Below are positions 1 to 56,508 of a stretch of DNA of 56,508 nucleotides, piece after piece. The notes under the pieces are model-generated. The model saw only the letters and a list, made by a program, of their open reading frames with translations, was not told where the DNA came from and did no database searches. Source of the DNA: a virus. Taxonomy: Duplodnaviria; Caudoviricetes. Location: IMG/VR virus record IMGVR_UViG_3300042402_005492, positions 1 to 56,508 of that record. One strand, 5' to 3'. Position 1 is the first letter of the stretch. The number at the start of each line of letters is the position of its first letter. The position numbers and the translations under genes were made by a program.

Positions 1-2
1 CA

Positions 3-791
3 CAGGCAATAGGACTTTTTTCACACGCAGAAGGATTAGGAACAATAGCATACGGAGGCCGCTCACACGCTGAAGGTAGAGATACATTAGCATCAGGTTC
101 ATATTCACATGCCGAAGGCTATCAAACAATAGCATTAGGTGATAATCAACACGTACAGGGCCAATATAATTTTGTATCACCCGTACAATCCGCTTTTATT
201 GTAGGTAATGGAATTGATGATGTTAATAGAAGTAATCTAATACACGCCGCAGGAAATACAGTGGAGATAACCGGTTCATTAAATGTAAGTGGTTCTATCT
301 ATAAAGATGGTAACAAACAATTTAACTACGGACAATGGGCTTCTTTGGAAACTCAAACTGGTTCGGCGAATACGGCATACGCTATGAAGTTGGAAGTGCC
401 AACTCCTCCATTATCTGGTATGTATGTTGGTAATAATGGTAGTGGATTTCCAACTAGAATTTATGTAGAAAATACAGGATTATATAACGTTCAATTTTCA
501 GCACAATTACATACCACAGCAAATGAATCAGTTGATTTTTCCGTTTGGTTTGCTATGACAGGTTCTAATATAGCTAATTCAAATACGGATTTCTCTATTG
601 AAAAGGTAAGTGGTGGTGGATTCCAAGTGGCAGCTCTAAACTTCTTAACTCCAATTACATCCGGAAGTTATGTAGAATTGTATTGGTCAAAAACAACGGC
701 AAACGGACAATTGCAATATAAGGGAACTCAATCAACTCCAACACGACCAGCAACACCATCGGTAATTGTGACAGTAACGCAAGTAGCATAG
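3..791 (+). CDS. 5'-truncated fibre/adhesin-like virion protein with YadA-head-like SHAEG repeats and a C-terminal beta-sandwich
   Basis: The frame of ORF 261..791 is open back to the window edge and reads QAIGLFSHAEGLGTIAYGGRSHAEGRDTLASGSYSHAEGYQTIALG...AFIVGNG...RSN (14-aa repeats). The GTG at 261 is therefore internal. Confidence 0.7.
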   Translation, partial: QAIGLFSHAEGLGTIAYGGRSHAEGRDTLASGSYSHAEGYQTIALGDNQHVQGQYNFVSPVQSAFIVGNGIDDVNRSNLIHAAGNTVEITGSLNVSGSIYKDGNKQFNYGQWASLETQTGSANTAYAMKLEVPTPPLSGMYVGNNGSGFPTRIYVENTGLYNVQFSAQLHTTANESVDFSVWFAMTGSNIANSNTDFSIEKVSGGGFQVAALNFLTPITSGSYVELYWSKTTANGQLQYKGTQSTPTRPATPSVIVTVTQVA

Positions 792-846
792 GATGCTTAA
801 AATAAAGAACTAATTCCTTTCTAAATAATCATTCTTTTAATTTTTT

Positions 847-855
847 ATATTTATA
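847..855 (+). promoter_or_regulatory. Putative late promoter motif ATATTTATA
   Basis: Intergenic, 19 nt before ATG 875; the same motif precedes 12 other genes. Confidence 0.6.
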
Positions 856-874
856 GATAAATAAAACTATCTAT

Positions 875-2032
875 ATGAACGAACCTATGATATATCCTGG
901 ATCATCATCATTTTTTCCAGGTCAAACTCCATTTGGAATATATGATAATGATTATATATTTGGAGAAGATGCACCTAAAGTTTCCTTATGGTGTGCTAGA
1001 AGATTGGGATATCCAATACAAAATATAGAGTTAATAGATGAAAACTTCTATGCATGCTTTGAGGAGTCTGTATCTGAATATGGAGCTCAAGTAAATCAGT
1101 TCAACATTAGAAACAATTTGAGTAATGTAGTTGGAAATCCTACTGGAACTAACTATTCTCAAAAATTAGTACAAGGTAATAACCTTTCCACTATAATCAA
1201 CATATCAGATAGTTATGGTACATTAGCTGGAGTAGGTGGTAATATAGATATTAAAAGGGGAAGTATAGATTTAGTGACTGGACAGCAGGAATATGACTTG
1301 AATGAGTTATTTGCTGATGTATCCGAAAGTGGAAAGCAGATTGATGTAGTGAGGGTTTATTACGAAGCAACACCTGCTATCAATCGTTTCTTTGATCCCT
1401 ATTCCGTAAGTGGACAGGGAACTCTAAACCTTATTGATGAGTTTGGGTTTGGTTCATTTTCCCCAGCAGCACAATTTGTGTTAATGCCAATTTATGAAGA
1501 TATGTTAAGAATACAGGCAATTGAGTTTAATGACCAGTTCCGTAAATCTGCACATACATTTAATATCGTAAATAATAAATTACAAATATTCCCAATACCA
1601 TCATCAGTTACAACGATGACGAAGTTATTTTTTGATTATATGGTTAGAGAGGAGTTTACACAAAATTCTGTAAGGGTAACTCCAAATGTAGTATCTGATT
1701 ATTCCGATATAAAGTATGATTTTATACAATATAGAAATATAAACGATGTTGGTAAGCAATGGATTAGAAAATACACACTTGCATTGGTTAAAGAATTATT
1801 GGGTGCTATTAGAGAAAAATATTCAACCGTTCCAATTCCAGGTTCGGAGATAAGTTTGGATGGAGCTGCTTTAAGAGCAGAGGCACAAACTGAAAAGGAA
1901 AACCTAATGACTCAATTGAGAGAAAATTTGGAAGAGGTAAGCAGAAAGGTTCAGTTTGAGAACCGAAATACAGAAGCACAACAAATGCAAGAAATGTTGC
2001 AAAAAATACCGTTGGCAATTTACATAGGTTAA
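875..2032 (+). CDS. Neck / head-tail adaptor protein (T4 gp13-like)
   Basis: 385 aa; N-terminal RRLGYP motif, C-terminal WIRKYTLAL...KYSTVPIPG...LDG...EA; first gene of a neck trio. Confidence 0.65.
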   Translation: MNEPMIYPGSSSFFPGQTPFGIYDNDYIFGEDAPKVSLWCARRLGYPIQNIELIDENFYACFEESVSEYGAQVNQFNIRNNLSNVVGNPTGTNYSQKLVQGNNLSTIINISDSYGTLAGVGGNIDIKRGSIDLVTGQQEYDLNELFADVSESGKQIDVVRVYYEATPAINRFFDPYSVSGQGTLNLIDEFGFGSFSPAAQFVLMPIYEDMLRIQAIEFNDQFRKSAHTFNIVNNKLQIFPIPSSVTTMTKLFFDYMVREEFTQNSVRVTPNVVSDYSDIKYDFIQYRNINDVGKQWIRKYTLALVKELLGAIREKYSTVPIPGSEISLDGAALRAEAQTEKENLMTQLRENLEEVSRKVQFENRNTEAQQMQEMLQKIPLAIYIG

Positions 2033-2035
2033 TAT

Positions 2036-2491
2036 ATGGCTCGTTTTAGTTTAGATAGAGATATTCGTTTTTTTAGGGATATATCCAGAGAATTAGTGGA
2101 TGATGTTATTACAACCTCTGTAATACTATATAAACTCATCGTAGAAGAGAGTAAAACTAATTTGTATGGTGAAGCATTAAATAAAACCTACTACTCTCCA
2201 GTCACCTTAAATACCATCATAGAGAGAGATGATACTGCCGTTCAGTATGAGGGGTTTGGTTCGGATACTACTCAAGGAGTTCAGTTCCGTTTTAATCGAT
2301 TTACATTAGAGGGTGCTGGATTTTATCCTGAAATTGGGGATATTATTTTTCACAACAATGCTTATTTTGAAGTTGATAATGTGAGAGAAGACCAGTTAAT
2401 CGGTGGTAGACCTGAGGAGAAATTTTCTATTATATGCTCTACATTTATGAGTAGAAGAACAACTATACAAACTGAAGAGAGAACTGCGTAA
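2036..2491 (+). CDS. Head closure / neck protein (T4 gp14-like)
   Basis: 151 aa; NLYGEA...K.Y and PEIGDII....YFEV motifs; position between gp13-like and gp15-like genes. Confidence 0.55.
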   Translation: MARFSLDRDIRFFRDISRELVDDVITTSVILYKLIVEESKTNLYGEALNKTYYSPVTLNTIIERDDTAVQYEGFGSDTTQGVQFRFNRFTLEGAGFYPEIGDIIFHNNAYFEVDNVREDQLIGGRPEEKFSIICSTFMSRRTTIQTEERTA

Positions 2492-3321
2492 TGGAGAAAA
2501 AAAATATAAATAGAGCAAATCAAATACCAATAGAACCCCAATATGTAAAGGGGGTTAGTCTTATTGATATAGATACTACCATAGCGGAGTATATGAGTGA
2601 AGTTATCATTCCAACAGTAGAAGAAAACGGAAATGTTGTTAAGGTTCCACTTATATACGGAAATGCTGAAAGGTGGAAGAATGCTAGAAAAGATGGGTAT
2701 TTAAGAGATGGAAGAGGTAAGATACAGATACCTCTAATAATGTTTAAGAGAAACTCCATAGATAGAGATAGTTCAATCCAACATTTTAAGGAAGCATTAT
2801 CAATGCCATCGTATCAAAAATATTCTGCAAAAAATAGGTATGAAAAGTTCTCACTTCAAGTTGGAGCAAAACCTGTATATGAAGTATATAATGTAAGGGT
2901 TCCATCGTATGTGACGGTAACTTATGAAGTAATGATATGGTCATCATTCACAGAACACATGAATAAAATTGTGGAAGCATATCAGTACGCAACCGATAGA
3001 TATTGGGGTAAAGATGATGGGTATAAGTTTAGAGTAAGGGTGGACTCATTTGATACACAACAGGAAGTGGGTGAAGGTACAGAGAGGATTATTCGTACAG
3101 CATTTACTATGGTTGTAAATGCATATTTGTTACCTGAAACATTTAATGAAATACCAACAGTTGAAAAAGTATTTTCTAAAAAAAGAATTATATTTGGAGT
3201 TGAAACTGATGTTAGTGGGGATCTATTTTCAAACCCACTACTATACAACGAATATGCACAAGTTATAGATTTTATAGCAATTAGAGGATCACAATTGGCG
3301 ATATTTGTAGAAGGAGAATAA
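2491..3321 (+). CDS. Tail terminator / sheath stabiliser (T4 gp15-like)
   Basis: 276 aa; KVPLIYG..ERW, P.YVTVTYEVMIW, HMNKIVE motifs; overlaps the upstream stop codon (TAATG). Confidence 0.6.
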   Translation: MEKKNINRANQIPIEPQYVKGVSLIDIDTTIAEYMSEVIIPTVEENGNVVKVPLIYGNAERWKNARKDGYLRDGRGKIQIPLIMFKRNSIDRDSSIQHFKEALSMPSYQKYSAKNRYEKFSLQVGAKPVYEVYNVRVPSYVTVTYEVMIWSSFTEHMNKIVEAYQYATDRYWGKDDGYKFRVRVDSFDTQQEVGEGTERIIRTAFTMVVNAYLLPETFNEIPTVEKVFSKKRIIFGVETDVSGDLFSNPLLYNEYAQVIDFIAIRGSQLAIFVEGE

Positions 3322-3332
3322 ACTTAATTATT

Positions 3333-3578
3333 ATGGGTCAAAATATTGTTAAATTAGTAAATGTAAAACTTCCAAAACTTCCTATTGAATTAAGAGGTTC
3401 ATTTGATGTTGATAACTGGTTTAGAGTTTATATAAATGGTGATTTTATACCACCTGCAAATTATACATACCGATATGAGCCTTCAACTAAAGAAATATAT
3501 TTTACTTTTATCAATTTGGGATTTTCATTAGATGAAAACGATGAAGTTGCAATAACTGGAAAATTTATAGAACTATGA
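3333..3578 (+). CDS. Small virion-associated beta protein (paralogue 1 of 3)
   Basis: 81 aa; FRVYING ... DEVAITGKF motif shared with the next two ORFs. Confidence 0.55.
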   Translation: MGQNIVKLVNVKLPKLPIELRGSFDVDNWFRVYINGDFIPPANYTYRYEPSTKEIYFTFINLGFSLDENDEVAITGKFIEL

Positions 3579-3931
3579 AGGTAACTGAGTTAAAAAATAT
3601 AATGAAAGAAATAAATGAACCAAATGAGTTCATATTTCAACCTTTTGATAAAAACCATCCTTTCTATTGGATTTTTAGAGTAGAAAATGTGAGAATAAAA
3701 ACAATTTCACCTAAAATAACCAGTTTAAGAAAACATAGTGCAAGATTTGATATATTTATCAACGGATTATTTATAGCAACTAGAGATTATATAGTTGAGC
3801 AAATAGATAATGATTTATATGTAAAATTAATAAAGAATAATTTTCCTACATTTGATAGATTTGGAAATCCATACGATATAGAGGATACTGATGAAGTTAA
3901 GATAAAAGGAGATGTTGAAAATATAAATTAA
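3575..3931 (+). CDS. Small virion-associated beta protein (paralogue 2 of 3)
   Basis: 118 aa; FDIFING ... DEVKIKGDV; ATGA overlap with the previous gene. Confidence 0.6.
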   Translation: MKVTELKNIMKEINEPNEFIFQPFDKNHPFYWIFRVENVRIKTISPKITSLRKHSARFDIFINGLFIATRDYIVEQIDNDLYVKLIKNNFPTFDRFGNPYDIEDTDEVKIKGDVENIN

Positions 3932-3940
3932 AATAAAAAA

Positions 3941-4321
3941 ATGGCAAGACAATTACCAAATATAGTAGTAGGAACATCATTAAAAATGAGGGATAGATTG
4001 GGGTTTAGAGATTTTGTCTTAAAAGTCAATACTGATACATTTTTATATGAGTTCCAACCAACTGAATTAGAAGTAATTAATGATGGTATATTTATTTTAT
4101 ATTTAAGAAACAAACGATTTCTTATAGATGATTTACAGGTTGATACTACGAAAGATTACATAGACATATACTTATATGGAGTAAAACAACCACAAGACCG
4201 TTATGTGATCGATGTGATTGTAAATGATATAGTAATTACATTTACAGAAAGTATTACTCGTTTACCAAATGATGTAGATGTTAATGATTTTATAGTAAAA
4301 GGTAAAATAGCAGAAGTATAA
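3941..4321 (+). CDS. Small virion-associated beta protein (paralogue 3 of 3)
   Basis: 126 aa; IDIYLYG ... NDFIVKGKI; coupled to the next gene. Confidence 0.6.
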   Translation: MARQLPNIVVGTSLKMRDRLGFRDFVLKVNTDTFLYEFQPTELEVINDGIFILYLRNKRFLIDDLQVDTTKDYIDIYLYGVKQPQDRYVIDVIVNDIVITFTESITRLPNDVDVNDFIVKGKIAEV

Positions 4322-7300
4322 TGGCAGTATTAATTCCTCGTAAACAAATTGAAGAACAGAATGATATTAGTGCATCATTTAGAATTGGTGGTGATTTATC
4401 TGTAACGGGTAGTGCCGTAATAGGAGGTTCTTTTGCAGCTGACTCAGAATTTTTTTTAGGTAATCAACTAACAGATAGGGGAGAAATAACAGGATCTGTA
4501 TTCTTAACAGGTTCACTAATTATAGATGGAGATTTTGGATTTGAGGATGTAAATAGGATATTAAATGTAACTGCTTCTCAAGCACTACAATCTCAAGATA
4601 CTTTTAGATATGCGGGTATATTAGCTAGAGATTTTGGTGCCAATGTTCCTACTTTATATGTTTCATCAACGGATGGTGATGATAATAATGATGGTAGAAG
4701 TATTCAATTTCCATTAAGAACTGTAAAAAGAGCGGCTCAATTAGCAAGTCCTGGATTTGATGGTAGATATGGGATACCATTAGGTTCTCTTTTTTCAGGA
4801 TATGTAATTAGAGTTCAAGCAGGTACTTATGTAGAAAATAATCCTGTAATACTTCCTAAAAATACAACAATTTGGGGATCTGGACTTCGTATAACTAAAA
4901 TAAATGCATTAAATCCAGAACAAGACCTTTTCCATGTAAATAGTGGTTGTTACATAGCAGAAGTAACAATGGGTGGGTTAAGATTATGGCCAGACCAAAT
5001 AAATCCTGAAAGAGGATTTGCAGTAGCATTCCAACCAGGAGCATTTATTACAACATCGCCATACATACAGAACTGCTCTCAAATATCAAATCAAGAGAAT
5101 TCATTCACCGAACTTTATGAGGATATTCCACCAGGAGGTGGTGGTCTTTATGTTAATGGTGATGTAATAAATCCAGACTCTCCATTGGCTTCAATGGTAT
5201 TGGATGCCTATACGCAGATTTCTCCAAACGGAGTTGGATGTTTGGTAAATGGTAGGGGCTTCATTCAGTTGGTATCTTTCTTTACCAACTTCTCATACTA
5301 TGCAATTAGAGTAAACAATGGTGGACATGCTACCCTAAACAACTCAAACATTTCATTTGGATTATTTGGTATGTTTGCATCTGGCTCAAGAAAAATTGAT
5401 GCTATTAGTGGTGGTAATGAAGATGCTAGACAAAGAGTAAGAAGGAGTTATTCTGCAATCGTTGATGTTCTAAATAAAGGATTAGAAGATGGGTTACCAT
5501 CAGTAACAACTGTAAATACTGCAGAAGGTATAAAGGTAACACAATTTACACAATCTTTCTCAAATAATTTAGCTACTCAAACGGAAGTAAATAAAGTTAG
5601 TGAAGATTTTCGTATTATAAGTGAAATAGTAGCATCGGGACCTAATAATTACCCAACACTTTTAGCAAAAAGTAGTGATAGAGGATACGATATAAATAAT
5701 CCATATAATATTAGTGGTGGGACTCAACTTACCTCATCTATTTCAGCATCTGCTAGTGATTTATTACAAATTAGTTCATCTTATGCCGATTTATTAGGTA
5801 TATTCGCGGATGGTACAGGATCTTTTATATTCAAATCAAACAATAAAGATGTTGTAAAGGTTAGCAATTTAGAACCCGTATCAGCATCGATTACTGCTTC
5901 AATAGGAACCACATTATACAATAATATAAGTTCATCATTTGATACTGTTATAAAAATAGTGAATGGTGGAACACTTCCTATTATTGTACCAAATACTTCC
6001 GCATCTTTTTATTTAGGAGATATCGAACCGGTATTACCTTCTCAACCTATATCCAGTAGTATAATAAATGTTGTAAGTAGTAGTTTTTCTATCATATACA
6101 ACATATTAGATAAAGGTACTGGTAGTTCTATATTGGATATACCTGAAGATCATCAAACTGATTTTGATGTTAATAGAGGTGCGAATAATAGTGCTTGGGT
6201 ATTTGATGGTGTTGGTAATAATCCAACTCTAACCCTATTTAGAGGTACTAAATATATTTTCAATGTATCAGGTAGTTTTGCTAAGTTTACTAATCCATTC
6301 TTTATTCGTACTCAACCTACAAGTGGATTTATACAAGGATTGGATTATAATACTGGTGTAATAAATAATGGAGATGATTTTGGTGTAGTTACTTTTACAG
6401 TTCCGTTTAACGCACCAAATGAATTATATTATGTATCACAAAACTCATCTCAAATGGTGGGTAAGTTTAATATTGTAAATTCATCAGCAACTCCTTTTTC
6501 GTTGATTGAGAATACAATGTCATATCCAACTTTAGTAACTGGTTCGGTAAGCGCGAGTGTTGTTGGTGAAGTAACTAGTTCATATAATACATTAAACTCT
6601 AATTTAGATTTCTTAAAGAATGAAACTATCACTTATATTTCTTCATCTTGGGATGGGTTTGAGTATAACGAAACAACTTGTAAAAGAGACATAGGATATA
6701 TTGTAGATGCAGTTGCTAATGATTTATTATTTGGAGGAAATAGTGGGAGTATTACTGCGGGATTGGAATACTATTTAGTATCAAGTTCAGCAACAACATC
6801 ACAAAAGGATGCAACACTAACCGCTATTGATTTTTTAAGTAAAACATCTCAAAATCTATTAAGAAGTTCTTCATTTCAACAAATCCAAACCGGAAGTAGT
6901 GAACGATACGCGTTGTGGAGTAGTATTATAGATAATAAACCATTTATTCAGGCAGAAACTATTGCGTACCTTTCTTCATCTTGGAGTGAGTTTGAATATA
7001 ATCAAGTGAGTTGTAGTAGAGATATTGGATTTATCTTAAATGCGGTAGCAACTGATTTACTTTATAGAGGTAATGAAAGAAGTGTGATTGCTGGAGATTT
7101 TTATTATCGTTTCCCATCTGTAGCGGTTACTGATCAATTAATACAGACGGTAGATGGTATAAAATATGCAAGTGGAACTACACTAAATATAATTGAAGGA
7201 AATCAATTCCAATTTGCAGAAACTTCAACATCGGCATCTGTATCTCTTTTGAGACAAAATCGTCAATTGATACAAAATGAAACTATTGAGTTTATAAATG

Positions 7301-10300
7301 CAACATTCCCTACATTAGATTACAATCAAGTAAGTTGTAGTAGAGATACTGGATTTATATTAGATGCTATAACAACTGATTTACTTTATGGTGGAAATGA
7401 GCGGAGCACAACCGCTGGATTTTTCTATTACCGCTTCCCATCAGTAGCAATCACTACACAAAGAACCGAAACTGTTGCAGGTGTTCGTTATTCCAAAATA
7501 CTTACAGATTTTATAGTTCAAAATGTATTATTAGAAACACCTAGAGTTTCAACTAATAACGAAGTTGGTATAAAAATAACTAACGAAGCTAATTTTACAT
7601 CTTCACTATTTGGAACGGAAGTAGAAAGTTCAATTGTTAAATCCAATTTTGGAATTATTGGTGATATAATAAGAGGTGGTATTGAAGTCACAAAAAGAGC
7701 GGTAGCTAAAAATAAAATAACCGATTGGAGTGTTACAACTCCATTTAATGTTGCAGATAGTGTACAATTTGTGACAACTCAATCGTTAACTGATTATAGA
7801 GAACAAATTGGTGATGGATTTGAATTAGTTGCTCAAATAGTAAGTGGTGGATTGAGTGCAAAACCTCAATTAGACAAATCTATAAATGATTTGGTTAAGG
7901 TAAATAATATAGCACAGATAACAGGATCTTTTGTTGAAAACTATGTAACATCATCATTATCCGCATCTTTTGGGTTAGTTGTAAAAATAATATCTAGTGG
8001 AACAGGTTCTATACCGAATGTAATACCAAACACCGCTGAAAACATATTTGTAGGTAATATCTTACCACAAACCTCTTCATTTATAAACCCATCATATATA
8101 TCATCGGTGAGTCAATCTTATTCGGTTGTAACGAATATAGTGAGTGGTGGATTAGCTGTATCACCGGCAGTGGTTAAAAATACAAATGGTAATGTAAGAA
8201 CAAAGAATGTTCAAATATTTACTTCATCATTAGTAGCAACAAACACACAAGTTAATTTTGTATCTGCATCGTTTGATATTGTATTGGATATTGTAGAAAA
8301 TGGAACTGGCTCTTTACCTACCCTAATTGGATATACAACTCCATCAACTGCCTCTGTAGTATTAAATGCATATCAAAATCTTAAAAACAATATTCCATTT
8401 ATTCAAGCTGAAACTATTGCATATCTTTCTTCATCTTGGAGTGAGTTTCAATACAACGAAGCGAGTTGTAGTAGAGATATTGGACATATTGTAAGTGGAG
8501 CTGCTGAAGACCTATTGTACAACGCAAATTCATCCTCAATATTCAATGGTAAGTTCTATTATGATTTTCCATCATCAGCAACTGTAAGTGGTAGTGCTTC
8601 ACCTAATGAAGACGCACAATTACTTCCTACATTAGATGGTATACGATACGCATCCCAACTTGCTCAAAAAGTAATAGTAAACACTCCATTTGTAACTGCG
8701 GATGAAAGTGATGTTGAAGTTGCTAACCTATTGGTAAGTAATAAAGAGTTTATACGAAATGAAACTATTGAGTATGTAAGTTCATCTTGGAGTTTCTTTA
8801 ATTACAATGATTTAACTTGTAAAAGGGATATTGGGTTTATTATAGATGCAGTAGCAACTGATATAATTTATGGTGGAAACGAAAGAGTAGTAAATGCAGG
8901 TGAATACTATTATGAAATACCTTCACTTGCAACATCGACTCAATTAATACAAACATTAGAAGCGATAAACTATGTATCTGCACTATCTCAAAAACTTATA
9001 GAAGGTGTAGAATTTATTACACCTGATAATGATGCAGTGGAAGCAAGTAGATTACTATTGGTAAACAATGAACTTATCAGTAGAGAAGTTGTATCGTATG
9101 TATCTTCATCTTGGAGTGGGGTAGTATATAATGAGTTAAGCTGTAGTAGAGATATTAAACATATAATAAATGCAGCTAGAACTGATTTAGTGTATGGTGG
9201 AAACCAAAGAAGCGTTATAGCAGGTGAGTTCTATTTCTTATATCCATCAAGAGCAACCGTGGGAGGTATTCCTTCGGAGGCAGCTCAATTAGATCCTACC
9301 GTAACTGGAATTGAGTATGGTTCCGAACTTTCACAGAAAATAGCATTAAGTAAAGTATTAACATTAGTTAGTAGTTCTAAATTGGATGTTGTTAATGTTG
9401 TTAGAGAGAACAAACAATTCATAAAAGATAATACTATTGAATATGTAAATGCATTCTATCCATTATTACAATACAACGAAGCAAGTTGTAGTAGAGATGT
9501 TGGATTTATATTAGATGGTGTATTAACAGATTTAGTATATGGTGGAAACCAAAGAAGTATAACTTCTGGAGATTTCTATTATCGTTTCCCTTCACCTGCA
9601 ATTACATCGGCACAAAAAGCGGAAACCGTTGATGGCATTATTTATGCGGGTGAAATTGCTAAATTAGTATCTGTAAACGAACTTATAGATGGAGTTGAAA
9701 TTGGTAGAAATATTGATAATACTATAAAAGTAACAAATACATCTCAATTTACATCATCTAAAAGTGGAAGTGTGACGGAAGTATTAAATGTTAGTTCATC
9801 ATTTACACTTGTGACTGATATTGTAGAAAGTGGTGTGAGTTCATTTACTCCTACTAGTGCTTCATATAATCCTGCTAATGGTCAGTTTGTGATGACTATA
9901 CCAAATCATACATTAAAAGTTGGTAATATTATTTATCTAAGAGATGAGTCATTTGTTTTCACTTGTACAATGGATGGTAATAGAACAGAACACGCTTTAC
10001 CTTCAGTTGGACAACCTGCATACAATAGTAAATTAAAAATACAATCAGTAACTCAAAATACAATAACTGTTAATGTAGGAAAATCAGGACCTAATGTAGA
10101 ATTTAATCCTACTGATGCAACTTATGATCCTGCAACTGGTGAATTTGTAGTCACTGTTGGTGAGCATGATTTAAGTATTGGTGAAGGAATTGTATTCGTA
10201 ACTCGTTCATTCGCATTTACTTGTGATATGGATAATAATCATTCTACAAAATCATATCCTAGATTTGGTATTGACCCATTCTCAGTTCGTTCCATTCCAA

Positions 10301-13284
10301 TTACCGCAGTAACTGAAGATACACTTACTTTTAATGTTGGTGCATCTGGTCCTAATAAATTCTTTACACCTACATCAGCTAGTTATGATGCACTAACAGG
10401 TGATATGGTTTTAACAGTTGGACAGCATGGATTGGGAATTGGAAGAGGTGTTGTTTTGGTGACGGGTTCAATCGCGTTTACTTGTGATCAAGATGGTAAT
10501 ACAACAACTCACTCATATCCAAGAAGTGGTAGTGACCCGTTTGCTGGTAAATCAATAGATATTATTGCAGTTGGGGTTACCCAACATACTGTAACAAATG
10601 CACCATATAATGCTGAAACTGGTGATGTTACTATAACAATAGTATCTCATAGCTTTAGTAATGGAGATTATATTAAACTTTCTGACAATTCCCTAACTTA
10701 TACTTGTGTATTGGATGGCAATACCGTTACTAAATCATATCCAAGACCTGGATACGATTATCCAAGCGGAAGATGGTTAGAAATATCAAATGTAACTACA
10801 AATACATTTGGTATTAATATAGGTTCTTCTTCATATGTAGACTCACACACATTTATTACCGCGAGTGTTAATGGATTGCAAAGACAAGATGGTACATTTA
10901 CAATTAATGTAGGGAATGCTGGAAGTGCTTCTGGTTCAATACACACTTTTGTATCTGCATCCGCAAACGCTGTTCAACATTTACCACAAACGCTTCATAC
11001 ATTTGTATCTGCATCAGCTGGGGCACTCAGACATTACCCACAAGCAGAACATACATTTGTAAGAACAACTCCAAACTCAGTTAGCACTTTACCAATAGTA
11101 ATTGAAAATATAAATAATACTATAAAAGTAACAAATATAACACAATTTACTTCATCTATATCAGCTTCACTGCAGGATATTGAATTTGTATCTTCATCTT
11201 TTGGTATTGTTTTAGATATAGTGAAGAACGGATCTGGTTCATATACTGCAAGTAACTACGGAGCTCCTGATGAAAATATCAGAGATGTATATAATTTACT
11301 TAAAAGTAATATTCCATTTATTCAAGCGGAAACAATTGCATACATCTCTTCATCTTGGAGTGATTTTGAATACAACGATTTAAGCTGTAGTAGGGATATT
11401 GGATTTATTGTAAGTGGAGCTGCGGAAGACCTTTTACATGGTGTAGACTCTGCATCAATTGTAAATGGTAAATACTATTTTGAGTTTCCATCATCAGCAA
11501 CTGTAAGTGGAAGTAGCTCTCCTACTTCTGCATCCCAATTATTCCCTACATTAGATGGCATTCGTTATGCGAGTAGATTGAGTGAAAAAATAATTCAAAA
11601 TATAGTATTCCAAACTGCTTCTTTGGAAGTATCCGCATCAAATGTGTTGATAGCTGAAAATAAACAATTTATTAAAGAAGAAACTATAGCATATCTTTCT
11701 TCATCTTGGAGTGATTTCTCATATAATGAAGTGACCTGTAAAAGAGATATTGGGTTCATATTAGATGCAGTAAGAACTGATTTAGTATATGGTGGAAATG
11801 AAAGAAGTGTAAATGCAGGTGAATTCTATTATCGTTTTCCATCCGCAGCAATTACTGGTGGTATTGTATCTCCAACACCTGATGCACAATTATTCCCAAC
11901 TTTAGATGGTATCCGTTATGCGGGTGATGTATCTCAAAAGTTAGTTAGTGGTAGTATATTCCAAACTGCTTCATTAGAAGTATCTGCATCGGTAGATTTG
12001 ATACGAAAAAATAGAACATTTATACGAAGAGAAGTAATTGAATATGTATCATCGTCTTGGTCACAAGTTGTATATAATGAAGAAAGTTGTAGTAGAGATA
12101 CTGGTTTCTTAATTGATGCGGCTGTAACTGATTTATTATATGGTGGTGAAGAAAGAAGTGTAAATGCAGGTGATTTTTATTATCGTTTCCCTTCAAGAGC
12201 AACGGTAGCAGGGGTTCCATCGGAGGCAGCACAATTAGACCCAACTTTAAGTGGTGTAAGATATGCAGGCGGATTGGCATCTAAAATTGTTCTTAATCAA
12301 CAATTTACATTCCCATCACAATCGGTGTTAAATGGAAGAAGTTTACTATTGGCAAACAAACAATTAGTACAGAAAGAAACCATAGCATTCTTATCTTCAT
12401 CTTGGAGTGGATTGAAATATAATGAAGTAAGTTGTAGTAGAGATTTAGGATTTATCATAGATGCCGTTTCTACGGATTTGGTGTATGGTGGTAATGAGTC
12501 TTCTATACAAGCTGGTACTTATTACTACATAAAACCATCGGTGGCAATTATTGATAGTTATGCAGATAATTTTGGACAGAGACAACAAACTGTTGATGGT
12601 ATAAACTTCGCAAAGGGAGTAAGTGAAAAAGTAGTTGCACAAACTCAATTAGTATTTCCTGGTGTTAGAAGATTGGAAGCGGCACAGAGATTAGTTGCAG
12701 CAAAGGAAGAATTGAAAAGAAGAGCATTGAGTTATACAAACGGAGCATTCCCTGCGTTGGTTTACAATGAGGCAAGTTGTAGTAGAGATACTGGATTAAT
12801 TGTGGATGCATTAGCAACTGATTTGATTTATGGTGGAAATGAAAGAGGTATTGAAGCAGCAACATCATACTTCACAGGTCAGTACGGAAGTGCTGCGGAA
12901 GTTGTTAATAACCAAAGATTGGAAACTTTAGAAACGAATAGATACCTAAGAACTAGAGCAGAATTTATAGCTGCAAATGCTCCTAAAGAAGATTTTGGTT
13001 CTCTAATTGTTGCAACTGGTATTGATTACTCTTACAATGGTAGTGGTGTGACCTTTAAGGCATTACCTCCAAATCAAGGTGGTAGTGGTATTCCAAATCC
13101 TGACTTTGAAATTACCGAATTGGGTGGTGGTAGAATATTCTTTACATCTGGTAATCAAGATGGTGACTTCCGAATTGGTACTGGATTAACTATTAATCAA
13201 GCAACTGGTACTTTGGTGGGTAGAACATTTAGTAAATCTCTATTCTCATTAGTAACTCCTTTCTCATTGGCTTTGGAAGGATAA
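4321..13284 (+). CDS. Giant virion structural protein (2987 aa): beta-helix-like N-terminus, degenerate cupredoxin domain, 12 CxRD helical repeats and a nested beta-domain array
   Basis: LYVSSTDGDDNNDG...PLRTVKRA start typical of pectate-lyase-like beta-helix proteins; repeats visible in the translation; located in the structural module. Confidence 0.75.
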   Translation: MAVLIPRKQIEEQNDISASFRIGGDLSVTGSAVIGGSFAADSEFFLGNQLTDRGEITGSVFLTGSLIIDGDFGFEDVNRILNVTASQALQSQDTFRYAGILARDFGANVPTLYVSSTDGDDNNDGRSIQFPLRTVKRAAQLASPGFDGRYGIPLGSLFSGYVIRVQAGTYVENNPVILPKNTTIWGSGLRITKINALNPEQDLFHVNSGCYIAEVTMGGLRLWPDQINPERGFAVAFQPGAFITTSPYIQNCSQISNQENSFTELYEDIPPGGGGLYVNGDVINPDSPLASMVLDAYTQISPNGVGCLVNGRGFIQLVSFFTNFSYYAIRVNNGGHATLNNSNISFGLFGMFASGSRKIDAISGGNEDARQRVRRSYSAIVDVLNKGLEDGLPSVTTVNTAEGIKVTQFTQSFSNNLATQTEVNKVSEDFRIISEIVASGPNNYPTLLAKSSDRGYDINNPYNISGGTQLTSSISASASDLLQISSSYADLLGIFADGTGSFIFKSNNKDVVKVSNLEPVSASITASIGTTLYNNISSSFDTVIKIVNGGTLPIIVPNTSASFYLGDIEPVLPSQPISSSIINVVSSSFSIIYNILDKGTGSSILDIPEDHQTDFDVNRGANNSAWVFDGVGNNPTLTLFRGTKYIFNVSGSFAKFTNPFFIRTQPTSGFIQGLDYNTGVINNGDDFGVVTFTVPFNAPNELYYVSQNSSQMVGKFNIVNSSATPFSLIENTMSYPTLVTGSVSASVVGEVTSSYNTLNSNLDFLKNETITYISSSWDGFEYNETTCKRDIGYIVDAVANDLLFGGNSGSITAGLEYYLVSSSATTSQKDATLTAIDFLSKTSQNLLRSSSFQQIQTGSSERYALWSSIIDNKPFIQAETIAYLSSSWSEFEYNQVSCSRDIGFILNAVATDLLYRGNERSVIAGDFYYRFPSVAVTDQLIQTVDGIKYASGTTLNIIEGNQFQFAETSTSASVSLLRQNRQLIQNETIEFINATFPTLDYNQVSCSRDTGFILDAITTDLLYGGNERSTTAGFFYYRFPSVAITTQRTETVAGVRYSKILTDFIVQNVLLETPRVSTNNEVGIKITNEANFTSSLFGTEVESSIVKSNFGIIGDIIRGGIEVTKRAVAKNKITDWSVTTPFNVADSVQFVTTQSLTDYREQIGDGFELVAQIVSGGLSAKPQLDKSINDLVKVNNIAQITGSFVENYVTSSLSASFGLVVKIISSGTGSIPNVIPNTAENIFVGNILPQTSSFINPSYISSVSQSYSVVTNIVSGGLAVSPAVVKNTNGNVRTKNVQIFTSSLVATNTQVNFVSASFDIVLDIVENGTGSLPTLIGYTTPSTASVVLNAYQNLKNNIPFIQAETIAYLSSSWSEFQYNEASCSRDIGHIVSGAAEDLLYNANSSSIFNGKFYYDFPSSATVSGSASPNEDAQLLPTLDGIRYASQLAQKVIVNTPFVTADESDVEVANLLVSNKEFIRNETIEYVSSSWSFFNYNDLTCKRDIGFIIDAVATDIIYGGNERVVNAGEYYYEIPSLATSTQLIQTLEAINYVSALSQKLIEGVEFITPDNDAVEASRLLLVNNELISREVVSYVSSSWSGVVYNELSCSRDIKHIINAARTDLVYGGNQRSVIAGEFYFLYPSRATVGGIPSEAAQLDPTVTGIEYGSELSQKIALSKVLTLVSSSKLDVVNVVRENKQFIKDNTIEYVNAFYPLLQYNEASCSRDVGFILDGVLTDLVYGGNQRSITSGDFYYRFPSPAITSAQKAETVDGIIYAGEIAKLVSVNELIDGVEIGRNIDNTIKVTNTSQFTSSKSGSVTEVLNVSSSFTLVTDIVESGVSSFTPTSASYNPANGQFVMTIPNHTLKVGNIIYLRDESFVFTCTMDGNRTEHALPSVGQPAYNSKLKIQSVTQNTITVNVGKSGPNVEFNPTDATYDPATGEFVVTVGEHDLSIGEGIVFVTRSFAFTCDMDNNHSTKSYPRFGIDPFSVRSIPITAVTEDTLTFNVGASGPNKFFTPTSASYDALTGDMVLTVGQHGLGIGRGVVLVTGSIAFTCDQDGNTTTHSYPRSGSDPFAGKSIDIIAVGVTQHTVTNAPYNAETGDVTITIVSHSFSNGDYIKLSDNSLTYTCVLDGNTVTKSYPRPGYDYPSGRWLEISNVTTNTFGINIGSSSYVDSHTFITASVNGLQRQDGTFTINVGNAGSASGSIHTFVSASANAVQHLPQTLHTFVSASAGALRHYPQAEHTFVRTTPNSVSTLPIVIENINNTIKVTNITQFTSSISASLQDIEFVSSSFGIVLDIVKNGSGSYTASNYGAPDENIRDVYNLLKSNIPFIQAETIAYISSSWSDFEYNDLSCSRDIGFIVSGAAEDLLHGVDSASIVNGKYYFEFPSSATVSGSSSPTSASQLFPTLDGIRYASRLSEKIIQNIVFQTASLEVSASNVLIAENKQFIKEETIAYLSSSWSDFSYNEVTCKRDIGFILDAVRTDLVYGGNERSVNAGEFYYRFPSAAITGGIVSPTPDAQLFPTLDGIRYAGDVSQKLVSGSIFQTASLEVSASVDLIRKNRTFIRREVIEYVSSSWSQVVYNEESCSRDTGFLIDAAVTDLLYGGEERSVNAGDFYYRFPSRATVAGVPSEAAQLDPTLSGVRYAGGLASKIVLNQQFTFPSQSVLNGRSLLLANKQLVQKETIAFLSSSWSGLKYNEVSCSRDLGFIIDAVSTDLVYGGNESSIQAGTYYYIKPSVAIIDSYADNFGQRQQTVDGINFAKGVSEKVVAQTQLVFPGVRRLEAAQRLVAAKEELKRRALSYTNGAFPALVYNEASCSRDTGLIVDALATDLIYGGNERGIEAATSYFTGQYGSAAEVVNNQRLETLETNRYLRTRAEFIAANAPKEDFGSLIVATGIDYSYNGSGVTFKALPPNQGGSGIPNPDFEITELGGGRIFFTSGNQDGDFRIGTGLTINQATGTLVGRTFSKSLFSLVTPFSLALEG
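6598..12875 (+). repeat. 12 dispersed copies of a ~60-aa helical core N..FI..E...Y.SSSW....YN...C[SK]RD.G.I..A...DL.YGGN..S..AG..YY
   Basis: Cys codons at about 6679, 7012, 7336, 8467, 8818, 9142, 9487, 11386, 11737, 12088, 12433 and 12778. Confidence 0.9.
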
Positions 13285-13286
13285 CG

Positions 13287-13295
13287 ATATTTATA
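13287..13295 (+). promoter_or_regulatory. Putative late promoter motif ATATTTATA
   Basis: Intergenic, before ATG 13324. Confidence 0.6.
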
Positions 13296-13323
13296 AAAGA
13301 TAACAAAATAAAATAAAAAAGAA

Positions 13324-14184
13324 ATGGCAGACGTATTTGTTCCCTTAAATAGGTTCCAGTCAGTAATATCAAATCTGACTGGTGAAGAAGATGAAGTATA
13401 TAAGACTCCTGTTGGGGTATCAACGATTATGTTATCCGCACAAATAACAAATACTGGAGTAACAAATAATCCTTTAACTGTATTGATAAACTCAAACCGA
13501 TTAATTCCTGTAGCGAATTTTGATGGAATTGAAGTTACAAGTAGTTTTGTAACTGCTTCTGCTCTATTGGACTTAAATAAACAATTTATTATTACAGAAA
13601 CATTTGCATTTATGCAATTCGAAAATAATTTATTGGAAGAGCAATTACCTATATCTGCATCATTTTATCAACCACAGATACAACGAAATATTGAAGCGAT
13701 ATCATTTGATATTACCAATAACACTACAATCCGAACAACCAAAGCAGCCCGCTCATATTATGATAAAAACGGTGTTAGTTTGGTGATAAGTGGACAATTG
13801 AGTGCATCACTCCAATCCGTAGATTACGCAAATTTATTATCCCAACAGGTCTTAAAGAATGAGCATGTAACGGGTTCCGCATCCATAACTAGGTTGTATC
13901 AAACCGCGGTAACTCAATCATACAATTTTGATTTAACTGCAGAGTCGGGATCAGTTGAATTAGTAGAAGATTTATATAATGTAATTAGAAATAATATAAA
14001 TAATCCTATAACAGAACCTCAACCAATTATAGATTTAATAAAAAATGTAGAAATACCTAGACAGGACTCATTATCGCCTGTTGTAGCTGGTAAATTAGTA
14101 TTGGAAGAGGGGTATGGTTTGATTTTTTCTGGATCAACAGAACTGACTGTCATTCTTTCACTTTTAGAAAGTGCTAACGAATAA
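13324..14184 (+). CDS. Virion structural protein with one Cys-less copy of the helical repeat inserted in a small beta domain
   Basis: 286 aa. The termini (VYKTPVGVSTIMLSAQITN ... LIKNVEIP ... KLVLEEG ... VILSLLE) resemble the 110-aa ORF at 25266; the middle (LNKQFIITET...AISFDI...AARSYY) resembles the 2987-aa repeat. Confidence 0.6.
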   Translation: MADVFVPLNRFQSVISNLTGEEDEVYKTPVGVSTIMLSAQITNTGVTNNPLTVLINSNRLIPVANFDGIEVTSSFVTASALLDLNKQFIITETFAFMQFENNLLEEQLPISASFYQPQIQRNIEAISFDITNNTTIRTTKAARSYYDKNGVSLVISGQLSASLQSVDYANLLSQQVLKNEHVTGSASITRLYQTAVTQSYNFDLTAESGSVELVEDLYNVIRNNINNPITEPQPIIDLIKNVEIPRQDSLSPVVAGKLVLEEGYGLIFSGSTELTVILSLLESANE

Positions 14185-14208
14185 AAATAACTATATTATA
14201 GTTTTTTT

Positions 14209-14217
14209 ATATTTATA
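14209..14217 (+). promoter_or_regulatory. Putative late promoter motif ATATTTATA
   Basis: Intergenic, 19 nt before ATG 14237; preceded by a short AACTATA-T-TATAGTT inverted repeat. Confidence 0.6.
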
Positions 14218-14236
14218 GGAAACCTTTTATATACGA

Positions 14237-17200
14237 ATGGCCAAAAGTAATTTATTAAGCGGAAGGGTAAGAGTTGTCAACCCCAAAGATGTTTCTAATG
14301 ATAGATACCAATTTTTAGACTTATCTCAGGCAGAACCTAATTTAGGAGTTCCTGATTTTAGTGCATCGCTTAGTGGAAGTCCTGCTATTGTAGTATCGGA
14401 TAGTGATGGTAATAGAGGGTTTGTACGAAGTTTAGATTTAGATAGAGTAACAGGTCAATTTACAGGATCTTTTACTGGTTCATTTACTGGAGATGGTAGT
14501 GAGTTAATCAACCTACCTGCAGCAACCTTTATAGCGAGTGGAAGTTCTACTGCATCGTTTGTAGAGGGTGATTTAGTTGTAAACACCAATACCACAATTT
14601 TAGGTAATTTAATTGTATCTCAATCTATAATTGCAGATCAACTTATAGTAAACCTAATTTCCTCATCAGTAATATACTCTTCTGGAAGTAACATTTTTGG
14701 TAATGAGGTTACTGATATACAACAATTCACAGGTTCGGTACAGATACAAACAGAACTTATTGCAAATTCAATAACTGCATCTTCTGCAACTGGTTCATTT
14801 ACTGGTTCATTTAGAGGTGATGGTAGTGGTTTATTTAATGTACCTGCAGAGGTAGCACCTTTGATTGCGAGTGGTAGTGTGACAGCATCTGTAAGTGATA
14901 CTTTAGGATTTGTAGTATCATCGAGTGTTAGTGGATCACTATTTTTCGGTGATGTAAGATTAGCAAGTGGTAGTGTATTCAGTGGAAGTGGTAGAGACCT
15001 TTTTAATATACCAAGATCTGCATTAACCGAAGATGCGCAGATTTCATCCTTAATTGCAAGTGGAAGTGTAACTGCTTCTGTAAGTGATAATTTTGGATTT
15101 GTGGTATCATCAAGTGCTAGTGGATCATTATTCTTTGGTGATGTAAGATTGGCTAGTGGGAGTGTGTTTAGTGGTAGTGGTAGAGACCTTTTTAACATAC
15201 CTCGTTCCGCTCTAACCGAAGATGCTCAGATATCTGCTCTCATAGCAAGTGGTAGTGTAACTGCATCTGTATCACCGGATAGAGGATTTGTGGTGGAAAG
15301 TGTTGACAATGGTTCTACCTTTAGTGGTAGTATATTTCTTTCTTCTGGAAGTTTCTTTAGTGGTAGTGGAGCTGGGTTATTTGATATCCCACAATCCGCA
15401 CTGTCACAAGAAGTATTCCGTATTGCAAGTGGAAGTATAACCGCTTCTGTTTCTCCAGATAGAGGATTTGTAGTAGAAAGTGAAGAAAGTGGCTCTACCT
15501 TTAGTGGGAGTATATTCCTTTCATCTGGTTCATTCTATTCTGGTAGTGGAGCAGGTTTATTTGATATTCCACAATCAGCGCTATCTCAGGAAGTATTTAG
15601 AATAGCAAGTGGGAGTATAACTGCATCCGTATCTCCTGATAGAGGATTTGTGGTAGAGAGTGTGGATATTGGTTCACATTTTACAGGTTCTGTAAATGTA
15701 TTCGGATCTGTAAGATCAACTGCTGGATTTTTTAGTGGTAGTGGTGCACAATTATTTGATATTCCACTATCCGCACTTGCTGAAGAAGTTACAGCAGCAA
15801 CTAAAATACAAAGTGGTAGTGTAACTGCTTCTGTATCTCCGGTTGATGGGTTTGTAGTAATTTCTCCTAATAGTGGATCATTATTCTTTGGAGATGTTAA
15901 ATTAGTAAGTGGTAGTGTATTTAGTGGTAGTGGAGCAGGTTTATTTGATATTCCAAAATCTGCTTTAGCTGATGATGTATTTATTTCTAATTTAATTGCA
16001 AGTGGAAGTATAACCGCTTCTGTTTCTCCAGATAGAGGATTTGTAGTAGAAAGTGAAGAAAGTGGTTCAACATTTAGTGGAAGTGTATTTCTTTCATCTG
16101 GAAGTTTCTTTAGCGGCAGTGGTGCTGGGTTATTTGATATCCCACAATCTGCATTATCTCAAGAAATATTCCGTATTACAAGTGGCAGTGTAACAGCATC
16201 TGTATCTCCAGAAAGAGGATTTGTGGTAGAGAGTGAAGAAAGTGGTTCAACATTTAGTGGTAGTATATTCTTATCATCTGGAAGTTTTATATCCGGTTCT
16301 GGTATAGGTTTATTTGATATTCCATTTTCTGCACTTTCGCAAGAATTGTTTAGAATTTCAAGTGGAAGTGTAACTGCTTCAGCATTACCTGATAGGGGAT
16401 TTGTGGTAGAGAGTGTGGATAGTGGTTCTACATTTAGTGGAAGCATATTCTTATCATCTGGTTCATTCTACTCCGGCAGTGGTGCGGGATTATTTGATAT
16501 CCCACAATCAGCATTGGCGTTTGAGATTAATCAAATAGCTAGTGGTAGTGTAACTGCATCCGTATCTCCTGTTGATGGATTTGTTGTAACATCGTTTGAT
16601 AGTGGTTCAAGCTTTTTTGGAGATGTAAAACTACAAACTGGTTCATTTAGTGGTAGTGGTGCTAATTTATTCGATATTCCTAGATCTGCATTATCGGAAG
16701 AAGTATTCCGTATTGCGAGTGGAAGTATAACTGCATCCGTATCTCCTGACAAAGGATTTTTGGTAGAGAGTGAAGAAAGTGGTTCTACCTTTAGTGGAAG
16801 TATATTTTTAAGTAGTGGTAGTTTTTATTCTGGCAGTGGAGCTGGTTTATTTGATATCCCACAATCCGCAATTACTGAAGATGCAATACGAATAGCAACA
16901 GGTTCTGTAACTGCATCGGTTGATGTTAATACTGGATTTGTAGTACAATCTCCAGATTTTGGTTCAACTATAAGTGGTAGTTTGGTAATAGATACAACAC
17001 ATACTAATTTCACACCAGATGTTACTACATTTGAGGTTAGTAATAATGGGTTCTCTGCGTATGTAATAAATGGGGAAGAAAATCCTACATTAACTCTTAC
17101 TGAAGGTGAAACATATACCTTTAACATAAACGCAAGTGGACATCCGTTTTGGATTAAGACTGTAAACTCAACTGGCACTGGAAACGCATATAATGATGGT

Positions 17201-20200
17201 GTAACTAATAATGGTACTGATAATGGAACTATAACATTTGTAGTTGCAATAGGAGCGCCTACTACACTTTACTACAATTGTCAGTTTCATTCATCTATGT
17301 TTGGAACAATTAACATAGTTGAAGCGAGTGAAGAGGCACCTGTTAATACTGGAGTAAAAATTATTGGAGATACTGAAATAGATGGTGATATAACAATTAC
17401 AGGATCACTTATTATATCGTCATCCAATACATTTAGAAACATTGGACCTGCACAATTTACTGGAAGTTTATTTATAACTGGTGGAAATGTAATAGTGGCA
17501 TCTGGAAGTTTCTTTAGTGGTAGTGGTGAGGGATTATTTGATATTCCAAGAGCTGCATTAGCGGATGATGCGTTAATTTCCAATATAATGTCAAGTGGAA
17601 GTGTAACTGCTTCAGTAAGTGATGAATTTGGATTTGTAGTCACCTCCGTGTTAAGTGGTTCGATATTTAGTGGTAGTGTATTCCTTTCATCTGGAAGTTT
17701 CTTTAGTGGTAGTGGTGAGAAATTAATCAATATACCTAGATCAGCTTTAACCGAAGATGCACTTATTTCAACAGAAATTAAATCTGGTTCAGTAACAGCA
17801 TCTGTATCTCCTGATTTTGGGTTTGTAGTTATATCCGCTGATAGTGGGTCTGAGTTTACAGGATCTGTAGATGTAAGTGGAAGTGTAACTGCGCAATTTT
17901 TCATAGGTGATGGTTCTCAATTAACAAATGTACAAGCAGCTGCAGCTCCTTTAATTGCAAGTGGTAGTGCAACTGCATCGGTAGCGAGTGGTGATACATT
18001 TGTAGTAACATCACCAGTGAGTGGTTCTCAATTTACAGGATCAATAAATGTAACAGGATCGATATCAGCATCTTTATTTCAAGGAGATGGTAGTGGATTA
18101 TTTAATCTAGACTTCTCAGAAATAACAATTGCTTCTCAATTGATAGCATCTGGTTCGGTAACTGCATCTACATCGCCTGACAGAGGATTTGTAGTTTTAT
18201 CCGCTGATAGTGGTTCGGAATTTACTGGATCAATTAATGTTAGTGGTAGTGTTACTGCATTTTCATTTATAGGTGATGGTTCTCAATTAACAAATGTTCA
18301 AGCAGCAGCTGCACCTTTGATTGCAAGTGGTAGTGCAACCGCATCCGTAGCAAGTGGTGATACATTTGTAGTAACATCACCAGTGAGTGGTTCTCAATTT
18401 ACGGGTTCAATAAGTGTATCTGGTTCAATAAATGTATCTGGTTCTGTAACAATTGTAGATGGTGTATATACCGGTGATGGTAGTGGACTGTTTAACATTC
18501 CACCTGAGGCGATTGAGAATTTGGAGTTAGATAGAATTTTGTCTGGTTCTGCATTAGCATTAATAACTACATCTTCATTTAATGTAAATGTGCCAATTAG
18601 TGGAGCTAGGTTTGATGGAGATGGTAGCGGATTATTTAATATCCCACCTGATGCTCTTGAAAATCTAGAATTAGATAGAATTGTAACTGGATCTGCACTC
18701 GCAGTTATTTCGGAGCCACGAGGATTGGAGGTAAATGTACCAACAACTATAACCGGTTCTTTAACTGTAAGTGGTGGATTATTTTTGACTGGAAGTAATT
18801 TAGTAGTTGGTAGTGGTAGTATAATAATTGGTGATGGTAGTGGTTTGACAAACATTACAATCGCTAACTTATCATTTGAGACCGAATTACTAAACTCTGG
18901 TTCAGCTGAAGCAAGAATTTCACCTAACTTAGGTTTGGTGACGAATGTTGGAGTTAATGTGGGTGGTGATTTAGTAGTAAGTGAAAGTATAACCGCACCA
19001 CAAATTATATCACCAAACTTCACAGGTTCTTTGAGTGGAACATATCGTTTTGATGGTGAAGGACCTACTGCATCCGCAGACTATAATTTATTACGATACG
19101 ATGAAAATAGAAATTATTACATTCCTCAACCAGAATTTTCTTTAACAGAAACTGTACCTTTTGAGAATGTATCGGATTTAACAATAACTCACAACTTGGG
19201 TATACGATATCCAGTTGTGCAGATATATGAAACAGGTTCTTTAGGAACTGAAGAGCAGATTATACCTTTAGCAGTTATACCATTAAATGAAAATAGTGTA
19301 AGAATTACATTTAGTGGATTGACAAGTGGACACGCCGTAATTGGTAGTGGGGGTTCTTTAATAAGTGGTACAATTCAAGGCGATAGAGTAATTGGGACTG
19401 TATTATCAGCATCTTACGCAATTAATGCGGGAACTGCTGAAAATGTTGCAGGATTTGACTCAGCATCACTATCGAATTTATCAGCATCTATTGCAGAATT
19501 GAATTTAGATGGATATGTGACAACAAACCAAACTTCTTCAATGAGTGTATTTGGAGCAGTAAGTGCTTCTTACGCATTAACTGCATCTTTTGCATTGAAC
19601 GCCGGTGGAACTGAATTATACATATTACATACGGGTTCAATAGTACAAACTGAAACTGCAAAAATAAACTTTAGTGGTAGTGGTGTAGATGTAATCGCAT
19701 CTGGTTCCGATGGAGTATTAGTAATCATAAATGGTGGCGGGGGAGAAGGTGGTACTTCGGATACCGCATCCTATATTGAGTCTATAAATGTAGATGGACC
19801 TTTGGGAATGGATAGTGTAGGATTTGCACTTACCGCATCTTTTGCATTAAACGCAGCGGGAGTTGATACTGCATCTTTCCTAAATGTAAATACAGATACC
19901 ACAATAAACGCATCATTAGTAATTAGTGGGAGTTTAGGAGTAAGTGGAAGTGTTTACTTTGGAGATATAGATACCGGTTCATTATCTCAAACTGTATTGG
20001 TTTGGGACGCTGCAACAAACAGAGTTGAAGCAAGAGATTTGGCTGAAGCTAGTGGTACTAGTGGAACTGCTGGAACAAGTGGAACTTCTGGAACAAGTGG
20101 TAGAGAAGGTGGTGGATTATTTGTTGTAATAAACGAAGGATTTAATTATGGAATAGAAGGGTATGCAGATACCACATTTCCAACCTTAACAGTAGTAAGA

Positions 20201-23200
20201 GGTGAATTATATTATTTCGATGTAAGTGGAGTTTCGGCATCACATCCTTTTGCTTTAAGATTAGCAACAGGTTCAAATGCAGAAGTACCTGGTACAATAA
20301 ATAATGATCCAATAAATGGTTTATATGGTAGTGGTTCACTAATAGAATATAGAGTACCGGATAGTGCACCTAATAGTATAGTATACCAATGTGCGGTTCA
20401 CTCTAATATGATTGGTATTATACTAATTGTAAATAAAAACGGAACATCGGGAACAAGTGGTACTTCTGGTACATCAGGTACAAGTGGTACTAATGGCACT
20501 TCGGGTACAAGTGGAACTTCAGGAACAAGTGGAACTTCAGGAACAAGTGGTACTTCTGGTACTTCTGGAACCAGTGGTACATCTGGAACCAGTGGTACAT
20601 CCGGAACTTCTGGAACTTCTGGAACAAGTGGTTCATCTGGCAGTAGCGGTACATCAGGTTCATCTGGAAGTAGTGGTTCATCTGGAAGTTCTGGAAGTAG
20701 TGGAACATCTGGAAGTAGTGGTTCATCTGGAAGTAGTGGTTCATCTGGAACAACAGGTTCTGCTGGAACATCGGGTTCATCTGGAACATCTGGTTCATCT
20801 GGAACATCTGGTAGTGGGGGATCATCTGGAAGCAGTGGTTCAAGTGGTTCTTCAGGAAGTAGTGGTTCGTCTGGTACAACTGGTTCAAGCGGCACATCCG
20901 GTAGTGGAGGAACATCTGGTTCTTCTGGCAGTGGAGGAACATCTGGAAGTAATGGTTCCGCTGGTACATCTGGTAGTGGGGGAACATCTGGTTCATCTGG
21001 TACAAGTGGTGTAAGTGGTTCAGCCGGTACTTCGGGTAGTAGCGGTACATCTGGAAGTAGAGGTACTTCAGGTAGTAGCGGTACATCTGGTAGAGATGGT
21101 TCATCTGGAAGTAGTGGTACATCTGGTAGAGATGGAACTTCGGGAACATCAGGTACAAGTGGAACTTCGGGAACAAGTGGAACTTCAGGAACAAGTGGTA
21201 CTTCAGGAACAAGTGGTACTTCAGGAACAAGTGGTACTTCAGGAACAAGTGGTACTTCTGGTACAAGTGGAAGCAGTGGAAGTAGTGGAACATCTGGTAC
21301 AAGTGGAAGTAGTGGAACAAGCGGAACAAGTGGAACAAGCGGTAGTGGTGGTACTTCTGGAACTTCTGGAAGTAGTGGTACATCTGGAACTACTGGAAGT
21401 AGTGGTACAAGTGGTACATCTGGAACAAGTGGTACATCTGGAACTTCTGGAAGTAGTGGTACAAGTGGTACATCTGGAACAAGTGGTACATCTGGAACTT
21501 CCGGAACGAGTGGAACATCTGGTATAGATGGTACATCTGGGACAAGCGGAACTTCGGGAACAAATGGAACATCTGGCTCAGCTGGAACTTCGGGTACAAG
21601 TGGTATAAGTGGTACTGATGGAACTTCTGGAACATCTGGTATAGATGGAACTTCGGGAACTTCGGGAACTTCGGGAACAAGTGGTACTTCTGGAACAAGT
21701 GGAACCTCGGGAACAAGTGGAACTTCGGGAACAAGTGGAACTGCTGGTTCATCTGGAACGAGTGGGATAGATGGAACTTCTGGAACTAGTGGAACTAGTG
21801 GAAGTAGTGGTACTTCTGGAACTAGTGGTACAAGCGGTACTTCTGGTTTAGATGGAACTTTCTTCGGTAGTAGTGGTACATCAGGAACAAGTGGCACTTC
21901 TGGTACAAGTGGAAGTAGTGGTACATCAGGAACTAGTGGTACAAGTGGTACATCTGGTTTAGATGGTACATTCTTTGGAACTAGCGGAACTAGCGGAACT
22001 AGCGGAACTAGTGGTACTTCTGGTACTTCTGGGACAAGTGGAACATCGGGAACAAGTGGTACTTCAGGTACAAGTGGAGTAGATGGAACATTCTTTGGTA
22101 GCAGTGGTTCATCGGGAACAAGTGGAACATCTGGTACAAGTGGTAGTAGTGGAACAAGTGGTACATCAGGAACAAGTGGAACTTCTGGTTTAGATGGTAC
22201 ATTCTTTGGTTCATCTGGAACAAGTGGTACTTCTGGAACATCTGGTACTAATGGAACTAGTGGAAGTTCGGGTACTAATGGTACTTCAGGAACATCTGGA
22301 ACAAGTGGAGTTGATGGTACATTCTTCGGTAGTAGTGGAACTACTGGCACGAGTGGTACAAGTGGAACTACTGGTACAAGTGGAACTACTGGTACGAGTG
22401 GTACTTCTGGGACAAGTGGAGTGGATGGAACCTTCTTTGGAAGTAGTGGAACTACTGGTACGAGTGGTACTTCTGGTGTAAGTGCTACTGATGGAACTAG
22501 TGGTACAAGTGGAACATCTGGTTTAGATGGTACTTTCTTCGGTAGTAGTGGTACAAGTGGAACTGCTGGAACAAGTGGTACTAATGGTACATCTGGTGTA
22601 AGTGGTACTGATGGTACATCCGGAACAAGTGGAACTTCTGGTTTAGATGGCACATTCTTTGGTTCATCTGGTACAAGTGGTACATCAGGAACTTCTGGAA
22701 CTGCTGGTATAAGTGGTACAAGTGGTACAAGTGGAAGTAGTGGAACTAGTGGATTAGATGGTACTTTCTTTGGTTCGTCTGGTACAAGTGGAACCGCGGG
22801 AACATCGGGCACTGCTGGAATTAGTGGAAGTAATGGAACAAGTGGTAGTAGTGGAACAAGTGGTACATCTGGTTTAGATGGTACATTCTTTGGAAGTAGT
22901 GGAAGTAGTGGAACTAGTGGAAGCAATGGTACTAGTGGAATTAGTGGTACATCAGGAACTTCTGGACTAGGTACAAGTGGAACAAGTGGTAGAGATGGTA
23001 CATTTTTCGGAAGTAGTGGTTCATCTGGAATTAGTGGAAGTAGTGGAAGTAGTGGGGTTAGTGGCACTTCGGGAACATCTGGTGTAGGTACAAGTGGTAC
23101 TTCTGGATTTTTACTACTATCTGGAACTACTGATAACGGAGTATTAACATATATCAATTCATCAGGACAAGGACAGGTTGAGTCAACCCTAACTTTTGAT

Positions 23201-23563
23201 GGTACTATTTTATCAGTAACTGGGCATGTTGCACCGACTACATTTAGAGAAGTTCACTCTGCATTAGGTAGTGGAGGAAGTTTTACTATAAATCTCGCTA
23301 CCGCAAATAACTTTAGTAGAACTGTAACTGGTGGTGGAACAGTGACTGTTGCATTTAGTAACCCACCTTCTGGTAGAGCATTTGGATTTACTTTAGCATT
23401 AACAGATGGTGGTTCCGCTACAATTCAGTGGCCAGCTGGTGTTAGATACGCGGATGGTACTGCACCTATTTTGACCTCAAGTGGAACGGATGTATTGACA
23501 TTCTACACATTTGATGCAGGAAGTACTTATTATGGATTTTTAGTTGGACGAAATATGAGTTAA
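14237..23563 (+). CDS. Giant fibre-like virion protein (3108 aa): ~60-aa repeats, two cupredoxin-like domains, ~890-aa Gly-X-Y tract, C-terminal beta domain
   Basis: Repeats IASGS(V/I)TASVSPDRGFVV...FSGS.FLSSGSF.SGSG.GLFDIP; H...CxxHxxM sites; (GTS/GSS)n tract; C-terminal WP......G.AP.LT....DVLTF motif common in fibre proteins. Confidence 0.75.
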   Translation: MAKSNLLSGRVRVVNPKDVSNDRYQFLDLSQAEPNLGVPDFSASLSGSPAIVVSDSDGNRGFVRSLDLDRVTGQFTGSFTGSFTGDGSELINLPAATFIASGSSTASFVEGDLVVNTNTTILGNLIVSQSIIADQLIVNLISSSVIYSSGSNIFGNEVTDIQQFTGSVQIQTELIANSITASSATGSFTGSFRGDGSGLFNVPAEVAPLIASGSVTASVSDTLGFVVSSSVSGSLFFGDVRLASGSVFSGSGRDLFNIPRSALTEDAQISSLIASGSVTASVSDNFGFVVSSSASGSLFFGDVRLASGSVFSGSGRDLFNIPRSALTEDAQISALIASGSVTASVSPDRGFVVESVDNGSTFSGSIFLSSGSFFSGSGAGLFDIPQSALSQEVFRIASGSITASVSPDRGFVVESEESGSTFSGSIFLSSGSFYSGSGAGLFDIPQSALSQEVFRIASGSITASVSPDRGFVVESVDIGSHFTGSVNVFGSVRSTAGFFSGSGAQLFDIPLSALAEEVTAATKIQSGSVTASVSPVDGFVVISPNSGSLFFGDVKLVSGSVFSGSGAGLFDIPKSALADDVFISNLIASGSITASVSPDRGFVVESEESGSTFSGSVFLSSGSFFSGSGAGLFDIPQSALSQEIFRITSGSVTASVSPERGFVVESEESGSTFSGSIFLSSGSFISGSGIGLFDIPFSALSQELFRISSGSVTASALPDRGFVVESVDSGSTFSGSIFLSSGSFYSGSGAGLFDIPQSALAFEINQIASGSVTASVSPVDGFVVTSFDSGSSFFGDVKLQTGSFSGSGANLFDIPRSALSEEVFRIASGSITASVSPDKGFLVESEESGSTFSGSIFLSSGSFYSGSGAGLFDIPQSAITEDAIRIATGSVTASVDVNTGFVVQSPDFGSTISGSLVIDTTHTNFTPDVTTFEVSNNGFSAYVINGEENPTLTLTEGETYTFNINASGHPFWIKTVNSTGTGNAYNDGVTNNGTDNGTITFVVAIGAPTTLYYNCQFHSSMFGTINIVEASEEAPVNTGVKIIGDTEIDGDITITGSLIISSSNTFRNIGPAQFTGSLFITGGNVIVASGSFFSGSGEGLFDIPRAALADDALISNIMSSGSVTASVSDEFGFVVTSVLSGSIFSGSVFLSSGSFFSGSGEKLINIPRSALTEDALISTEIKSGSVTASVSPDFGFVVISADSGSEFTGSVDVSGSVTAQFFIGDGSQLTNVQAAAAPLIASGSATASVASGDTFVVTSPVSGSQFTGSINVTGSISASLFQGDGSGLFNLDFSEITIASQLIASGSVTASTSPDRGFVVLSADSGSEFTGSINVSGSVTAFSFIGDGSQLTNVQAAAAPLIASGSATASVASGDTFVVTSPVSGSQFTGSISVSGSINVSGSVTIVDGVYTGDGSGLFNIPPEAIENLELDRILSGSALALITTSSFNVNVPISGARFDGDGSGLFNIPPDALENLELDRIVTGSALAVISEPRGLEVNVPTTITGSLTVSGGLFLTGSNLVVGSGSIIIGDGSGLTNITIANLSFETELLNSGSAEARISPNLGLVTNVGVNVGGDLVVSESITAPQIISPNFTGSLSGTYRFDGEGPTASADYNLLRYDENRNYYIPQPEFSLTETVPFENVSDLTITHNLGIRYPVVQIYETGSLGTEEQIIPLAVIPLNENSVRITFSGLTSGHAVIGSGGSLISGTIQGDRVIGTVLSASYAINAGTAENVAGFDSASLSNLSASIAELNLDGYVTTNQTSSMSVFGAVSASYALTASFALNAGGTELYILHTGSIVQTETAKINFSGSGVDVIASGSDGVLVIINGGGGEGGTSDTASYIESINVDGPLGMDSVGFALTASFALNAAGVDTASFLNVNTDTTINASLVISGSLGVSGSVYFGDIDTGSLSQTVLVWDAATNRVEARDLAEASGTSGTAGTSGTSGTSGREGGGLFVVINEGFNYGIEGYADTTFPTLTVVRGELYYFDVSGVSASHPFALRLATGSNAEVPGTINNDPINGLYGSGSLIEYRVPDSAPNSIVYQCAVHSNMIGIILIVNKNGTSGTSGTSGTSGTSGTNGTSGTSGTSGTSGTSGTSGTSGTSGTSGTSGTSGTSGTSGTSGTSGSSGSSGTSGSSGSSGSSGSSGSSGTSGSSGSSGSSGSSGTTGSAGTSGSSGTSGSSGTSGSGGSSGSSGSSGSSGSSGSSGTTGSSGTSGSGGTSGSSGSGGTSGSNGSAGTSGSGGTSGSSGTSGVSGSAGTSGSSGTSGSRGTSGSSGTSGRDGSSGSSGTSGRDGTSGTSGTSGTSGTSGTSGTSGTSGTSGTSGTSGTSGTSGTSGTSGSSGSSGTSGTSGSSGTSGTSGTSGSGGTSGTSGSSGTSGTTGSSGTSGTSGTSGTSGTSGSSGTSGTSGTSGTSGTSGTSGTSGIDGTSGTSGTSGTNGTSGSAGTSGTSGISGTDGTSGTSGIDGTSGTSGTSGTSGTSGTSGTSGTSGTSGTSGTAGSSGTSGIDGTSGTSGTSGSSGTSGTSGTSGTSGLDGTFFGSSGTSGTSGTSGTSGSSGTSGTSGTSGTSGLDGTFFGTSGTSGTSGTSGTSGTSGTSGTSGTSGTSGTSGVDGTFFGSSGSSGTSGTSGTSGSSGTSGTSGTSGTSGLDGTFFGSSGTSGTSGTSGTNGTSGSSGTNGTSGTSGTSGVDGTFFGSSGTTGTSGTSGTTGTSGTTGTSGTSGTSGVDGTFFGSSGTTGTSGTSGVSATDGTSGTSGTSGLDGTFFGSSGTSGTAGTSGTNGTSGVSGTDGTSGTSGTSGLDGTFFGSSGTSGTSGTSGTAGISGTSGTSGSSGTSGLDGTFFGSSGTSGTAGTSGTAGISGSNGTSGSSGTSGTSGLDGTFFGSSGSSGTSGSNGTSGISGTSGTSGLGTSGTSGRDGTFFGSSGSSGISGSSGSSGVSGTSGTSGVGTSGTSGFLLLSGTTDNGVLTYINSSGQGQVESTLTFDGTILSVTGHVAPTTFREVHSALGSGGSFTINLATANNFSRTVTGGGTVTVAFSNPPSGRAFGFTLALTDGGSATIQWPAGVRYADGTAPILTSSGTDVLTFYTFDAGSTYYGFLVGRNMS
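14860..18700 (+). repeat. Tandem ~180-nt (~60-aa) repeats in the 3108-aa gene
   Basis: More than 15 copies of IASGSVTASVS...G(S/D)G.GL(F/T)(D/N)I; several are near-identical at the DNA level. Confidence 0.85.
20441..23107 (+). repeat. Gly-X-Y (mainly GTS/GSS) tract of ~890 codons with 11 periodic DGTFFG interruptions in its 3' half
   Basis: 9-nt period GGNACNAGT/GGNACNTCN; seen directly in the translation. Confidence 0.95.
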
Positions 23564-23565
23564 TT

Positions 23566-24453
23566 ATGGGAATATTTAGAAGATTAATACCCTCTGATGA
23601 GGAAGTAGTGCCGTTTAGAGTACAGGTAACAACATCAGTATCAAATACTGTGTTTACATTGCCATTGGTAAACTATGGCACATTTACACCTAATTTTTCG
23701 GTAAATTGGGGCGATGCTAGTAGTGGTACCGTAGTATCAATTACAGACTCGAATAGAATACACACTTATGTTAATCCTGGAGTTTATACTATAACTATAA
23801 CAGGTTTTATGCCTGGATGGAAAGTAAATAATAGTTCAGCAATTAGAACCCTTATAACTGGAATTATAGATTTTGGTAGAGTTGGATTGAGAACATTAGA
23901 TTTTTTTGGTTGTGGTAATATAACTTCTATACCTGCATCTGGAACTATGGAAGTTGGATATGATGGATTGAGTGAAATGGTTTCATTTGCTGGTTTTATG
24001 AGAGGTACTGGTATAACAACAATACCTACTGATATATTCCAATCATCACCTTTAGCACAAACATTTACAGATAGTTTTTCATTTACATCTATAACTTCGA
24101 TACCATCTGGTTTATTTTCATCAAATCCTTTAGCATCTGTATTCAGTGGTACATTTAACGGATGTCAATCACTAAGTTCATATCCATCTAATTTATTTGA
24201 TGCATGTCCAAATGTAATTAACTTTTCATCTACATTTAGAAATTGTAGAGCTTTAACACAACCATTACAATTTACATTTAACACTCAAGTTACCACTTTT
24301 GGTAATATTTATAACATGGTTTCAACTACAAACTCTATGAGTGGAACTGCACCAACTTTGTGGTTAAGAGTACCTGAACCATTGGGAACTGCGGCATTTA
24401 GAAATTGTACTGGATTGAGTAATTTTGCTTCTATACCTGTAAACTTTAAGTAA
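23566..24453 (+). CDS. PKD-like N-terminal domain plus BspA-type leucine-rich-repeat surface protein
   Basis: VNWGD....HTY..PG.YTITITG; repeats ITSIPSGLF...F.GC.SL and F.NC..L. Confidence 0.65.
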   Translation: MGIFRRLIPSDEEVVPFRVQVTTSVSNTVFTLPLVNYGTFTPNFSVNWGDASSGTVVSITDSNRIHTYVNPGVYTITITGFMPGWKVNNSSAIRTLITGIIDFGRVGLRTLDFFGCGNITSIPASGTMEVGYDGLSEMVSFAGFMRGTGITTIPTDIFQSSPLAQTFTDSFSFTSITSIPSGLFSSNPLASVFSGTFNGCQSLSSYPSNLFDACPNVINFSSTFRNCRALTQPLQFTFNTQVTTFGNIYNMVSTTNSMSGTAPTLWLRVPEPLGTAAFRNCTGLSNFASIPVNFK

Positions 24454-24455
24454 TT

Positions 24456-24902
24456 ATGTATTTAAGAATAAAAAACGAAACTATTGAATACCCATATACT
24501 CTATTACAATTAAGAAGAGATGAGAATACTGTTAGCTTCCCTCAAAATATAACTAATGATATTTTGGAAGCATTTGGTGTATATGTGGTGATGCAAACTC
24601 CAAAACCAAACGATTATACGAAAACCATAACAGAAGGTACACCGAATTTAGTAGATGGTGTATATTATCAAAATTGGGTATTGGAAGATAGTACAGAAAG
24701 TGAGATACAGTCTAGAATTGAGTATAAGTGGGATGAAATTAGAAATCTAAGAACTGAATTATTAAAAGAGTGTGATTGGAGAGTTTTACCTGATAGTCCT
24801 GTAGGCGATACTCTTAATAATTGGGTACAATATAGACAAGAATTAAGGAATATAACATCACAAGAAAATCCATTTAATATAGTATGGCCTACTCAACCTT
24901 AA
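24456..24902 (+). CDS. Tail fibre assembly chaperone-like protein
   Basis: C-terminal W..IR..R..LL.ECDW..LPD.P......W..YRQELR.IT.Q......WP..P signature. Confidence 0.75.
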   Translation: MYLRIKNETIEYPYTLLQLRRDENTVSFPQNITNDILEAFGVYVVMQTPKPNDYTKTITEGTPNLVDGVYYQNWVLEDSTESEIQSRIEYKWDEIRNLRTELLKECDWRVLPDSPVGDTLNNWVQYRQELRNITSQENPFNIVWPTQP

Positions 24903-24926
24903 ATGGGGATAAAAGATAAATAGTTT

Positions 24927-24935
24927 ATATTTATA
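24927..24935 (+). promoter_or_regulatory. Putative late promoter motif ATATTTATA
   Basis: Intergenic, before ATG 24951. Confidence 0.6.
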
Positions 24936-24950
24936 CACAAATAGAATGAT

Positions 24951-25253
24951 ATGAAAATACATAGTCCCAGTTTTTCTGGTTCAATAACACAAGATTTAGA
25001 TAATGCATACGCAGATCTTAGTGGTTCATTCACAGGATCATTCACAGGTTCATTTACAGGTGATATTTCAGTAAGTCAGGCAGAATTTGATATATTGACT
25101 GTTACAACTCAGACTAATTTATCAGGATCAGTATTTGCATCTGCATCATTTGAGGTAAACGGAAATGTAAATGTAATAAATGGTGGGGAATTGCAGGTTG
25201 AAGGTGTAAATGTATTGGATACTGCAATTGCATTTGCGATAGCATTAGGATAA
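24951..25253 (+). CDS. Short virion structural protein ending in AIAFAIALG
   Basis: 100 aa; (S/T)GSF repeats; C-terminal motif common in fibre-associated phage proteins. Confidence 0.6.
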   Translation: MKIHSPSFSGSITQDLDNAYADLSGSFTGSFTGSFTGDISVSQAEFDILTVTTQTNLSGSVFASASFEVNGNVNVINGGELQVEGVNVLDTAIAFAIALG

Positions 25254-25265
25254 AAAAATAAAAAA

Positions 25266-25598
25266 ATGGCAAACGTATTTAAGAATAGTGTAACTGGTTC
25301 AATTGGAATAACAAACACAAGGGTTTATCAAACACCGATATCTACCGTATCAACGGTTATTGGATTGAATGTTTCTAATGTAATTTCTAACAACATAAGT
25401 GTGAATGTGACGATAACCGATGCAACTGCAACTCAAACGAGATATTTAGTTAGAAATGCTTTAATAGTAGAAGGTAGTTCGATGGTGGTTGTTGGAGGTC
25501 TACAGAAAGTTGTATTAGAAAGTGGAGATTTTATATCAGTAGTATCATCAGCAGCGGCATCTGCTGATGTAATTGTTTCAGTTTTAGAGATATCATAA
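25266..25598 (+). CDS. Small virion structural beta protein
   Basis: 110 aa; MANVFKN...VYQTP.....VIGL.VSN ... KVVLESGD ... DVIVSVLEI. Confidence 0.65.
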   Translation: MANVFKNSVTGSIGITNTRVYQTPISTVSTVIGLNVSNVISNNISVNVTITDATATQTRYLVRNALIVEGSSMVVVGGLQKVVLESGDFISVVSSAAASADVIVSVLEIS

Positions 25599-25612
25599 AA
25601 GTTTTATATTAG

Positions 25613-28600
25613 ATGGATTATATAGGAAAAAACCCAAATGGATTAAATCAGCTCAGTTCTAGTTTAGTTTCTATTTTTGTAAGTGGAAGTAGAGTAGTTG
25701 ATATCAATACGGGTTCAGTTCAAGTTTACGGACAAGTTTCATCATCATTATTTAGAGGTGATGGTAGTGGATTATTCAATATACCGGCGGAGTCAATCGG
25801 TGATATTAACCGAATACGATCCGGTTCTGCTGAATTAGAAATATCCCCAAATAGAGGATTGGTAGGAAATACCAATTTATCATTATCGGGTTCTGCTGAT
25901 GTAAGTGGATCATTAAGAGTTGGGAAAGACCTTAATGTAAGTGGTAAAATAACTGCAGAATTAATAAATGTAAATATCGTTTCATCATCTATAATTTTTT
26001 CATCTGGAAGTAATATTTTTGGAGATAGTATAACTGATAAACACCAATTTACTGGTAGTTTAGGTATAAGTGGTAGTATTTTTGTTGATAAATTTGATGA
26101 AGATGAAACTACCAACGATGTATTGGTAATAAACCAATCTACCCAAAAAATAGGATTTAGAACTGCAGCCGCATCATCTGGTACTTCTGGTACATCTGGT
26201 TCATCTGGAAGTAGTGGTACAACGGGAAGTAGTGGTACATCAGGTTCTTCTGGGACATCTGGTAGTGGAGGAAGTAGTGGTACTTCGGGTACAAGTGGAA
26301 GTAGTGGTACTTCAGGTACTTCTGGTTCTAGTGGAACATCTGGTTCTAGTGGAACAACCGGTAGTGAAGGAACATCTGGTTCTTCTGGAAGTAGTGGTAG
26401 TAGTGGTTCATCTGGAACGAGCGGAACTTCAGGAACAAGTGGAAGTAGTGGTACATCTGGAAGCAGTGGCACATCTGGTTCGTCTGGAACTACAGGTAGT
26501 GAAGGAACTTCTGGAACATCAGGAACTTCTGGAACAAGTGGAACTTCTGGAATAGATGGAACCTCTGGAATAGATGGAACATCTGGTTCTTCTGGAGTAG
26601 ATGGTACATCGGGAACTTCTGGTATAAGCGGAGCGGGTGGTAGTAGTGGAACATCTGGAAGTAGTGGTTCATCTGGAAGTAGTGGAATAAGTGGAGCTGG
26701 TGGTTCAGCTGGAACATCAGGATCTTCTGGAAGTAGTGGTACAAGTGGTACTTCTGGTTCTGCTGGTACAAGTGGTACTTCTGGTACTTCTGGTTCATCT
26801 GGTGTAACTGGTGCTGGAGGTGGTAGTGGTTCATCTGGAACTGCTGGAACAAGTGGTAGTAGTGGTTCATCTGGAACTTCAGGAACTAGTGGAAGCAGTG
26901 GTTCATCTGGTAGTAGTGGAGAAAGTGGAAGTAGTGGAACTTCAGGAATATCTGGAAGTAGTGGAGAAAGTGGAAGCAGTGGTTCATCTGGAAGTAGTGG
27001 AAGTTCTGGTATATCAGGTACTTCAGGAACAAGTGGAGTAGATGGTTCTAGTGGAAGTAGTGGAATATCTGGAAGTAGTGGAATAGATGGAACATCTGGT
27101 TCTAGTGGTGTTTCTGGTTCATCTGGAAGTAGTGGTATAAGTGGTACATCAGGAACTAGTGGAAGTGCTGGAACGAGTGGTTCAGTAGGAACTAGTGGTT
27201 CAGCAGGAACTAGTGGAAGTGCAGGAAGTAGTGGTACATCTGGAAGTGGTGGTACTTCTGGCTCTAGTGGAACAAGTGGAAGCGGTGGTACATCTGGTTC
27301 TGGTGGAACATCAGGAAGCGGTGGAACATCTGGGACTAGAGGTACTGCTGGCAGTGGTGGAACTTCTGGTTCTGGTGGTACATCTGGTTCTGGTGGTACA
27401 TCTGGTTCTGGAGGAACATCTGGTTTATTAGCATTAACTGGTACAACTGATAATGGTGTAATTACCTTAAACGGAACTGCTCCAAACGCAACGGTTGAAA
27501 GTAATTTAACTTTTAATGGTGCTACTAATTTATTAACAGTTACTGGTGATGTAACTGCAACCTCTTATTATAATGCGCAAGCAAATAGTGGATATCGATT
27601 AAGAAATGCTGCTAATAGTGCAAATGTGGGTGGATTTACTCGTAGAGGTTTATGGGAAGGTAATGCAAATTATGACCCTGCTTTATGGGCTGAAACTGGA
27701 TATGGTCTTTATTTTTATACAGATGGAAGTGCTACAATAAAAGGTTTATTGGATACAACCGGTAATTTTACTTTATCAGGTAATTTAGTATCAGCACAAG
27801 TTAATACTGGACAAGGTTTAACTGAAGTTCATTTGATGAACCAAAATATTCGTACAACTGATGATGTAACTTTTGGTAACATAACAGTTTCTGGAGCAAG
27901 TAAAGGATTATATTTTACAGGAGGTAATAACAGAATATATTTTGCTGGTAATAGAGCGATAGAAGGAAATGGAACTAATCTGCAAATAGGAGAAGGACAT
28001 TCTCTAACTCTATTACAAAGTACAACCACTAGTGTCGGTGGAGCTACATCAGGAAGAATTAACTTTGGAACAGATGGACCCGATATTGCACTTTTTAGAG
28101 ATAATAGCTATGATTTAGTTTTACAACAGGGAGCTTCTTCTGGCAATGCACTATATATGGCAGGAGCTGGAAATGTTGTTGTTAGCATTGATAGTAATAA
28201 CAATGAAACTGATAGAAAATTCATAGTAGGTAGTAATGCAATAAAATCATCAAATGAATTATTTTCCGTAAATGAAAGTGGTACTGTATTTGCATCGAAT
28301 AATTTTAGAGCACCAATATTCTATGACTCCAACAACACAGGATTTTATGCAGATCCAAATAGTACTTCTAAATTTAATACATTAAATGTGGATAACCTTA
28401 ATACGGGTAACTACGTTAATATTGGATATACTAATAACGGTGGTGAATCAATAGCAACATCTGCATTTAGAGGAATTGATTTCCACACTACTGGAGATTT
28501 TAATTATTATATAGGTAAACCTGCAGGTGCGTGGACACAACCTTTACACATCCATTTCTACACCGGCATCAGGTTAAGAGCACACCAAGCATATGGTGGT

Positions 28601-31600
28601 ACTCAAATTTTCAACATAGCATCCGGTGCAACCATTGCTGATTTTGGAAATGGTGATAACCACTTTAGAACATACTATAATAACTACTTAGGTAATAGTA
28701 ATGGTGATTTAACTTGGGTTAATGATACCCTATATGTTGGTGCAAGTGATAGTGGAGATGCTGAATTCCGTTTTGGTGAAGATAGTAGTGGTTGGTATGG
28801 TGATAGATGGTATTGGGATTCTGCATATACCGTATATCGTTATAGTAGAGATGCCGGAACTGATTCACTAATTCATTACCATGATACTCGTGATACTACT
28901 AGAATTACTTATGGTAGAAACATCGTATTTAATGATTATGGTAAAGGTATAGTTGGTAACTATGATTCAACCCGATATCAAGCGGTATTTGCAATGGGCG
29001 ATTCATACAAATTACCTGCAAACGGAACTAACACCGGAACTTTATATGGTATAGCGTGGTCACACCCCAATGCTGGAGGAGTTGCAGGAAACTTAGCAGA
29101 TCATGGAATGCTAATACTTCAAAACGGAGCATTTAGAGGTGCTTGGGGTGGTGGTAGACTAGTAACAACTGCGGATATTAGAGCTACTATCTATTACGAT
29201 TATAATGATACAAGTTATTATGTAAATCCACGTTCTGATTCCAGAATGAGTGGACTTCGTTTGGATGGTATTGATAATGAGGCATCTGGAACCGATGCAA
29301 TTCTTTGGATAAATAAACCAAACAACAATGACTGGGCAATGATTGTTACCGGTAATTTGGAGTTTGGTATTGATATGAGAATGGCAGGTTCCCACTCTTA
29401 TGCATATAGAGCATTGAGAGCCGGAACTGAATACTATAGAGTTGGTAGTGATATGGTGTTTCATGATAACCAAATACGTACACCAACTTTCTATATTTCA
29501 AATGATACAACTTATTTATGGAATAATAATAGAATAGTAGTAAATCAAGTAACATTCCCTTATAGAGAATGGGATTTTAGTTGGGGAGCTCATGGTAATG
29601 GTAGTGGTACACAATCAATGACATTCCGAATGTGGGATAATTACACACAATCTGGTGCACCTTCTTCTTATGGTACTTTAATTGAATACTATGGGTTAAG
29701 TGGACACCAACATGACCAATTCTATTTCTATCAGGGTGAAATTCTTCATAGATACGGATGGTATGGTACTACAAACTGGCAAAGTGGGTGGAGAGCAATG
29801 TTGCATGCCGGAAACTATTCCGGATACTCAAACTTTAGTGGGGCTGTATATGGTACAATTTATTATGATGCAAACAATACTGCATTTTTTGCAGACCCTA
29901 ACTCTCGTTCTCGCTTATCTTCATTAGATTATGGATCTAGTGGATACTTTTTTGCAGGTGGTGATTGGGGCTGGAGACATAACACTCCATTTGGTTGGAT
30001 ACAATTTGGACCAGCTAACTCATCACACGCACACATTTATACATCATTATCAAACTTTTATTTCAACGCTCAATTACAAGTCAATGGTGGTAGCTTAATA
30101 AATACTAGTGATATTCAGGCAAATATATTCTACGATAGACAAAATACAGGATATTATACAGATCCTAATGGTTCATCTCAAATGAGTGCAGTATTTGCAG
30201 ATAACTTCTTTAGACCTCAGGGAGCAACCGGAGTATATTGGCAATCATACGATACTAGGATATTCTCCGATGACTCAACTTATATCAAATCTAGATCAAA
30301 TAATGGTTGGGTAATTTATGATAGAAGTGCTGGTTTAAGAGGATACCTATACTTTGATGGAAGTGGATTTGGATTATTACACTCTAGTGGTGGCTGGGCT
30401 GTAAGAACTACACCTAGTGAAGTTGAGTTATACAATATAACTTATGCTAACGATATGCGGGCATATATTTTCTACGATAGAGATAATACTGCATATTATG
30501 GTGACTTTGCTGGTCAGTCAAGAATAAACACAATGAATATGGGTCATGGTGGCGGACAGGTTTATGATACGGCCAGACAAGGAATTTTATTCTTTAACTC
30601 AAAGGGAGAGAGTGATATACAGGGATACTCAATTGGTACAACTTTAGAAAATTATAATGGTAATTATACAAAACTTACTTTAGATTGGCATACTGGTATA
30701 AAAATTGGAGCAGCCTTTAACTATGGTGGTATAAGATTTTATAACAACTCTGTCAAATATTATGGAGGTTCTCAGCTGTTTTCAATTGGGGAAGGGGATC
30801 AACACGTTAGAGTAAGTAATGTATTGTTTGCTTATGGTGATACAAGATCACCAATATTTTATGATAGTCAAAATACTGGATTTTATATAGATCCTGCAAG
30901 TCAAAATAGCTATATATATGGATTGGTATTATCAGGAGCAACTTATTTTAGACCAAATAGCTGGATACAAATAGATGGTCTTACGGGTATATACTGGCCT
31001 GGTTATTACGGAGCACACTTCTATCCTAACAATGGTAGTACATATACTCAATTAAGATATGATGGGCAAAAAAACGGATACGATGGTTTATGGCTAAGTT
31101 ATAGTCGCGTAAACGGAATGATGTATGATGGTGCTGGAAATGGTGGTGTATATAGAGAAGATAATGGTAGGTGGTTTTTTTACCATTATTTACCAGCCAA
31201 CTGTATGGGTATTGGTACATCCGCTACAAACTCAGCGTATGGTGTCTATGTTGTAAAGGGTGGATATTTTGATGGGCGTGTTGATGGTACAATATTTTAT
31301 GATGCAAATAATACCGGATATTATGCAGACCCAGCATCTACAAATAACTTCAACCAAACAGAGCAAAATGGTAGAATGTGGTATAGTAACTATACTGTAA
31401 GCCGAAATGAAGGTGGTATGATGGGTAGTTATAATGCTACTGGTACTGCTGCAAAAGTAATTTGGACTATTGGAGAGAGCTGGCCATTAGGAAATATGTA
31501 TGGTTTGGCTTACGAATATGGAGCTGGATATGACCACCACCTATCATTAAAAAATAATGGGTCAACCTATTCTCGTTTTGGATTTGCGGGTGGGGCATTT

Positions 31601-32641
31601 ATAGGTGGTACTGTAACTATCTCAGGTGCAACATATTCTCCAATTTATTATGATAATAACGATGGTAGTTATTATATGGATCCTAATGGTACATCACAAC
31701 TCCATTATGTGATGGCAAACAACTGGTTTAGAGCTCAAGGCGATAGTGGGTTTTACACTCAAAGTTATGGTTCACATTGGAGAACATCAGTACAAGCATC
31801 TTATGGTACATGGGAGAGCTTTGGATACGCTAGAAATGGGTATGGTGGTGTTAATATTATAGATCCTTCTGGATATTGGAATAACTATATGCACGAAAGT
31901 GGAAATGGTGGATTATATCAACAAAACGGAAGTGGTTGGGTTTGGTATTGGAGTAGAGGTAACGGATGTTTAGGATTGGGTGGATCAGATACTGTAGGTG
32001 GATATAGAGCAAGAGTAAACGGAGGATTATATGTTAACTCTACACTATATGTTCCAGCTGCTGTTTATGGTACTATATTCTATGATGCAAACGATAGTTA
32101 CTATGTAGTAGATCCTAACGGAAGTACTAGATTAGGATATACTGAAACCCGAAGTTTATTTGCGGCTTTTGGTATAGGTGGTGAAATGCGAATGCACCCT
32201 AATTCGGGTACATTTGGTGGATATTTCCAATGTGCTAGACACTTAGTAATAGAAACATTCCAATCTGGTCACCATACTTATGTTTTGGATGCTACCGGAA
32301 CAGGAGTTGTTAAGCTTTGGACAAATCAGTTCTGGTCTGCACACTCGGATGTGACTATGAAAATCGTTCATTCTAGCATTACTAATGTATTGGAAAAATT
32401 GGAAACAATTACACCTATATATTATTCATTTAATCATATTGAAAATGATAAAAATAGAATAGGATTAATAGCTCAAGAAGTTCAAATGCATTATCCTGAA
32501 TTAGTGGAAACTGATCCTATGAATGATAAACTTGCATTAGATTATACGGGAATGATACCTATATTATTAGCTGCGATAAAAGAATTGAAAGCGGAATTGG
32601 ATGTAGTTAAAGAGGAATTGAATACATTAAAAAATCAATAA
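25613..32641 (+). CDS. Long tail fibre (2342 aa) with a Gly-X-Y tract, modular receptor-binding region and C-terminal S74-type intramolecular chaperone
   Basis: HSDVTMK...LEKL..ITPIYY.F...RIGLIAQEV...PELV...DY..MIPILLAAIKEL plus coiled coil; IFYD..NT.YY.DP repeats. Confidence 0.8.
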   Translation: MDYIGKNPNGLNQLSSSLVSIFVSGSRVVDINTGSVQVYGQVSSSLFRGDGSGLFNIPAESIGDINRIRSGSAELEISPNRGLVGNTNLSLSGSADVSGSLRVGKDLNVSGKITAELINVNIVSSSIIFSSGSNIFGDSITDKHQFTGSLGISGSIFVDKFDEDETTNDVLVINQSTQKIGFRTAAASSGTSGTSGSSGSSGTTGSSGTSGSSGTSGSGGSSGTSGTSGSSGTSGTSGSSGTSGSSGTTGSEGTSGSSGSSGSSGSSGTSGTSGTSGSSGTSGSSGTSGSSGTTGSEGTSGTSGTSGTSGTSGIDGTSGIDGTSGSSGVDGTSGTSGISGAGGSSGTSGSSGSSGSSGISGAGGSAGTSGSSGSSGTSGTSGSAGTSGTSGTSGSSGVTGAGGGSGSSGTAGTSGSSGSSGTSGTSGSSGSSGSSGESGSSGTSGISGSSGESGSSGSSGSSGSSGISGTSGTSGVDGSSGSSGISGSSGIDGTSGSSGVSGSSGSSGISGTSGTSGSAGTSGSVGTSGSAGTSGSAGSSGTSGSGGTSGSSGTSGSGGTSGSGGTSGSGGTSGTRGTAGSGGTSGSGGTSGSGGTSGSGGTSGLLALTGTTDNGVITLNGTAPNATVESNLTFNGATNLLTVTGDVTATSYYNAQANSGYRLRNAANSANVGGFTRRGLWEGNANYDPALWAETGYGLYFYTDGSATIKGLLDTTGNFTLSGNLVSAQVNTGQGLTEVHLMNQNIRTTDDVTFGNITVSGASKGLYFTGGNNRIYFAGNRAIEGNGTNLQIGEGHSLTLLQSTTTSVGGATSGRINFGTDGPDIALFRDNSYDLVLQQGASSGNALYMAGAGNVVVSIDSNNNETDRKFIVGSNAIKSSNELFSVNESGTVFASNNFRAPIFYDSNNTGFYADPNSTSKFNTLNVDNLNTGNYVNIGYTNNGGESIATSAFRGIDFHTTGDFNYYIGKPAGAWTQPLHIHFYTGIRLRAHQAYGGTQIFNIASGATIADFGNGDNHFRTYYNNYLGNSNGDLTWVNDTLYVGASDSGDAEFRFGEDSSGWYGDRWYWDSAYTVYRYSRDAGTDSLIHYHDTRDTTRITYGRNIVFNDYGKGIVGNYDSTRYQAVFAMGDSYKLPANGTNTGTLYGIAWSHPNAGGVAGNLADHGMLILQNGAFRGAWGGGRLVTTADIRATIYYDYNDTSYYVNPRSDSRMSGLRLDGIDNEASGTDAILWINKPNNNDWAMIVTGNLEFGIDMRMAGSHSYAYRALRAGTEYYRVGSDMVFHDNQIRTPTFYISNDTTYLWNNNRIVVNQVTFPYREWDFSWGAHGNGSGTQSMTFRMWDNYTQSGAPSSYGTLIEYYGLSGHQHDQFYFYQGEILHRYGWYGTTNWQSGWRAMLHAGNYSGYSNFSGAVYGTIYYDANNTAFFADPNSRSRLSSLDYGSSGYFFAGGDWGWRHNTPFGWIQFGPANSSHAHIYTSLSNFYFNAQLQVNGGSLINTSDIQANIFYDRQNTGYYTDPNGSSQMSAVFADNFFRPQGATGVYWQSYDTRIFSDDSTYIKSRSNNGWVIYDRSAGLRGYLYFDGSGFGLLHSSGGWAVRTTPSEVELYNITYANDMRAYIFYDRDNTAYYGDFAGQSRINTMNMGHGGGQVYDTARQGILFFNSKGESDIQGYSIGTTLENYNGNYTKLTLDWHTGIKIGAAFNYGGIRFYNNSVKYYGGSQLFSIGEGDQHVRVSNVLFAYGDTRSPIFYDSQNTGFYIDPASQNSYIYGLVLSGATYFRPNSWIQIDGLTGIYWPGYYGAHFYPNNGSTYTQLRYDGQKNGYDGLWLSYSRVNGMMYDGAGNGGVYREDNGRWFFYHYLPANCMGIGTSATNSAYGVYVVKGGYFDGRVDGTIFYDANNTGYYADPASTNNFNQTEQNGRMWYSNYTVSRNEGGMMGSYNATGTAAKVIWTIGESWPLGNMYGLAYEYGAGYDHHLSLKNNGSTYSRFGFAGGAFIGGTVTISGATYSPIYYDNNDGSYYMDPNGTSQLHYVMANNWFRAQGDSGFYTQSYGSHWRTSVQASYGTWESFGYARNGYGGVNIIDPSGYWNNYMHESGNGGLYQQNGSGWVWYWSRGNGCLGLGGSDTVGGYRARVNGGLYVNSTLYVPAAVYGTIFYDANDSYYVVDPNGSTRLGYTETRSLFAAFGIGGEMRMHPNSGTFGGYFQCARHLVIETFQSGHHTYVLDATGTGVVKLWTNQFWSAHSDVTMKIVHSSITNVLEKLETITPIYYSFNHIENDKNRIGLIAQEVQMHYPELVETDPMNDKLALDYTGMIPILLAAIKELKAELDVVKEELNTLKNQ
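26180..27424 (+). repeat. Second Gly-X-Y (GTS/GSS/GSG) tract, ~415 codons
   Basis: Seen directly in the translation. Confidence 0.95.
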
Positions 32642-32654
32642 AATAAAAAAATAT

Positions 32655-32663
32655 ATATTTATA
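32655..32663 (+). promoter_or_regulatory. Putative late promoter motif ATATTTATA
   Basis: Intergenic, before ATG 32686. Confidence 0.6.
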
Positions 32664-32685
32664 CTAAACAAAAACAAAAAATAAA

Positions 32686-33135
32686 ATGGCAGAATTAAGC
32701 ACAGCAAACGATATCTATGGTTTGGAATATGAGTGGAAGCTCACCGGATTAAGAAAAGTTAATTCAAATGGATTAGATGGTATCGTAATTGGAACAAATT
32801 GGAAACTCACCGGTACGGATATGGATGGTTATAGTGGATCTTTTACTGGAGCAACTCCATTTAAGGTAGAAAACTTAAACACCGCATCATTTACTGCATA
32901 TAGTGAACTGACAGAAAGTACTATAATAGATTGGGTACAGAATGTAGTATATGATTTACCATCATATTGGGAGCATATCAATACTCAAATCCTAAAATCG
33001 GTTAGAGATAGTAAAAGTCCAGTTGATGTTCTTCATGAGAATGATTTACCGTGGGCACCTTTAAGTGGTTCAGCTGTAATACCTGCTGAACCTGATCCTA
33101 ATGTAGTACCATCGGTTCCACACTCGGCAGGTTAA
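32686..33135 (+). CDS. Fibre-associated hypothetical protein
   Basis: 149 aa; YEWK.T.L ... F..Y.ELTE...IDWV ... LPW pattern typical of small genes after tail fibres. Confidence 0.6.
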   Translation: MAELSTANDIYGLEYEWKLTGLRKVNSNGLDGIVIGTNWKLTGTDMDGYSGSFTGATPFKVENLNTASFTAYSELTESTIIDWVQNVVYDLPSYWEHINTQILKSVRDSKSPVDVLHENDLPWAPLSGSAVIPAEPDPNVVPSVPHSAG

Positions 33136-33161
33136 TATATATCTAATTGTATTACTAAAAT

Positions 33162-33190
33162 CAAAACATAAAAAATAAATTTGTGTTTTG
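33162..33190 (+). terminator. Possible stem-loop before the sheath gene
   Basis: CAAAACATAAA-n7-TTTGTGTTTTG with one G-U pair; no clear U tail. Confidence 0.35.
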
Positions 33191-33202
33191 GGATGTTATG
33201 TT

Positions 33203-33211
33203 ATATTTATA
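33203..33211 (+). promoter_or_regulatory. Putative late promoter motif ATATTTATA
   Basis: Intergenic, upstream of the sheath gene. Confidence 0.6.
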
Positions 33212-33260
33212 TGTGTATTTCAATATGGATTACGCAAAAAATAATAAAATATAAAAAACA

Positions 33261-35585
33261 ATGGCAGAAAGAATTGTATCACCTGGTGTTTTTACAAGAG
33301 AAAATGATTTATCATTCCTATCACAAGGAATTGGTGAAATTGGAGCGGCATTTATAGGACCTTTTAAGCAAGGACCGGCATTCGTTCCAACAATCGTTAG
33401 AACCCAGTCCGAATTTGAGGAGATTTTTGGAACTCCTGATGGAACTTATTATACTGATTATGCAGTTCAAAATTATTTAAGAGAAGCTGGAGTAGCAACA
33501 ATTGTGAGAGTTGGTGGTGTTGATGGTTATACTCAAGCTGCACCTTTAGCAATCGTAGCATCTGGTTCAGCTGGTGAAAAAATTGTAGGTGTACTACATA
33601 ACACCAATAGATTATATCAAAATGTTGGTTTTACCGGAACTACTATTGCTAATGATGTAGATGGTAAATTTTTATTAACATTTTCATCAAGTTTTGCTGG
33701 AATAGCAGGAGCTACTTCAATATCTGCATCTATTTTACCTAGAGATATAAATGATTTATCTGATGTATTTGGCGAGTCACCGTTTTATTTTGTAGCTAGT
33801 CCTGCTAATGTAGTTTCTAACATCTATACTTACGCATATTTTGAGCATTTTGCATCTCAATCAATTGATGCGGTTGTAAGTAGAATTGTACTTCCATCTC
33901 AAGCATATACTCAAGATGCTACATTCGCTTCAACACCTTTTGTAAAATCACAAAACATTAGTGGAACTAGATTTAGTTTATTCCGTTTCCACACTTTAGG
34001 TGATGGTACTTTATATAATACTAAATTTAAGATTGGTATTTCTAATGTAAAAGCTGCTGGTGAAGATGGTGGAACTGATTACTCTGTATTTAGTGTAACT
34101 GTAAGAAGTTTCAGTGATACTGATAGAAGAAAAGTTGTATTGGAAACATTTAATAATGTTAACTTAGATCCAGCATCTCCAAATTATATTGCAAGAGTAA
34201 TTGGTGATAGAAACCTAACAATTGATGCTAACGGAAAAATCTCAGAAACTGGTGATTACACAAACCGATCAAAATATATTAGAGTAGAAGTTTCTACTCC
34301 AGGCTCATTCCCAATTTCTGCAGCACCATTTGGACATGATACATACCTTAATCCAATTAGAACAACTGGACAGGATACATTAGTACCTGCGGTAACATAT
34401 TCAACATTATCTACTGGTAACGATACATCATCTCCAATTAATTTTAGTGGATTTGATTTTGAGAGTGCAGGAATTAAAATTGATAATAATCAATATCTAA
34501 AACCAATACCAACTAATGCTGGAACCGGTTCGAATGTACCATTCTCCTTTGATGCTAACGGATTAACATTACAGATGACAGGTTCTAACTCAACTGATAT
34601 GGTGAGAAGACAATTTATCTTAGGATTTCAGGAAGGATTTGATGGAATGAATCCTGTTATCAAACCTTCATTAGGAGCGGATATTAGTAATGATAATACT
34701 CAAGGATTTAATTGTTCTAGTGCGGTTAGTAGTGGTACAGAAGCATATACTAAAGCGATTAACGCTGTATCTAATCCTGATGAGTGGGATATCAATATGG
34801 TAGTAACTCCTGGTATTATTAGAAGATTACACCCATTTGTGACTGCAAGAGTTATTGATATGGTAGAAGCTAGACAAGATGCATTCTACATCGCTGATTT
34901 TAACGGAGCAGATGATACAATTTCACAAGCAACCGAACAAGCTAATTCAGTAGATACAAATTACGCAGCAACTTATTATCCTTGGGTAAAAACTATTATT
35001 GCTCCTACTAACAAATTAGCGAGTGTACCACCTTCCGTATTGTTACCTGCAGTATTTGCAGCAAACGATAGATTAGCGGCAGAATGGTTTGCACCAGCTG
35101 GTTTGAATAGAGGTGGTATCATTGGAGCTGTTAATGTTCTAAACAGATTGACTCACTCCGAAAGAGATACTCTATATGAGAACAAGGTAAACCCAATTGC
35201 GGCATTCCCTGGACAAGGTATTGTTGCATACGGACAAAAAACTCTTCAAGATAGAGCATCTGCATTGGATAGAATTAATGTGAGAAGATTATTGATTGCG
35301 GTTAAGAAATTTGTAGCATCTACATCTAGGTTCTTGGTATTTGAGCAAAACACATCTACTACTAGAACCCGTTTCTTAAACACCGTAAATCCATACTTTG
35401 AGGCAATCCAACAGAGACAGGGACTTTACGCATTTAATGTAGTAATGGACGAAAGTAATAACACACCTGATGTTATTGATAGAAATATATTAGCTGGACA
35501 GATTTTCTTACAACCTGCTAAGACTGCTGAATTCATCGTAATTGATTTCAACATCTTACCAACTGGAGCAAGTTTCTCAGCATAA
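33261..35585 (+). CDS. Contractile tail sheath protein (T4 gp18-like)
   Basis: SPGVFTRENDLS, GPF..GP, YYPW, WFAPAGLNRG, LY..KVNPI, GQKTLQ..SALDRINVRRL, FEQN...TR, AEFI.IDF motifs. Confidence 0.95.
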   Translation: MAERIVSPGVFTRENDLSFLSQGIGEIGAAFIGPFKQGPAFVPTIVRTQSEFEEIFGTPDGTYYTDYAVQNYLREAGVATIVRVGGVDGYTQAAPLAIVASGSAGEKIVGVLHNTNRLYQNVGFTGTTIANDVDGKFLLTFSSSFAGIAGATSISASILPRDINDLSDVFGESPFYFVASPANVVSNIYTYAYFEHFASQSIDAVVSRIVLPSQAYTQDATFASTPFVKSQNISGTRFSLFRFHTLGDGTLYNTKFKIGISNVKAAGEDGGTDYSVFSVTVRSFSDTDRRKVVLETFNNVNLDPASPNYIARVIGDRNLTIDANGKISETGDYTNRSKYIRVEVSTPGSFPISAAPFGHDTYLNPIRTTGQDTLVPAVTYSTLSTGNDTSSPINFSGFDFESAGIKIDNNQYLKPIPTNAGTGSNVPFSFDANGLTLQMTGSNSTDMVRRQFILGFQEGFDGMNPVIKPSLGADISNDNTQGFNCSSAVSSGTEAYTKAINAVSNPDEWDINMVVTPGIIRRLHPFVTARVIDMVEARQDAFYIADFNGADDTISQATEQANSVDTNYAATYYPWVKTIIAPTNKLASVPPSVLLPAVFAANDRLAAEWFAPAGLNRGGIIGAVNVLNRLTHSERDTLYENKVNPIAAFPGQGIVAYGQKTLQDRASALDRINVRRLLIAVKKFVASTSRFLVFEQNTSTTRTRFLNTVNPYFEAIQQRQGLYAFNVVMDESNNTPDVIDRNILAGQIFLQPAKTAEFIVIDFNILPTGASFSA

Positions 35586-35607
35586 TAACTAAAAATCAGG
35601 CAAACGA

Positions 35608-35616
35608 ATATTTATT
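35608..35616 (+). promoter_or_regulatory. Putative late promoter motif ATATTTATT
   Basis: Intergenic, before the tube gene. Confidence 0.55.
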
Positions 35617-35638
35617 AATATAATTAAAAAAAATAAAA

Positions 35639-36127
35639 ATGGCAGAAATATTAGAATTCGATAAAATGTTCTATACGAACTTTGAACCAAAGATGAAGAA
35701 CAGATACGTCATGGAAATTGATGGTATCCCTTCATATATGATTAAAGCTGCAGCTAGACCTTCAATTAACTTTGAAACCATTACTATGGATCACATCAAT
35801 GTTAAAAGAAAGTTGCAAGGCAAAGGTGAGTGGCAGGACATTACAATTACTCTGTTTGACCCAATCGTTCCTTCTGGAGCACAGGCGGTAATGGAGTGGG
35901 TTCGTTTAGGACATGAGTCTATTACTGGTAGAAGAGGATATGCCGATTTTTACAAAAAAGATTTGGATATCTATATGTTAGGACCTGTTGGTGATAAAAT
36001 TGAACAATGGAAACTAAAAGGAGCATTCTTAACAACTGTAAACTTTGGTGACCTTTCATTTGACTCTAACGAACCTGCATCAATCGAATTAGGAATTGCT
36101 TACGATTACGCAATACTTGAGTTTTAA
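35639..36127 (+). CDS. Tail tube protein (T4 gp19-like)
   Basis: Follows the sheath; W.DITITLFD, AVMEW, YKKD, EQWKLKGAF, GDLSF, I.YDY motifs. Confidence 0.9.
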   Translation: MAEILEFDKMFYTNFEPKMKNRYVMEIDGIPSYMIKAAARPSINFETITMDHINVKRKLQGKGEWQDITITLFDPIVPSGAQAVMEWVRLGHESITGRRGYADFYKKDLDIYMLGPVGDKIEQWKLKGAFLTTVNFGDLSFDSNEPASIELGIAYDYAILEF

Positions 36128-36152
36128 TTTTAGTGATTATATAATTAATAAG

Positions 36153-36185
36153 AAAAACCTCTACAATGTAGGGGTTTTTTTATTT
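36153..36185 (+). terminator. Intrinsic terminator
   Basis: AAAAACCTCTAC-AAT-GTAGGGGTTTTT followed by a T-rich tail after the tube gene. Confidence 0.8.
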
Positions 36186-36204
36186 CTAACTTTTTAAAGT
36201 TTAT

Positions 36205-36213
36205 ATATTTATA
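36205..36213 (+). promoter_or_regulatory. Putative late promoter motif ATATTTATA
   Basis: Immediately after the terminator, before ATG 36243. Confidence 0.6.
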
Positions 36214-36242
36214 TATGAAACTAAAAAATATAATGTAAAGTT

Positions 36243-37001
36243 ATGGAACAACAAAAATATGATTTTCCAACCGAATTGTTGGATTTACCATCAAAAGGTT
36301 TAGTATATCCAAAGGATCATCCATTATCAAGCGGAACAATTGAAATTAAATATATGACGGCAAAGGAAGAGGATATTCTTTCAAATCAAAATCTTATCAA
36401 AAAAGGAGTAGTATTGGATAAATTATTTGAGTCTATAATTGTAGATAAAAGTATAAATCCAAATGATATTACTATTGGAGATAAAAATGCAATAATTGTA
36501 GCAACTAGATTATTGGGATACGGACATGAATATAAAATGTCATTCTATTCTTCAAAATTGACTAAAAGTGTTGAAACTATTATTGATTTATCGGAAATTA
36601 AAACAAAAGATGTAGATTTTTCACTCTTCAAAAATGCAAATGAGTTTGAATTCACAACTCCATTAGGTAAAAATAAAATTAAGTTTAAGTTATTAACTCA
36701 TGGTGATGAGAATGCGATTGAAAAAGATATTACTGCATTAGAAAGACTAGGAAAGGATGTATCTGCGGATATTACAACTAGATTGAGATATATGATTATT
36801 TCAGTAGATGGAAACTCAGAGGTATCACATATTAACCGTTTCGTAAACGGAATGTTAGCTAAAGATAGTAGAACATTTAGAAATTATATAAAAAGTATAT
36901 CACCCGATATGGATATGACGTTTACATATACCCACGATGATGGAGAGACGGAGGCTCTACCTATAACTTTAGGTGTGAACTTTTTTTGGCCTACCGAATA
37001 A
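36243..37001 (+). CDS. Tail/baseplate hub assembly chaperone (T4 gp26-like; lambda G-equivalent position)
   Basis: LPSKG..Y, YMTAKEEDIL, GDK.AI....R..GYG motifs, C-terminal NFFWP; lies between tube and tape measure genes. Confidence 0.75.
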   Translation: MEQQKYDFPTELLDLPSKGLVYPKDHPLSSGTIEIKYMTAKEEDILSNQNLIKKGVVLDKLFESIIVDKSINPNDITIGDKNAIIVATRLLGYGHEYKMSFYSSKLTKSVETIIDLSEIKTKDVDFSLFKNANEFEFTTPLGKNKIKFKLLTHGDENAIEKDITALERLGKDVSADITTRLRYMIISVDGNSEVSHINRFVNGMLAKDSRTFRNYIKSISPDMDMTFTYTHDDGETEALPITLGVNFFWPTE

Positions 37002-37206
37002 CCATAGTATATTATTACATACTCAAATATTTGAAATGTGTAATTATGGGAATGGGTTTACGATGATGGAATTATACCAAATGCCAACAAAGTTTAGAAG
37101 GTTTTACTATAATAAATTAGTGGAAGCAAAAACTGCGGAAAGTAAAGCTATAGAAAAAGCAAATAAACCAAGCACTAATAGTGGAAGAGTTAGGATTAGA
37201 AAATAA
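36979..37206 (+). CDS. gp51-like chaperone extension missing from the ORF track; probably reached by frameshift (first ATG at 37036)
   Basis: The +1 frame reads TFFGLPNNHSILLHTQIFEMCNYGNGFTMMELYQMPTKFRRFYYNKLVEAK...RIRK*; it opens right at the T7 run and ends in a terminator. Confidence 0.7.
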   Translation, partial: TFFGLPNNHSILLHTQIFEMCNYGNGFTMMELYQMPTKFRRFYYNKLVEAKTAESKAIEKANKPSTNSGRVRIRK

Positions 37207-37222
37207 TCCTAACTTTTTTTTT
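37188..37222 (+). terminator. Intrinsic terminator
   Basis: AGTTAGGATTA-GAAAA-TAATCCTAACT followed by T8. Confidence 0.85.
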
Positions 37223-37228
37223 AAATCC

Positions 37229-37237
37229 ATATTTATA
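37229..37237 (+). promoter_or_regulatory. Putative late promoter motif ATATTTATA
   Basis: After the terminator, before ATG 37263. Confidence 0.6.
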
Positions 37238-37262
37238 TATAATAAACATAAAATTTAGAATT

Positions 37263-37469
37263 ATGCCTAAATATAAAATTTCAAAATCAAACCTCAAAGA
37301 ATTTTTTGGGTGGTTCGGTGATAAGAAAAAACCAAAAGATTTGCAGACTATAATTGATAATGACCCTCAACTTAAAAAATTGGATGCGGATATAGCTGCT
37401 ATACAACAAAAACATGGTAAATTGGATCCTGAGTATGTAAGATTACTTAAAAAGTATGGTGCATACTAA
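37263..37469 (+). CDS. Small hypothetical protein preceding the tape measure gene
   Basis: 68 aa; has its own promoter motif. Confidence 0.6.
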   Translation: MPKYKISKSNLKEFFGWFGDKKKPKDLQTIIDNDPQLKKLDADIAAIQQKHGKLDPEYVRLLKKYGAY

Positions 37470-37484
37470 TAATATATCATAATA

Positions 37485-39875
37485 ATGATAACAAACGAAG
37501 ATTTAACAATTTTAGAAAGATACCAGAGGCAAATTAACCGACTTAGGGCGGAAGAAGCGGTTCTGTCTACTCAAAATACGGCACAATCTCAAGCGCAGTT
37601 AGCAGCTGCTCGTGCAAGATTGGATATAGTGAGAAGAGGAGCTCAAATTCAAAGAGAGAGAAACATAGATGAGGCTACTTTTCAAAAAGAGCAACTTTCC
37701 TTTGTACGATCTTTTGCAAAATTAAACAAGGATGTAAGAAAGTTATTAATAGATCAAACTACCCAAAGTTCAGTTTTTGCAAGTATTGGTAAAGATATTG
37801 CTAAAAGTAAAGCAATTCAAAAAAATCTTACAGGAGATGAACTAGCGAGGGAAATTGAAAAAGAGCAATTGATGGTTCAAATAAATGACTCTTACTTACA
37901 ACAAGCTAAATCTTTAGCAAAAACTCAGGCTGAAGCAAAAGGATTAAGTGAATTTGATCAAAGAAGATTGGAATTGCAAGAAAATCGACTGGAGTTAACT
38001 GCGGAAGAATTAGGTAGATTAAAAGCCGCTATAGATTTAGAAGAAAAACTATTTAAAAAAGAAGAACGAACAAAAGCTATACAAGAAGAACAAAAAACTT
38101 TATATGAAGCAGTTCCTGAGTCAATGAGAGGTAGTATTGATTTTGCAAAAAAATTAGGGGATACTTTAAAAACTGCTGGCGCAGGTGCAGTTGCATTTAT
38201 GTTATTAGCGGCTGTTGTAACTTCTATGGTAGCTGCATTTACGGCTTTGGATGCTGCCGCTGAAGATTTTAGAAAAGAGACAGGACTTACAAATAGTCAA
38301 ACTAAGGAAATAACTAAAGATGCAAATGCTATAACTGGAGAATTTAGAAATTTAGGTGTTGAAGCAAAAGATGTATTTGATACTGTATCCGCATTAAAAA
38401 CTGAGTTTGGTGATATATATAATACTTCTAGAGAAACAACTGCCGCTTTAAGTGTATTGAGTGCAAACTTTGGAGTAGCTGCAAAAGATGCAGCAAAAGT
38501 TCAAGGGGTTTATGAAAGAATGGGAGGTGTATCAGCAGAAACCGCTGCAAATCTTCAAATGCAAGCTGCCGAAATGGCTAATATGGCAGGGGTTGCTCCT
38601 GCTAAAGTTGCGGAAGATATTGCGGAAGCGGCAGAGGAGTCCTATAAGTTTTTCAAAGGTGATGTAAACGCACTAACTGCAGCCGCAATTCAAGCTAGAA
38701 GGTTGGGTACTAATCTTAAAGATGTATTAGAGACTAACCGAAAACTTTTAGATTTTGAAGGTGGTATTGAAGATGAGTTAGTAGCAGCAACTTTTGCTGG
38801 TGGACAATTTAATCTAACACAGGCTAGAACACTAGCTGCGTCTGGAAAGCAAGTTGAGGCACAAGAGGAGATATTAAAACAAATCCAACGAAGTGGTGAT
38901 TTTAGAAAACAAGACTTATTTACCCAAGAAGCTCTTGCAAAAGGTGCCGGAATGGAAGTTGGTGAAATTATTAAACAATTAGATGCTCAAGAAAAATTAG
39001 CTACATTGAGTGATGAAGAGCGAACAAAAGCAGAAGAGGCAATTAGGCAAGGATTGGATATTACAGATATCAATGCAGAACAGTTAGCTCAAAAAACTGA
39101 GGAGTTTGCAAAACAACAAGAAATACAGGGTTCGTTAACAAATGTAAAAAATACATTTGATGCTTTAACTGCAAGTCTTGGTACTACACTTTTACCAGTA
39201 ATGCAAGGTCTGGCATCCATATTTGAGTTTATATCATCAAGCACGGCTGGATTAATTGGATTTGTTGGAACATTGGTTATTTTATTTGGTGCACTATACG
39301 CCATTAAATTAAGAACATTCGTATTAGACACACGAGCCGCAATTCTAAAAGCTAGAGAAACGGGTTCTAGTATTATTGGTGCAGTTGCTGAAATTTTCAA
39401 AGGACAAGGAAAGATTCCAGTAATAGGTGCTGTAATAGCAGCAGCTATGATAGGTGCTTTGTTTGCCGCAATTAGTAAAGCGTCTAGTGTAAAAACTGCT
39501 GCAGACGTTTCATCTCCAGCTGATGGTAAAACTATAATATCTACAAAAGAAGGTGGGTTATTTGAATTATCACCGAATGATGATTTAGTAGCAGCTCCTG
39601 GAGCAGCATCCGCTTTAGCTAATGCAAGTAATGGAACAGGTGCAACTGCCAATGATGATGGTGATGGAAGAGGTAGAGGAAGAAATGTAAATGTAAACAA
39701 CCTATCACAATTAGCAGCACCATTACAAGCTATGATAAACGAAATAAAAGGTTTGAGAGCGGATATGGCAAGTGGTAAAATAGGAGTATATATGGATACT
39801 TCAAAGGTTACTTCTACTATCGGAAAAAAAGTTGACTCTGCTACAAGAAACAACTATAGTTTAGGACAGGCTTAA
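37485..39875 (+). CDS. Tape measure protein
   Basis: 796 aa, Ala/Glu/Lys-rich and helical with hydrophobic segments; canonical position after tube and chaperone. Confidence 0.8.
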   Translation: MITNEDLTILERYQRQINRLRAEEAVLSTQNTAQSQAQLAAARARLDIVRRGAQIQRERNIDEATFQKEQLSFVRSFAKLNKDVRKLLIDQTTQSSVFASIGKDIAKSKAIQKNLTGDELAREIEKEQLMVQINDSYLQQAKSLAKTQAEAKGLSEFDQRRLELQENRLELTAEELGRLKAAIDLEEKLFKKEERTKAIQEEQKTLYEAVPESMRGSIDFAKKLGDTLKTAGAGAVAFMLLAAVVTSMVAAFTALDAAAEDFRKETGLTNSQTKEITKDANAITGEFRNLGVEAKDVFDTVSALKTEFGDIYNTSRETTAALSVLSANFGVAAKDAAKVQGVYERMGGVSAETAANLQMQAAEMANMAGVAPAKVAEDIAEAAEESYKFFKGDVNALTAAAIQARRLGTNLKDVLETNRKLLDFEGGIEDELVAATFAGGQFNLTQARTLAASGKQVEAQEEILKQIQRSGDFRKQDLFTQEALAKGAGMEVGEIIKQLDAQEKLATLSDEERTKAEEAIRQGLDITDINAEQLAQKTEEFAKQQEIQGSLTNVKNTFDALTASLGTTLLPVMQGLASIFEFISSSTAGLIGFVGTLVILFGALYAIKLRTFVLDTRAAILKARETGSSIIGAVAEIFKGQGKIPVIGAVIAAAMIGALFAAISKASSVKTAADVSSPADGKTIISTKEGGLFELSPNDDLVAAPGAASALANASNGTGATANDDGDGRGRGRNVNVNNLSQLAAPLQAMINEIKGLRADMASGKIGVYMDTSKVTSTIGKKVDSATRNNYSLGQA

Positions 39876-39887
39876 TAAATAAATAAT

Positions 39888-41981
39888 ATGCCATCATTAA
39901 AGGATCTTTTTAGAACACAAAAATTACCAACTCAAGATAATAAAGTTGGGGCAGAGGTATATGATATACGAAATAGTAAGGATATCCGAATTACTACTGC
40001 AAATGGTATATTAAACGCTACCATATTTCCCCTTGTGCAAAAAACATTAAGAAGTAGTGGATTACTAACTGCAAGAACCAAAGAAAACCTAGTAGAGTCT
40101 GAATTGGTAGGATTAAGAGCAATTAGGGGGTTATCATCGCCTGTAATTTATGGAACTAGTTTAATACGATTTAAGAGAAAAACTACTAATGCGGTTGAAG
40201 TAATGAAAAACGCAACTGCAGGGGGTAGTGAAGGTACTAACTTTGTTTTAGGTAGTACGGTTGCTAAACTTCAAGGTAAGGCATTAGAACTTGCATCTAA
40301 AATAGGAATACAATTTCCAGAAAATTTAATACCAACTAAAATATCCGAAAAATCTGAGTTTGCTAATAAAAAAGTACAGAATACTATGGTAGTATTGAAG
40401 AACTTAAAAGAAGGTTCTGAAGGAAACTTAGTTGGTAAATTATTAGCATCAACTGTACAGGGTACGCCAAACCAAATCGGAAGACAGGTATTGGGTACTG
40501 CAATAAGTTTGGCTAGAGATGAGATTAGAAGAAGTTTAACTTCATCATTTACCTTACCATCAGCACCATCTATTGGAAATCTTGATCCAACAACTGAACA
40601 AACTATTAGATTGAGAAACTATACCCCAAAACCATACGATAATCTAAACGATAGATACAGTAAAAAAGTTTCCAGAAGAGGAAATATAGCGTTTGATGGA
40701 TTGAGTGGAATACTAACCGGATTGCAAGGTAATAGAACTGCATATACAGATTTTATTTCTCAAAAAAATCAATTTGATTTATCAAATTTTGCAGATCCTA
40801 GAAAGGCTGCTATACCTGAAAAAGGTGGTTTTAGTTCTGTTATTGCTTTTGCTGAAGATCCTGAACAGGCGCTTAATGATTTTATTGGTAAAACAATTAA
40901 AAATGCTACAACTCCTATTAATATAACTAATAATATACCTGCTAGACCTACCGCTAAAAGATATAGCAAAGGAGGACTGGTAACTGGAAGAGCTAATCAC
41001 ACTTTAGAAGGTAAATTAGGAATTAGAAATGGTAGTGATACATTAAATCAATCTGCTACTTGGTATAGTGTAGATGGTACACCTCCACCACTTGGTAATG
41101 ATAAAACATTAGATGATTTTGATTTAATACCTTTTCGTTTTTGGTCGATATCAAAAAAGACTGGAGTTCATTTTAGAGCAACTATAAGTGGATTGAGTGA
41201 AACTGTTTCTCCATCTTGGAATTCATCTAAATTTATAGGTAATCCATATAATTTTTATACATACGAAGGTGTTGAGAGGAGTGTTTCGTTTACTTTCAAA
41301 TTATATGCATTAAACGGTGAAGAGCTAAAGCGAATGTGGGAAAAATTATCGTTTCTAAACACATTTGCGTATCCACAACAATATGCGGATCCGTATGTAA
41401 CACCTCCTTTTATGAAGTTTACATTAGGTAATATGTATAAGGATAAAGAAGGTTTTATTGAGTCATTAACTTTTACAGTTGATGATACTACACCTTGGGA
41501 AACTGGAATACCTCATATTAATAGTAGTGGATTACCATATTTGGATGACTCATTAGTTGATTATAAATTACCAACTATTATAGAAGTACAAATGACAATT
41601 AAATTTGTTGAGTCTCAAAGTACATATTGGGGATCTGTATCTGGATCACTTACTCCAAAAAGAGTTTATTATTATGGAGTGGATAGATCAATACAAACTA
41701 AAAGTGAAATTGATGGTAATATGCTTCCTGATGGTTCAACTCCAGGAGGATTGGAAATCCCAGAAGTACGTGAGCGAAGAATAGCAGCAGCATCCGCGCC
41801 TGATACAGGTCCAAGTAAGGAAGTTATTGATAACGCCAGAAAACAATTAATGATTGGTGATAGGCAAATTGAATTACCAACTGGAATGTCTGGTATACAA
41901 ATGCCTGTGCAACAACAAAAATTAGCAGCTAAAAAAGCTGGTGGTCTTGGTTTTGTTAAAAAACTTTTTGGTGGAAAATAA
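39888..41981 (+). CDS. Baseplate / tube-initiator protein (gp48/gp54-like C-terminal domain)
   Basis: FRATISGLSE..SPSW......G....FYTY.G.ERSVSFTF.L ... PPF..FTLGNMY....GFIESL motifs; follows the tape measure gene. Confidence 0.6.
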   Translation: MPSLKDLFRTQKLPTQDNKVGAEVYDIRNSKDIRITTANGILNATIFPLVQKTLRSSGLLTARTKENLVESELVGLRAIRGLSSPVIYGTSLIRFKRKTTNAVEVMKNATAGGSEGTNFVLGSTVAKLQGKALELASKIGIQFPENLIPTKISEKSEFANKKVQNTMVVLKNLKEGSEGNLVGKLLASTVQGTPNQIGRQVLGTAISLARDEIRRSLTSSFTLPSAPSIGNLDPTTEQTIRLRNYTPKPYDNLNDRYSKKVSRRGNIAFDGLSGILTGLQGNRTAYTDFISQKNQFDLSNFADPRKAAIPEKGGFSSVIAFAEDPEQALNDFIGKTIKNATTPINITNNIPARPTAKRYSKGGLVTGRANHTLEGKLGIRNGSDTLNQSATWYSVDGTPPPLGNDKTLDDFDLIPFRFWSISKKTGVHFRATISGLSETVSPSWNSSKFIGNPYNFYTYEGVERSVSFTFKLYALNGEELKRMWEKLSFLNTFAYPQQYADPYVTPPFMKFTLGNMYKDKEGFIESLTFTVDDTTPWETGIPHINSSGLPYLDDSLVDYKLPTIIEVQMTIKFVESQSTYWGSVSGSLTPKRVYYYGVDRSIQTKSEIDGNMLPDGSTPGGLEIPEVRERRIAAASAPDTGPSKEVIDNARKQLMIGDRQIELPTGMSGIQMPVQQQKLAAKKAGGLGFVKKLFGGK

Positions 41982-42000
41982 ATTATAATTTGTAATATAT

Positions 42001-42297
42001 ATGAGTAATAGTAGGTATCAACGAAGTGCACGTAAAAAATTAATTGATGGTAGAGAAGTATATAGACCAAAAATATATCCAAATATACCATTAAGAGATG
42101 ATGATGTTTATATTGCAACCGAATTGGGTGATAGATTGGATACATTAGCATTTGATTACTATGAAGATGCTACTTTATGGTGGATAATTGCATCTGCAAA
42201 CAACATACATGGTGCTAAATTCGCTTTTGAACCTGGAACCGTATTAAGAATACCTCAAAACTATATTCAAATACTTAGAAATTTTACTGAAGAATAA
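42001..42297 (+). CDS. LysM-like baseplate wedge protein (gp53 / tail-X-like)
   Basis: GDRLD.LA..YY.D..LWWIIA.AN.......G..LRIP. Confidence 0.8.
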   Translation: MSNSRYQRSARKKLIDGREVYRPKIYPNIPLRDDDVYIATELGDRLDTLAFDYYEDATLWWIIASANNIHGAKFAFEPGTVLRIPQNYIQILRNFTEE

Positions 42298-45017
42298 TGT
42301 GGCCAACTATATCAAACATTGATCTAAAAATTGCAAACAAAATTAAGAGCTATGCAAATGATAATCTAGCAGCATCAGGATTGAATGCTTGGGTTAGAGT
42401 ATACTCTGGAGCAATAAATGATAAAGGTCAACCGGGATTAATTTTACAATCAAATACCGATTTTAAAATATTTAGTGCAGCTGGTGAAAAATCTATATAT
42501 GGAAATTCTCAATTATCGGGAACCATTGGAACAGATTGGGATGGAAATCCTGTTGTTAGTGATGTTGGAAGAGTTTTAAGACCATCTCCAATAATAACTA
42601 CATTAAATTCCAAAGAAGGTCAGGATCAAATATCAAGAACTTGTGACTTTAGTATAACTTGTTTTTCATTAGAACAATTAGAATTAATACAAACTTATTT
42701 TATGGAACCTGGATATTCAGTTGGTGTTGAATGGGGATGGAATACTGGAGAGAGTGCTAAGGGGTTGATAAATACAGGCACTAAACAAAATGGAATACTC
42801 AACGCTATAGCAGATGTGACATTAAATAATGAACAACTTAGTTCAAAGCGTATATTTACTAGTGGTGAATATGATATATTTTTAGGATTTATAGTTGGCT
42901 CTACAGTTACTAGTGACGGTGAAAATTTTAAAGTTGATGTAAGATTAAGAGGAGCACCCTCATTACCCACGTATTTACAATCTCAAAACAGAATAACTAT
43001 AAAATCTGCAGGAACAGAACCTGATCCTGACAAATCTAAAGCCCTTTATCCTGAAAACGAACTTACTAGTGATGCTAATACCGAAGAAGAAGCTAAAAAG
43101 AGAAGGTTTAAATATATGTTTAACGAACTACCTGCTTTTAGACAAACTGAAAGTGTTAAAAAACTAATCGATAAAGCTAAAGCGATTGATTTTATAAATT
43201 TTGATAGAGTTATTCAAGCGAGAATTGATGAATTTTTAGCATCACAAACTGTGGACTCGGGAGAAGAGGAGGCTGCTCTAACCGGAGGTGAAGCTGTACC
43301 AGTGGTATCAGTGACTTTATCAGATGTTGGTGAAATTGAGGTGCCAAGAGAAAAATTATTCTCAACAAATAGATACCTTAGATTTGAATTGGCAATTGCT
43401 ATATTAAACGAAATAGGTACGGTTGATAAATATGAGTTTGGTGGAAAATCCGTGTCTTTTAAAATAAACATTGACACTACTGTAATAGGAGCGTTTCCTT
43501 ATATGTTTTCAACTAAAAAATCCAAACTACTTATTCCTGGAGCAGTTCCTGATTTTAAAAACACATATTTTTTATCTTCGGAAGAAATAGAGCAAAGGCA
43601 AAATGGATTATTAAATAACTATAATATCGTAAAAGCTGCCAATTTTGTAGCGTTTGTTGAACAATTTAATGCTTTGAACGATTTTGGATTAAAGGAAAAA
43701 AAAGGATACTATGGATATTTAAAAAATCTGTATGTAAATTTTGATATGTTCAAAGCCAAAATTGAACAAAAAAATAAAAACATAAGAGAAATACTTGAAG
43801 ATATTTTAAATGAAATGTCATCGGCAGTTAACTCATTTTGGAATTTTCAAATAGTAGAAGGAGAAATTAGAAAAACTGCGGAAGGAAGAGCAGCTGATTT
43901 TAGAAGAAACGCTCCAGGTGTTGCCGCTCCAGTGGCCACTAATACAGGTACATTTAATCCGCGTGGGGGATATATTGTGGGTGCAGGAGCTACTAATGTT
44001 GTAGCAGAATCGGATAGTAGTACATTCAGTGCCACTGGAGTAGAAAATGATATTGTGATAACGGTTGTAGATGAAAACTGGATTGGTGAAAATCCTGATC
44101 CAGGTGGACTTATAACATTTAATCATACTGGAGTAGGTTCTCCATTTTTAAACGCAACATTGGATATATCTATACCTGCTGAACTTGGTGCAAAAATTAT
44201 TAACACTAGATTGGGTGCTGTCAGTCAAACAGACGTTAGAGATGTAAGAATAACTAAAGATACTTTGTTTAATTCGGAAACAGATTTATTCTTAAAAAAA
44301 GTTCAACCACCTGTTTCTGGTTCTGATTCTGATAAAGATACAAACACAGACTTAAATGAAGATGAGCAAGTTACTGAAAATATAAAACAAATAGCAGAAC
44401 AGGAAGCGAAAATTGATAAATCTAAAACTGTAGATAGTACCCGTACAGAAAGTTCTGTGAATGGAGCAATACTTGTACGTCCTGTCCAAACTTTTTATGA
44501 TAAGGATGGTAACGTAATTAAAGTCACTGTAGATGGGGTTACTGAATACTACGCACAACTAAGATTAACTCAAGAACAGATTAGGGCAGCCGCTACTCAA
44601 GAAACTCAAATTAAAGTAGATCGTGTGACAACAAATTTGGAAAAGATAGATGTAGTTGCTAAACCAACTATATATACACTTTCAAATATGGCATTTCAAA
44701 CGGACTCTGGAGTAAAAGGTGGAGTTAAGGCATATTTTATGGTATATTGTTTAGATGATACTGATTTTCTTGAAAAAATGAAAACTTATTATTTTGAAGC
44801 AAAAGGAACTGGAGCATTATCTCAACCGTTACCAATAAAATATTCATTTACAATATTAGGAAATAGTGGAATACGAAGAGGTGATACCTTTAAAATAGAT
44901 GGTATTCCTAGAAAATACGCAGAAAAAGGAGTATTTCAAGTAACTGGAATAGAACATTCACTATCAGGTATGAGATGGGAAACTACAGTTGAAGGATTAT
45001 ATAGACAAATAGAATAA
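42297..45017 (+). CDS. Baseplate hub protein (gp27 / VgrG-like position)
   Basis: 906 aa; PG.SV..EWGW and C-terminal FTI.G.SGI..GD.F.ID..P..Y....FQVT.IEH......WETT; follows the LysM gene. Confidence 0.6.
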   Translation: MWPTISNIDLKIANKIKSYANDNLAASGLNAWVRVYSGAINDKGQPGLILQSNTDFKIFSAAGEKSIYGNSQLSGTIGTDWDGNPVVSDVGRVLRPSPIITTLNSKEGQDQISRTCDFSITCFSLEQLELIQTYFMEPGYSVGVEWGWNTGESAKGLINTGTKQNGILNAIADVTLNNEQLSSKRIFTSGEYDIFLGFIVGSTVTSDGENFKVDVRLRGAPSLPTYLQSQNRITIKSAGTEPDPDKSKALYPENELTSDANTEEEAKKRRFKYMFNELPAFRQTESVKKLIDKAKAIDFINFDRVIQARIDEFLASQTVDSGEEEAALTGGEAVPVVSVTLSDVGEIEVPREKLFSTNRYLRFELAIAILNEIGTVDKYEFGGKSVSFKINIDTTVIGAFPYMFSTKKSKLLIPGAVPDFKNTYFLSSEEIEQRQNGLLNNYNIVKAANFVAFVEQFNALNDFGLKEKKGYYGYLKNLYVNFDMFKAKIEQKNKNIREILEDILNEMSSAVNSFWNFQIVEGEIRKTAEGRAADFRRNAPGVAAPVATNTGTFNPRGGYIVGAGATNVVAESDSSTFSATGVENDIVITVVDENWIGENPDPGGLITFNHTGVGSPFLNATLDISIPAELGAKIINTRLGAVSQTDVRDVRITKDTLFNSETDLFLKKVQPPVSGSDSDKDTNTDLNEDEQVTENIKQIAEQEAKIDKSKTVDSTRTESSVNGAILVRPVQTFYDKDGNVIKVTVDGVTEYYAQLRLTQEQIRAAATQETQIKVDRVTTNLEKIDVVAKPTIYTLSNMAFQTDSGVKGGVKAYFMVYCLDDTDFLEKMKTYYFEAKGTGALSQPLPIKYSFTILGNSGIRRGDTFKIDGIPRKYAEKGVFQVTGIEHSLSGMRWETTVEGLYRQIE

Positions 45018-45024
45018 AAATATT

Positions 45025-45393
45025 ATGGCAATAAATATTCTCAGATATAATAAAATTTTGGAAAATGATGTAAAGGACTTTACTATTCGTAAAATACGGA
45101 CATCTGCCCTATTACCAACTGAAGATGATTACAAAATAGGATATATTCAACGATACTTTATTCAAAAAAGAAACGATGAGGGATCTTACATATATGAAGT
45201 GACGAAACAATATTTTGGCAATATATTAGATAACCCATTTTTTAAAGGGGTAACACTAAAATGGAAAATATCAGGAAATAGAGAGGAAGTTAGAGAGATG
45301 AACCGAAAATCTGTAAGTTATTCATCTAAGGATATGAAAACACTTTCATTGTATCTACCAAATCATTTACAATTTCATAAAGAAAGAGTATAA
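45025..45393 (+). CDS. Hypothetical protein (baseplate region)
   Basis: 122 aa; PT..DY..GYI.RYF....N motif; co-transcribed. Confidence 0.6.
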   Translation: MAINILRYNKILENDVKDFTIRKIRTSALLPTEDDYKIGYIQRYFIQKRNDEGSYIYEVTKQYFGNILDNPFFKGVTLKWKISGNREEVREMNRKSVSYSSKDMKTLSLYLPNHLQFHKERV

Positions 45394-45416
45394 AATAAGT
45401 TTTGAAAAAAAAGGTT

Positions 45417-45425
45417 ATATTTATT
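45417..45425 (+). promoter_or_regulatory. Putative late promoter motif ATATTTATT
   Basis: 24 nt before the small basic ORF at 45450. Confidence 0.55.
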
Positions 45426-45449
45426 CAAAAATAAACTCAAATAAAGTAT

Positions 45450-45581
45450 ATGGCAAAAGGTGGTAAGGGTGCTGTTGCATCTCAAAAGATTTCGTTTGGT
45501 AAGAAAAGAACTGGAGTAGCTAAAAAGTCCTACTCAAAATACGAAGAAAAACCAAAAAAATATAGAGGACAGGGTAGATAA
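45450..45581 (+). CDS. 43-aa highly basic protein, missing from the ORF track
   Basis: MAKGGKGAVASQKISFGKKRTGVAKKSYSKYEEKPKKYRGQGR*; has its own promoter motif and fills the intergenic gap. Confidence 0.75.
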   Translation: MAKGGKGAVASQKISFGKKRTGVAKKSYSKYEEKPKKYRGQGR

Positions 45582-45585
45582 ATAA

Positions 45586-45617
45586 TTTGGAATTGTGGAA
45601 TTTTTTTATTACCTTTG
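45586..45617 (+). promoter_or_regulatory. Bacteroidota sigma-A type promoter
   Basis: TTTG (45586) - 20 nt - TACCTTTG (45610). Confidence 0.75.
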
Positions 45618-45622
45618 TATAA

Positions 45623-46912
45623 ATGAATGTAGTAGAGACAGCTTCCGAACTAAAAGAATTAAAGGAGTATATTAGTGGTAAATCCTCATATTGGTTTCCG
45701 ATGTGGGTTGATTTTGATCTACACCCACTAAACAACCAATTATCCTTTATTTTCATCCGATGTGACGAGCGAGAATATATTCTACCACACAATCATATAG
45801 ATACTCTCTCAATAGATTTGGAGGGTATATACGATGTTCTTTTAACAAAAGGGTATAAATGGGTGTTTGGATGTAAGAAGTTCTTAAACACTCTTAAAAC
45901 CCCTAATTTGGAATTATACGATATTGATACCGCTTGGTTCTTAAAAACATCCCAAACGATAGATTATCGTACTCCATTCGAAGGTTTATTGCATGGTTGG
46001 AAAACCAAAGGATATTATGATAATCTCATACAATCCATCCCAATTCTAAAATTATGTGAAGTAATACAAACTATAATTCCAAAATATACCGATTTGGACG
46101 ATAGTGATTATAACTTCTATTGGTACAACCTAACATATATCCCCCTCCTTTCAGAAATTGAGAAATGTGGGGTTCGAGTCGATGGGAAAAAATTTACAGA
46201 TAGATGGTCTCACTCCCAAAAACACATTTCCTCCACTAACCGAGTCTTCACCGAATACAATCCATTCACAATTACGGGTAGACCTTCCAACCGATTTGGG
46301 GGTATCAACTTTGCAGCCCTTAACAAAACCGATGGGAGTAGAGAATGTTTCGTATCTGATGGGATATTCCTACAAATGGATTACGATGCGTACCACCCTC
46401 GTCTTATCGGTAAGTTGATTGGATACGAACTCCCTAAAACCTCCGTTCACCGATGGTTGAGTGAGCAATACGGAACAACATACGAAGAGGGTAAAGGGGT
46501 AACATTCCAACTCCTCTATGGGGGAATACCTGATGAGTTTTTGCAAATCCCATACTTTAAGAGTGTAGATGAGTACATTAAAGATTTGTGGGTAAAAGTA
46601 CAAAGGGATGGGTATTTAACCACATTAAAAAGAAGGATACCTCTGAGTTGGATAGAAGGAGCAAACCCACAAAAGGTGTTCAACTACTTATTACAGGCAG
46701 TAGAAACAGAACTCAATGTGGATAAGATTGGTAAGATATTGGATTATATAAAGGGTAGTGGAATAACTTTTTGTTTATATACCTATGACTCGTTCCTTTT
46801 TGATGTACCTATAGATGTGGATACTGATACGATAGTAAAACTCAAAGGGATTGTAGAAGGGGGTGGATTTCCGATAAAAGCGAGTTGGGGTGAAAATTAT
46901 GGAAACCTATAA
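45623..46912 (+). CDS. Compact family A DNA polymerase-like protein (degenerate exonuclease domain, thumb largely missing)
   Basis: IE..GV.VD, TITGRPSN, motif A DYDAYHPR, motif B K..TFQLLYG, NYLLQ..E, motif C YTYDS. Confidence 0.8.
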   Translation: MNVVETASELKELKEYISGKSSYWFPMWVDFDLHPLNNQLSFIFIRCDEREYILPHNHIDTLSIDLEGIYDVLLTKGYKWVFGCKKFLNTLKTPNLELYDIDTAWFLKTSQTIDYRTPFEGLLHGWKTKGYYDNLIQSIPILKLCEVIQTIIPKYTDLDDSDYNFYWYNLTYIPLLSEIEKCGVRVDGKKFTDRWSHSQKHISSTNRVFTEYNPFTITGRPSNRFGGINFAALNKTDGSRECFVSDGIFLQMDYDAYHPRLIGKLIGYELPKTSVHRWLSEQYGTTYEEGKGVTFQLLYGGIPDEFLQIPYFKSVDEYIKDLWVKVQRDGYLTTLKRRIPLSWIEGANPQKVFNYLLQAVETELNVDKIGKILDYIKGSGITFCLYTYDSFLFDVPIDVDTDTIVKLKGIVEGGGFPIKASWGENYGNL

Positions 46913-46917
46913 ACCCG

Positions 46918-46926
46918 ATATTTATA
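46918..46926 (+). promoter_or_regulatory. Putative late promoter motif ATATTTATA
   Basis: Intergenic, before ATG 46953. Confidence 0.6.
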
Positions 46927-46952
46927 GTATGTAACAAAAACTATACTATAAT

Positions 46953-47561
46953 ATGAAAAAAACGGTGTTTCTTTTAGGATTTCTATTCATTTCTTTAAGT
47001 GGATTTGCTCAACTTCCTGATGTAAAGGTTAAGAACGAAGTGTTCGAAGTACTTTACTCACAATCGTTGGAGCAACCCATTTGGATTAAATACCGTTCGA
47101 TAAACCGTCCTACTAATGTGAATAGGGGACACATGAATTTTTACAAAGAGAAGGATATACACACTTCGGATGATTTAGATTATAAAGCGAATGTATACGA
47201 TAAAGGACATGGAGCACCTGCGGCAACATTTTCTGATAATGAAGTAAACCTAAAACAAACATTTTCATACCTAAACTCAATAATGCAGGACCAGTACCTT
47301 AATAGAGGTGAGTGGAGATTGTTAGAAGAGCAAGAAAGAAAATGGGATGATATCGAACCATTGACTGTAGTAATAAAAACATTTTATGATAACCCAGTAC
47401 TTAGAGTACCAACTGGAGCGGCAATTCCATCTTATATAGAAAAACATATCTACTTTGAAAAGAGTAAAAGGTGGGAATGTTTTGTATTCCTAAATGAAAG
47501 ACCTAAGTATAAGTGGAGTGAGTTGGGAAAACTTTGTAAGGATGTAGAACACAAATTTTAA
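46953..47561 (+). CDS. Secreted DNA/RNA non-specific endonuclease (NucA/EndoG family)
   Basis: Signal peptide MKKTVFLLGFLFISLSGFA-Q; YDKGH.APAA, TF.Y.N...Q...LNRG.W..LE motifs. Confidence 0.85.
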   Translation: MKKTVFLLGFLFISLSGFAQLPDVKVKNEVFEVLYSQSLEQPIWIKYRSINRPTNVNRGHMNFYKEKDIHTSDDLDYKANVYDKGHGAPAATFSDNEVNLKQTFSYLNSIMQDQYLNRGEWRLLEEQERKWDDIEPLTVVIKTFYDNPVLRVPTGAAIPSYIEKHIYFEKSKRWECFVFLNERPKYKWSELGKLCKDVEHKF

Positions 47562-47566
47562 TAAAT

Positions 47567-49366
47567 ATGACTTTAACTGAATTAATAAAAGAAATACTTT
47601 CTGAGTGGGGATGTAGAGTAGATGATGGGATGCCAAATCCTAAAAATCCACAACACATTGGAGAATTGGTGGAAGTATTAGAGGTTATGGGGTTATCCTC
47701 CATTAAAAACGAATTGATTGCAAATATTTTAGAAGGGGATGATTTTAAAAATCCTGCTCTAAATAAAGTAATCAGTTATAAAAGTGTAAATGGTGAAGAT
47801 GCGGAAGGTAAAGTTGGAAACCTACTAAGAAGACCTTCAGAAGAAGATGCTCACAAACAAGCAGTAGCTGCGTTAGGTGGTGAAGGGAGTGATAACTATA
47901 AAAAAGCAATGAAAGATTTGGGTGGAGAAGGTCAACCTGAAAAGAAAGCTGAGAAAGAAAAGGAAGGAGATGGTGAAGGTGGTGGAGAAAAGGGGGAACC
48001 TCAAACTGGTAATGCTTTAGATCCTAGTACTCCAGCTGGAAAGAAATTTACTGATCAATTATCACCAACCGATCCTGAATACACCGGACCAGATAAAAGT
48101 GAAGACTCTGTTGAGGGAGATAAAACGGCTGATAAAGGAGAAACTAAACAATTATCAGCAGCAACTATAAAAAGTAAACAAAAACAATTAGAGGATGCTA
48201 GAAGGAGAATGGACTCCGGAAATCATAACGATGATACTAAACAGGCGTTTAAGGTGTTTGATGAGAGTATGAACAAATTATTAAATGCTAAAACTGATGA
48301 AGAACGAGTAGAAGCTTTAAGAGTTTTATCAGATAACGGATTTTTAAAAAGAAATGCGAATGGTAAAAAACTTTACATAGATAACTTACCACTTCCAAGT
48401 AAACAAATAACTGGCGATAGTGGTGATGCGTTTGGTTCAATGATAAATAAGTTGGCGGAGGATAACGAAATAGATATTCCATTAAGAGATGAGTCATCCG
48501 ATAGAGCTCTTGCTGATGTGAGTGGTAAGCATAATGAAGCTGGTGTTGCGTATTTGTTAGACCCATCTGAAAAGAACAAAAATGAGTATGATAACTACAA
48601 AGACCAGTATGAAAGTTATGGTGGTGATGAAGAAGCAGCCCACAAACAAAATGAAGCAGCTGTTCAGGCGATAAACGAAGAAATAGGAAGAAGTTTTCCT
48701 GGAGGAAAAGTAAAATCCGCAACTCAAGTAGGTGGTATAGGACCTGAAAAATTAAAAAAATTAGGTATAGATCCTAAAAAAGACCCTACCGATGTTTTGA
48801 TTGAAATTGAAATGCCAGATGGTACTACTAAGTATATGAAAGTTAGTATGAAGGTATATGCAGATCCAAGTAGTATTACTATGAAAAATTCTGGAATGGG
48901 TGATGCTGGCTCTCATTATTTGGGAAGTCCTGAAATTGATAGTCAATTAAAAGCCCTTAGAGAAAAACATAATTATTTAGAACCTGGAATATCACCCGAA
49001 GAAGTAAATACCCGAAAAAGAGCATTTAAAGAAGCGTATTTAACACTATTTTCCGAAAAAATGGTAGAACTTTCAAGCACACCTGAAGGACAAGAAAAAC
49101 TTATGGAAATGTGGAAAGAAGTTCATGGATGTGGAAATGATGTTTATACTTCTGTGACAAATAAGACAACAGGTGAAACAAAAGTACATAAACCGGAACA
49201 CTATTGTGAGCCAGAAATACCATTTAAAGTTGAATATGATGGTGTGAAGGTAGTAATTCGAATGGGTGGTGAAAATGATAGCTCTTTCTTAGAGATAGTA
49301 TGTAAAACTGAGTCAGGCGGTTCTCCAAAAATTTTATTTAATCACAAAAAGAGTAAAAAGAAGTAA
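47567..49366 (+). CDS. Hypothetical, possibly capsid-internal, protein with a C-terminal PD-(D/E)xK-like motif
   Basis: 599 aa, highly charged; N-terminal (I/L)xE motifs; HNEAG ... PTDVLIE ... VSMK. Confidence 0.5.
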   Translation: MTLTELIKEILSEWGCRVDDGMPNPKNPQHIGELVEVLEVMGLSSIKNELIANILEGDDFKNPALNKVISYKSVNGEDAEGKVGNLLRRPSEEDAHKQAVAALGGEGSDNYKKAMKDLGGEGQPEKKAEKEKEGDGEGGGEKGEPQTGNALDPSTPAGKKFTDQLSPTDPEYTGPDKSEDSVEGDKTADKGETKQLSAATIKSKQKQLEDARRRMDSGNHNDDTKQAFKVFDESMNKLLNAKTDEERVEALRVLSDNGFLKRNANGKKLYIDNLPLPSKQITGDSGDAFGSMINKLAEDNEIDIPLRDESSDRALADVSGKHNEAGVAYLLDPSEKNKNEYDNYKDQYESYGGDEEAAHKQNEAAVQAINEEIGRSFPGGKVKSATQVGGIGPEKLKKLGIDPKKDPTDVLIEIEMPDGTTKYMKVSMKVYADPSSITMKNSGMGDAGSHYLGSPEIDSQLKALREKHNYLEPGISPEEVNTRKRAFKEAYLTLFSEKMVELSSTPEGQEKLMEMWKEVHGCGNDVYTSVTNKTTGETKVHKPEHYCEPEIPFKVEYDGVKVVIRMGGENDSSFLEIVCKTESGGSPKILFNHKKSKKK

Positions 49367-49390
49367 TTAATACCTTTCATTTCGTTTTTT

Positions 49391-49399
49391 ATATTTATA
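49391..49399 (+). promoter_or_regulatory. Putative late promoter motif ATATTTATA
   Basis: Intergenic, before ATG 49425. Confidence 0.6.
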
Positions 49400-49424
49400 G
49401 TGGAAAACAAATATAAAGAGTGAT

Positions 49425-49826
49425 ATGAATACACAGTTACTATGTACTTTCACTACAAAAGGTGAAATGGAGTCTACATTACATACGATTAGAGAAAAAT
49501 ACACTATAGTTTATAACTATATATACATACTACAAAACAAGTCCAATTTAGATGAATTATTTGTGACCTATAACATAGATACAAATAATCAACCTGATAA
49601 ACCACTAAATGGTACTATATTAATCCACAGAAAGAAGGAAAGTAATACATTATATACCATTAATGCGTTAAATGAATTAATCAAAGAAGAAAACGGAGGA
49701 AAATTAGATAAATCCTTTGTTTTAGATTGGGATAAGTTCAAAAACTCAATTATCTTAACAAATGTTAGTGGAACAAAAAGGATACAGACTAGAGTATATG
49801 AAGTAATATCTTTTAGTGAAAATTAA
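49425..49826 (+). CDS. Hypothetical phage protein
   Basis: 133 aa; LLCTFT ... TYN ... IHRKKESNTLYTINALN. Confidence 0.7.
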   Translation: MNTQLLCTFTTKGEMESTLHTIREKYTIVYNYIYILQNKSNLDELFVTYNIDTNNQPDKPLNGTILIHRKKESNTLYTINALNELIKEENGGKLDKSFVLDWDKFKNSIILTNVSGTKRIQTRVYEVISFSEN

Positions 49827-49861
49827 ATCGGTTACGGATAAACAAAAAACGAAAAATTGAT

Positions 49862-50695
49862 ATGCTACTTAAAAAAGGTGATAACAACGAAAATGTTAAG
49901 TTAATGCAACAAAAGCTGGGTATTGAACCAGCGGTAACTAATTTTGGACCTAAGACTGAAGAAGCAGTAAAGGCATTCCAAGCAAAAAATGGTCTTCCTG
50001 CTGATGGTGTTGTAGGACCGGCAACTTGGGCAAAGATTATGGGACAGGAAGCACCTAAAGCACAACCATCTGCTCCAATAGTACCAGTAGCGGGATTGAA
50101 ATTGGATAAACTAAAAGGACATATTCCTGATGCGGTAATCCAAATGATACCTGATACGGCTGCTAAGTTCCAAATCAACACTCCATTAAGATTGGCACAC
50201 TTCTTAGCACAATGTGGACACGAAAGTGGTGGATTTAAGGCAACACAAGAAAATCTAAACTATTCTGCTAAAGGATTAAATGGTATCTTCAAAAAGTATT
50301 TCCCAACTGAAGCAGCAGCAACTCCTTATGCAAGACAACCACAAAAGATTGCAAACAAAGTGTACGCAAATCGTATGAGTAATGGTGATGAAGCGAGTGG
50401 TGATGGGTATAAGTTTAGAGGTAGAGGATATATCCAATTGACTGGTAGAGCAAACTATACTTTGTTTGGAAAAGCAATCGGTGAAGATGTAACTGGAAAT
50501 CCAGATGTAGTAAGTGGTAAGTACGCATTACTTTCAGCAGCTTGGTTCTGGTCAAACAACGGATTGAATAAATTAGCAGATGGTGGTTCAACTGATACTG
50601 TAGTAACAACTATTACTAAAAGAGTAAATGGTGGAACTATTGGATTAGCTGACCGTATCAAACACTTTAAGGAGTATTACCATCTATTAGCCTAA
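49862..50695 (+). CDS. Endolysin: peptidoglycan-binding domain plus glycoside hydrolase family 19
   Basis: FGPKT..AVK.FQ...GL..DGVVGP.TW; AHFLAQ..HESG.F...ENLNY; FRGRG.IQLTGR.NY; VNGG..GL.DR. Confidence 0.9.
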   Translation: MLLKKGDNNENVKLMQQKLGIEPAVTNFGPKTEEAVKAFQAKNGLPADGVVGPATWAKIMGQEAPKAQPSAPIVPVAGLKLDKLKGHIPDAVIQMIPDTAAKFQINTPLRLAHFLAQCGHESGGFKATQENLNYSAKGLNGIFKKYFPTEAAATPYARQPQKIANKVYANRMSNGDEASGDGYKFRGRGYIQLTGRANYTLFGKAIGEDVTGNPDVVSGKYALLSAAWFWSNNGLNKLADGGSTDTVVTTITKRVNGGTIGLADRIKHFKEYYHLLA

Positions 50696-50706
50696 GATAT
50701 ATTAGT

Positions 50707-50898
50707 ATGAAAAAGTTTTATAGAAGTGTTAGTGATAAAAAAATATTTGGAGTTTGTTCTGGATTAGCAAGATACACCAACACCGATGTTATTTTATGGA
50801 GATTGGGATTTGTGGCTGGATTATTTACACCACTACCTGTTATCATATTTTACTTTATAACCACTATTGTATCTGAGGGGATAGAATTTACAGATTAA
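50707..50898 (+). CDS. pspC: PspC-domain membrane protein
   Basis: K.YRS..DKKI.GVCSGLA.Y...D....RL.FV followed by a hydrophobic segment. Confidence 0.8.
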   Translation: MKKFYRSVSDKKIFGVCSGLARYTNTDVILWRLGFVAGLFTPLPVIIFYFITTIVSEGIEFTD

Positions 50899-50923
50899 AA
50901 AAAAATAATTAAAAATAATTTAG

Positions 50924-50998
50924 AAAAGACTTGGAAATCCCAAGTCTTTTTTGTATGTTTATACTGTGATAAGAGTTCAACCCCTAAACCCCTCAAAT
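50924..50998 (+). promoter_or_regulatory. Composite terminator hairpin / Bacteroidota-type early promoter / AACCCCTAAA leader (copy 1)
   Basis: AAAAGACTTGG-AAATC-CCAAGTCTTTT; CTTG-20-TATGTTTA; AGAGTTCAACCCCTAAA. Confidence 0.75.
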
Positions 50999-51262
50999 AT
51001 GAACACAGTAAGATTTAACCGCCACGAATTATTCACCGCTGAATGGATGGATTACCACACCATCACCCTCCGAATGGTAGAAGATTTCCACCTCAATCAA
51101 AACGAAAGTTGGTACACCCCCCTATATAATATGTTATGTGGTGTGTGGGATGGATACCTTTACACCGAAATGTTGGAAACGGGTAAGCAAATGGGATTAC
51201 CTACCTACATTCTTCAACGAATTGCAAACACAATTCAATTTATTGGAACTAGCGCAAAATAA
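50999..51262 (+). CDS. Early hypothetical protein (87 aa; start revised from 50951)
   Basis: The TTG at 50951 lies inside the promoter; the ATG at 50999 follows the leader. Confidence 0.65.
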   Translation: MNTVRFNRHELFTAEWMDYHTITLRMVEDFHLNQNESWYTPLYNMLCGVWDGYLYTEMLETGKQMGLPTYILQRIANTIQFIGTSAK

Positions 51263-51265
51263 TTA

Positions 51266-51345
51266 AAAAAAGACTTGGATATACGAAATCTTTTTTGTAT
51301 GTTTGTAAAGTAATGAGAGTTCAACCCCTAAATCCGTTAAATGTT
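51266..51345 (+). promoter_or_regulatory. Composite early promoter / leader (copy 2)
   Basis: CTTG (51274) - 20 - TATGTTTG (51298); GAGAGTTCAACCCCTAAA; hairpin degenerate. Confidence 0.75.
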
Positions 51346-51519
51346 ATGAGTTCTACTGAAAGAGTATCCAGATTTTTTGAGTTGCAGGAAATGATTAATT
51401 TCCAAATTGATTTGACTGGCGAGGCTAGTCTTGAAATGGCAGACGAATTAGAAGAGATTTCCAACTCTTTAAATTCAGATGAAATTGAATATATATTTGA
51501 AATGTTTTCTAATAACTAA
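51346..51519 (+). CDS. Early acidic hypothetical protein (57 aa; start revised from 51295)
   Basis: MSSTERVSRFFELQE...; the upstream extension translates the promoter/leader repeat. Confidence 0.6.
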   Translation: MSSTERVSRFFELQEMINFQIDLTGEASLEMADELEEISNSLNSDEIEYIFEMFSNN

Positions 51520-51530
51520 CCCCCTTAGAT

Positions 51531-51857
51531 ATGAATAAGTTAGAAGTAACCTCCGAATTGATTGGTAAATATATCAACCAAGTCCTTTATACTGATGTGA
51601 ATCCTGTTGGTAAAATCATCGGTATCAAAGGTAAAACAAAAGTTCTCATTCAGCCTATAATGGCCGGTCCCAATAAAGCTAAGATGGAATACATTCCTGG
51701 TGGATTTGCTGGACATTGTTACAACCAATCCGAACAAGAGTATGATTTTGTTGAGGTAGGTGAGCCATTCGAAGCTCCAATATCCAATTCATCCCTAAGA
51801 GGTAGAATGTGGAGAATAGGTGAAACACCGCGAAAGTATTATGATTACAACTTCTAA
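51531..51857 (+). CDS. Early hypothetical protein
   Basis: 108 aa; YTDV.P ... PGGFAGHC.NQ..Q.Y ... PRKYYDYNF. Confidence 0.7.
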   Translation: MNKLEVTSELIGKYINQVLYTDVNPVGKIIGIKGKTKVLIQPIMAGPNKAKMEYIPGGFAGHCYNQSEQEYDFVEVGEPFEAPISNSSLRGRMWRIGETPRKYYDYNF

Positions 51858-51881
51858 AATATATAAAACCCCTAAAAACTT

Positions 51882-52133
51882 ATGGACATAGTAAATCAAT
51901 ATCAAAAAGCAGCAGAGGAATTTGCATTAGAATATGATGTAACCAATCCTCACATTATCCGAATTATTGCATCAGTAATGATGACAAGAGATGGTAAAGG
52001 ATTGCAAGGTGGGAGTTTCGTTCAATCGGTAGTAGATAACGATTTGTTCGGAGCAATCTCAAAAGCAGATAATGAGTGTTATAATCACTTAAAAGTAATA
52101 GTAGCAGCAAATCAGTATTCGTATCTAAACTAA
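51882..52133 (+). CDS. Early hypothetical protein
   Basis: 83 aa; GGSFVQSVVDNDL.GAI..AD; preceded by AAAACCCCTAAAA. Confidence 0.7.
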   Translation: MDIVNQYQKAAEEFALEYDVTNPHIIRIIASVMMTRDGKGLQGGSFVQSVVDNDLFGAISKADNECYNHLKVIVAANQYSYLN

Positions 52134-52139
52134 TAAAAA

Positions 52140-52322
52140 ATGAAAATGTTAAAAAAGTTCAGTATAAGTGAAATTCTTATCCTAGTAGTATGTGTAGTGT
52201 GTATTTTTGTAAGTGAATACATCTATTTGGTTCAAGGTGACCCATTTAAGGCAATCTTTATTGGATTGTGGCCTCCAACAATTTTGGGTTTGCTTAATTT
52301 TGTAAATATAAAACGAAGATAA
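52140..52322 (+). CDS. Small two-helix membrane protein
   Basis: 60 aa; two hydrophobic segments; AIFIGLWPPT. Confidence 0.6.
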   Translation: MKMLKKFSISEILILVVCVVCIFVSEYIYLVQGDPFKAIFIGLWPPTILGLLNFVNIKRR

Positions 52323-52323
52323 A

Positions 52324-52695
52324 ATGGAAAATTTAGAGATTATAATTCTAACAACTATTGTATCCATATTATTTGTGGTTTTTTTCGTACTGATGTATAA
52401 AGAATTCTCAAAAATGGAAAAGGAAGAGTATACCTATAACCCTAATGTGAAACGATATGGTAGAGATGGTATTTACAATTTGTTGGAAAGATTATTTGAT
52501 GATGAAACGAAATCTAAATCTCAAAAGGCAAAATTGTTTAAGACAATCGATAGAACTATCGCAGATATGGAAAGTGATGGAATGTATTTTTCCGAAGATA
52601 TAAAGGAAAAGTTGGAAAAGGAAAGAGAAGAGTTGTTTTGCGAGTATAGTGGATTACCATCTCCCAAAGCATACGAAAGAGATGATCAACTATAA
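52324..52695 (+). CDS. Hypothetical protein with an N-terminal membrane anchor
   Basis: 123 aa; C-terminal CEYSGLPSP.AY. Confidence 0.65.
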   Translation: MENLEIIILTTIVSILFVVFFVLMYKEFSKMEKEEYTYNPNVKRYGRDGIYNLLERLFDDETKSKSQKAKLFKTIDRTIADMESDGMYFSEDIKEKLEKEREELFCEYSGLPSPKAYERDDQL

Positions 52696-52707
52696 AACGG
52701 ATACCAA

Positions 52708-52938
52708 ATGGAATTTTTAACAGATATTGGAGTTGTGACATTAGAAACTGCTAAGCAGTTAAAAAGTGATGGATTTGATACTCCTACAAACTTTTACTTT
52801 GTGGACGAAAAATCAACTGAAAGTGATAGTGGTAAGTATTTACTACGGTGTGGAAAGGGTAGAGATAACCACAATCGAAAAGGTAGAGAGTTTTATTCAG
52901 CTCCATCTAGTGTAGAATTAGAAAGATGGAAAAAATAA
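52708..52938 (+). CDS. Hypothetical protein
   Basis: 76 aa; V.LETAK.LK..GFD ... SAP motif. Confidence 0.65.
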   Translation: MEFLTDIGVVTLETAKQLKSDGFDTPTNFYFVDEKSTESDSGKYLLRCGKGRDNHNRKGREFYSAPSSVELERWKK

Positions 52939-52942
52939 AACA

Positions 52943-53024
52943 GAAAAGGCTTGTATTATTCAAGTCTTTTTCGTATGTTTGTAAGGTAGTGAGAGTTAAA
53001 CCCCTAAAACGTTAAAACAAAAAT
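52943..53024 (+). promoter_or_regulatory. Composite terminator / early promoter / leader (copy 3)
   Basis: GAAAAGGCTTG-n7-CAAGTCTTTT; CTTG (52950) - 20 - TATGTTTG (52974); GAGAGTTAAACCCCTAAA. Confidence 0.75.
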
Positions 53025-53597
53025 ATGAAAAATTTTAAAATCGAATACAATGTTAATAATGGTAAACAAATTGAATTAAGAACAATTGATTTATCTAAAG
53101 AGTTAAGTGTAGTTCAATTTGGTAAGCTTGGTTTTAAAAAAGTAGCTGATATGGTTTTAACCGATTCAAATAACATTGGATTGAAAATGATGTATAAAGA
53201 TTATATTTCAACAAAAGAATACAATGAACATTGTCATGGTGTTTATTTAATTGTTATCGATGGTAAAATTGTTAAAATCGGTGGAACTGAAACGGGTTTA
53301 GCAAAAAGATGGGGTTCTTACAATAATGGAACTGATAAAATTAGAAATGGCGCTGCGAACGGTTCTGTGACAAATTATTATGTTGCAACCGCACTTAAAG
53401 CCGCATTAAAAACTGGTCACTCAGTTGAATGGTATTATAAAAAAATGAATTACGAAACTAGAACTTTAAATTTATATGGTATAGAAATTACTGAAAATGT
53501 ATGTGTTGATGGAACATATAAGATGCATGAAAAAACACTATTGGAATTTTATAAAAATAAATCAAATAATTACCCAAAATTATCGGCTAATTCATAA
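53025..53597 (+). CDS. GIY-YIG-like endonuclease
   Basis: GVYLIVIDGKIVKIGGT...L.KRW.SY ... HEK.LL..Y......P..S.N. Confidence 0.6.
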   Translation: MKNFKIEYNVNNGKQIELRTIDLSKELSVVQFGKLGFKKVADMVLTDSNNIGLKMMYKDYISTKEYNEHCHGVYLIVIDGKIVKIGGTETGLAKRWGSYNNGTDKIRNGAANGSVTNYYVATALKAALKTGHSVEWYYKKMNYETRTLNLYGIEITENVCVDGTYKMHEKTLLEFYKNKSNNYPKLSANS

Positions 53598-53605
53598 TTA
53601 TATAT

Positions 53606-54520
53606 ATGATAAAATTTGATGGTATTATTACCAACCCCCCTTATGCTGATTCATCCCATGCTGAACAGAAAAATACATTATGGAGAAAGTGGTTTACATT
53701 TGATAAATTAATTAAAGAGAATGGAGTTTTCGCTGAAATAATTCCATCATCTTGGATGGGTAGTCCGCCTTTGATAAAAGATAATTTTTTAGATGAAAAT
53801 TTAAAAATTTCTAAAAATATAACTCACATAAATTTAGATGAATGTGGTAAATATTTTAAAGGAGTTGGTCAAAAATTTTCTTATTTTGTTTACACTAAAG
53901 ATGAATATAAAAACGAAACAAATTTAGTGGTAAGAAATATTGATGGCAGTATTGAGTCATTTACCGAAAACTTAAATAATGTTATTTTTGATGTATTTCC
54001 AAGAGACTTAAGCCCACTCGCAATATCTATTTTAAATAAAACAATTGTAAATACAAAACCTATTGGTATACTGAATACAACGGTTTGTCATGGAAACAAT
54101 AAACATTTATGGAAACATAATCCTCAAGATGAGTTTATACATGCGGTTGAAAAAACTCCAAATAAAACTATTTTTTATAAAAAACAACATCCGCATCAAG
54201 GTATCCCTAAAATTATAATACCAACAACTACTTATTATAGATCAATGTATTATACTGAAAACGGTACATCTCAAAGTTTTTGTTATTATAATCTTAAAGA
54301 TGGCGAAGAACGAGATATAGTATTAAATAACTTAAATAATAAACTATTTGATTATATCAACGAATGTTTTAGATATTCAAATTGGAATTCTGTAAATCTT
54401 TTAAAAAAATTACCCACATTACCATTAAATATTCAATTAACTGATAGCGAAATATATGAGTTTTTTAACTTAACTGAGGATGAAATTTCACATATAAATA
54501 AAATAATCTTATGGAGATAG
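53606..54520 (+). CDS. Amino-DNA methyltransferase catalytic/target-recognition half (Eco57I/TaqI-like)
   Basis: Begins FDGIITNPPY (motif IV), then IIPSSW; C-terminal IYEFFNLTEDEI; no AdoMet-binding motif I. Confidence 0.75.
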   Translation: MIKFDGIITNPPYADSSHAEQKNTLWRKWFTFDKLIKENGVFAEIIPSSWMGSPPLIKDNFLDENLKISKNITHINLDECGKYFKGVGQKFSYFVYTKDEYKNETNLVVRNIDGSIESFTENLNNVIFDVFPRDLSPLAISILNKTIVNTKPIGILNTTVCHGNNKHLWKHNPQDEFIHAVEKTPNKTIFYKKQHPHQGIPKIIIPTTTYYRSMYYTENGTSQSFCYYNLKDGEERDIVLNNLNNKLFDYINECFRYSNWNSVNLLKKLPTLPLNIQLTDSEIYEFFNLTEDEISHINKIILWR

Positions 54521-54990
54521 CCGTTTATAAAAATTTTGTTCGTTCTTATGGGTATATGAGTGGTATTGCTAGAAATAAATCTCGACAAGACTCTACACAA
54601 GAATACTTTACTTGTCAAGAATTTGTAGAAGAGGTACTAGATAAAGTTGAATACTCAAAAAAAGACATTTTTACAAATGCTGATAATAAACTATTAGATA
54701 ATGCAGCGGGAGATGGGCAATTTTTAACGGAAGTTGTAATTCGTAAAATGGAAAGAAGCCATTGTACCTTAGAACAAGCACTTTCTACAACCTATGGGGT
54801 AGAGTTAATGGAAGATAATGTAAAGTTGTGTAAAGAAAGATTAGCAGGTCCAAATCCAACACAAGAAATTTTGGATATTATTGATAGAAATATAGTATGT
54901 GCAGACGCTTTAACTTATCATTATCGGTTTGATGGCACTCATCCAACAGCTTCACTAACCGAATTAAAAAAAGATGAATTCTTTACTTAA
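54511..54990 (+). CDS. Amino-DNA methyltransferase AdoMet-binding half
   Basis: EYFT (X), LLDNAAGDGQFL (I), YGVELMEDN (II), NIVCADAL (III); no NPPY. Confidence 0.75.
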   Translation: MEIAVYKNFVRSYGYMSGIARNKSRQDSTQEYFTCQEFVEEVLDKVEYSKKDIFTNADNKLLDNAAGDGQFLTEVVIRKMERSHCTLEQALSTTYGVELMEDNVKLCKERLAGPNPTQEILDIIDRNIVCADALTYHYRFDGTHPTASLTELKKDEFFT

Positions 54991-54995
54991 AAACC

Positions 54996-55027
54996 TTTGG
55001 AATTGTGAATTATTTTTAGTATCTTTG
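54996..55027 (+). promoter_or_regulatory. Bacteroidota sigma-A type promoter
   Basis: TTTG (54996) - 20 - TATCTTTG (55020); shares TTTGGAATTGTG with the promoter at 45586. Confidence 0.75.
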
Positions 55028-55060
55028 TATCATTAGTAATCACAAAAATCCAGGTTTTTA

Positions 55061-55069
55061 ATATTTATA
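55061..55069 (+). promoter_or_regulatory. Putative late promoter motif ATATTTATA
   Basis: Second promoter type upstream of the SSB gene. Confidence 0.55.
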
Positions 55070-55135
55070 TACGATGTGTAATCACATATTAAAACCTAAA
55101 ACAAATTAAATTATAAACCTTTAAATGTTAAAACT

Positions 55136-55972
55136 ATGGCTATTAACTTAGACGCAATCAGAGGTAGACTGAACAAACTACAAAACACAACAGCTAAGAC
55201 TGTAGAACAATGGAAACCAGCTCCTGGTAAACATCAAATTCGATTAGTTCCTTACAAATTCAATAAGGAAAATCCTTTTATCGAATTACTATTCCATTAC
55301 GGAATTAACAACAAAACTTATCTATCACCACAATCTTTCGGTAGACCTGATCCGATTGTGGAATTCGCTGAAAAACTGAAAAGAATGGGCGATAAGGAGG
55401 ACTGGAAAAGTGCCAGAAAAATGGAACCAAAACTTAGAACTTTTGTACCAGTATTGGTAAGAGGTGAAGAAGGTGATGGAGTTCGTTTTTGGGGATTTGG
55501 AAAGACGGTATATCAAGAAATTTTAGGATACATTGCAGATCCTGATTACGGAGATATTACTGATGCACATCAAGGAAGAGATATCGTTGTTGAAATTGTA
55601 TCAGCGGAAGATAGTGGAACATCTTATCCAGTAACAACTATTAGAGTTAAACCAAAAGAAACACCTTTGGCTGATACTAAAGAAGCAACTGATAAGTTTC
55701 TAAATGAGCAAAAGAACATTACTGAACTTTACCAAGAACTTAGTTATGCAGAATTGAAAGCGGTATTAGAAGGTTGGTTAAATCCATCAGCAGGTGGAGA
55801 TGATGATGTGGTAGAAGCCGTATCAACAGAGCAACTTTCTAATGTAGCATCAACAGGAAAAACTCAATCGCATGATATGGGTGGACCTACATCACCATCA
55901 AAGGAAGTAGAAGCACCAACTAAAAAGTTGGATGATGTAGCTGCAGCATTTGATGACCTATTCAATTCTTAA
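55136..55972 (+). CDS. Single-stranded DNA-binding protein (T4 gp32-like)
   Basis: WKP..G...IRLVP, NPF....FHY, DPI, GVRFWGFGK.VY, YGDITD...G.D motifs; acidic C-terminus AFDDLFNS. Confidence 0.85.
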   Translation: MAINLDAIRGRLNKLQNTTAKTVEQWKPAPGKHQIRLVPYKFNKENPFIELLFHYGINNKTYLSPQSFGRPDPIVEFAEKLKRMGDKEDWKSARKMEPKLRTFVPVLVRGEEGDGVRFWGFGKTVYQEILGYIADPDYGDITDAHQGRDIVVEIVSAEDSGTSYPVTTIRVKPKETPLADTKEATDKFLNEQKNITELYQELSYAELKAVLEGWLNPSAGGDDDVVEAVSTEQLSNVASTGKTQSHDMGGPTSPSKEVEAPTKKLDDVAAAFDDLFNS

Positions 55973-55984
55973 TAACCAAAACTT

Positions 55985-56508
55985 ATGGCGAAAGCAACTA
56001 AGGAAGTGGACTTGGCGGAAATACTCGCCGAGTCCCTTAATAAACAATCAAAAGACCAGAAAGTAGCATTCTTTTTGGACAACAATGACTCCCCTACTAA
56101 TGTAGAAGGTTGGGTATCAACTGGAGCATCAATGTTGGATGTGGCAATTTCTAATAGACCTTATGGAGGTTTGCCTGTTGGTAGAATTACCGAAATCACC
56201 GGATTGGAACAAAGTGGTAAATCATTGGTATCAGCTCACTTACTTGCCGAAACACAAAAGTTAGGTGGTATTGCTGTATTGATTGATACTGAAAATGCTG
56301 TAAGTAGAGAATTCTTAGAAGCCATTGGAGTAGATACAACCAAATTACTTTATGTAACGGCTGAGACTGTTGAGCAATGTTTTGAATATACGGAAACAAT
56401 CATCGAAAAGGTGAGAGTTGCATCGAAAGATAAGTATGTGACAATTGTTGTGGACTCAGTAGCAGCGGCATCAACTGAAAAGGAGATGGAAGCTGATTAT
56501 GGTAAAGA
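55985..56508 (+). CDS. recA: RecA/UvsX-like recombinase, 3'-truncated (missing from the ORF track)
   Basis: STGASMLDVAIS...GGLPVGRITEITGLEQSGKS (Walker A), IDTENA, IVVDSVAA (Walker B). Confidence 0.95.
   Translation, partial: MAKATKEVDLAEILAESLNKQSKDQKVAFFLDNNDSPTNVEGWVSTGASMLDVAISNRPYGGLPVGRITEITGLEQSGKSLVSAHLLAETQKLGGIAVLIDTENAVSREFLEAIGVDTTKLLYVTAETVEQCFEYTETIIEKVRVASKDKYVTIVVDSVAAASTEKEMEADYGK

Follow-up and report, generated by a model that had tools for sequence, protein, structure and literature searches.

How little of a DNA polymerase I can a phage retain and still keep a working enzyme, and for what would such an enzyme be kept? The question is raised by an open reading frame of 429 aa with an ATG start in a virus record of IMG/VR, which was analysed as a whole (56,508 bases, hereafter the window; 28% complete according to CheckV). 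The original prediction, drawn from the sequence alone, described the product as a family A polymerase with a degenerate exonuclease domain, almost no thumb and altered catalytic motifs, and took it for something other than the replicase. The finding is real, but it is not of a new kind: the family, which is large and oddly built, was described in 2024. Its value lies in being a natural experiment on how little of Pol I suffices, in which four pocket residues that are near-essential in textbook work appear to have been replaced in a fixed way across the family. The substrates of these enzymes bear on why large phages keep a stripped-down second polymerase beside a normal replicase, and the family could supply a compact enzyme whose nucleotide tolerance is unusual.

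The locus and its genomic setting

The window is AT-rich and without tRNA genes, and its long open reading frames lie almost all on the plus strand. By its gene content the phage is contractile-tailed, with a sheath, a T4-like hub, an endolysin and fibre proteins (Table 1). Upstream of the polymerase the gene order runs from the sheath through a tube-like 162-aa protein, the baseplate hub and four large tail proteins to a 122-aa protein. After the polymerase come an endonuclease, a 599-aa protein, a 133-aa protein, the endolysin, small open reading frames, methyltransferases, a gp32-like SSB and a RecA/UvsX recombinase. A scan of positions 44800-47700 for promoters and terminators gave counts no higher than those in shuffled sequences.

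Table 1. Positions of the polymerase, its parts and the neighbouring genes in the window.
Feature	Position	Strand	Basis or remark
Tail sheath	33261-35585		
T4-like baseplate hub protein	36243-37001		
Collagen-repeat fibre proteins, very large	upstream		
divPolA1-type compact family A DNA polymerase gene, 429 aa	45623..46912	+	
Putative vestigial 3'-5' exonuclease-like N-terminal domain, about residues 1-160	45623..46102	+	structural alignment to the Klenow and Bst exonuclease domains starts at residue 1 of the model
Residual thumb, residues 179-215 (IEKCGVRVD and the 28 residues preceding TITGR)	46157..46267	+	
Motif A, D253...H258 (DYDAYH)	46379..46396	+	hhalign
Motif B (O-helix), Y287...K291...F295...Y299-G300	46481..46522	+	hhalign
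Motif C, Y388-D389-S390	46784..46792	+	hhalign
133-aa protein, travels with divPolA1	49425..49826	+	
Endolysin	49862-50695		
Methyltransferase-like ORFs	53606-54990		
gp32-like SSB, first gene of the conserved replication/recombination block	55136..55972	+	phrog_1192, E 3.2e-23
RecA/UvsX-like recombinase, N-terminal 174 aa, cut at record end	55985..56506	+	phrog_97, E 3.4e-36

Family membership and abundance

The window protein is a divergent member of divPolA1, a family already described computationally and named in 2024, with gene 1 of Flavobacterium phage immuto as its exemplar (Yutin et al., 2024, Virol J 21:200; PMC11348598). As the text of that paper has it, divPolA1 combines conserved palm catalytic residues with a truncated thumb and an inactivated exonuclease domain, is known from 14 phages whose genomes measure 155-190 kb and which also encode a regular family A, B or C polymerase, and is followed by replication genes whose order is conserved. 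When phage genomes were searched by tblastn with the window protein, immuto gene 1, annotated as 'DNA polymerase family A', was retrieved (E 4e-36, 26.9% identity, 91% coverage), with further matches in Microcystis phage Mel-JY01 and in an uncultured phage of 484 kb; the blastp comparison with immuto divPolA1 gave E 1e-45. A family HMM built from the window protein and 136 representatives scored 444.9 bits against immuto divPolA1, which it aligned end to end (HMM positions 2-441), and 46.3 bits against E. coli Pol I, and no family HMM match was reported for the regular 778-aa PolA of immuto.

The polymerase has at least 3987 matching database proteins (E <= 1e-3); of the 120 listed, the majority measure 425-431 aa. 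At the level of 50%-identity representatives, an exhaustive search returned 996 with E <= 1e-3, of which 492 reach E <= 1e-30, and family clusters at 90% identity number in the thousands. The original prediction had allowed for full-length close homologues, beside which the window gene would be a case of simple decay or misassembly; the best 150 of the 996 representatives are 153-471 aa long, with none longer. Decay and misassembly are ruled out by the conservation and the constant length across homologues.

Members of the family come from large contigs of aquatic phages and from cultured phages of two kinds. Among species-representative genomes the gene is confined to 12 contigs from MAGs of mixed taxa, with 0 isolate genomes carrying it, and these occurrences are most simply read as phage DNA binned with bacteria. 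A megablast search with 12 kb of the window gave no match among phages, and the searchable literature, in which the name divPolA1 turns up only in the 2024 paper and its preprint, holds no report of a divPolA1 activity.

Thumb, overall fold and exonuclease site

The claim that only about 30 residues separate IEKCGVRVD from TITGRPSN, where Pol I-type enzymes have roughly 100 or more, was borne out by a count of 28. Between shared landmarks the difference is equally plain: in the window protein IEKCGV begins at 179 and TGRPSN at 218, a spacing of 39 residues, and the corresponding IERNGV (540) and TGRLSS (666) of E. coli Pol I are 126 residues apart, that is, 87 more. The shortening is general, with 23-43 residues from E180 to R220 in 137 of 137 aligned sequences. 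A family profile (an alignment of 70 family members) finds the Klenow fragment (E 1.4e-12) in two pieces that omit chain residues 236-316, and whole E. coli Pol I is split in the same way, into 524-558 and 635-909. In the AlphaFold2 model of the polymerase (pLDDT 96.3, pTM 0.93) two short helices, 188-194 and 196-201, occupy the place of the thumb. The gap in the profile, the spacing of 39 against 126 residues and these helices agree that the model holds no intact thumb.

The best match of the model among solved structures is Klenow 1kfd (Foldseek, E 4.3e-19), all 50 structural matches listed are DNA polymerases, and no RNA polymerase stands among the 50 matches listed in either fold search. 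Against predicted viral structures, 46 of the 50 matches listed are PolAs of 517-1057 aa, none of them as compact as this whole polymerase, and the other four are 313-406 aa long and mostly fragments. The fingers are also shorter than in E. coli Pol I, with 38 versus 53 residues from D253 to K291 and 98 versus 124 from K291 to D389. On the strength of the model, the protein is a whole Klenow-like enzyme that has been downsized, with an exonuclease-like N-terminal domain, a thumb remnant and trimmed fingers.

The ExoI signature DxE had been reported as not evident, and a conserved DxE is indeed absent among the 136 representatives. The hhalign comparison with the Klenow exonuclease domain is colinear but weak (probability 22%), and in this weak alignment D355 and E357 of Klenow fall on P26 and W28, of which position 26 is Pro in 100 of 136 representatives and position 28 is hydrophobic. 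The mapping is supported by spacing, because P26 and H58 are 32 residues apart, as are D355 and H387 in Klenow. Just after the ExoI place the window protein has D30-F31-D32; only 84 of 136 representatives, however, have Asp at position 30, and the residue at 32 varies. The only conserved acidic positions in the N-terminal 170 residues are D/E60 (136/136) and D100 (132/136), which the same weak alignment (22%) places at the non-catalytic PVAHD and FDTML sites of Klenow, and the stretch 74-95, where the ExoII Asp is expected, holds no acidic residue in the window protein. Because the ExoI places are non-acidic, D30 and D32 vary and 74-95 lacks acidic residues, a conserved four-carboxylate site appears to be absent. 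The 3'-5' exonuclease fold thus seems to be kept with its catalytic carboxylates replaced, residue by residue only as firmly as an alignment of 22% probability allows.

Active-site motifs and the nucleotide pocket

Residue equivalences were referred to the Klenow part of E. coli Pol I (NC_000913.3), which hhalign aligns with the family at a probability of 97.8%, and conservation was counted over 136 full-length family representatives at 50% identity. Both catalytic Asp residues were said to be kept, and D253 (D705) and D389 (D882) are each present in 136/136. The reported exchange of the motif A Glu for His also holds throughout, with H258 aligned to E710 and His in 136/136. The Arg of motif B is absent as claimed, Y287 standing at R754, a position that is Tyr in 104 and Arg in 3 of the 136. 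The change of motif C from HDE to YDS is likewise confirmed by the alignment of Y388-D389-S390 with H881-D882-E883, position 390 being Ser in 112, Ala in 20, Gly in 4 and Glu in 0. Other equivalences link K291 to K758, F295 to F762, Y299 to Y766, N354 to N845 and Q358 to Q849. R220, D253, H258, K291, Q358, Y388 and D389 are invariant in 136/136, and F295 and Y299 are kept in 133 and 135, respectively.

Single-model searches sit low: the Pfam DNA_pol_A model (PF00476) gives 14.4 bits, below its gathering threshold of 34.3, phmmer with the single sequence found 0 matches among PDB sequences, and PHROG 17, 'DNA polymerase', matches at E 4.5e-11. Despite the sub-threshold Pfam score, family A homology is clear from profile and fold. 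The features of family A that are present comprise the Asp of motifs A and C, the O-helix Lys, Phe and Tyr, and the TGR and N..Q motifs; those missing are the steric-gate Glu, replaced by His, and the full thumb subdomain.

These alignments suggest a pocket rebuilt in a fixed, family-wide way (E710 to His, R754 to Tyr, H881 to Tyr and E883 to Ser or Ala). More broadly, the odd features of the protein are fixed family characters under selection, because the invariant residues and the shortened thumb spacing are universal in the representatives. One study presents E710 as universal in family A and as a steric gate that keeps ribonucleotides out and matters for fidelity, and describes E710A and E710Q as mutators, poor and error-prone enzymes with poor fingers closing (PMC3715850). 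The invariant His could therefore mean another substrate or a weak enzyme, and the pocket changes together may relax the choice of sugar, fit the enzyme to RNA primers or compensate for smaller fingers. In the text of the paper that named the family, 'steric' and 'ribonucleotide' occur 0 times, although its figure alignments may show the residues (PMC11348598).

Gene neighbourhood and the 133-aa protein

Synteny was counted over 54 IMG/VR loci that encode a relative of the polymerase (blastp, E <= 1e-5), using for each gene the loci with enough flank. The upstream tail genes precede the polymerase in 46/46 loci and the 122-aa open reading frame in 45/46. Downstream, the 133-aa gene is found in 34/35 loci, the 599-aa gene in 36/44 and the SSB in 17/28. 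In immuto the order is sheath, 162-aa protein, hub and large tail proteins, then across the end and start of the record divPolA1, the homologue of the 133-aa protein, one more open reading frame, SSB, recombinase, 5'-3' exonuclease and DnaB; Mel-JY01 has the same gene block. In one relative (L038) the SSB is followed by RecA, by a 5'-3' exonuclease of Pol I type that matches PF02739 and PF01367, and by DnaB. The SSB homologue of L038 matches Pfam gp32, the window SSB is 37% identical to that of immuto, and the full-length RecA homologues in L038 and L007 match Pfam RecA at E of about 1e-60. Because the gene order matches that of immuto and the relatives, the window gene is the positional orthologue of divPolA1.

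The companion gene is more conserved than the polymerase, the 133-aa protein sharing 45% identity with its counterpart directly after immuto divPolA1 and the polymerase 26%. With at least 5167 matching database proteins the 133-aa protein is as abundant as the polymerase, and its model has a confident fold (pLDDT 92.2), for which searches of families and folds matched no known family or fold. A complex prediction from the alignments of the two proteins scored 0.25 against a mark of 0.32 and so bears on binding in neither direction.

Other polymerases and primase in related phages

The proposed search for a separate replicase succeeded in the relatives and not in the window. Among relatives that are complete or at least 90% complete, 6/7 carry a regular polymerase, namely PolB in G001-G003, Mel-JY01 and LR756508 and a regular PolA in immuto; the window record, 28% complete, carries none. 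Where PolB could be placed relative to divPolA1 (G001-G004 and Mel-JY01), it lies about 19-28 kb downstream, and it measures 841-852 aa in G001-G004 and 855 aa in Mel-JY01. The window record ends 9.6 kb past the divPolA1 gene, short of the position at which relatives keep PolB. PolB was also found in 5/10 further, fragmentary relatives, which brings the IMG/VR relatives with a regular polymerase to 9/15 of those examined; neither a regular PolA nor a PolC was found in the same PolB-carrying IMG/VR relatives. In the 484-kb phage, pieces of PolB were found alongside a Pol III alpha.

The co-occurrence of a second polymerase rests on the relatives, the window record having none, and this counts against an accessory reading of divPolA1. 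Likewise, a constant divPolA1 beside a varying regular polymerase (A, B or C) is as compatible with a core role as with an accessory one. The Pfam DNA_pol_A score below its threshold and the replacement of E710 also weigh against reading divPolA1 as an active second polymerase.

A DnaG-like primase is encoded in 5/5 genomes examined, and a Toprim_2 match was found in immuto only. With the DnaG-like gene in 5/5 genomes, a primase role for divPolA1 is unlikely.

Likely role of divPolA1 and alternative explanations

Conservation, model and motifs uphold one part of the original interpretation, a real, conserved, thumb-truncated family A enzyme without a proofreading site. Its remaining terms, 'not the replicase', 'distributive' and 'altered sugar selectivity', go a step beyond those observations and may hold. 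Our preferred reading, which we consider probable while inferring activity, processivity and role alike, is that divPolA1 is an active, non-proofreading second DNA polymerase of low processivity that serves the recombination and lagging-strand block.

The residues kept include the two metal-binding Asp, the O-helix Lys, Phe and Tyr, and the minor-groove readers (the equivalents of R668, R682, N845 and Q849). Because these residues needed for templated synthesis are retained, templated primer extension would be expected. Removal of the thumb tip from Klenow weakens DNA binding and processivity. With the thumb tip and the proofreading carboxylates lost, divPolA1 acting alone would probably hold DNA weakly, make short products and leave errors uncorrected. 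Its gene heads a conserved block of the 133-aa protein, gp32-like SSB, RecA/UvsX, Pol I-type 5'-3' exonuclease and DnaB, and in the related complete genomes a normal PolB (or PolA) is encoded elsewhere, as is a DnaG-like primase. Because of this block context and the full-size PolB elsewhere, the likeliest role would be short-patch synthesis tied to recombination or to the processing of lagging-strand (Okazaki) fragments. The polymerase and the separately encoded 5'-3' exonuclease, both modules of bacterial Pol I, might then be regarded as a 'split Pol I'. From the conserved context of replication genes, divPolA1 has been argued to take part in replication in the text of the naming paper (PMC11348598).

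An unlikely alternative, though one to be taken seriously, is that divPolA1 is the true replicative polymerase, with a partner that gives processivity and the variable 'regular' polymerases as accessories. The gene is constant in position and presence, with the regular polymerase being A, B or C by genome and lying in variable neighbourhoods, according to the text of Yutin et al. (PMC11348598), and it heads the block with SSB, RecA, 5'-3' exonuclease and DnaB. This, however, would leave phages of about 150-480 kb to be copied by an enzyme that lacks the thumb tip and the proofreading site, while the PolBs of the relatives are of full size (841-855 aa). One relative, G005 (96% complete), appears to favour a replicase, having no match to another PolA, PolB or PolC; its contig, however, ends inside the divPolA1 gene with the downstream region missing, and G005 is uninformative because the break removes the place where relatives keep PolB.

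We are somewhat more sceptical of a fuller proposal that goes beyond the preferred reading and rate it as rather improbable. It holds that divPolA1 is a natural family A polymerase with relaxed or re-aimed sugar selection, its invariant His taking the place of the Glu described as universal in other family A enzymes, and an enzyme of primer extension and Okazaki-fragment maturation, either Pol-alpha-like or 'split Pol I' with a 5'-3' exonuclease partner, which hands over to a proofreading PolB in a very large group of aquatic phages.

It is doubtful, and more so, that the pocket relaxes or changes sugar selection such that divPolA1 adds ribonucleotides or extends RNA primers before a handover to PolB, as Pol-alpha does. 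Motif C of T7 RNA polymerase reads Asp-Ser, which the Asp-Ser of divPolA1 recalls, and this counts for such a change, as do the absence of Glu from motif C in all 136 representatives and the location of the gene near DnaB and SSB. The steric-gate Glu, described in the account cited above as a universal family A block to ribonucleotides (PMC3715850), is His in 136/136; a bulky His, however, could still block the 2'-OH. Against a change of sugar stand also the retained equivalents of F762 and Y766, the restriction of all 50 listed structural matches to DNA polymerases and the separate DnaG-like primase in 5/5 genomes, which makes divPolA1 unneeded as a primase.

Dedication to a modified nucleotide or template, as with DpoZ for 2-aminoadenine, is very improbable. 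It would suit the invariant change of pocket residues and the genes for nucleotide metabolism and modification that are noted near the regular polymerases in the text of PMC11348598. The methyltransferase-like open reading frames in the window would also suit it; no base-modification pathway, however, was identified in this analysis. In Klenow the positions that are changed here touch the sugar, the phosphate groups and the primer terminus, not the base edge, which speaks against such a dedication. Least credible of all is that divPolA1 is a catalytically dead relic retained for structure or regulation, or that the gene is an artefact of assembly, a notion encouraged by the sub-threshold Pfam score and the lost exonuclease site and opposed by catalytic Asp, O-helix Lys and minor-groove residues that are invariant in 136/136 and by thousands of same-length homologues without stops.

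Comparison with known systems

The preferred reading of divPolA1 as a second, non-proofreading DNA polymerase can be set against the better-known forms of the family A fold. T7-like single-subunit RNA polymerases share the family A palm and, like divPolA1, have no motif C Glu after the Asp and no steric-gate Glu; unlike them, the window protein appears to be without an N-terminal promoter-binding domain. The Klenow fragment and the Bst large fragment have 87 more residues between IE(R/K)xGV and TGR, E710, R754, H881, E883 and the ExoI carboxylates, none of which the window protein has.

Barbaviruses carry divPolA2 beside a PolB, and this second PolA is likewise divergent and lacks a normal thumb (PMC11348598). 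As described in the text of the same paper, divPolA2 has an unrelated N-terminal globular domain, no exonuclease fold and variable neighbourhoods, whereas the window protein has an exonuclease fold and a fixed neighbourhood.

The closest counterpart is divPolA1 of immuto, although the two proteins are only 26-27% identical and the settings differ. Some 8 kb lie between polymerase and SSB in the window, filled by the endonuclease, the 599-aa and 133-aa proteins, the endolysin and the methyltransferases. The relatives found here include complete-rated records of 252-271 kb and a further one that measures 484 kb, in comparison with the 14 genomes of 155-190 kb in the published list, to which the supplements may add (PMC11348598). 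Common to both proteins are the truncated thumb, the apparently dead exonuclease domain and the palm residues, together with the His, the Tyr-Asp pair and the remaining invariant positions, and the gene order that runs from the tail module through DnaB.

Genes accompanying the compact polymerase

The 133-aa protein that travels with divPolA1, the compact family-A DNA polymerase family, is very strongly conserved, with an invariant H68-R69-K70-K71 and a second invariant stretch, Y77-T-I-N-A-L-N83. At least 5167 database proteins match it, and neither a family search nor a fold search returned a match; one possible role for the protein is as a nucleic-acid-binding partner to the replication block. 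The 599-aa protein, also without a family match, combines a long N-terminal half rich in Glu, Lys and Gly with a conserved C-terminal part, and of 44 related loci, 36 carry its gene downstream of the polymerase. The non-specific endonuclease, whose N-terminus resembles a signal peptide, has a homologue in only 9 of 54 related loci, and its gene is therefore an insertion outside the conserved block. Upstream of the polymerase gene, relatives have unrelated ORFs, 165 or 325 aa long, in place of the 43-aa ORF. The phrog_1111 endonuclease-like ORF and two methyltransferase-like ORFs are placed between the endolysin and SSB genes.

Features of the window and of two other divPolA1-carrying phages
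Feature	Genome	Position	Strand	Remark
Giant ORF, 2987 aa	window	4321-13284	+	short Wza_C-like match
Giant ORF, 3108 aa	window	14237-23563	+	many collagen triple-helix repeats
Giant ORF, 2342 aa	window	25613-32641	+	many collagen triple-helix repeats
43-aa ORF	window	45450-45581	+	very basic; inside 230-base gap 5' of polymerase gene
Endonuclease_NS (DNA/RNA non-specific endonuclease)	window	46953-47561	+	directly 3' of polymerase gene
599-aa protein	window	47567-49366	+	3' of polymerase gene
133-aa protein	window	49425-49826	+	co-travels with divPolA1
phrog_1111, then two DNA methyltransferase-like ORFs	window	53025-54990	+	
divPolA1 homologue	Mel-JY01	8692-9918		
346-aa gene	Mel-JY01	14087-15127		
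PolB frames and Pol III alpha-like ORF	LR756508.1	260623-266900 and 47415-48068		

Giant ORFs

The 2342-aa ORF ends C-terminally in a Peptidase_S74 intramolecular chaperone domain, and the two collagen-repeat ORFs are therefore probably tail fibres. Because of these repeats, GC is raised and long antisense ORFs appear at 20-28 kb. The third giant ORF has its Wza_C-like stretch as sole match.

Polymerases in other carriers

In the uncultured 484-kb phage LR756508.1, which carries a divPolA1 homologue, PolB matches fall in two distinct open frames (1022 and 625 aa), and a Pol III alpha-like ORF of 575 aa is additionally present. In the cultured Microcystis phage Mel-JY01 (PP395634.1), the divPolA1 homologue is deposited as 'hypothetical protein', and the label 'DNA polymerase I' is attached to a separate gene, which stands where the conserved block has its 5'-3' exonuclease, between RecA and helicase. 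Despite that label, the 346-aa product of this putative exonuclease gene is much too short to be a Pol I.
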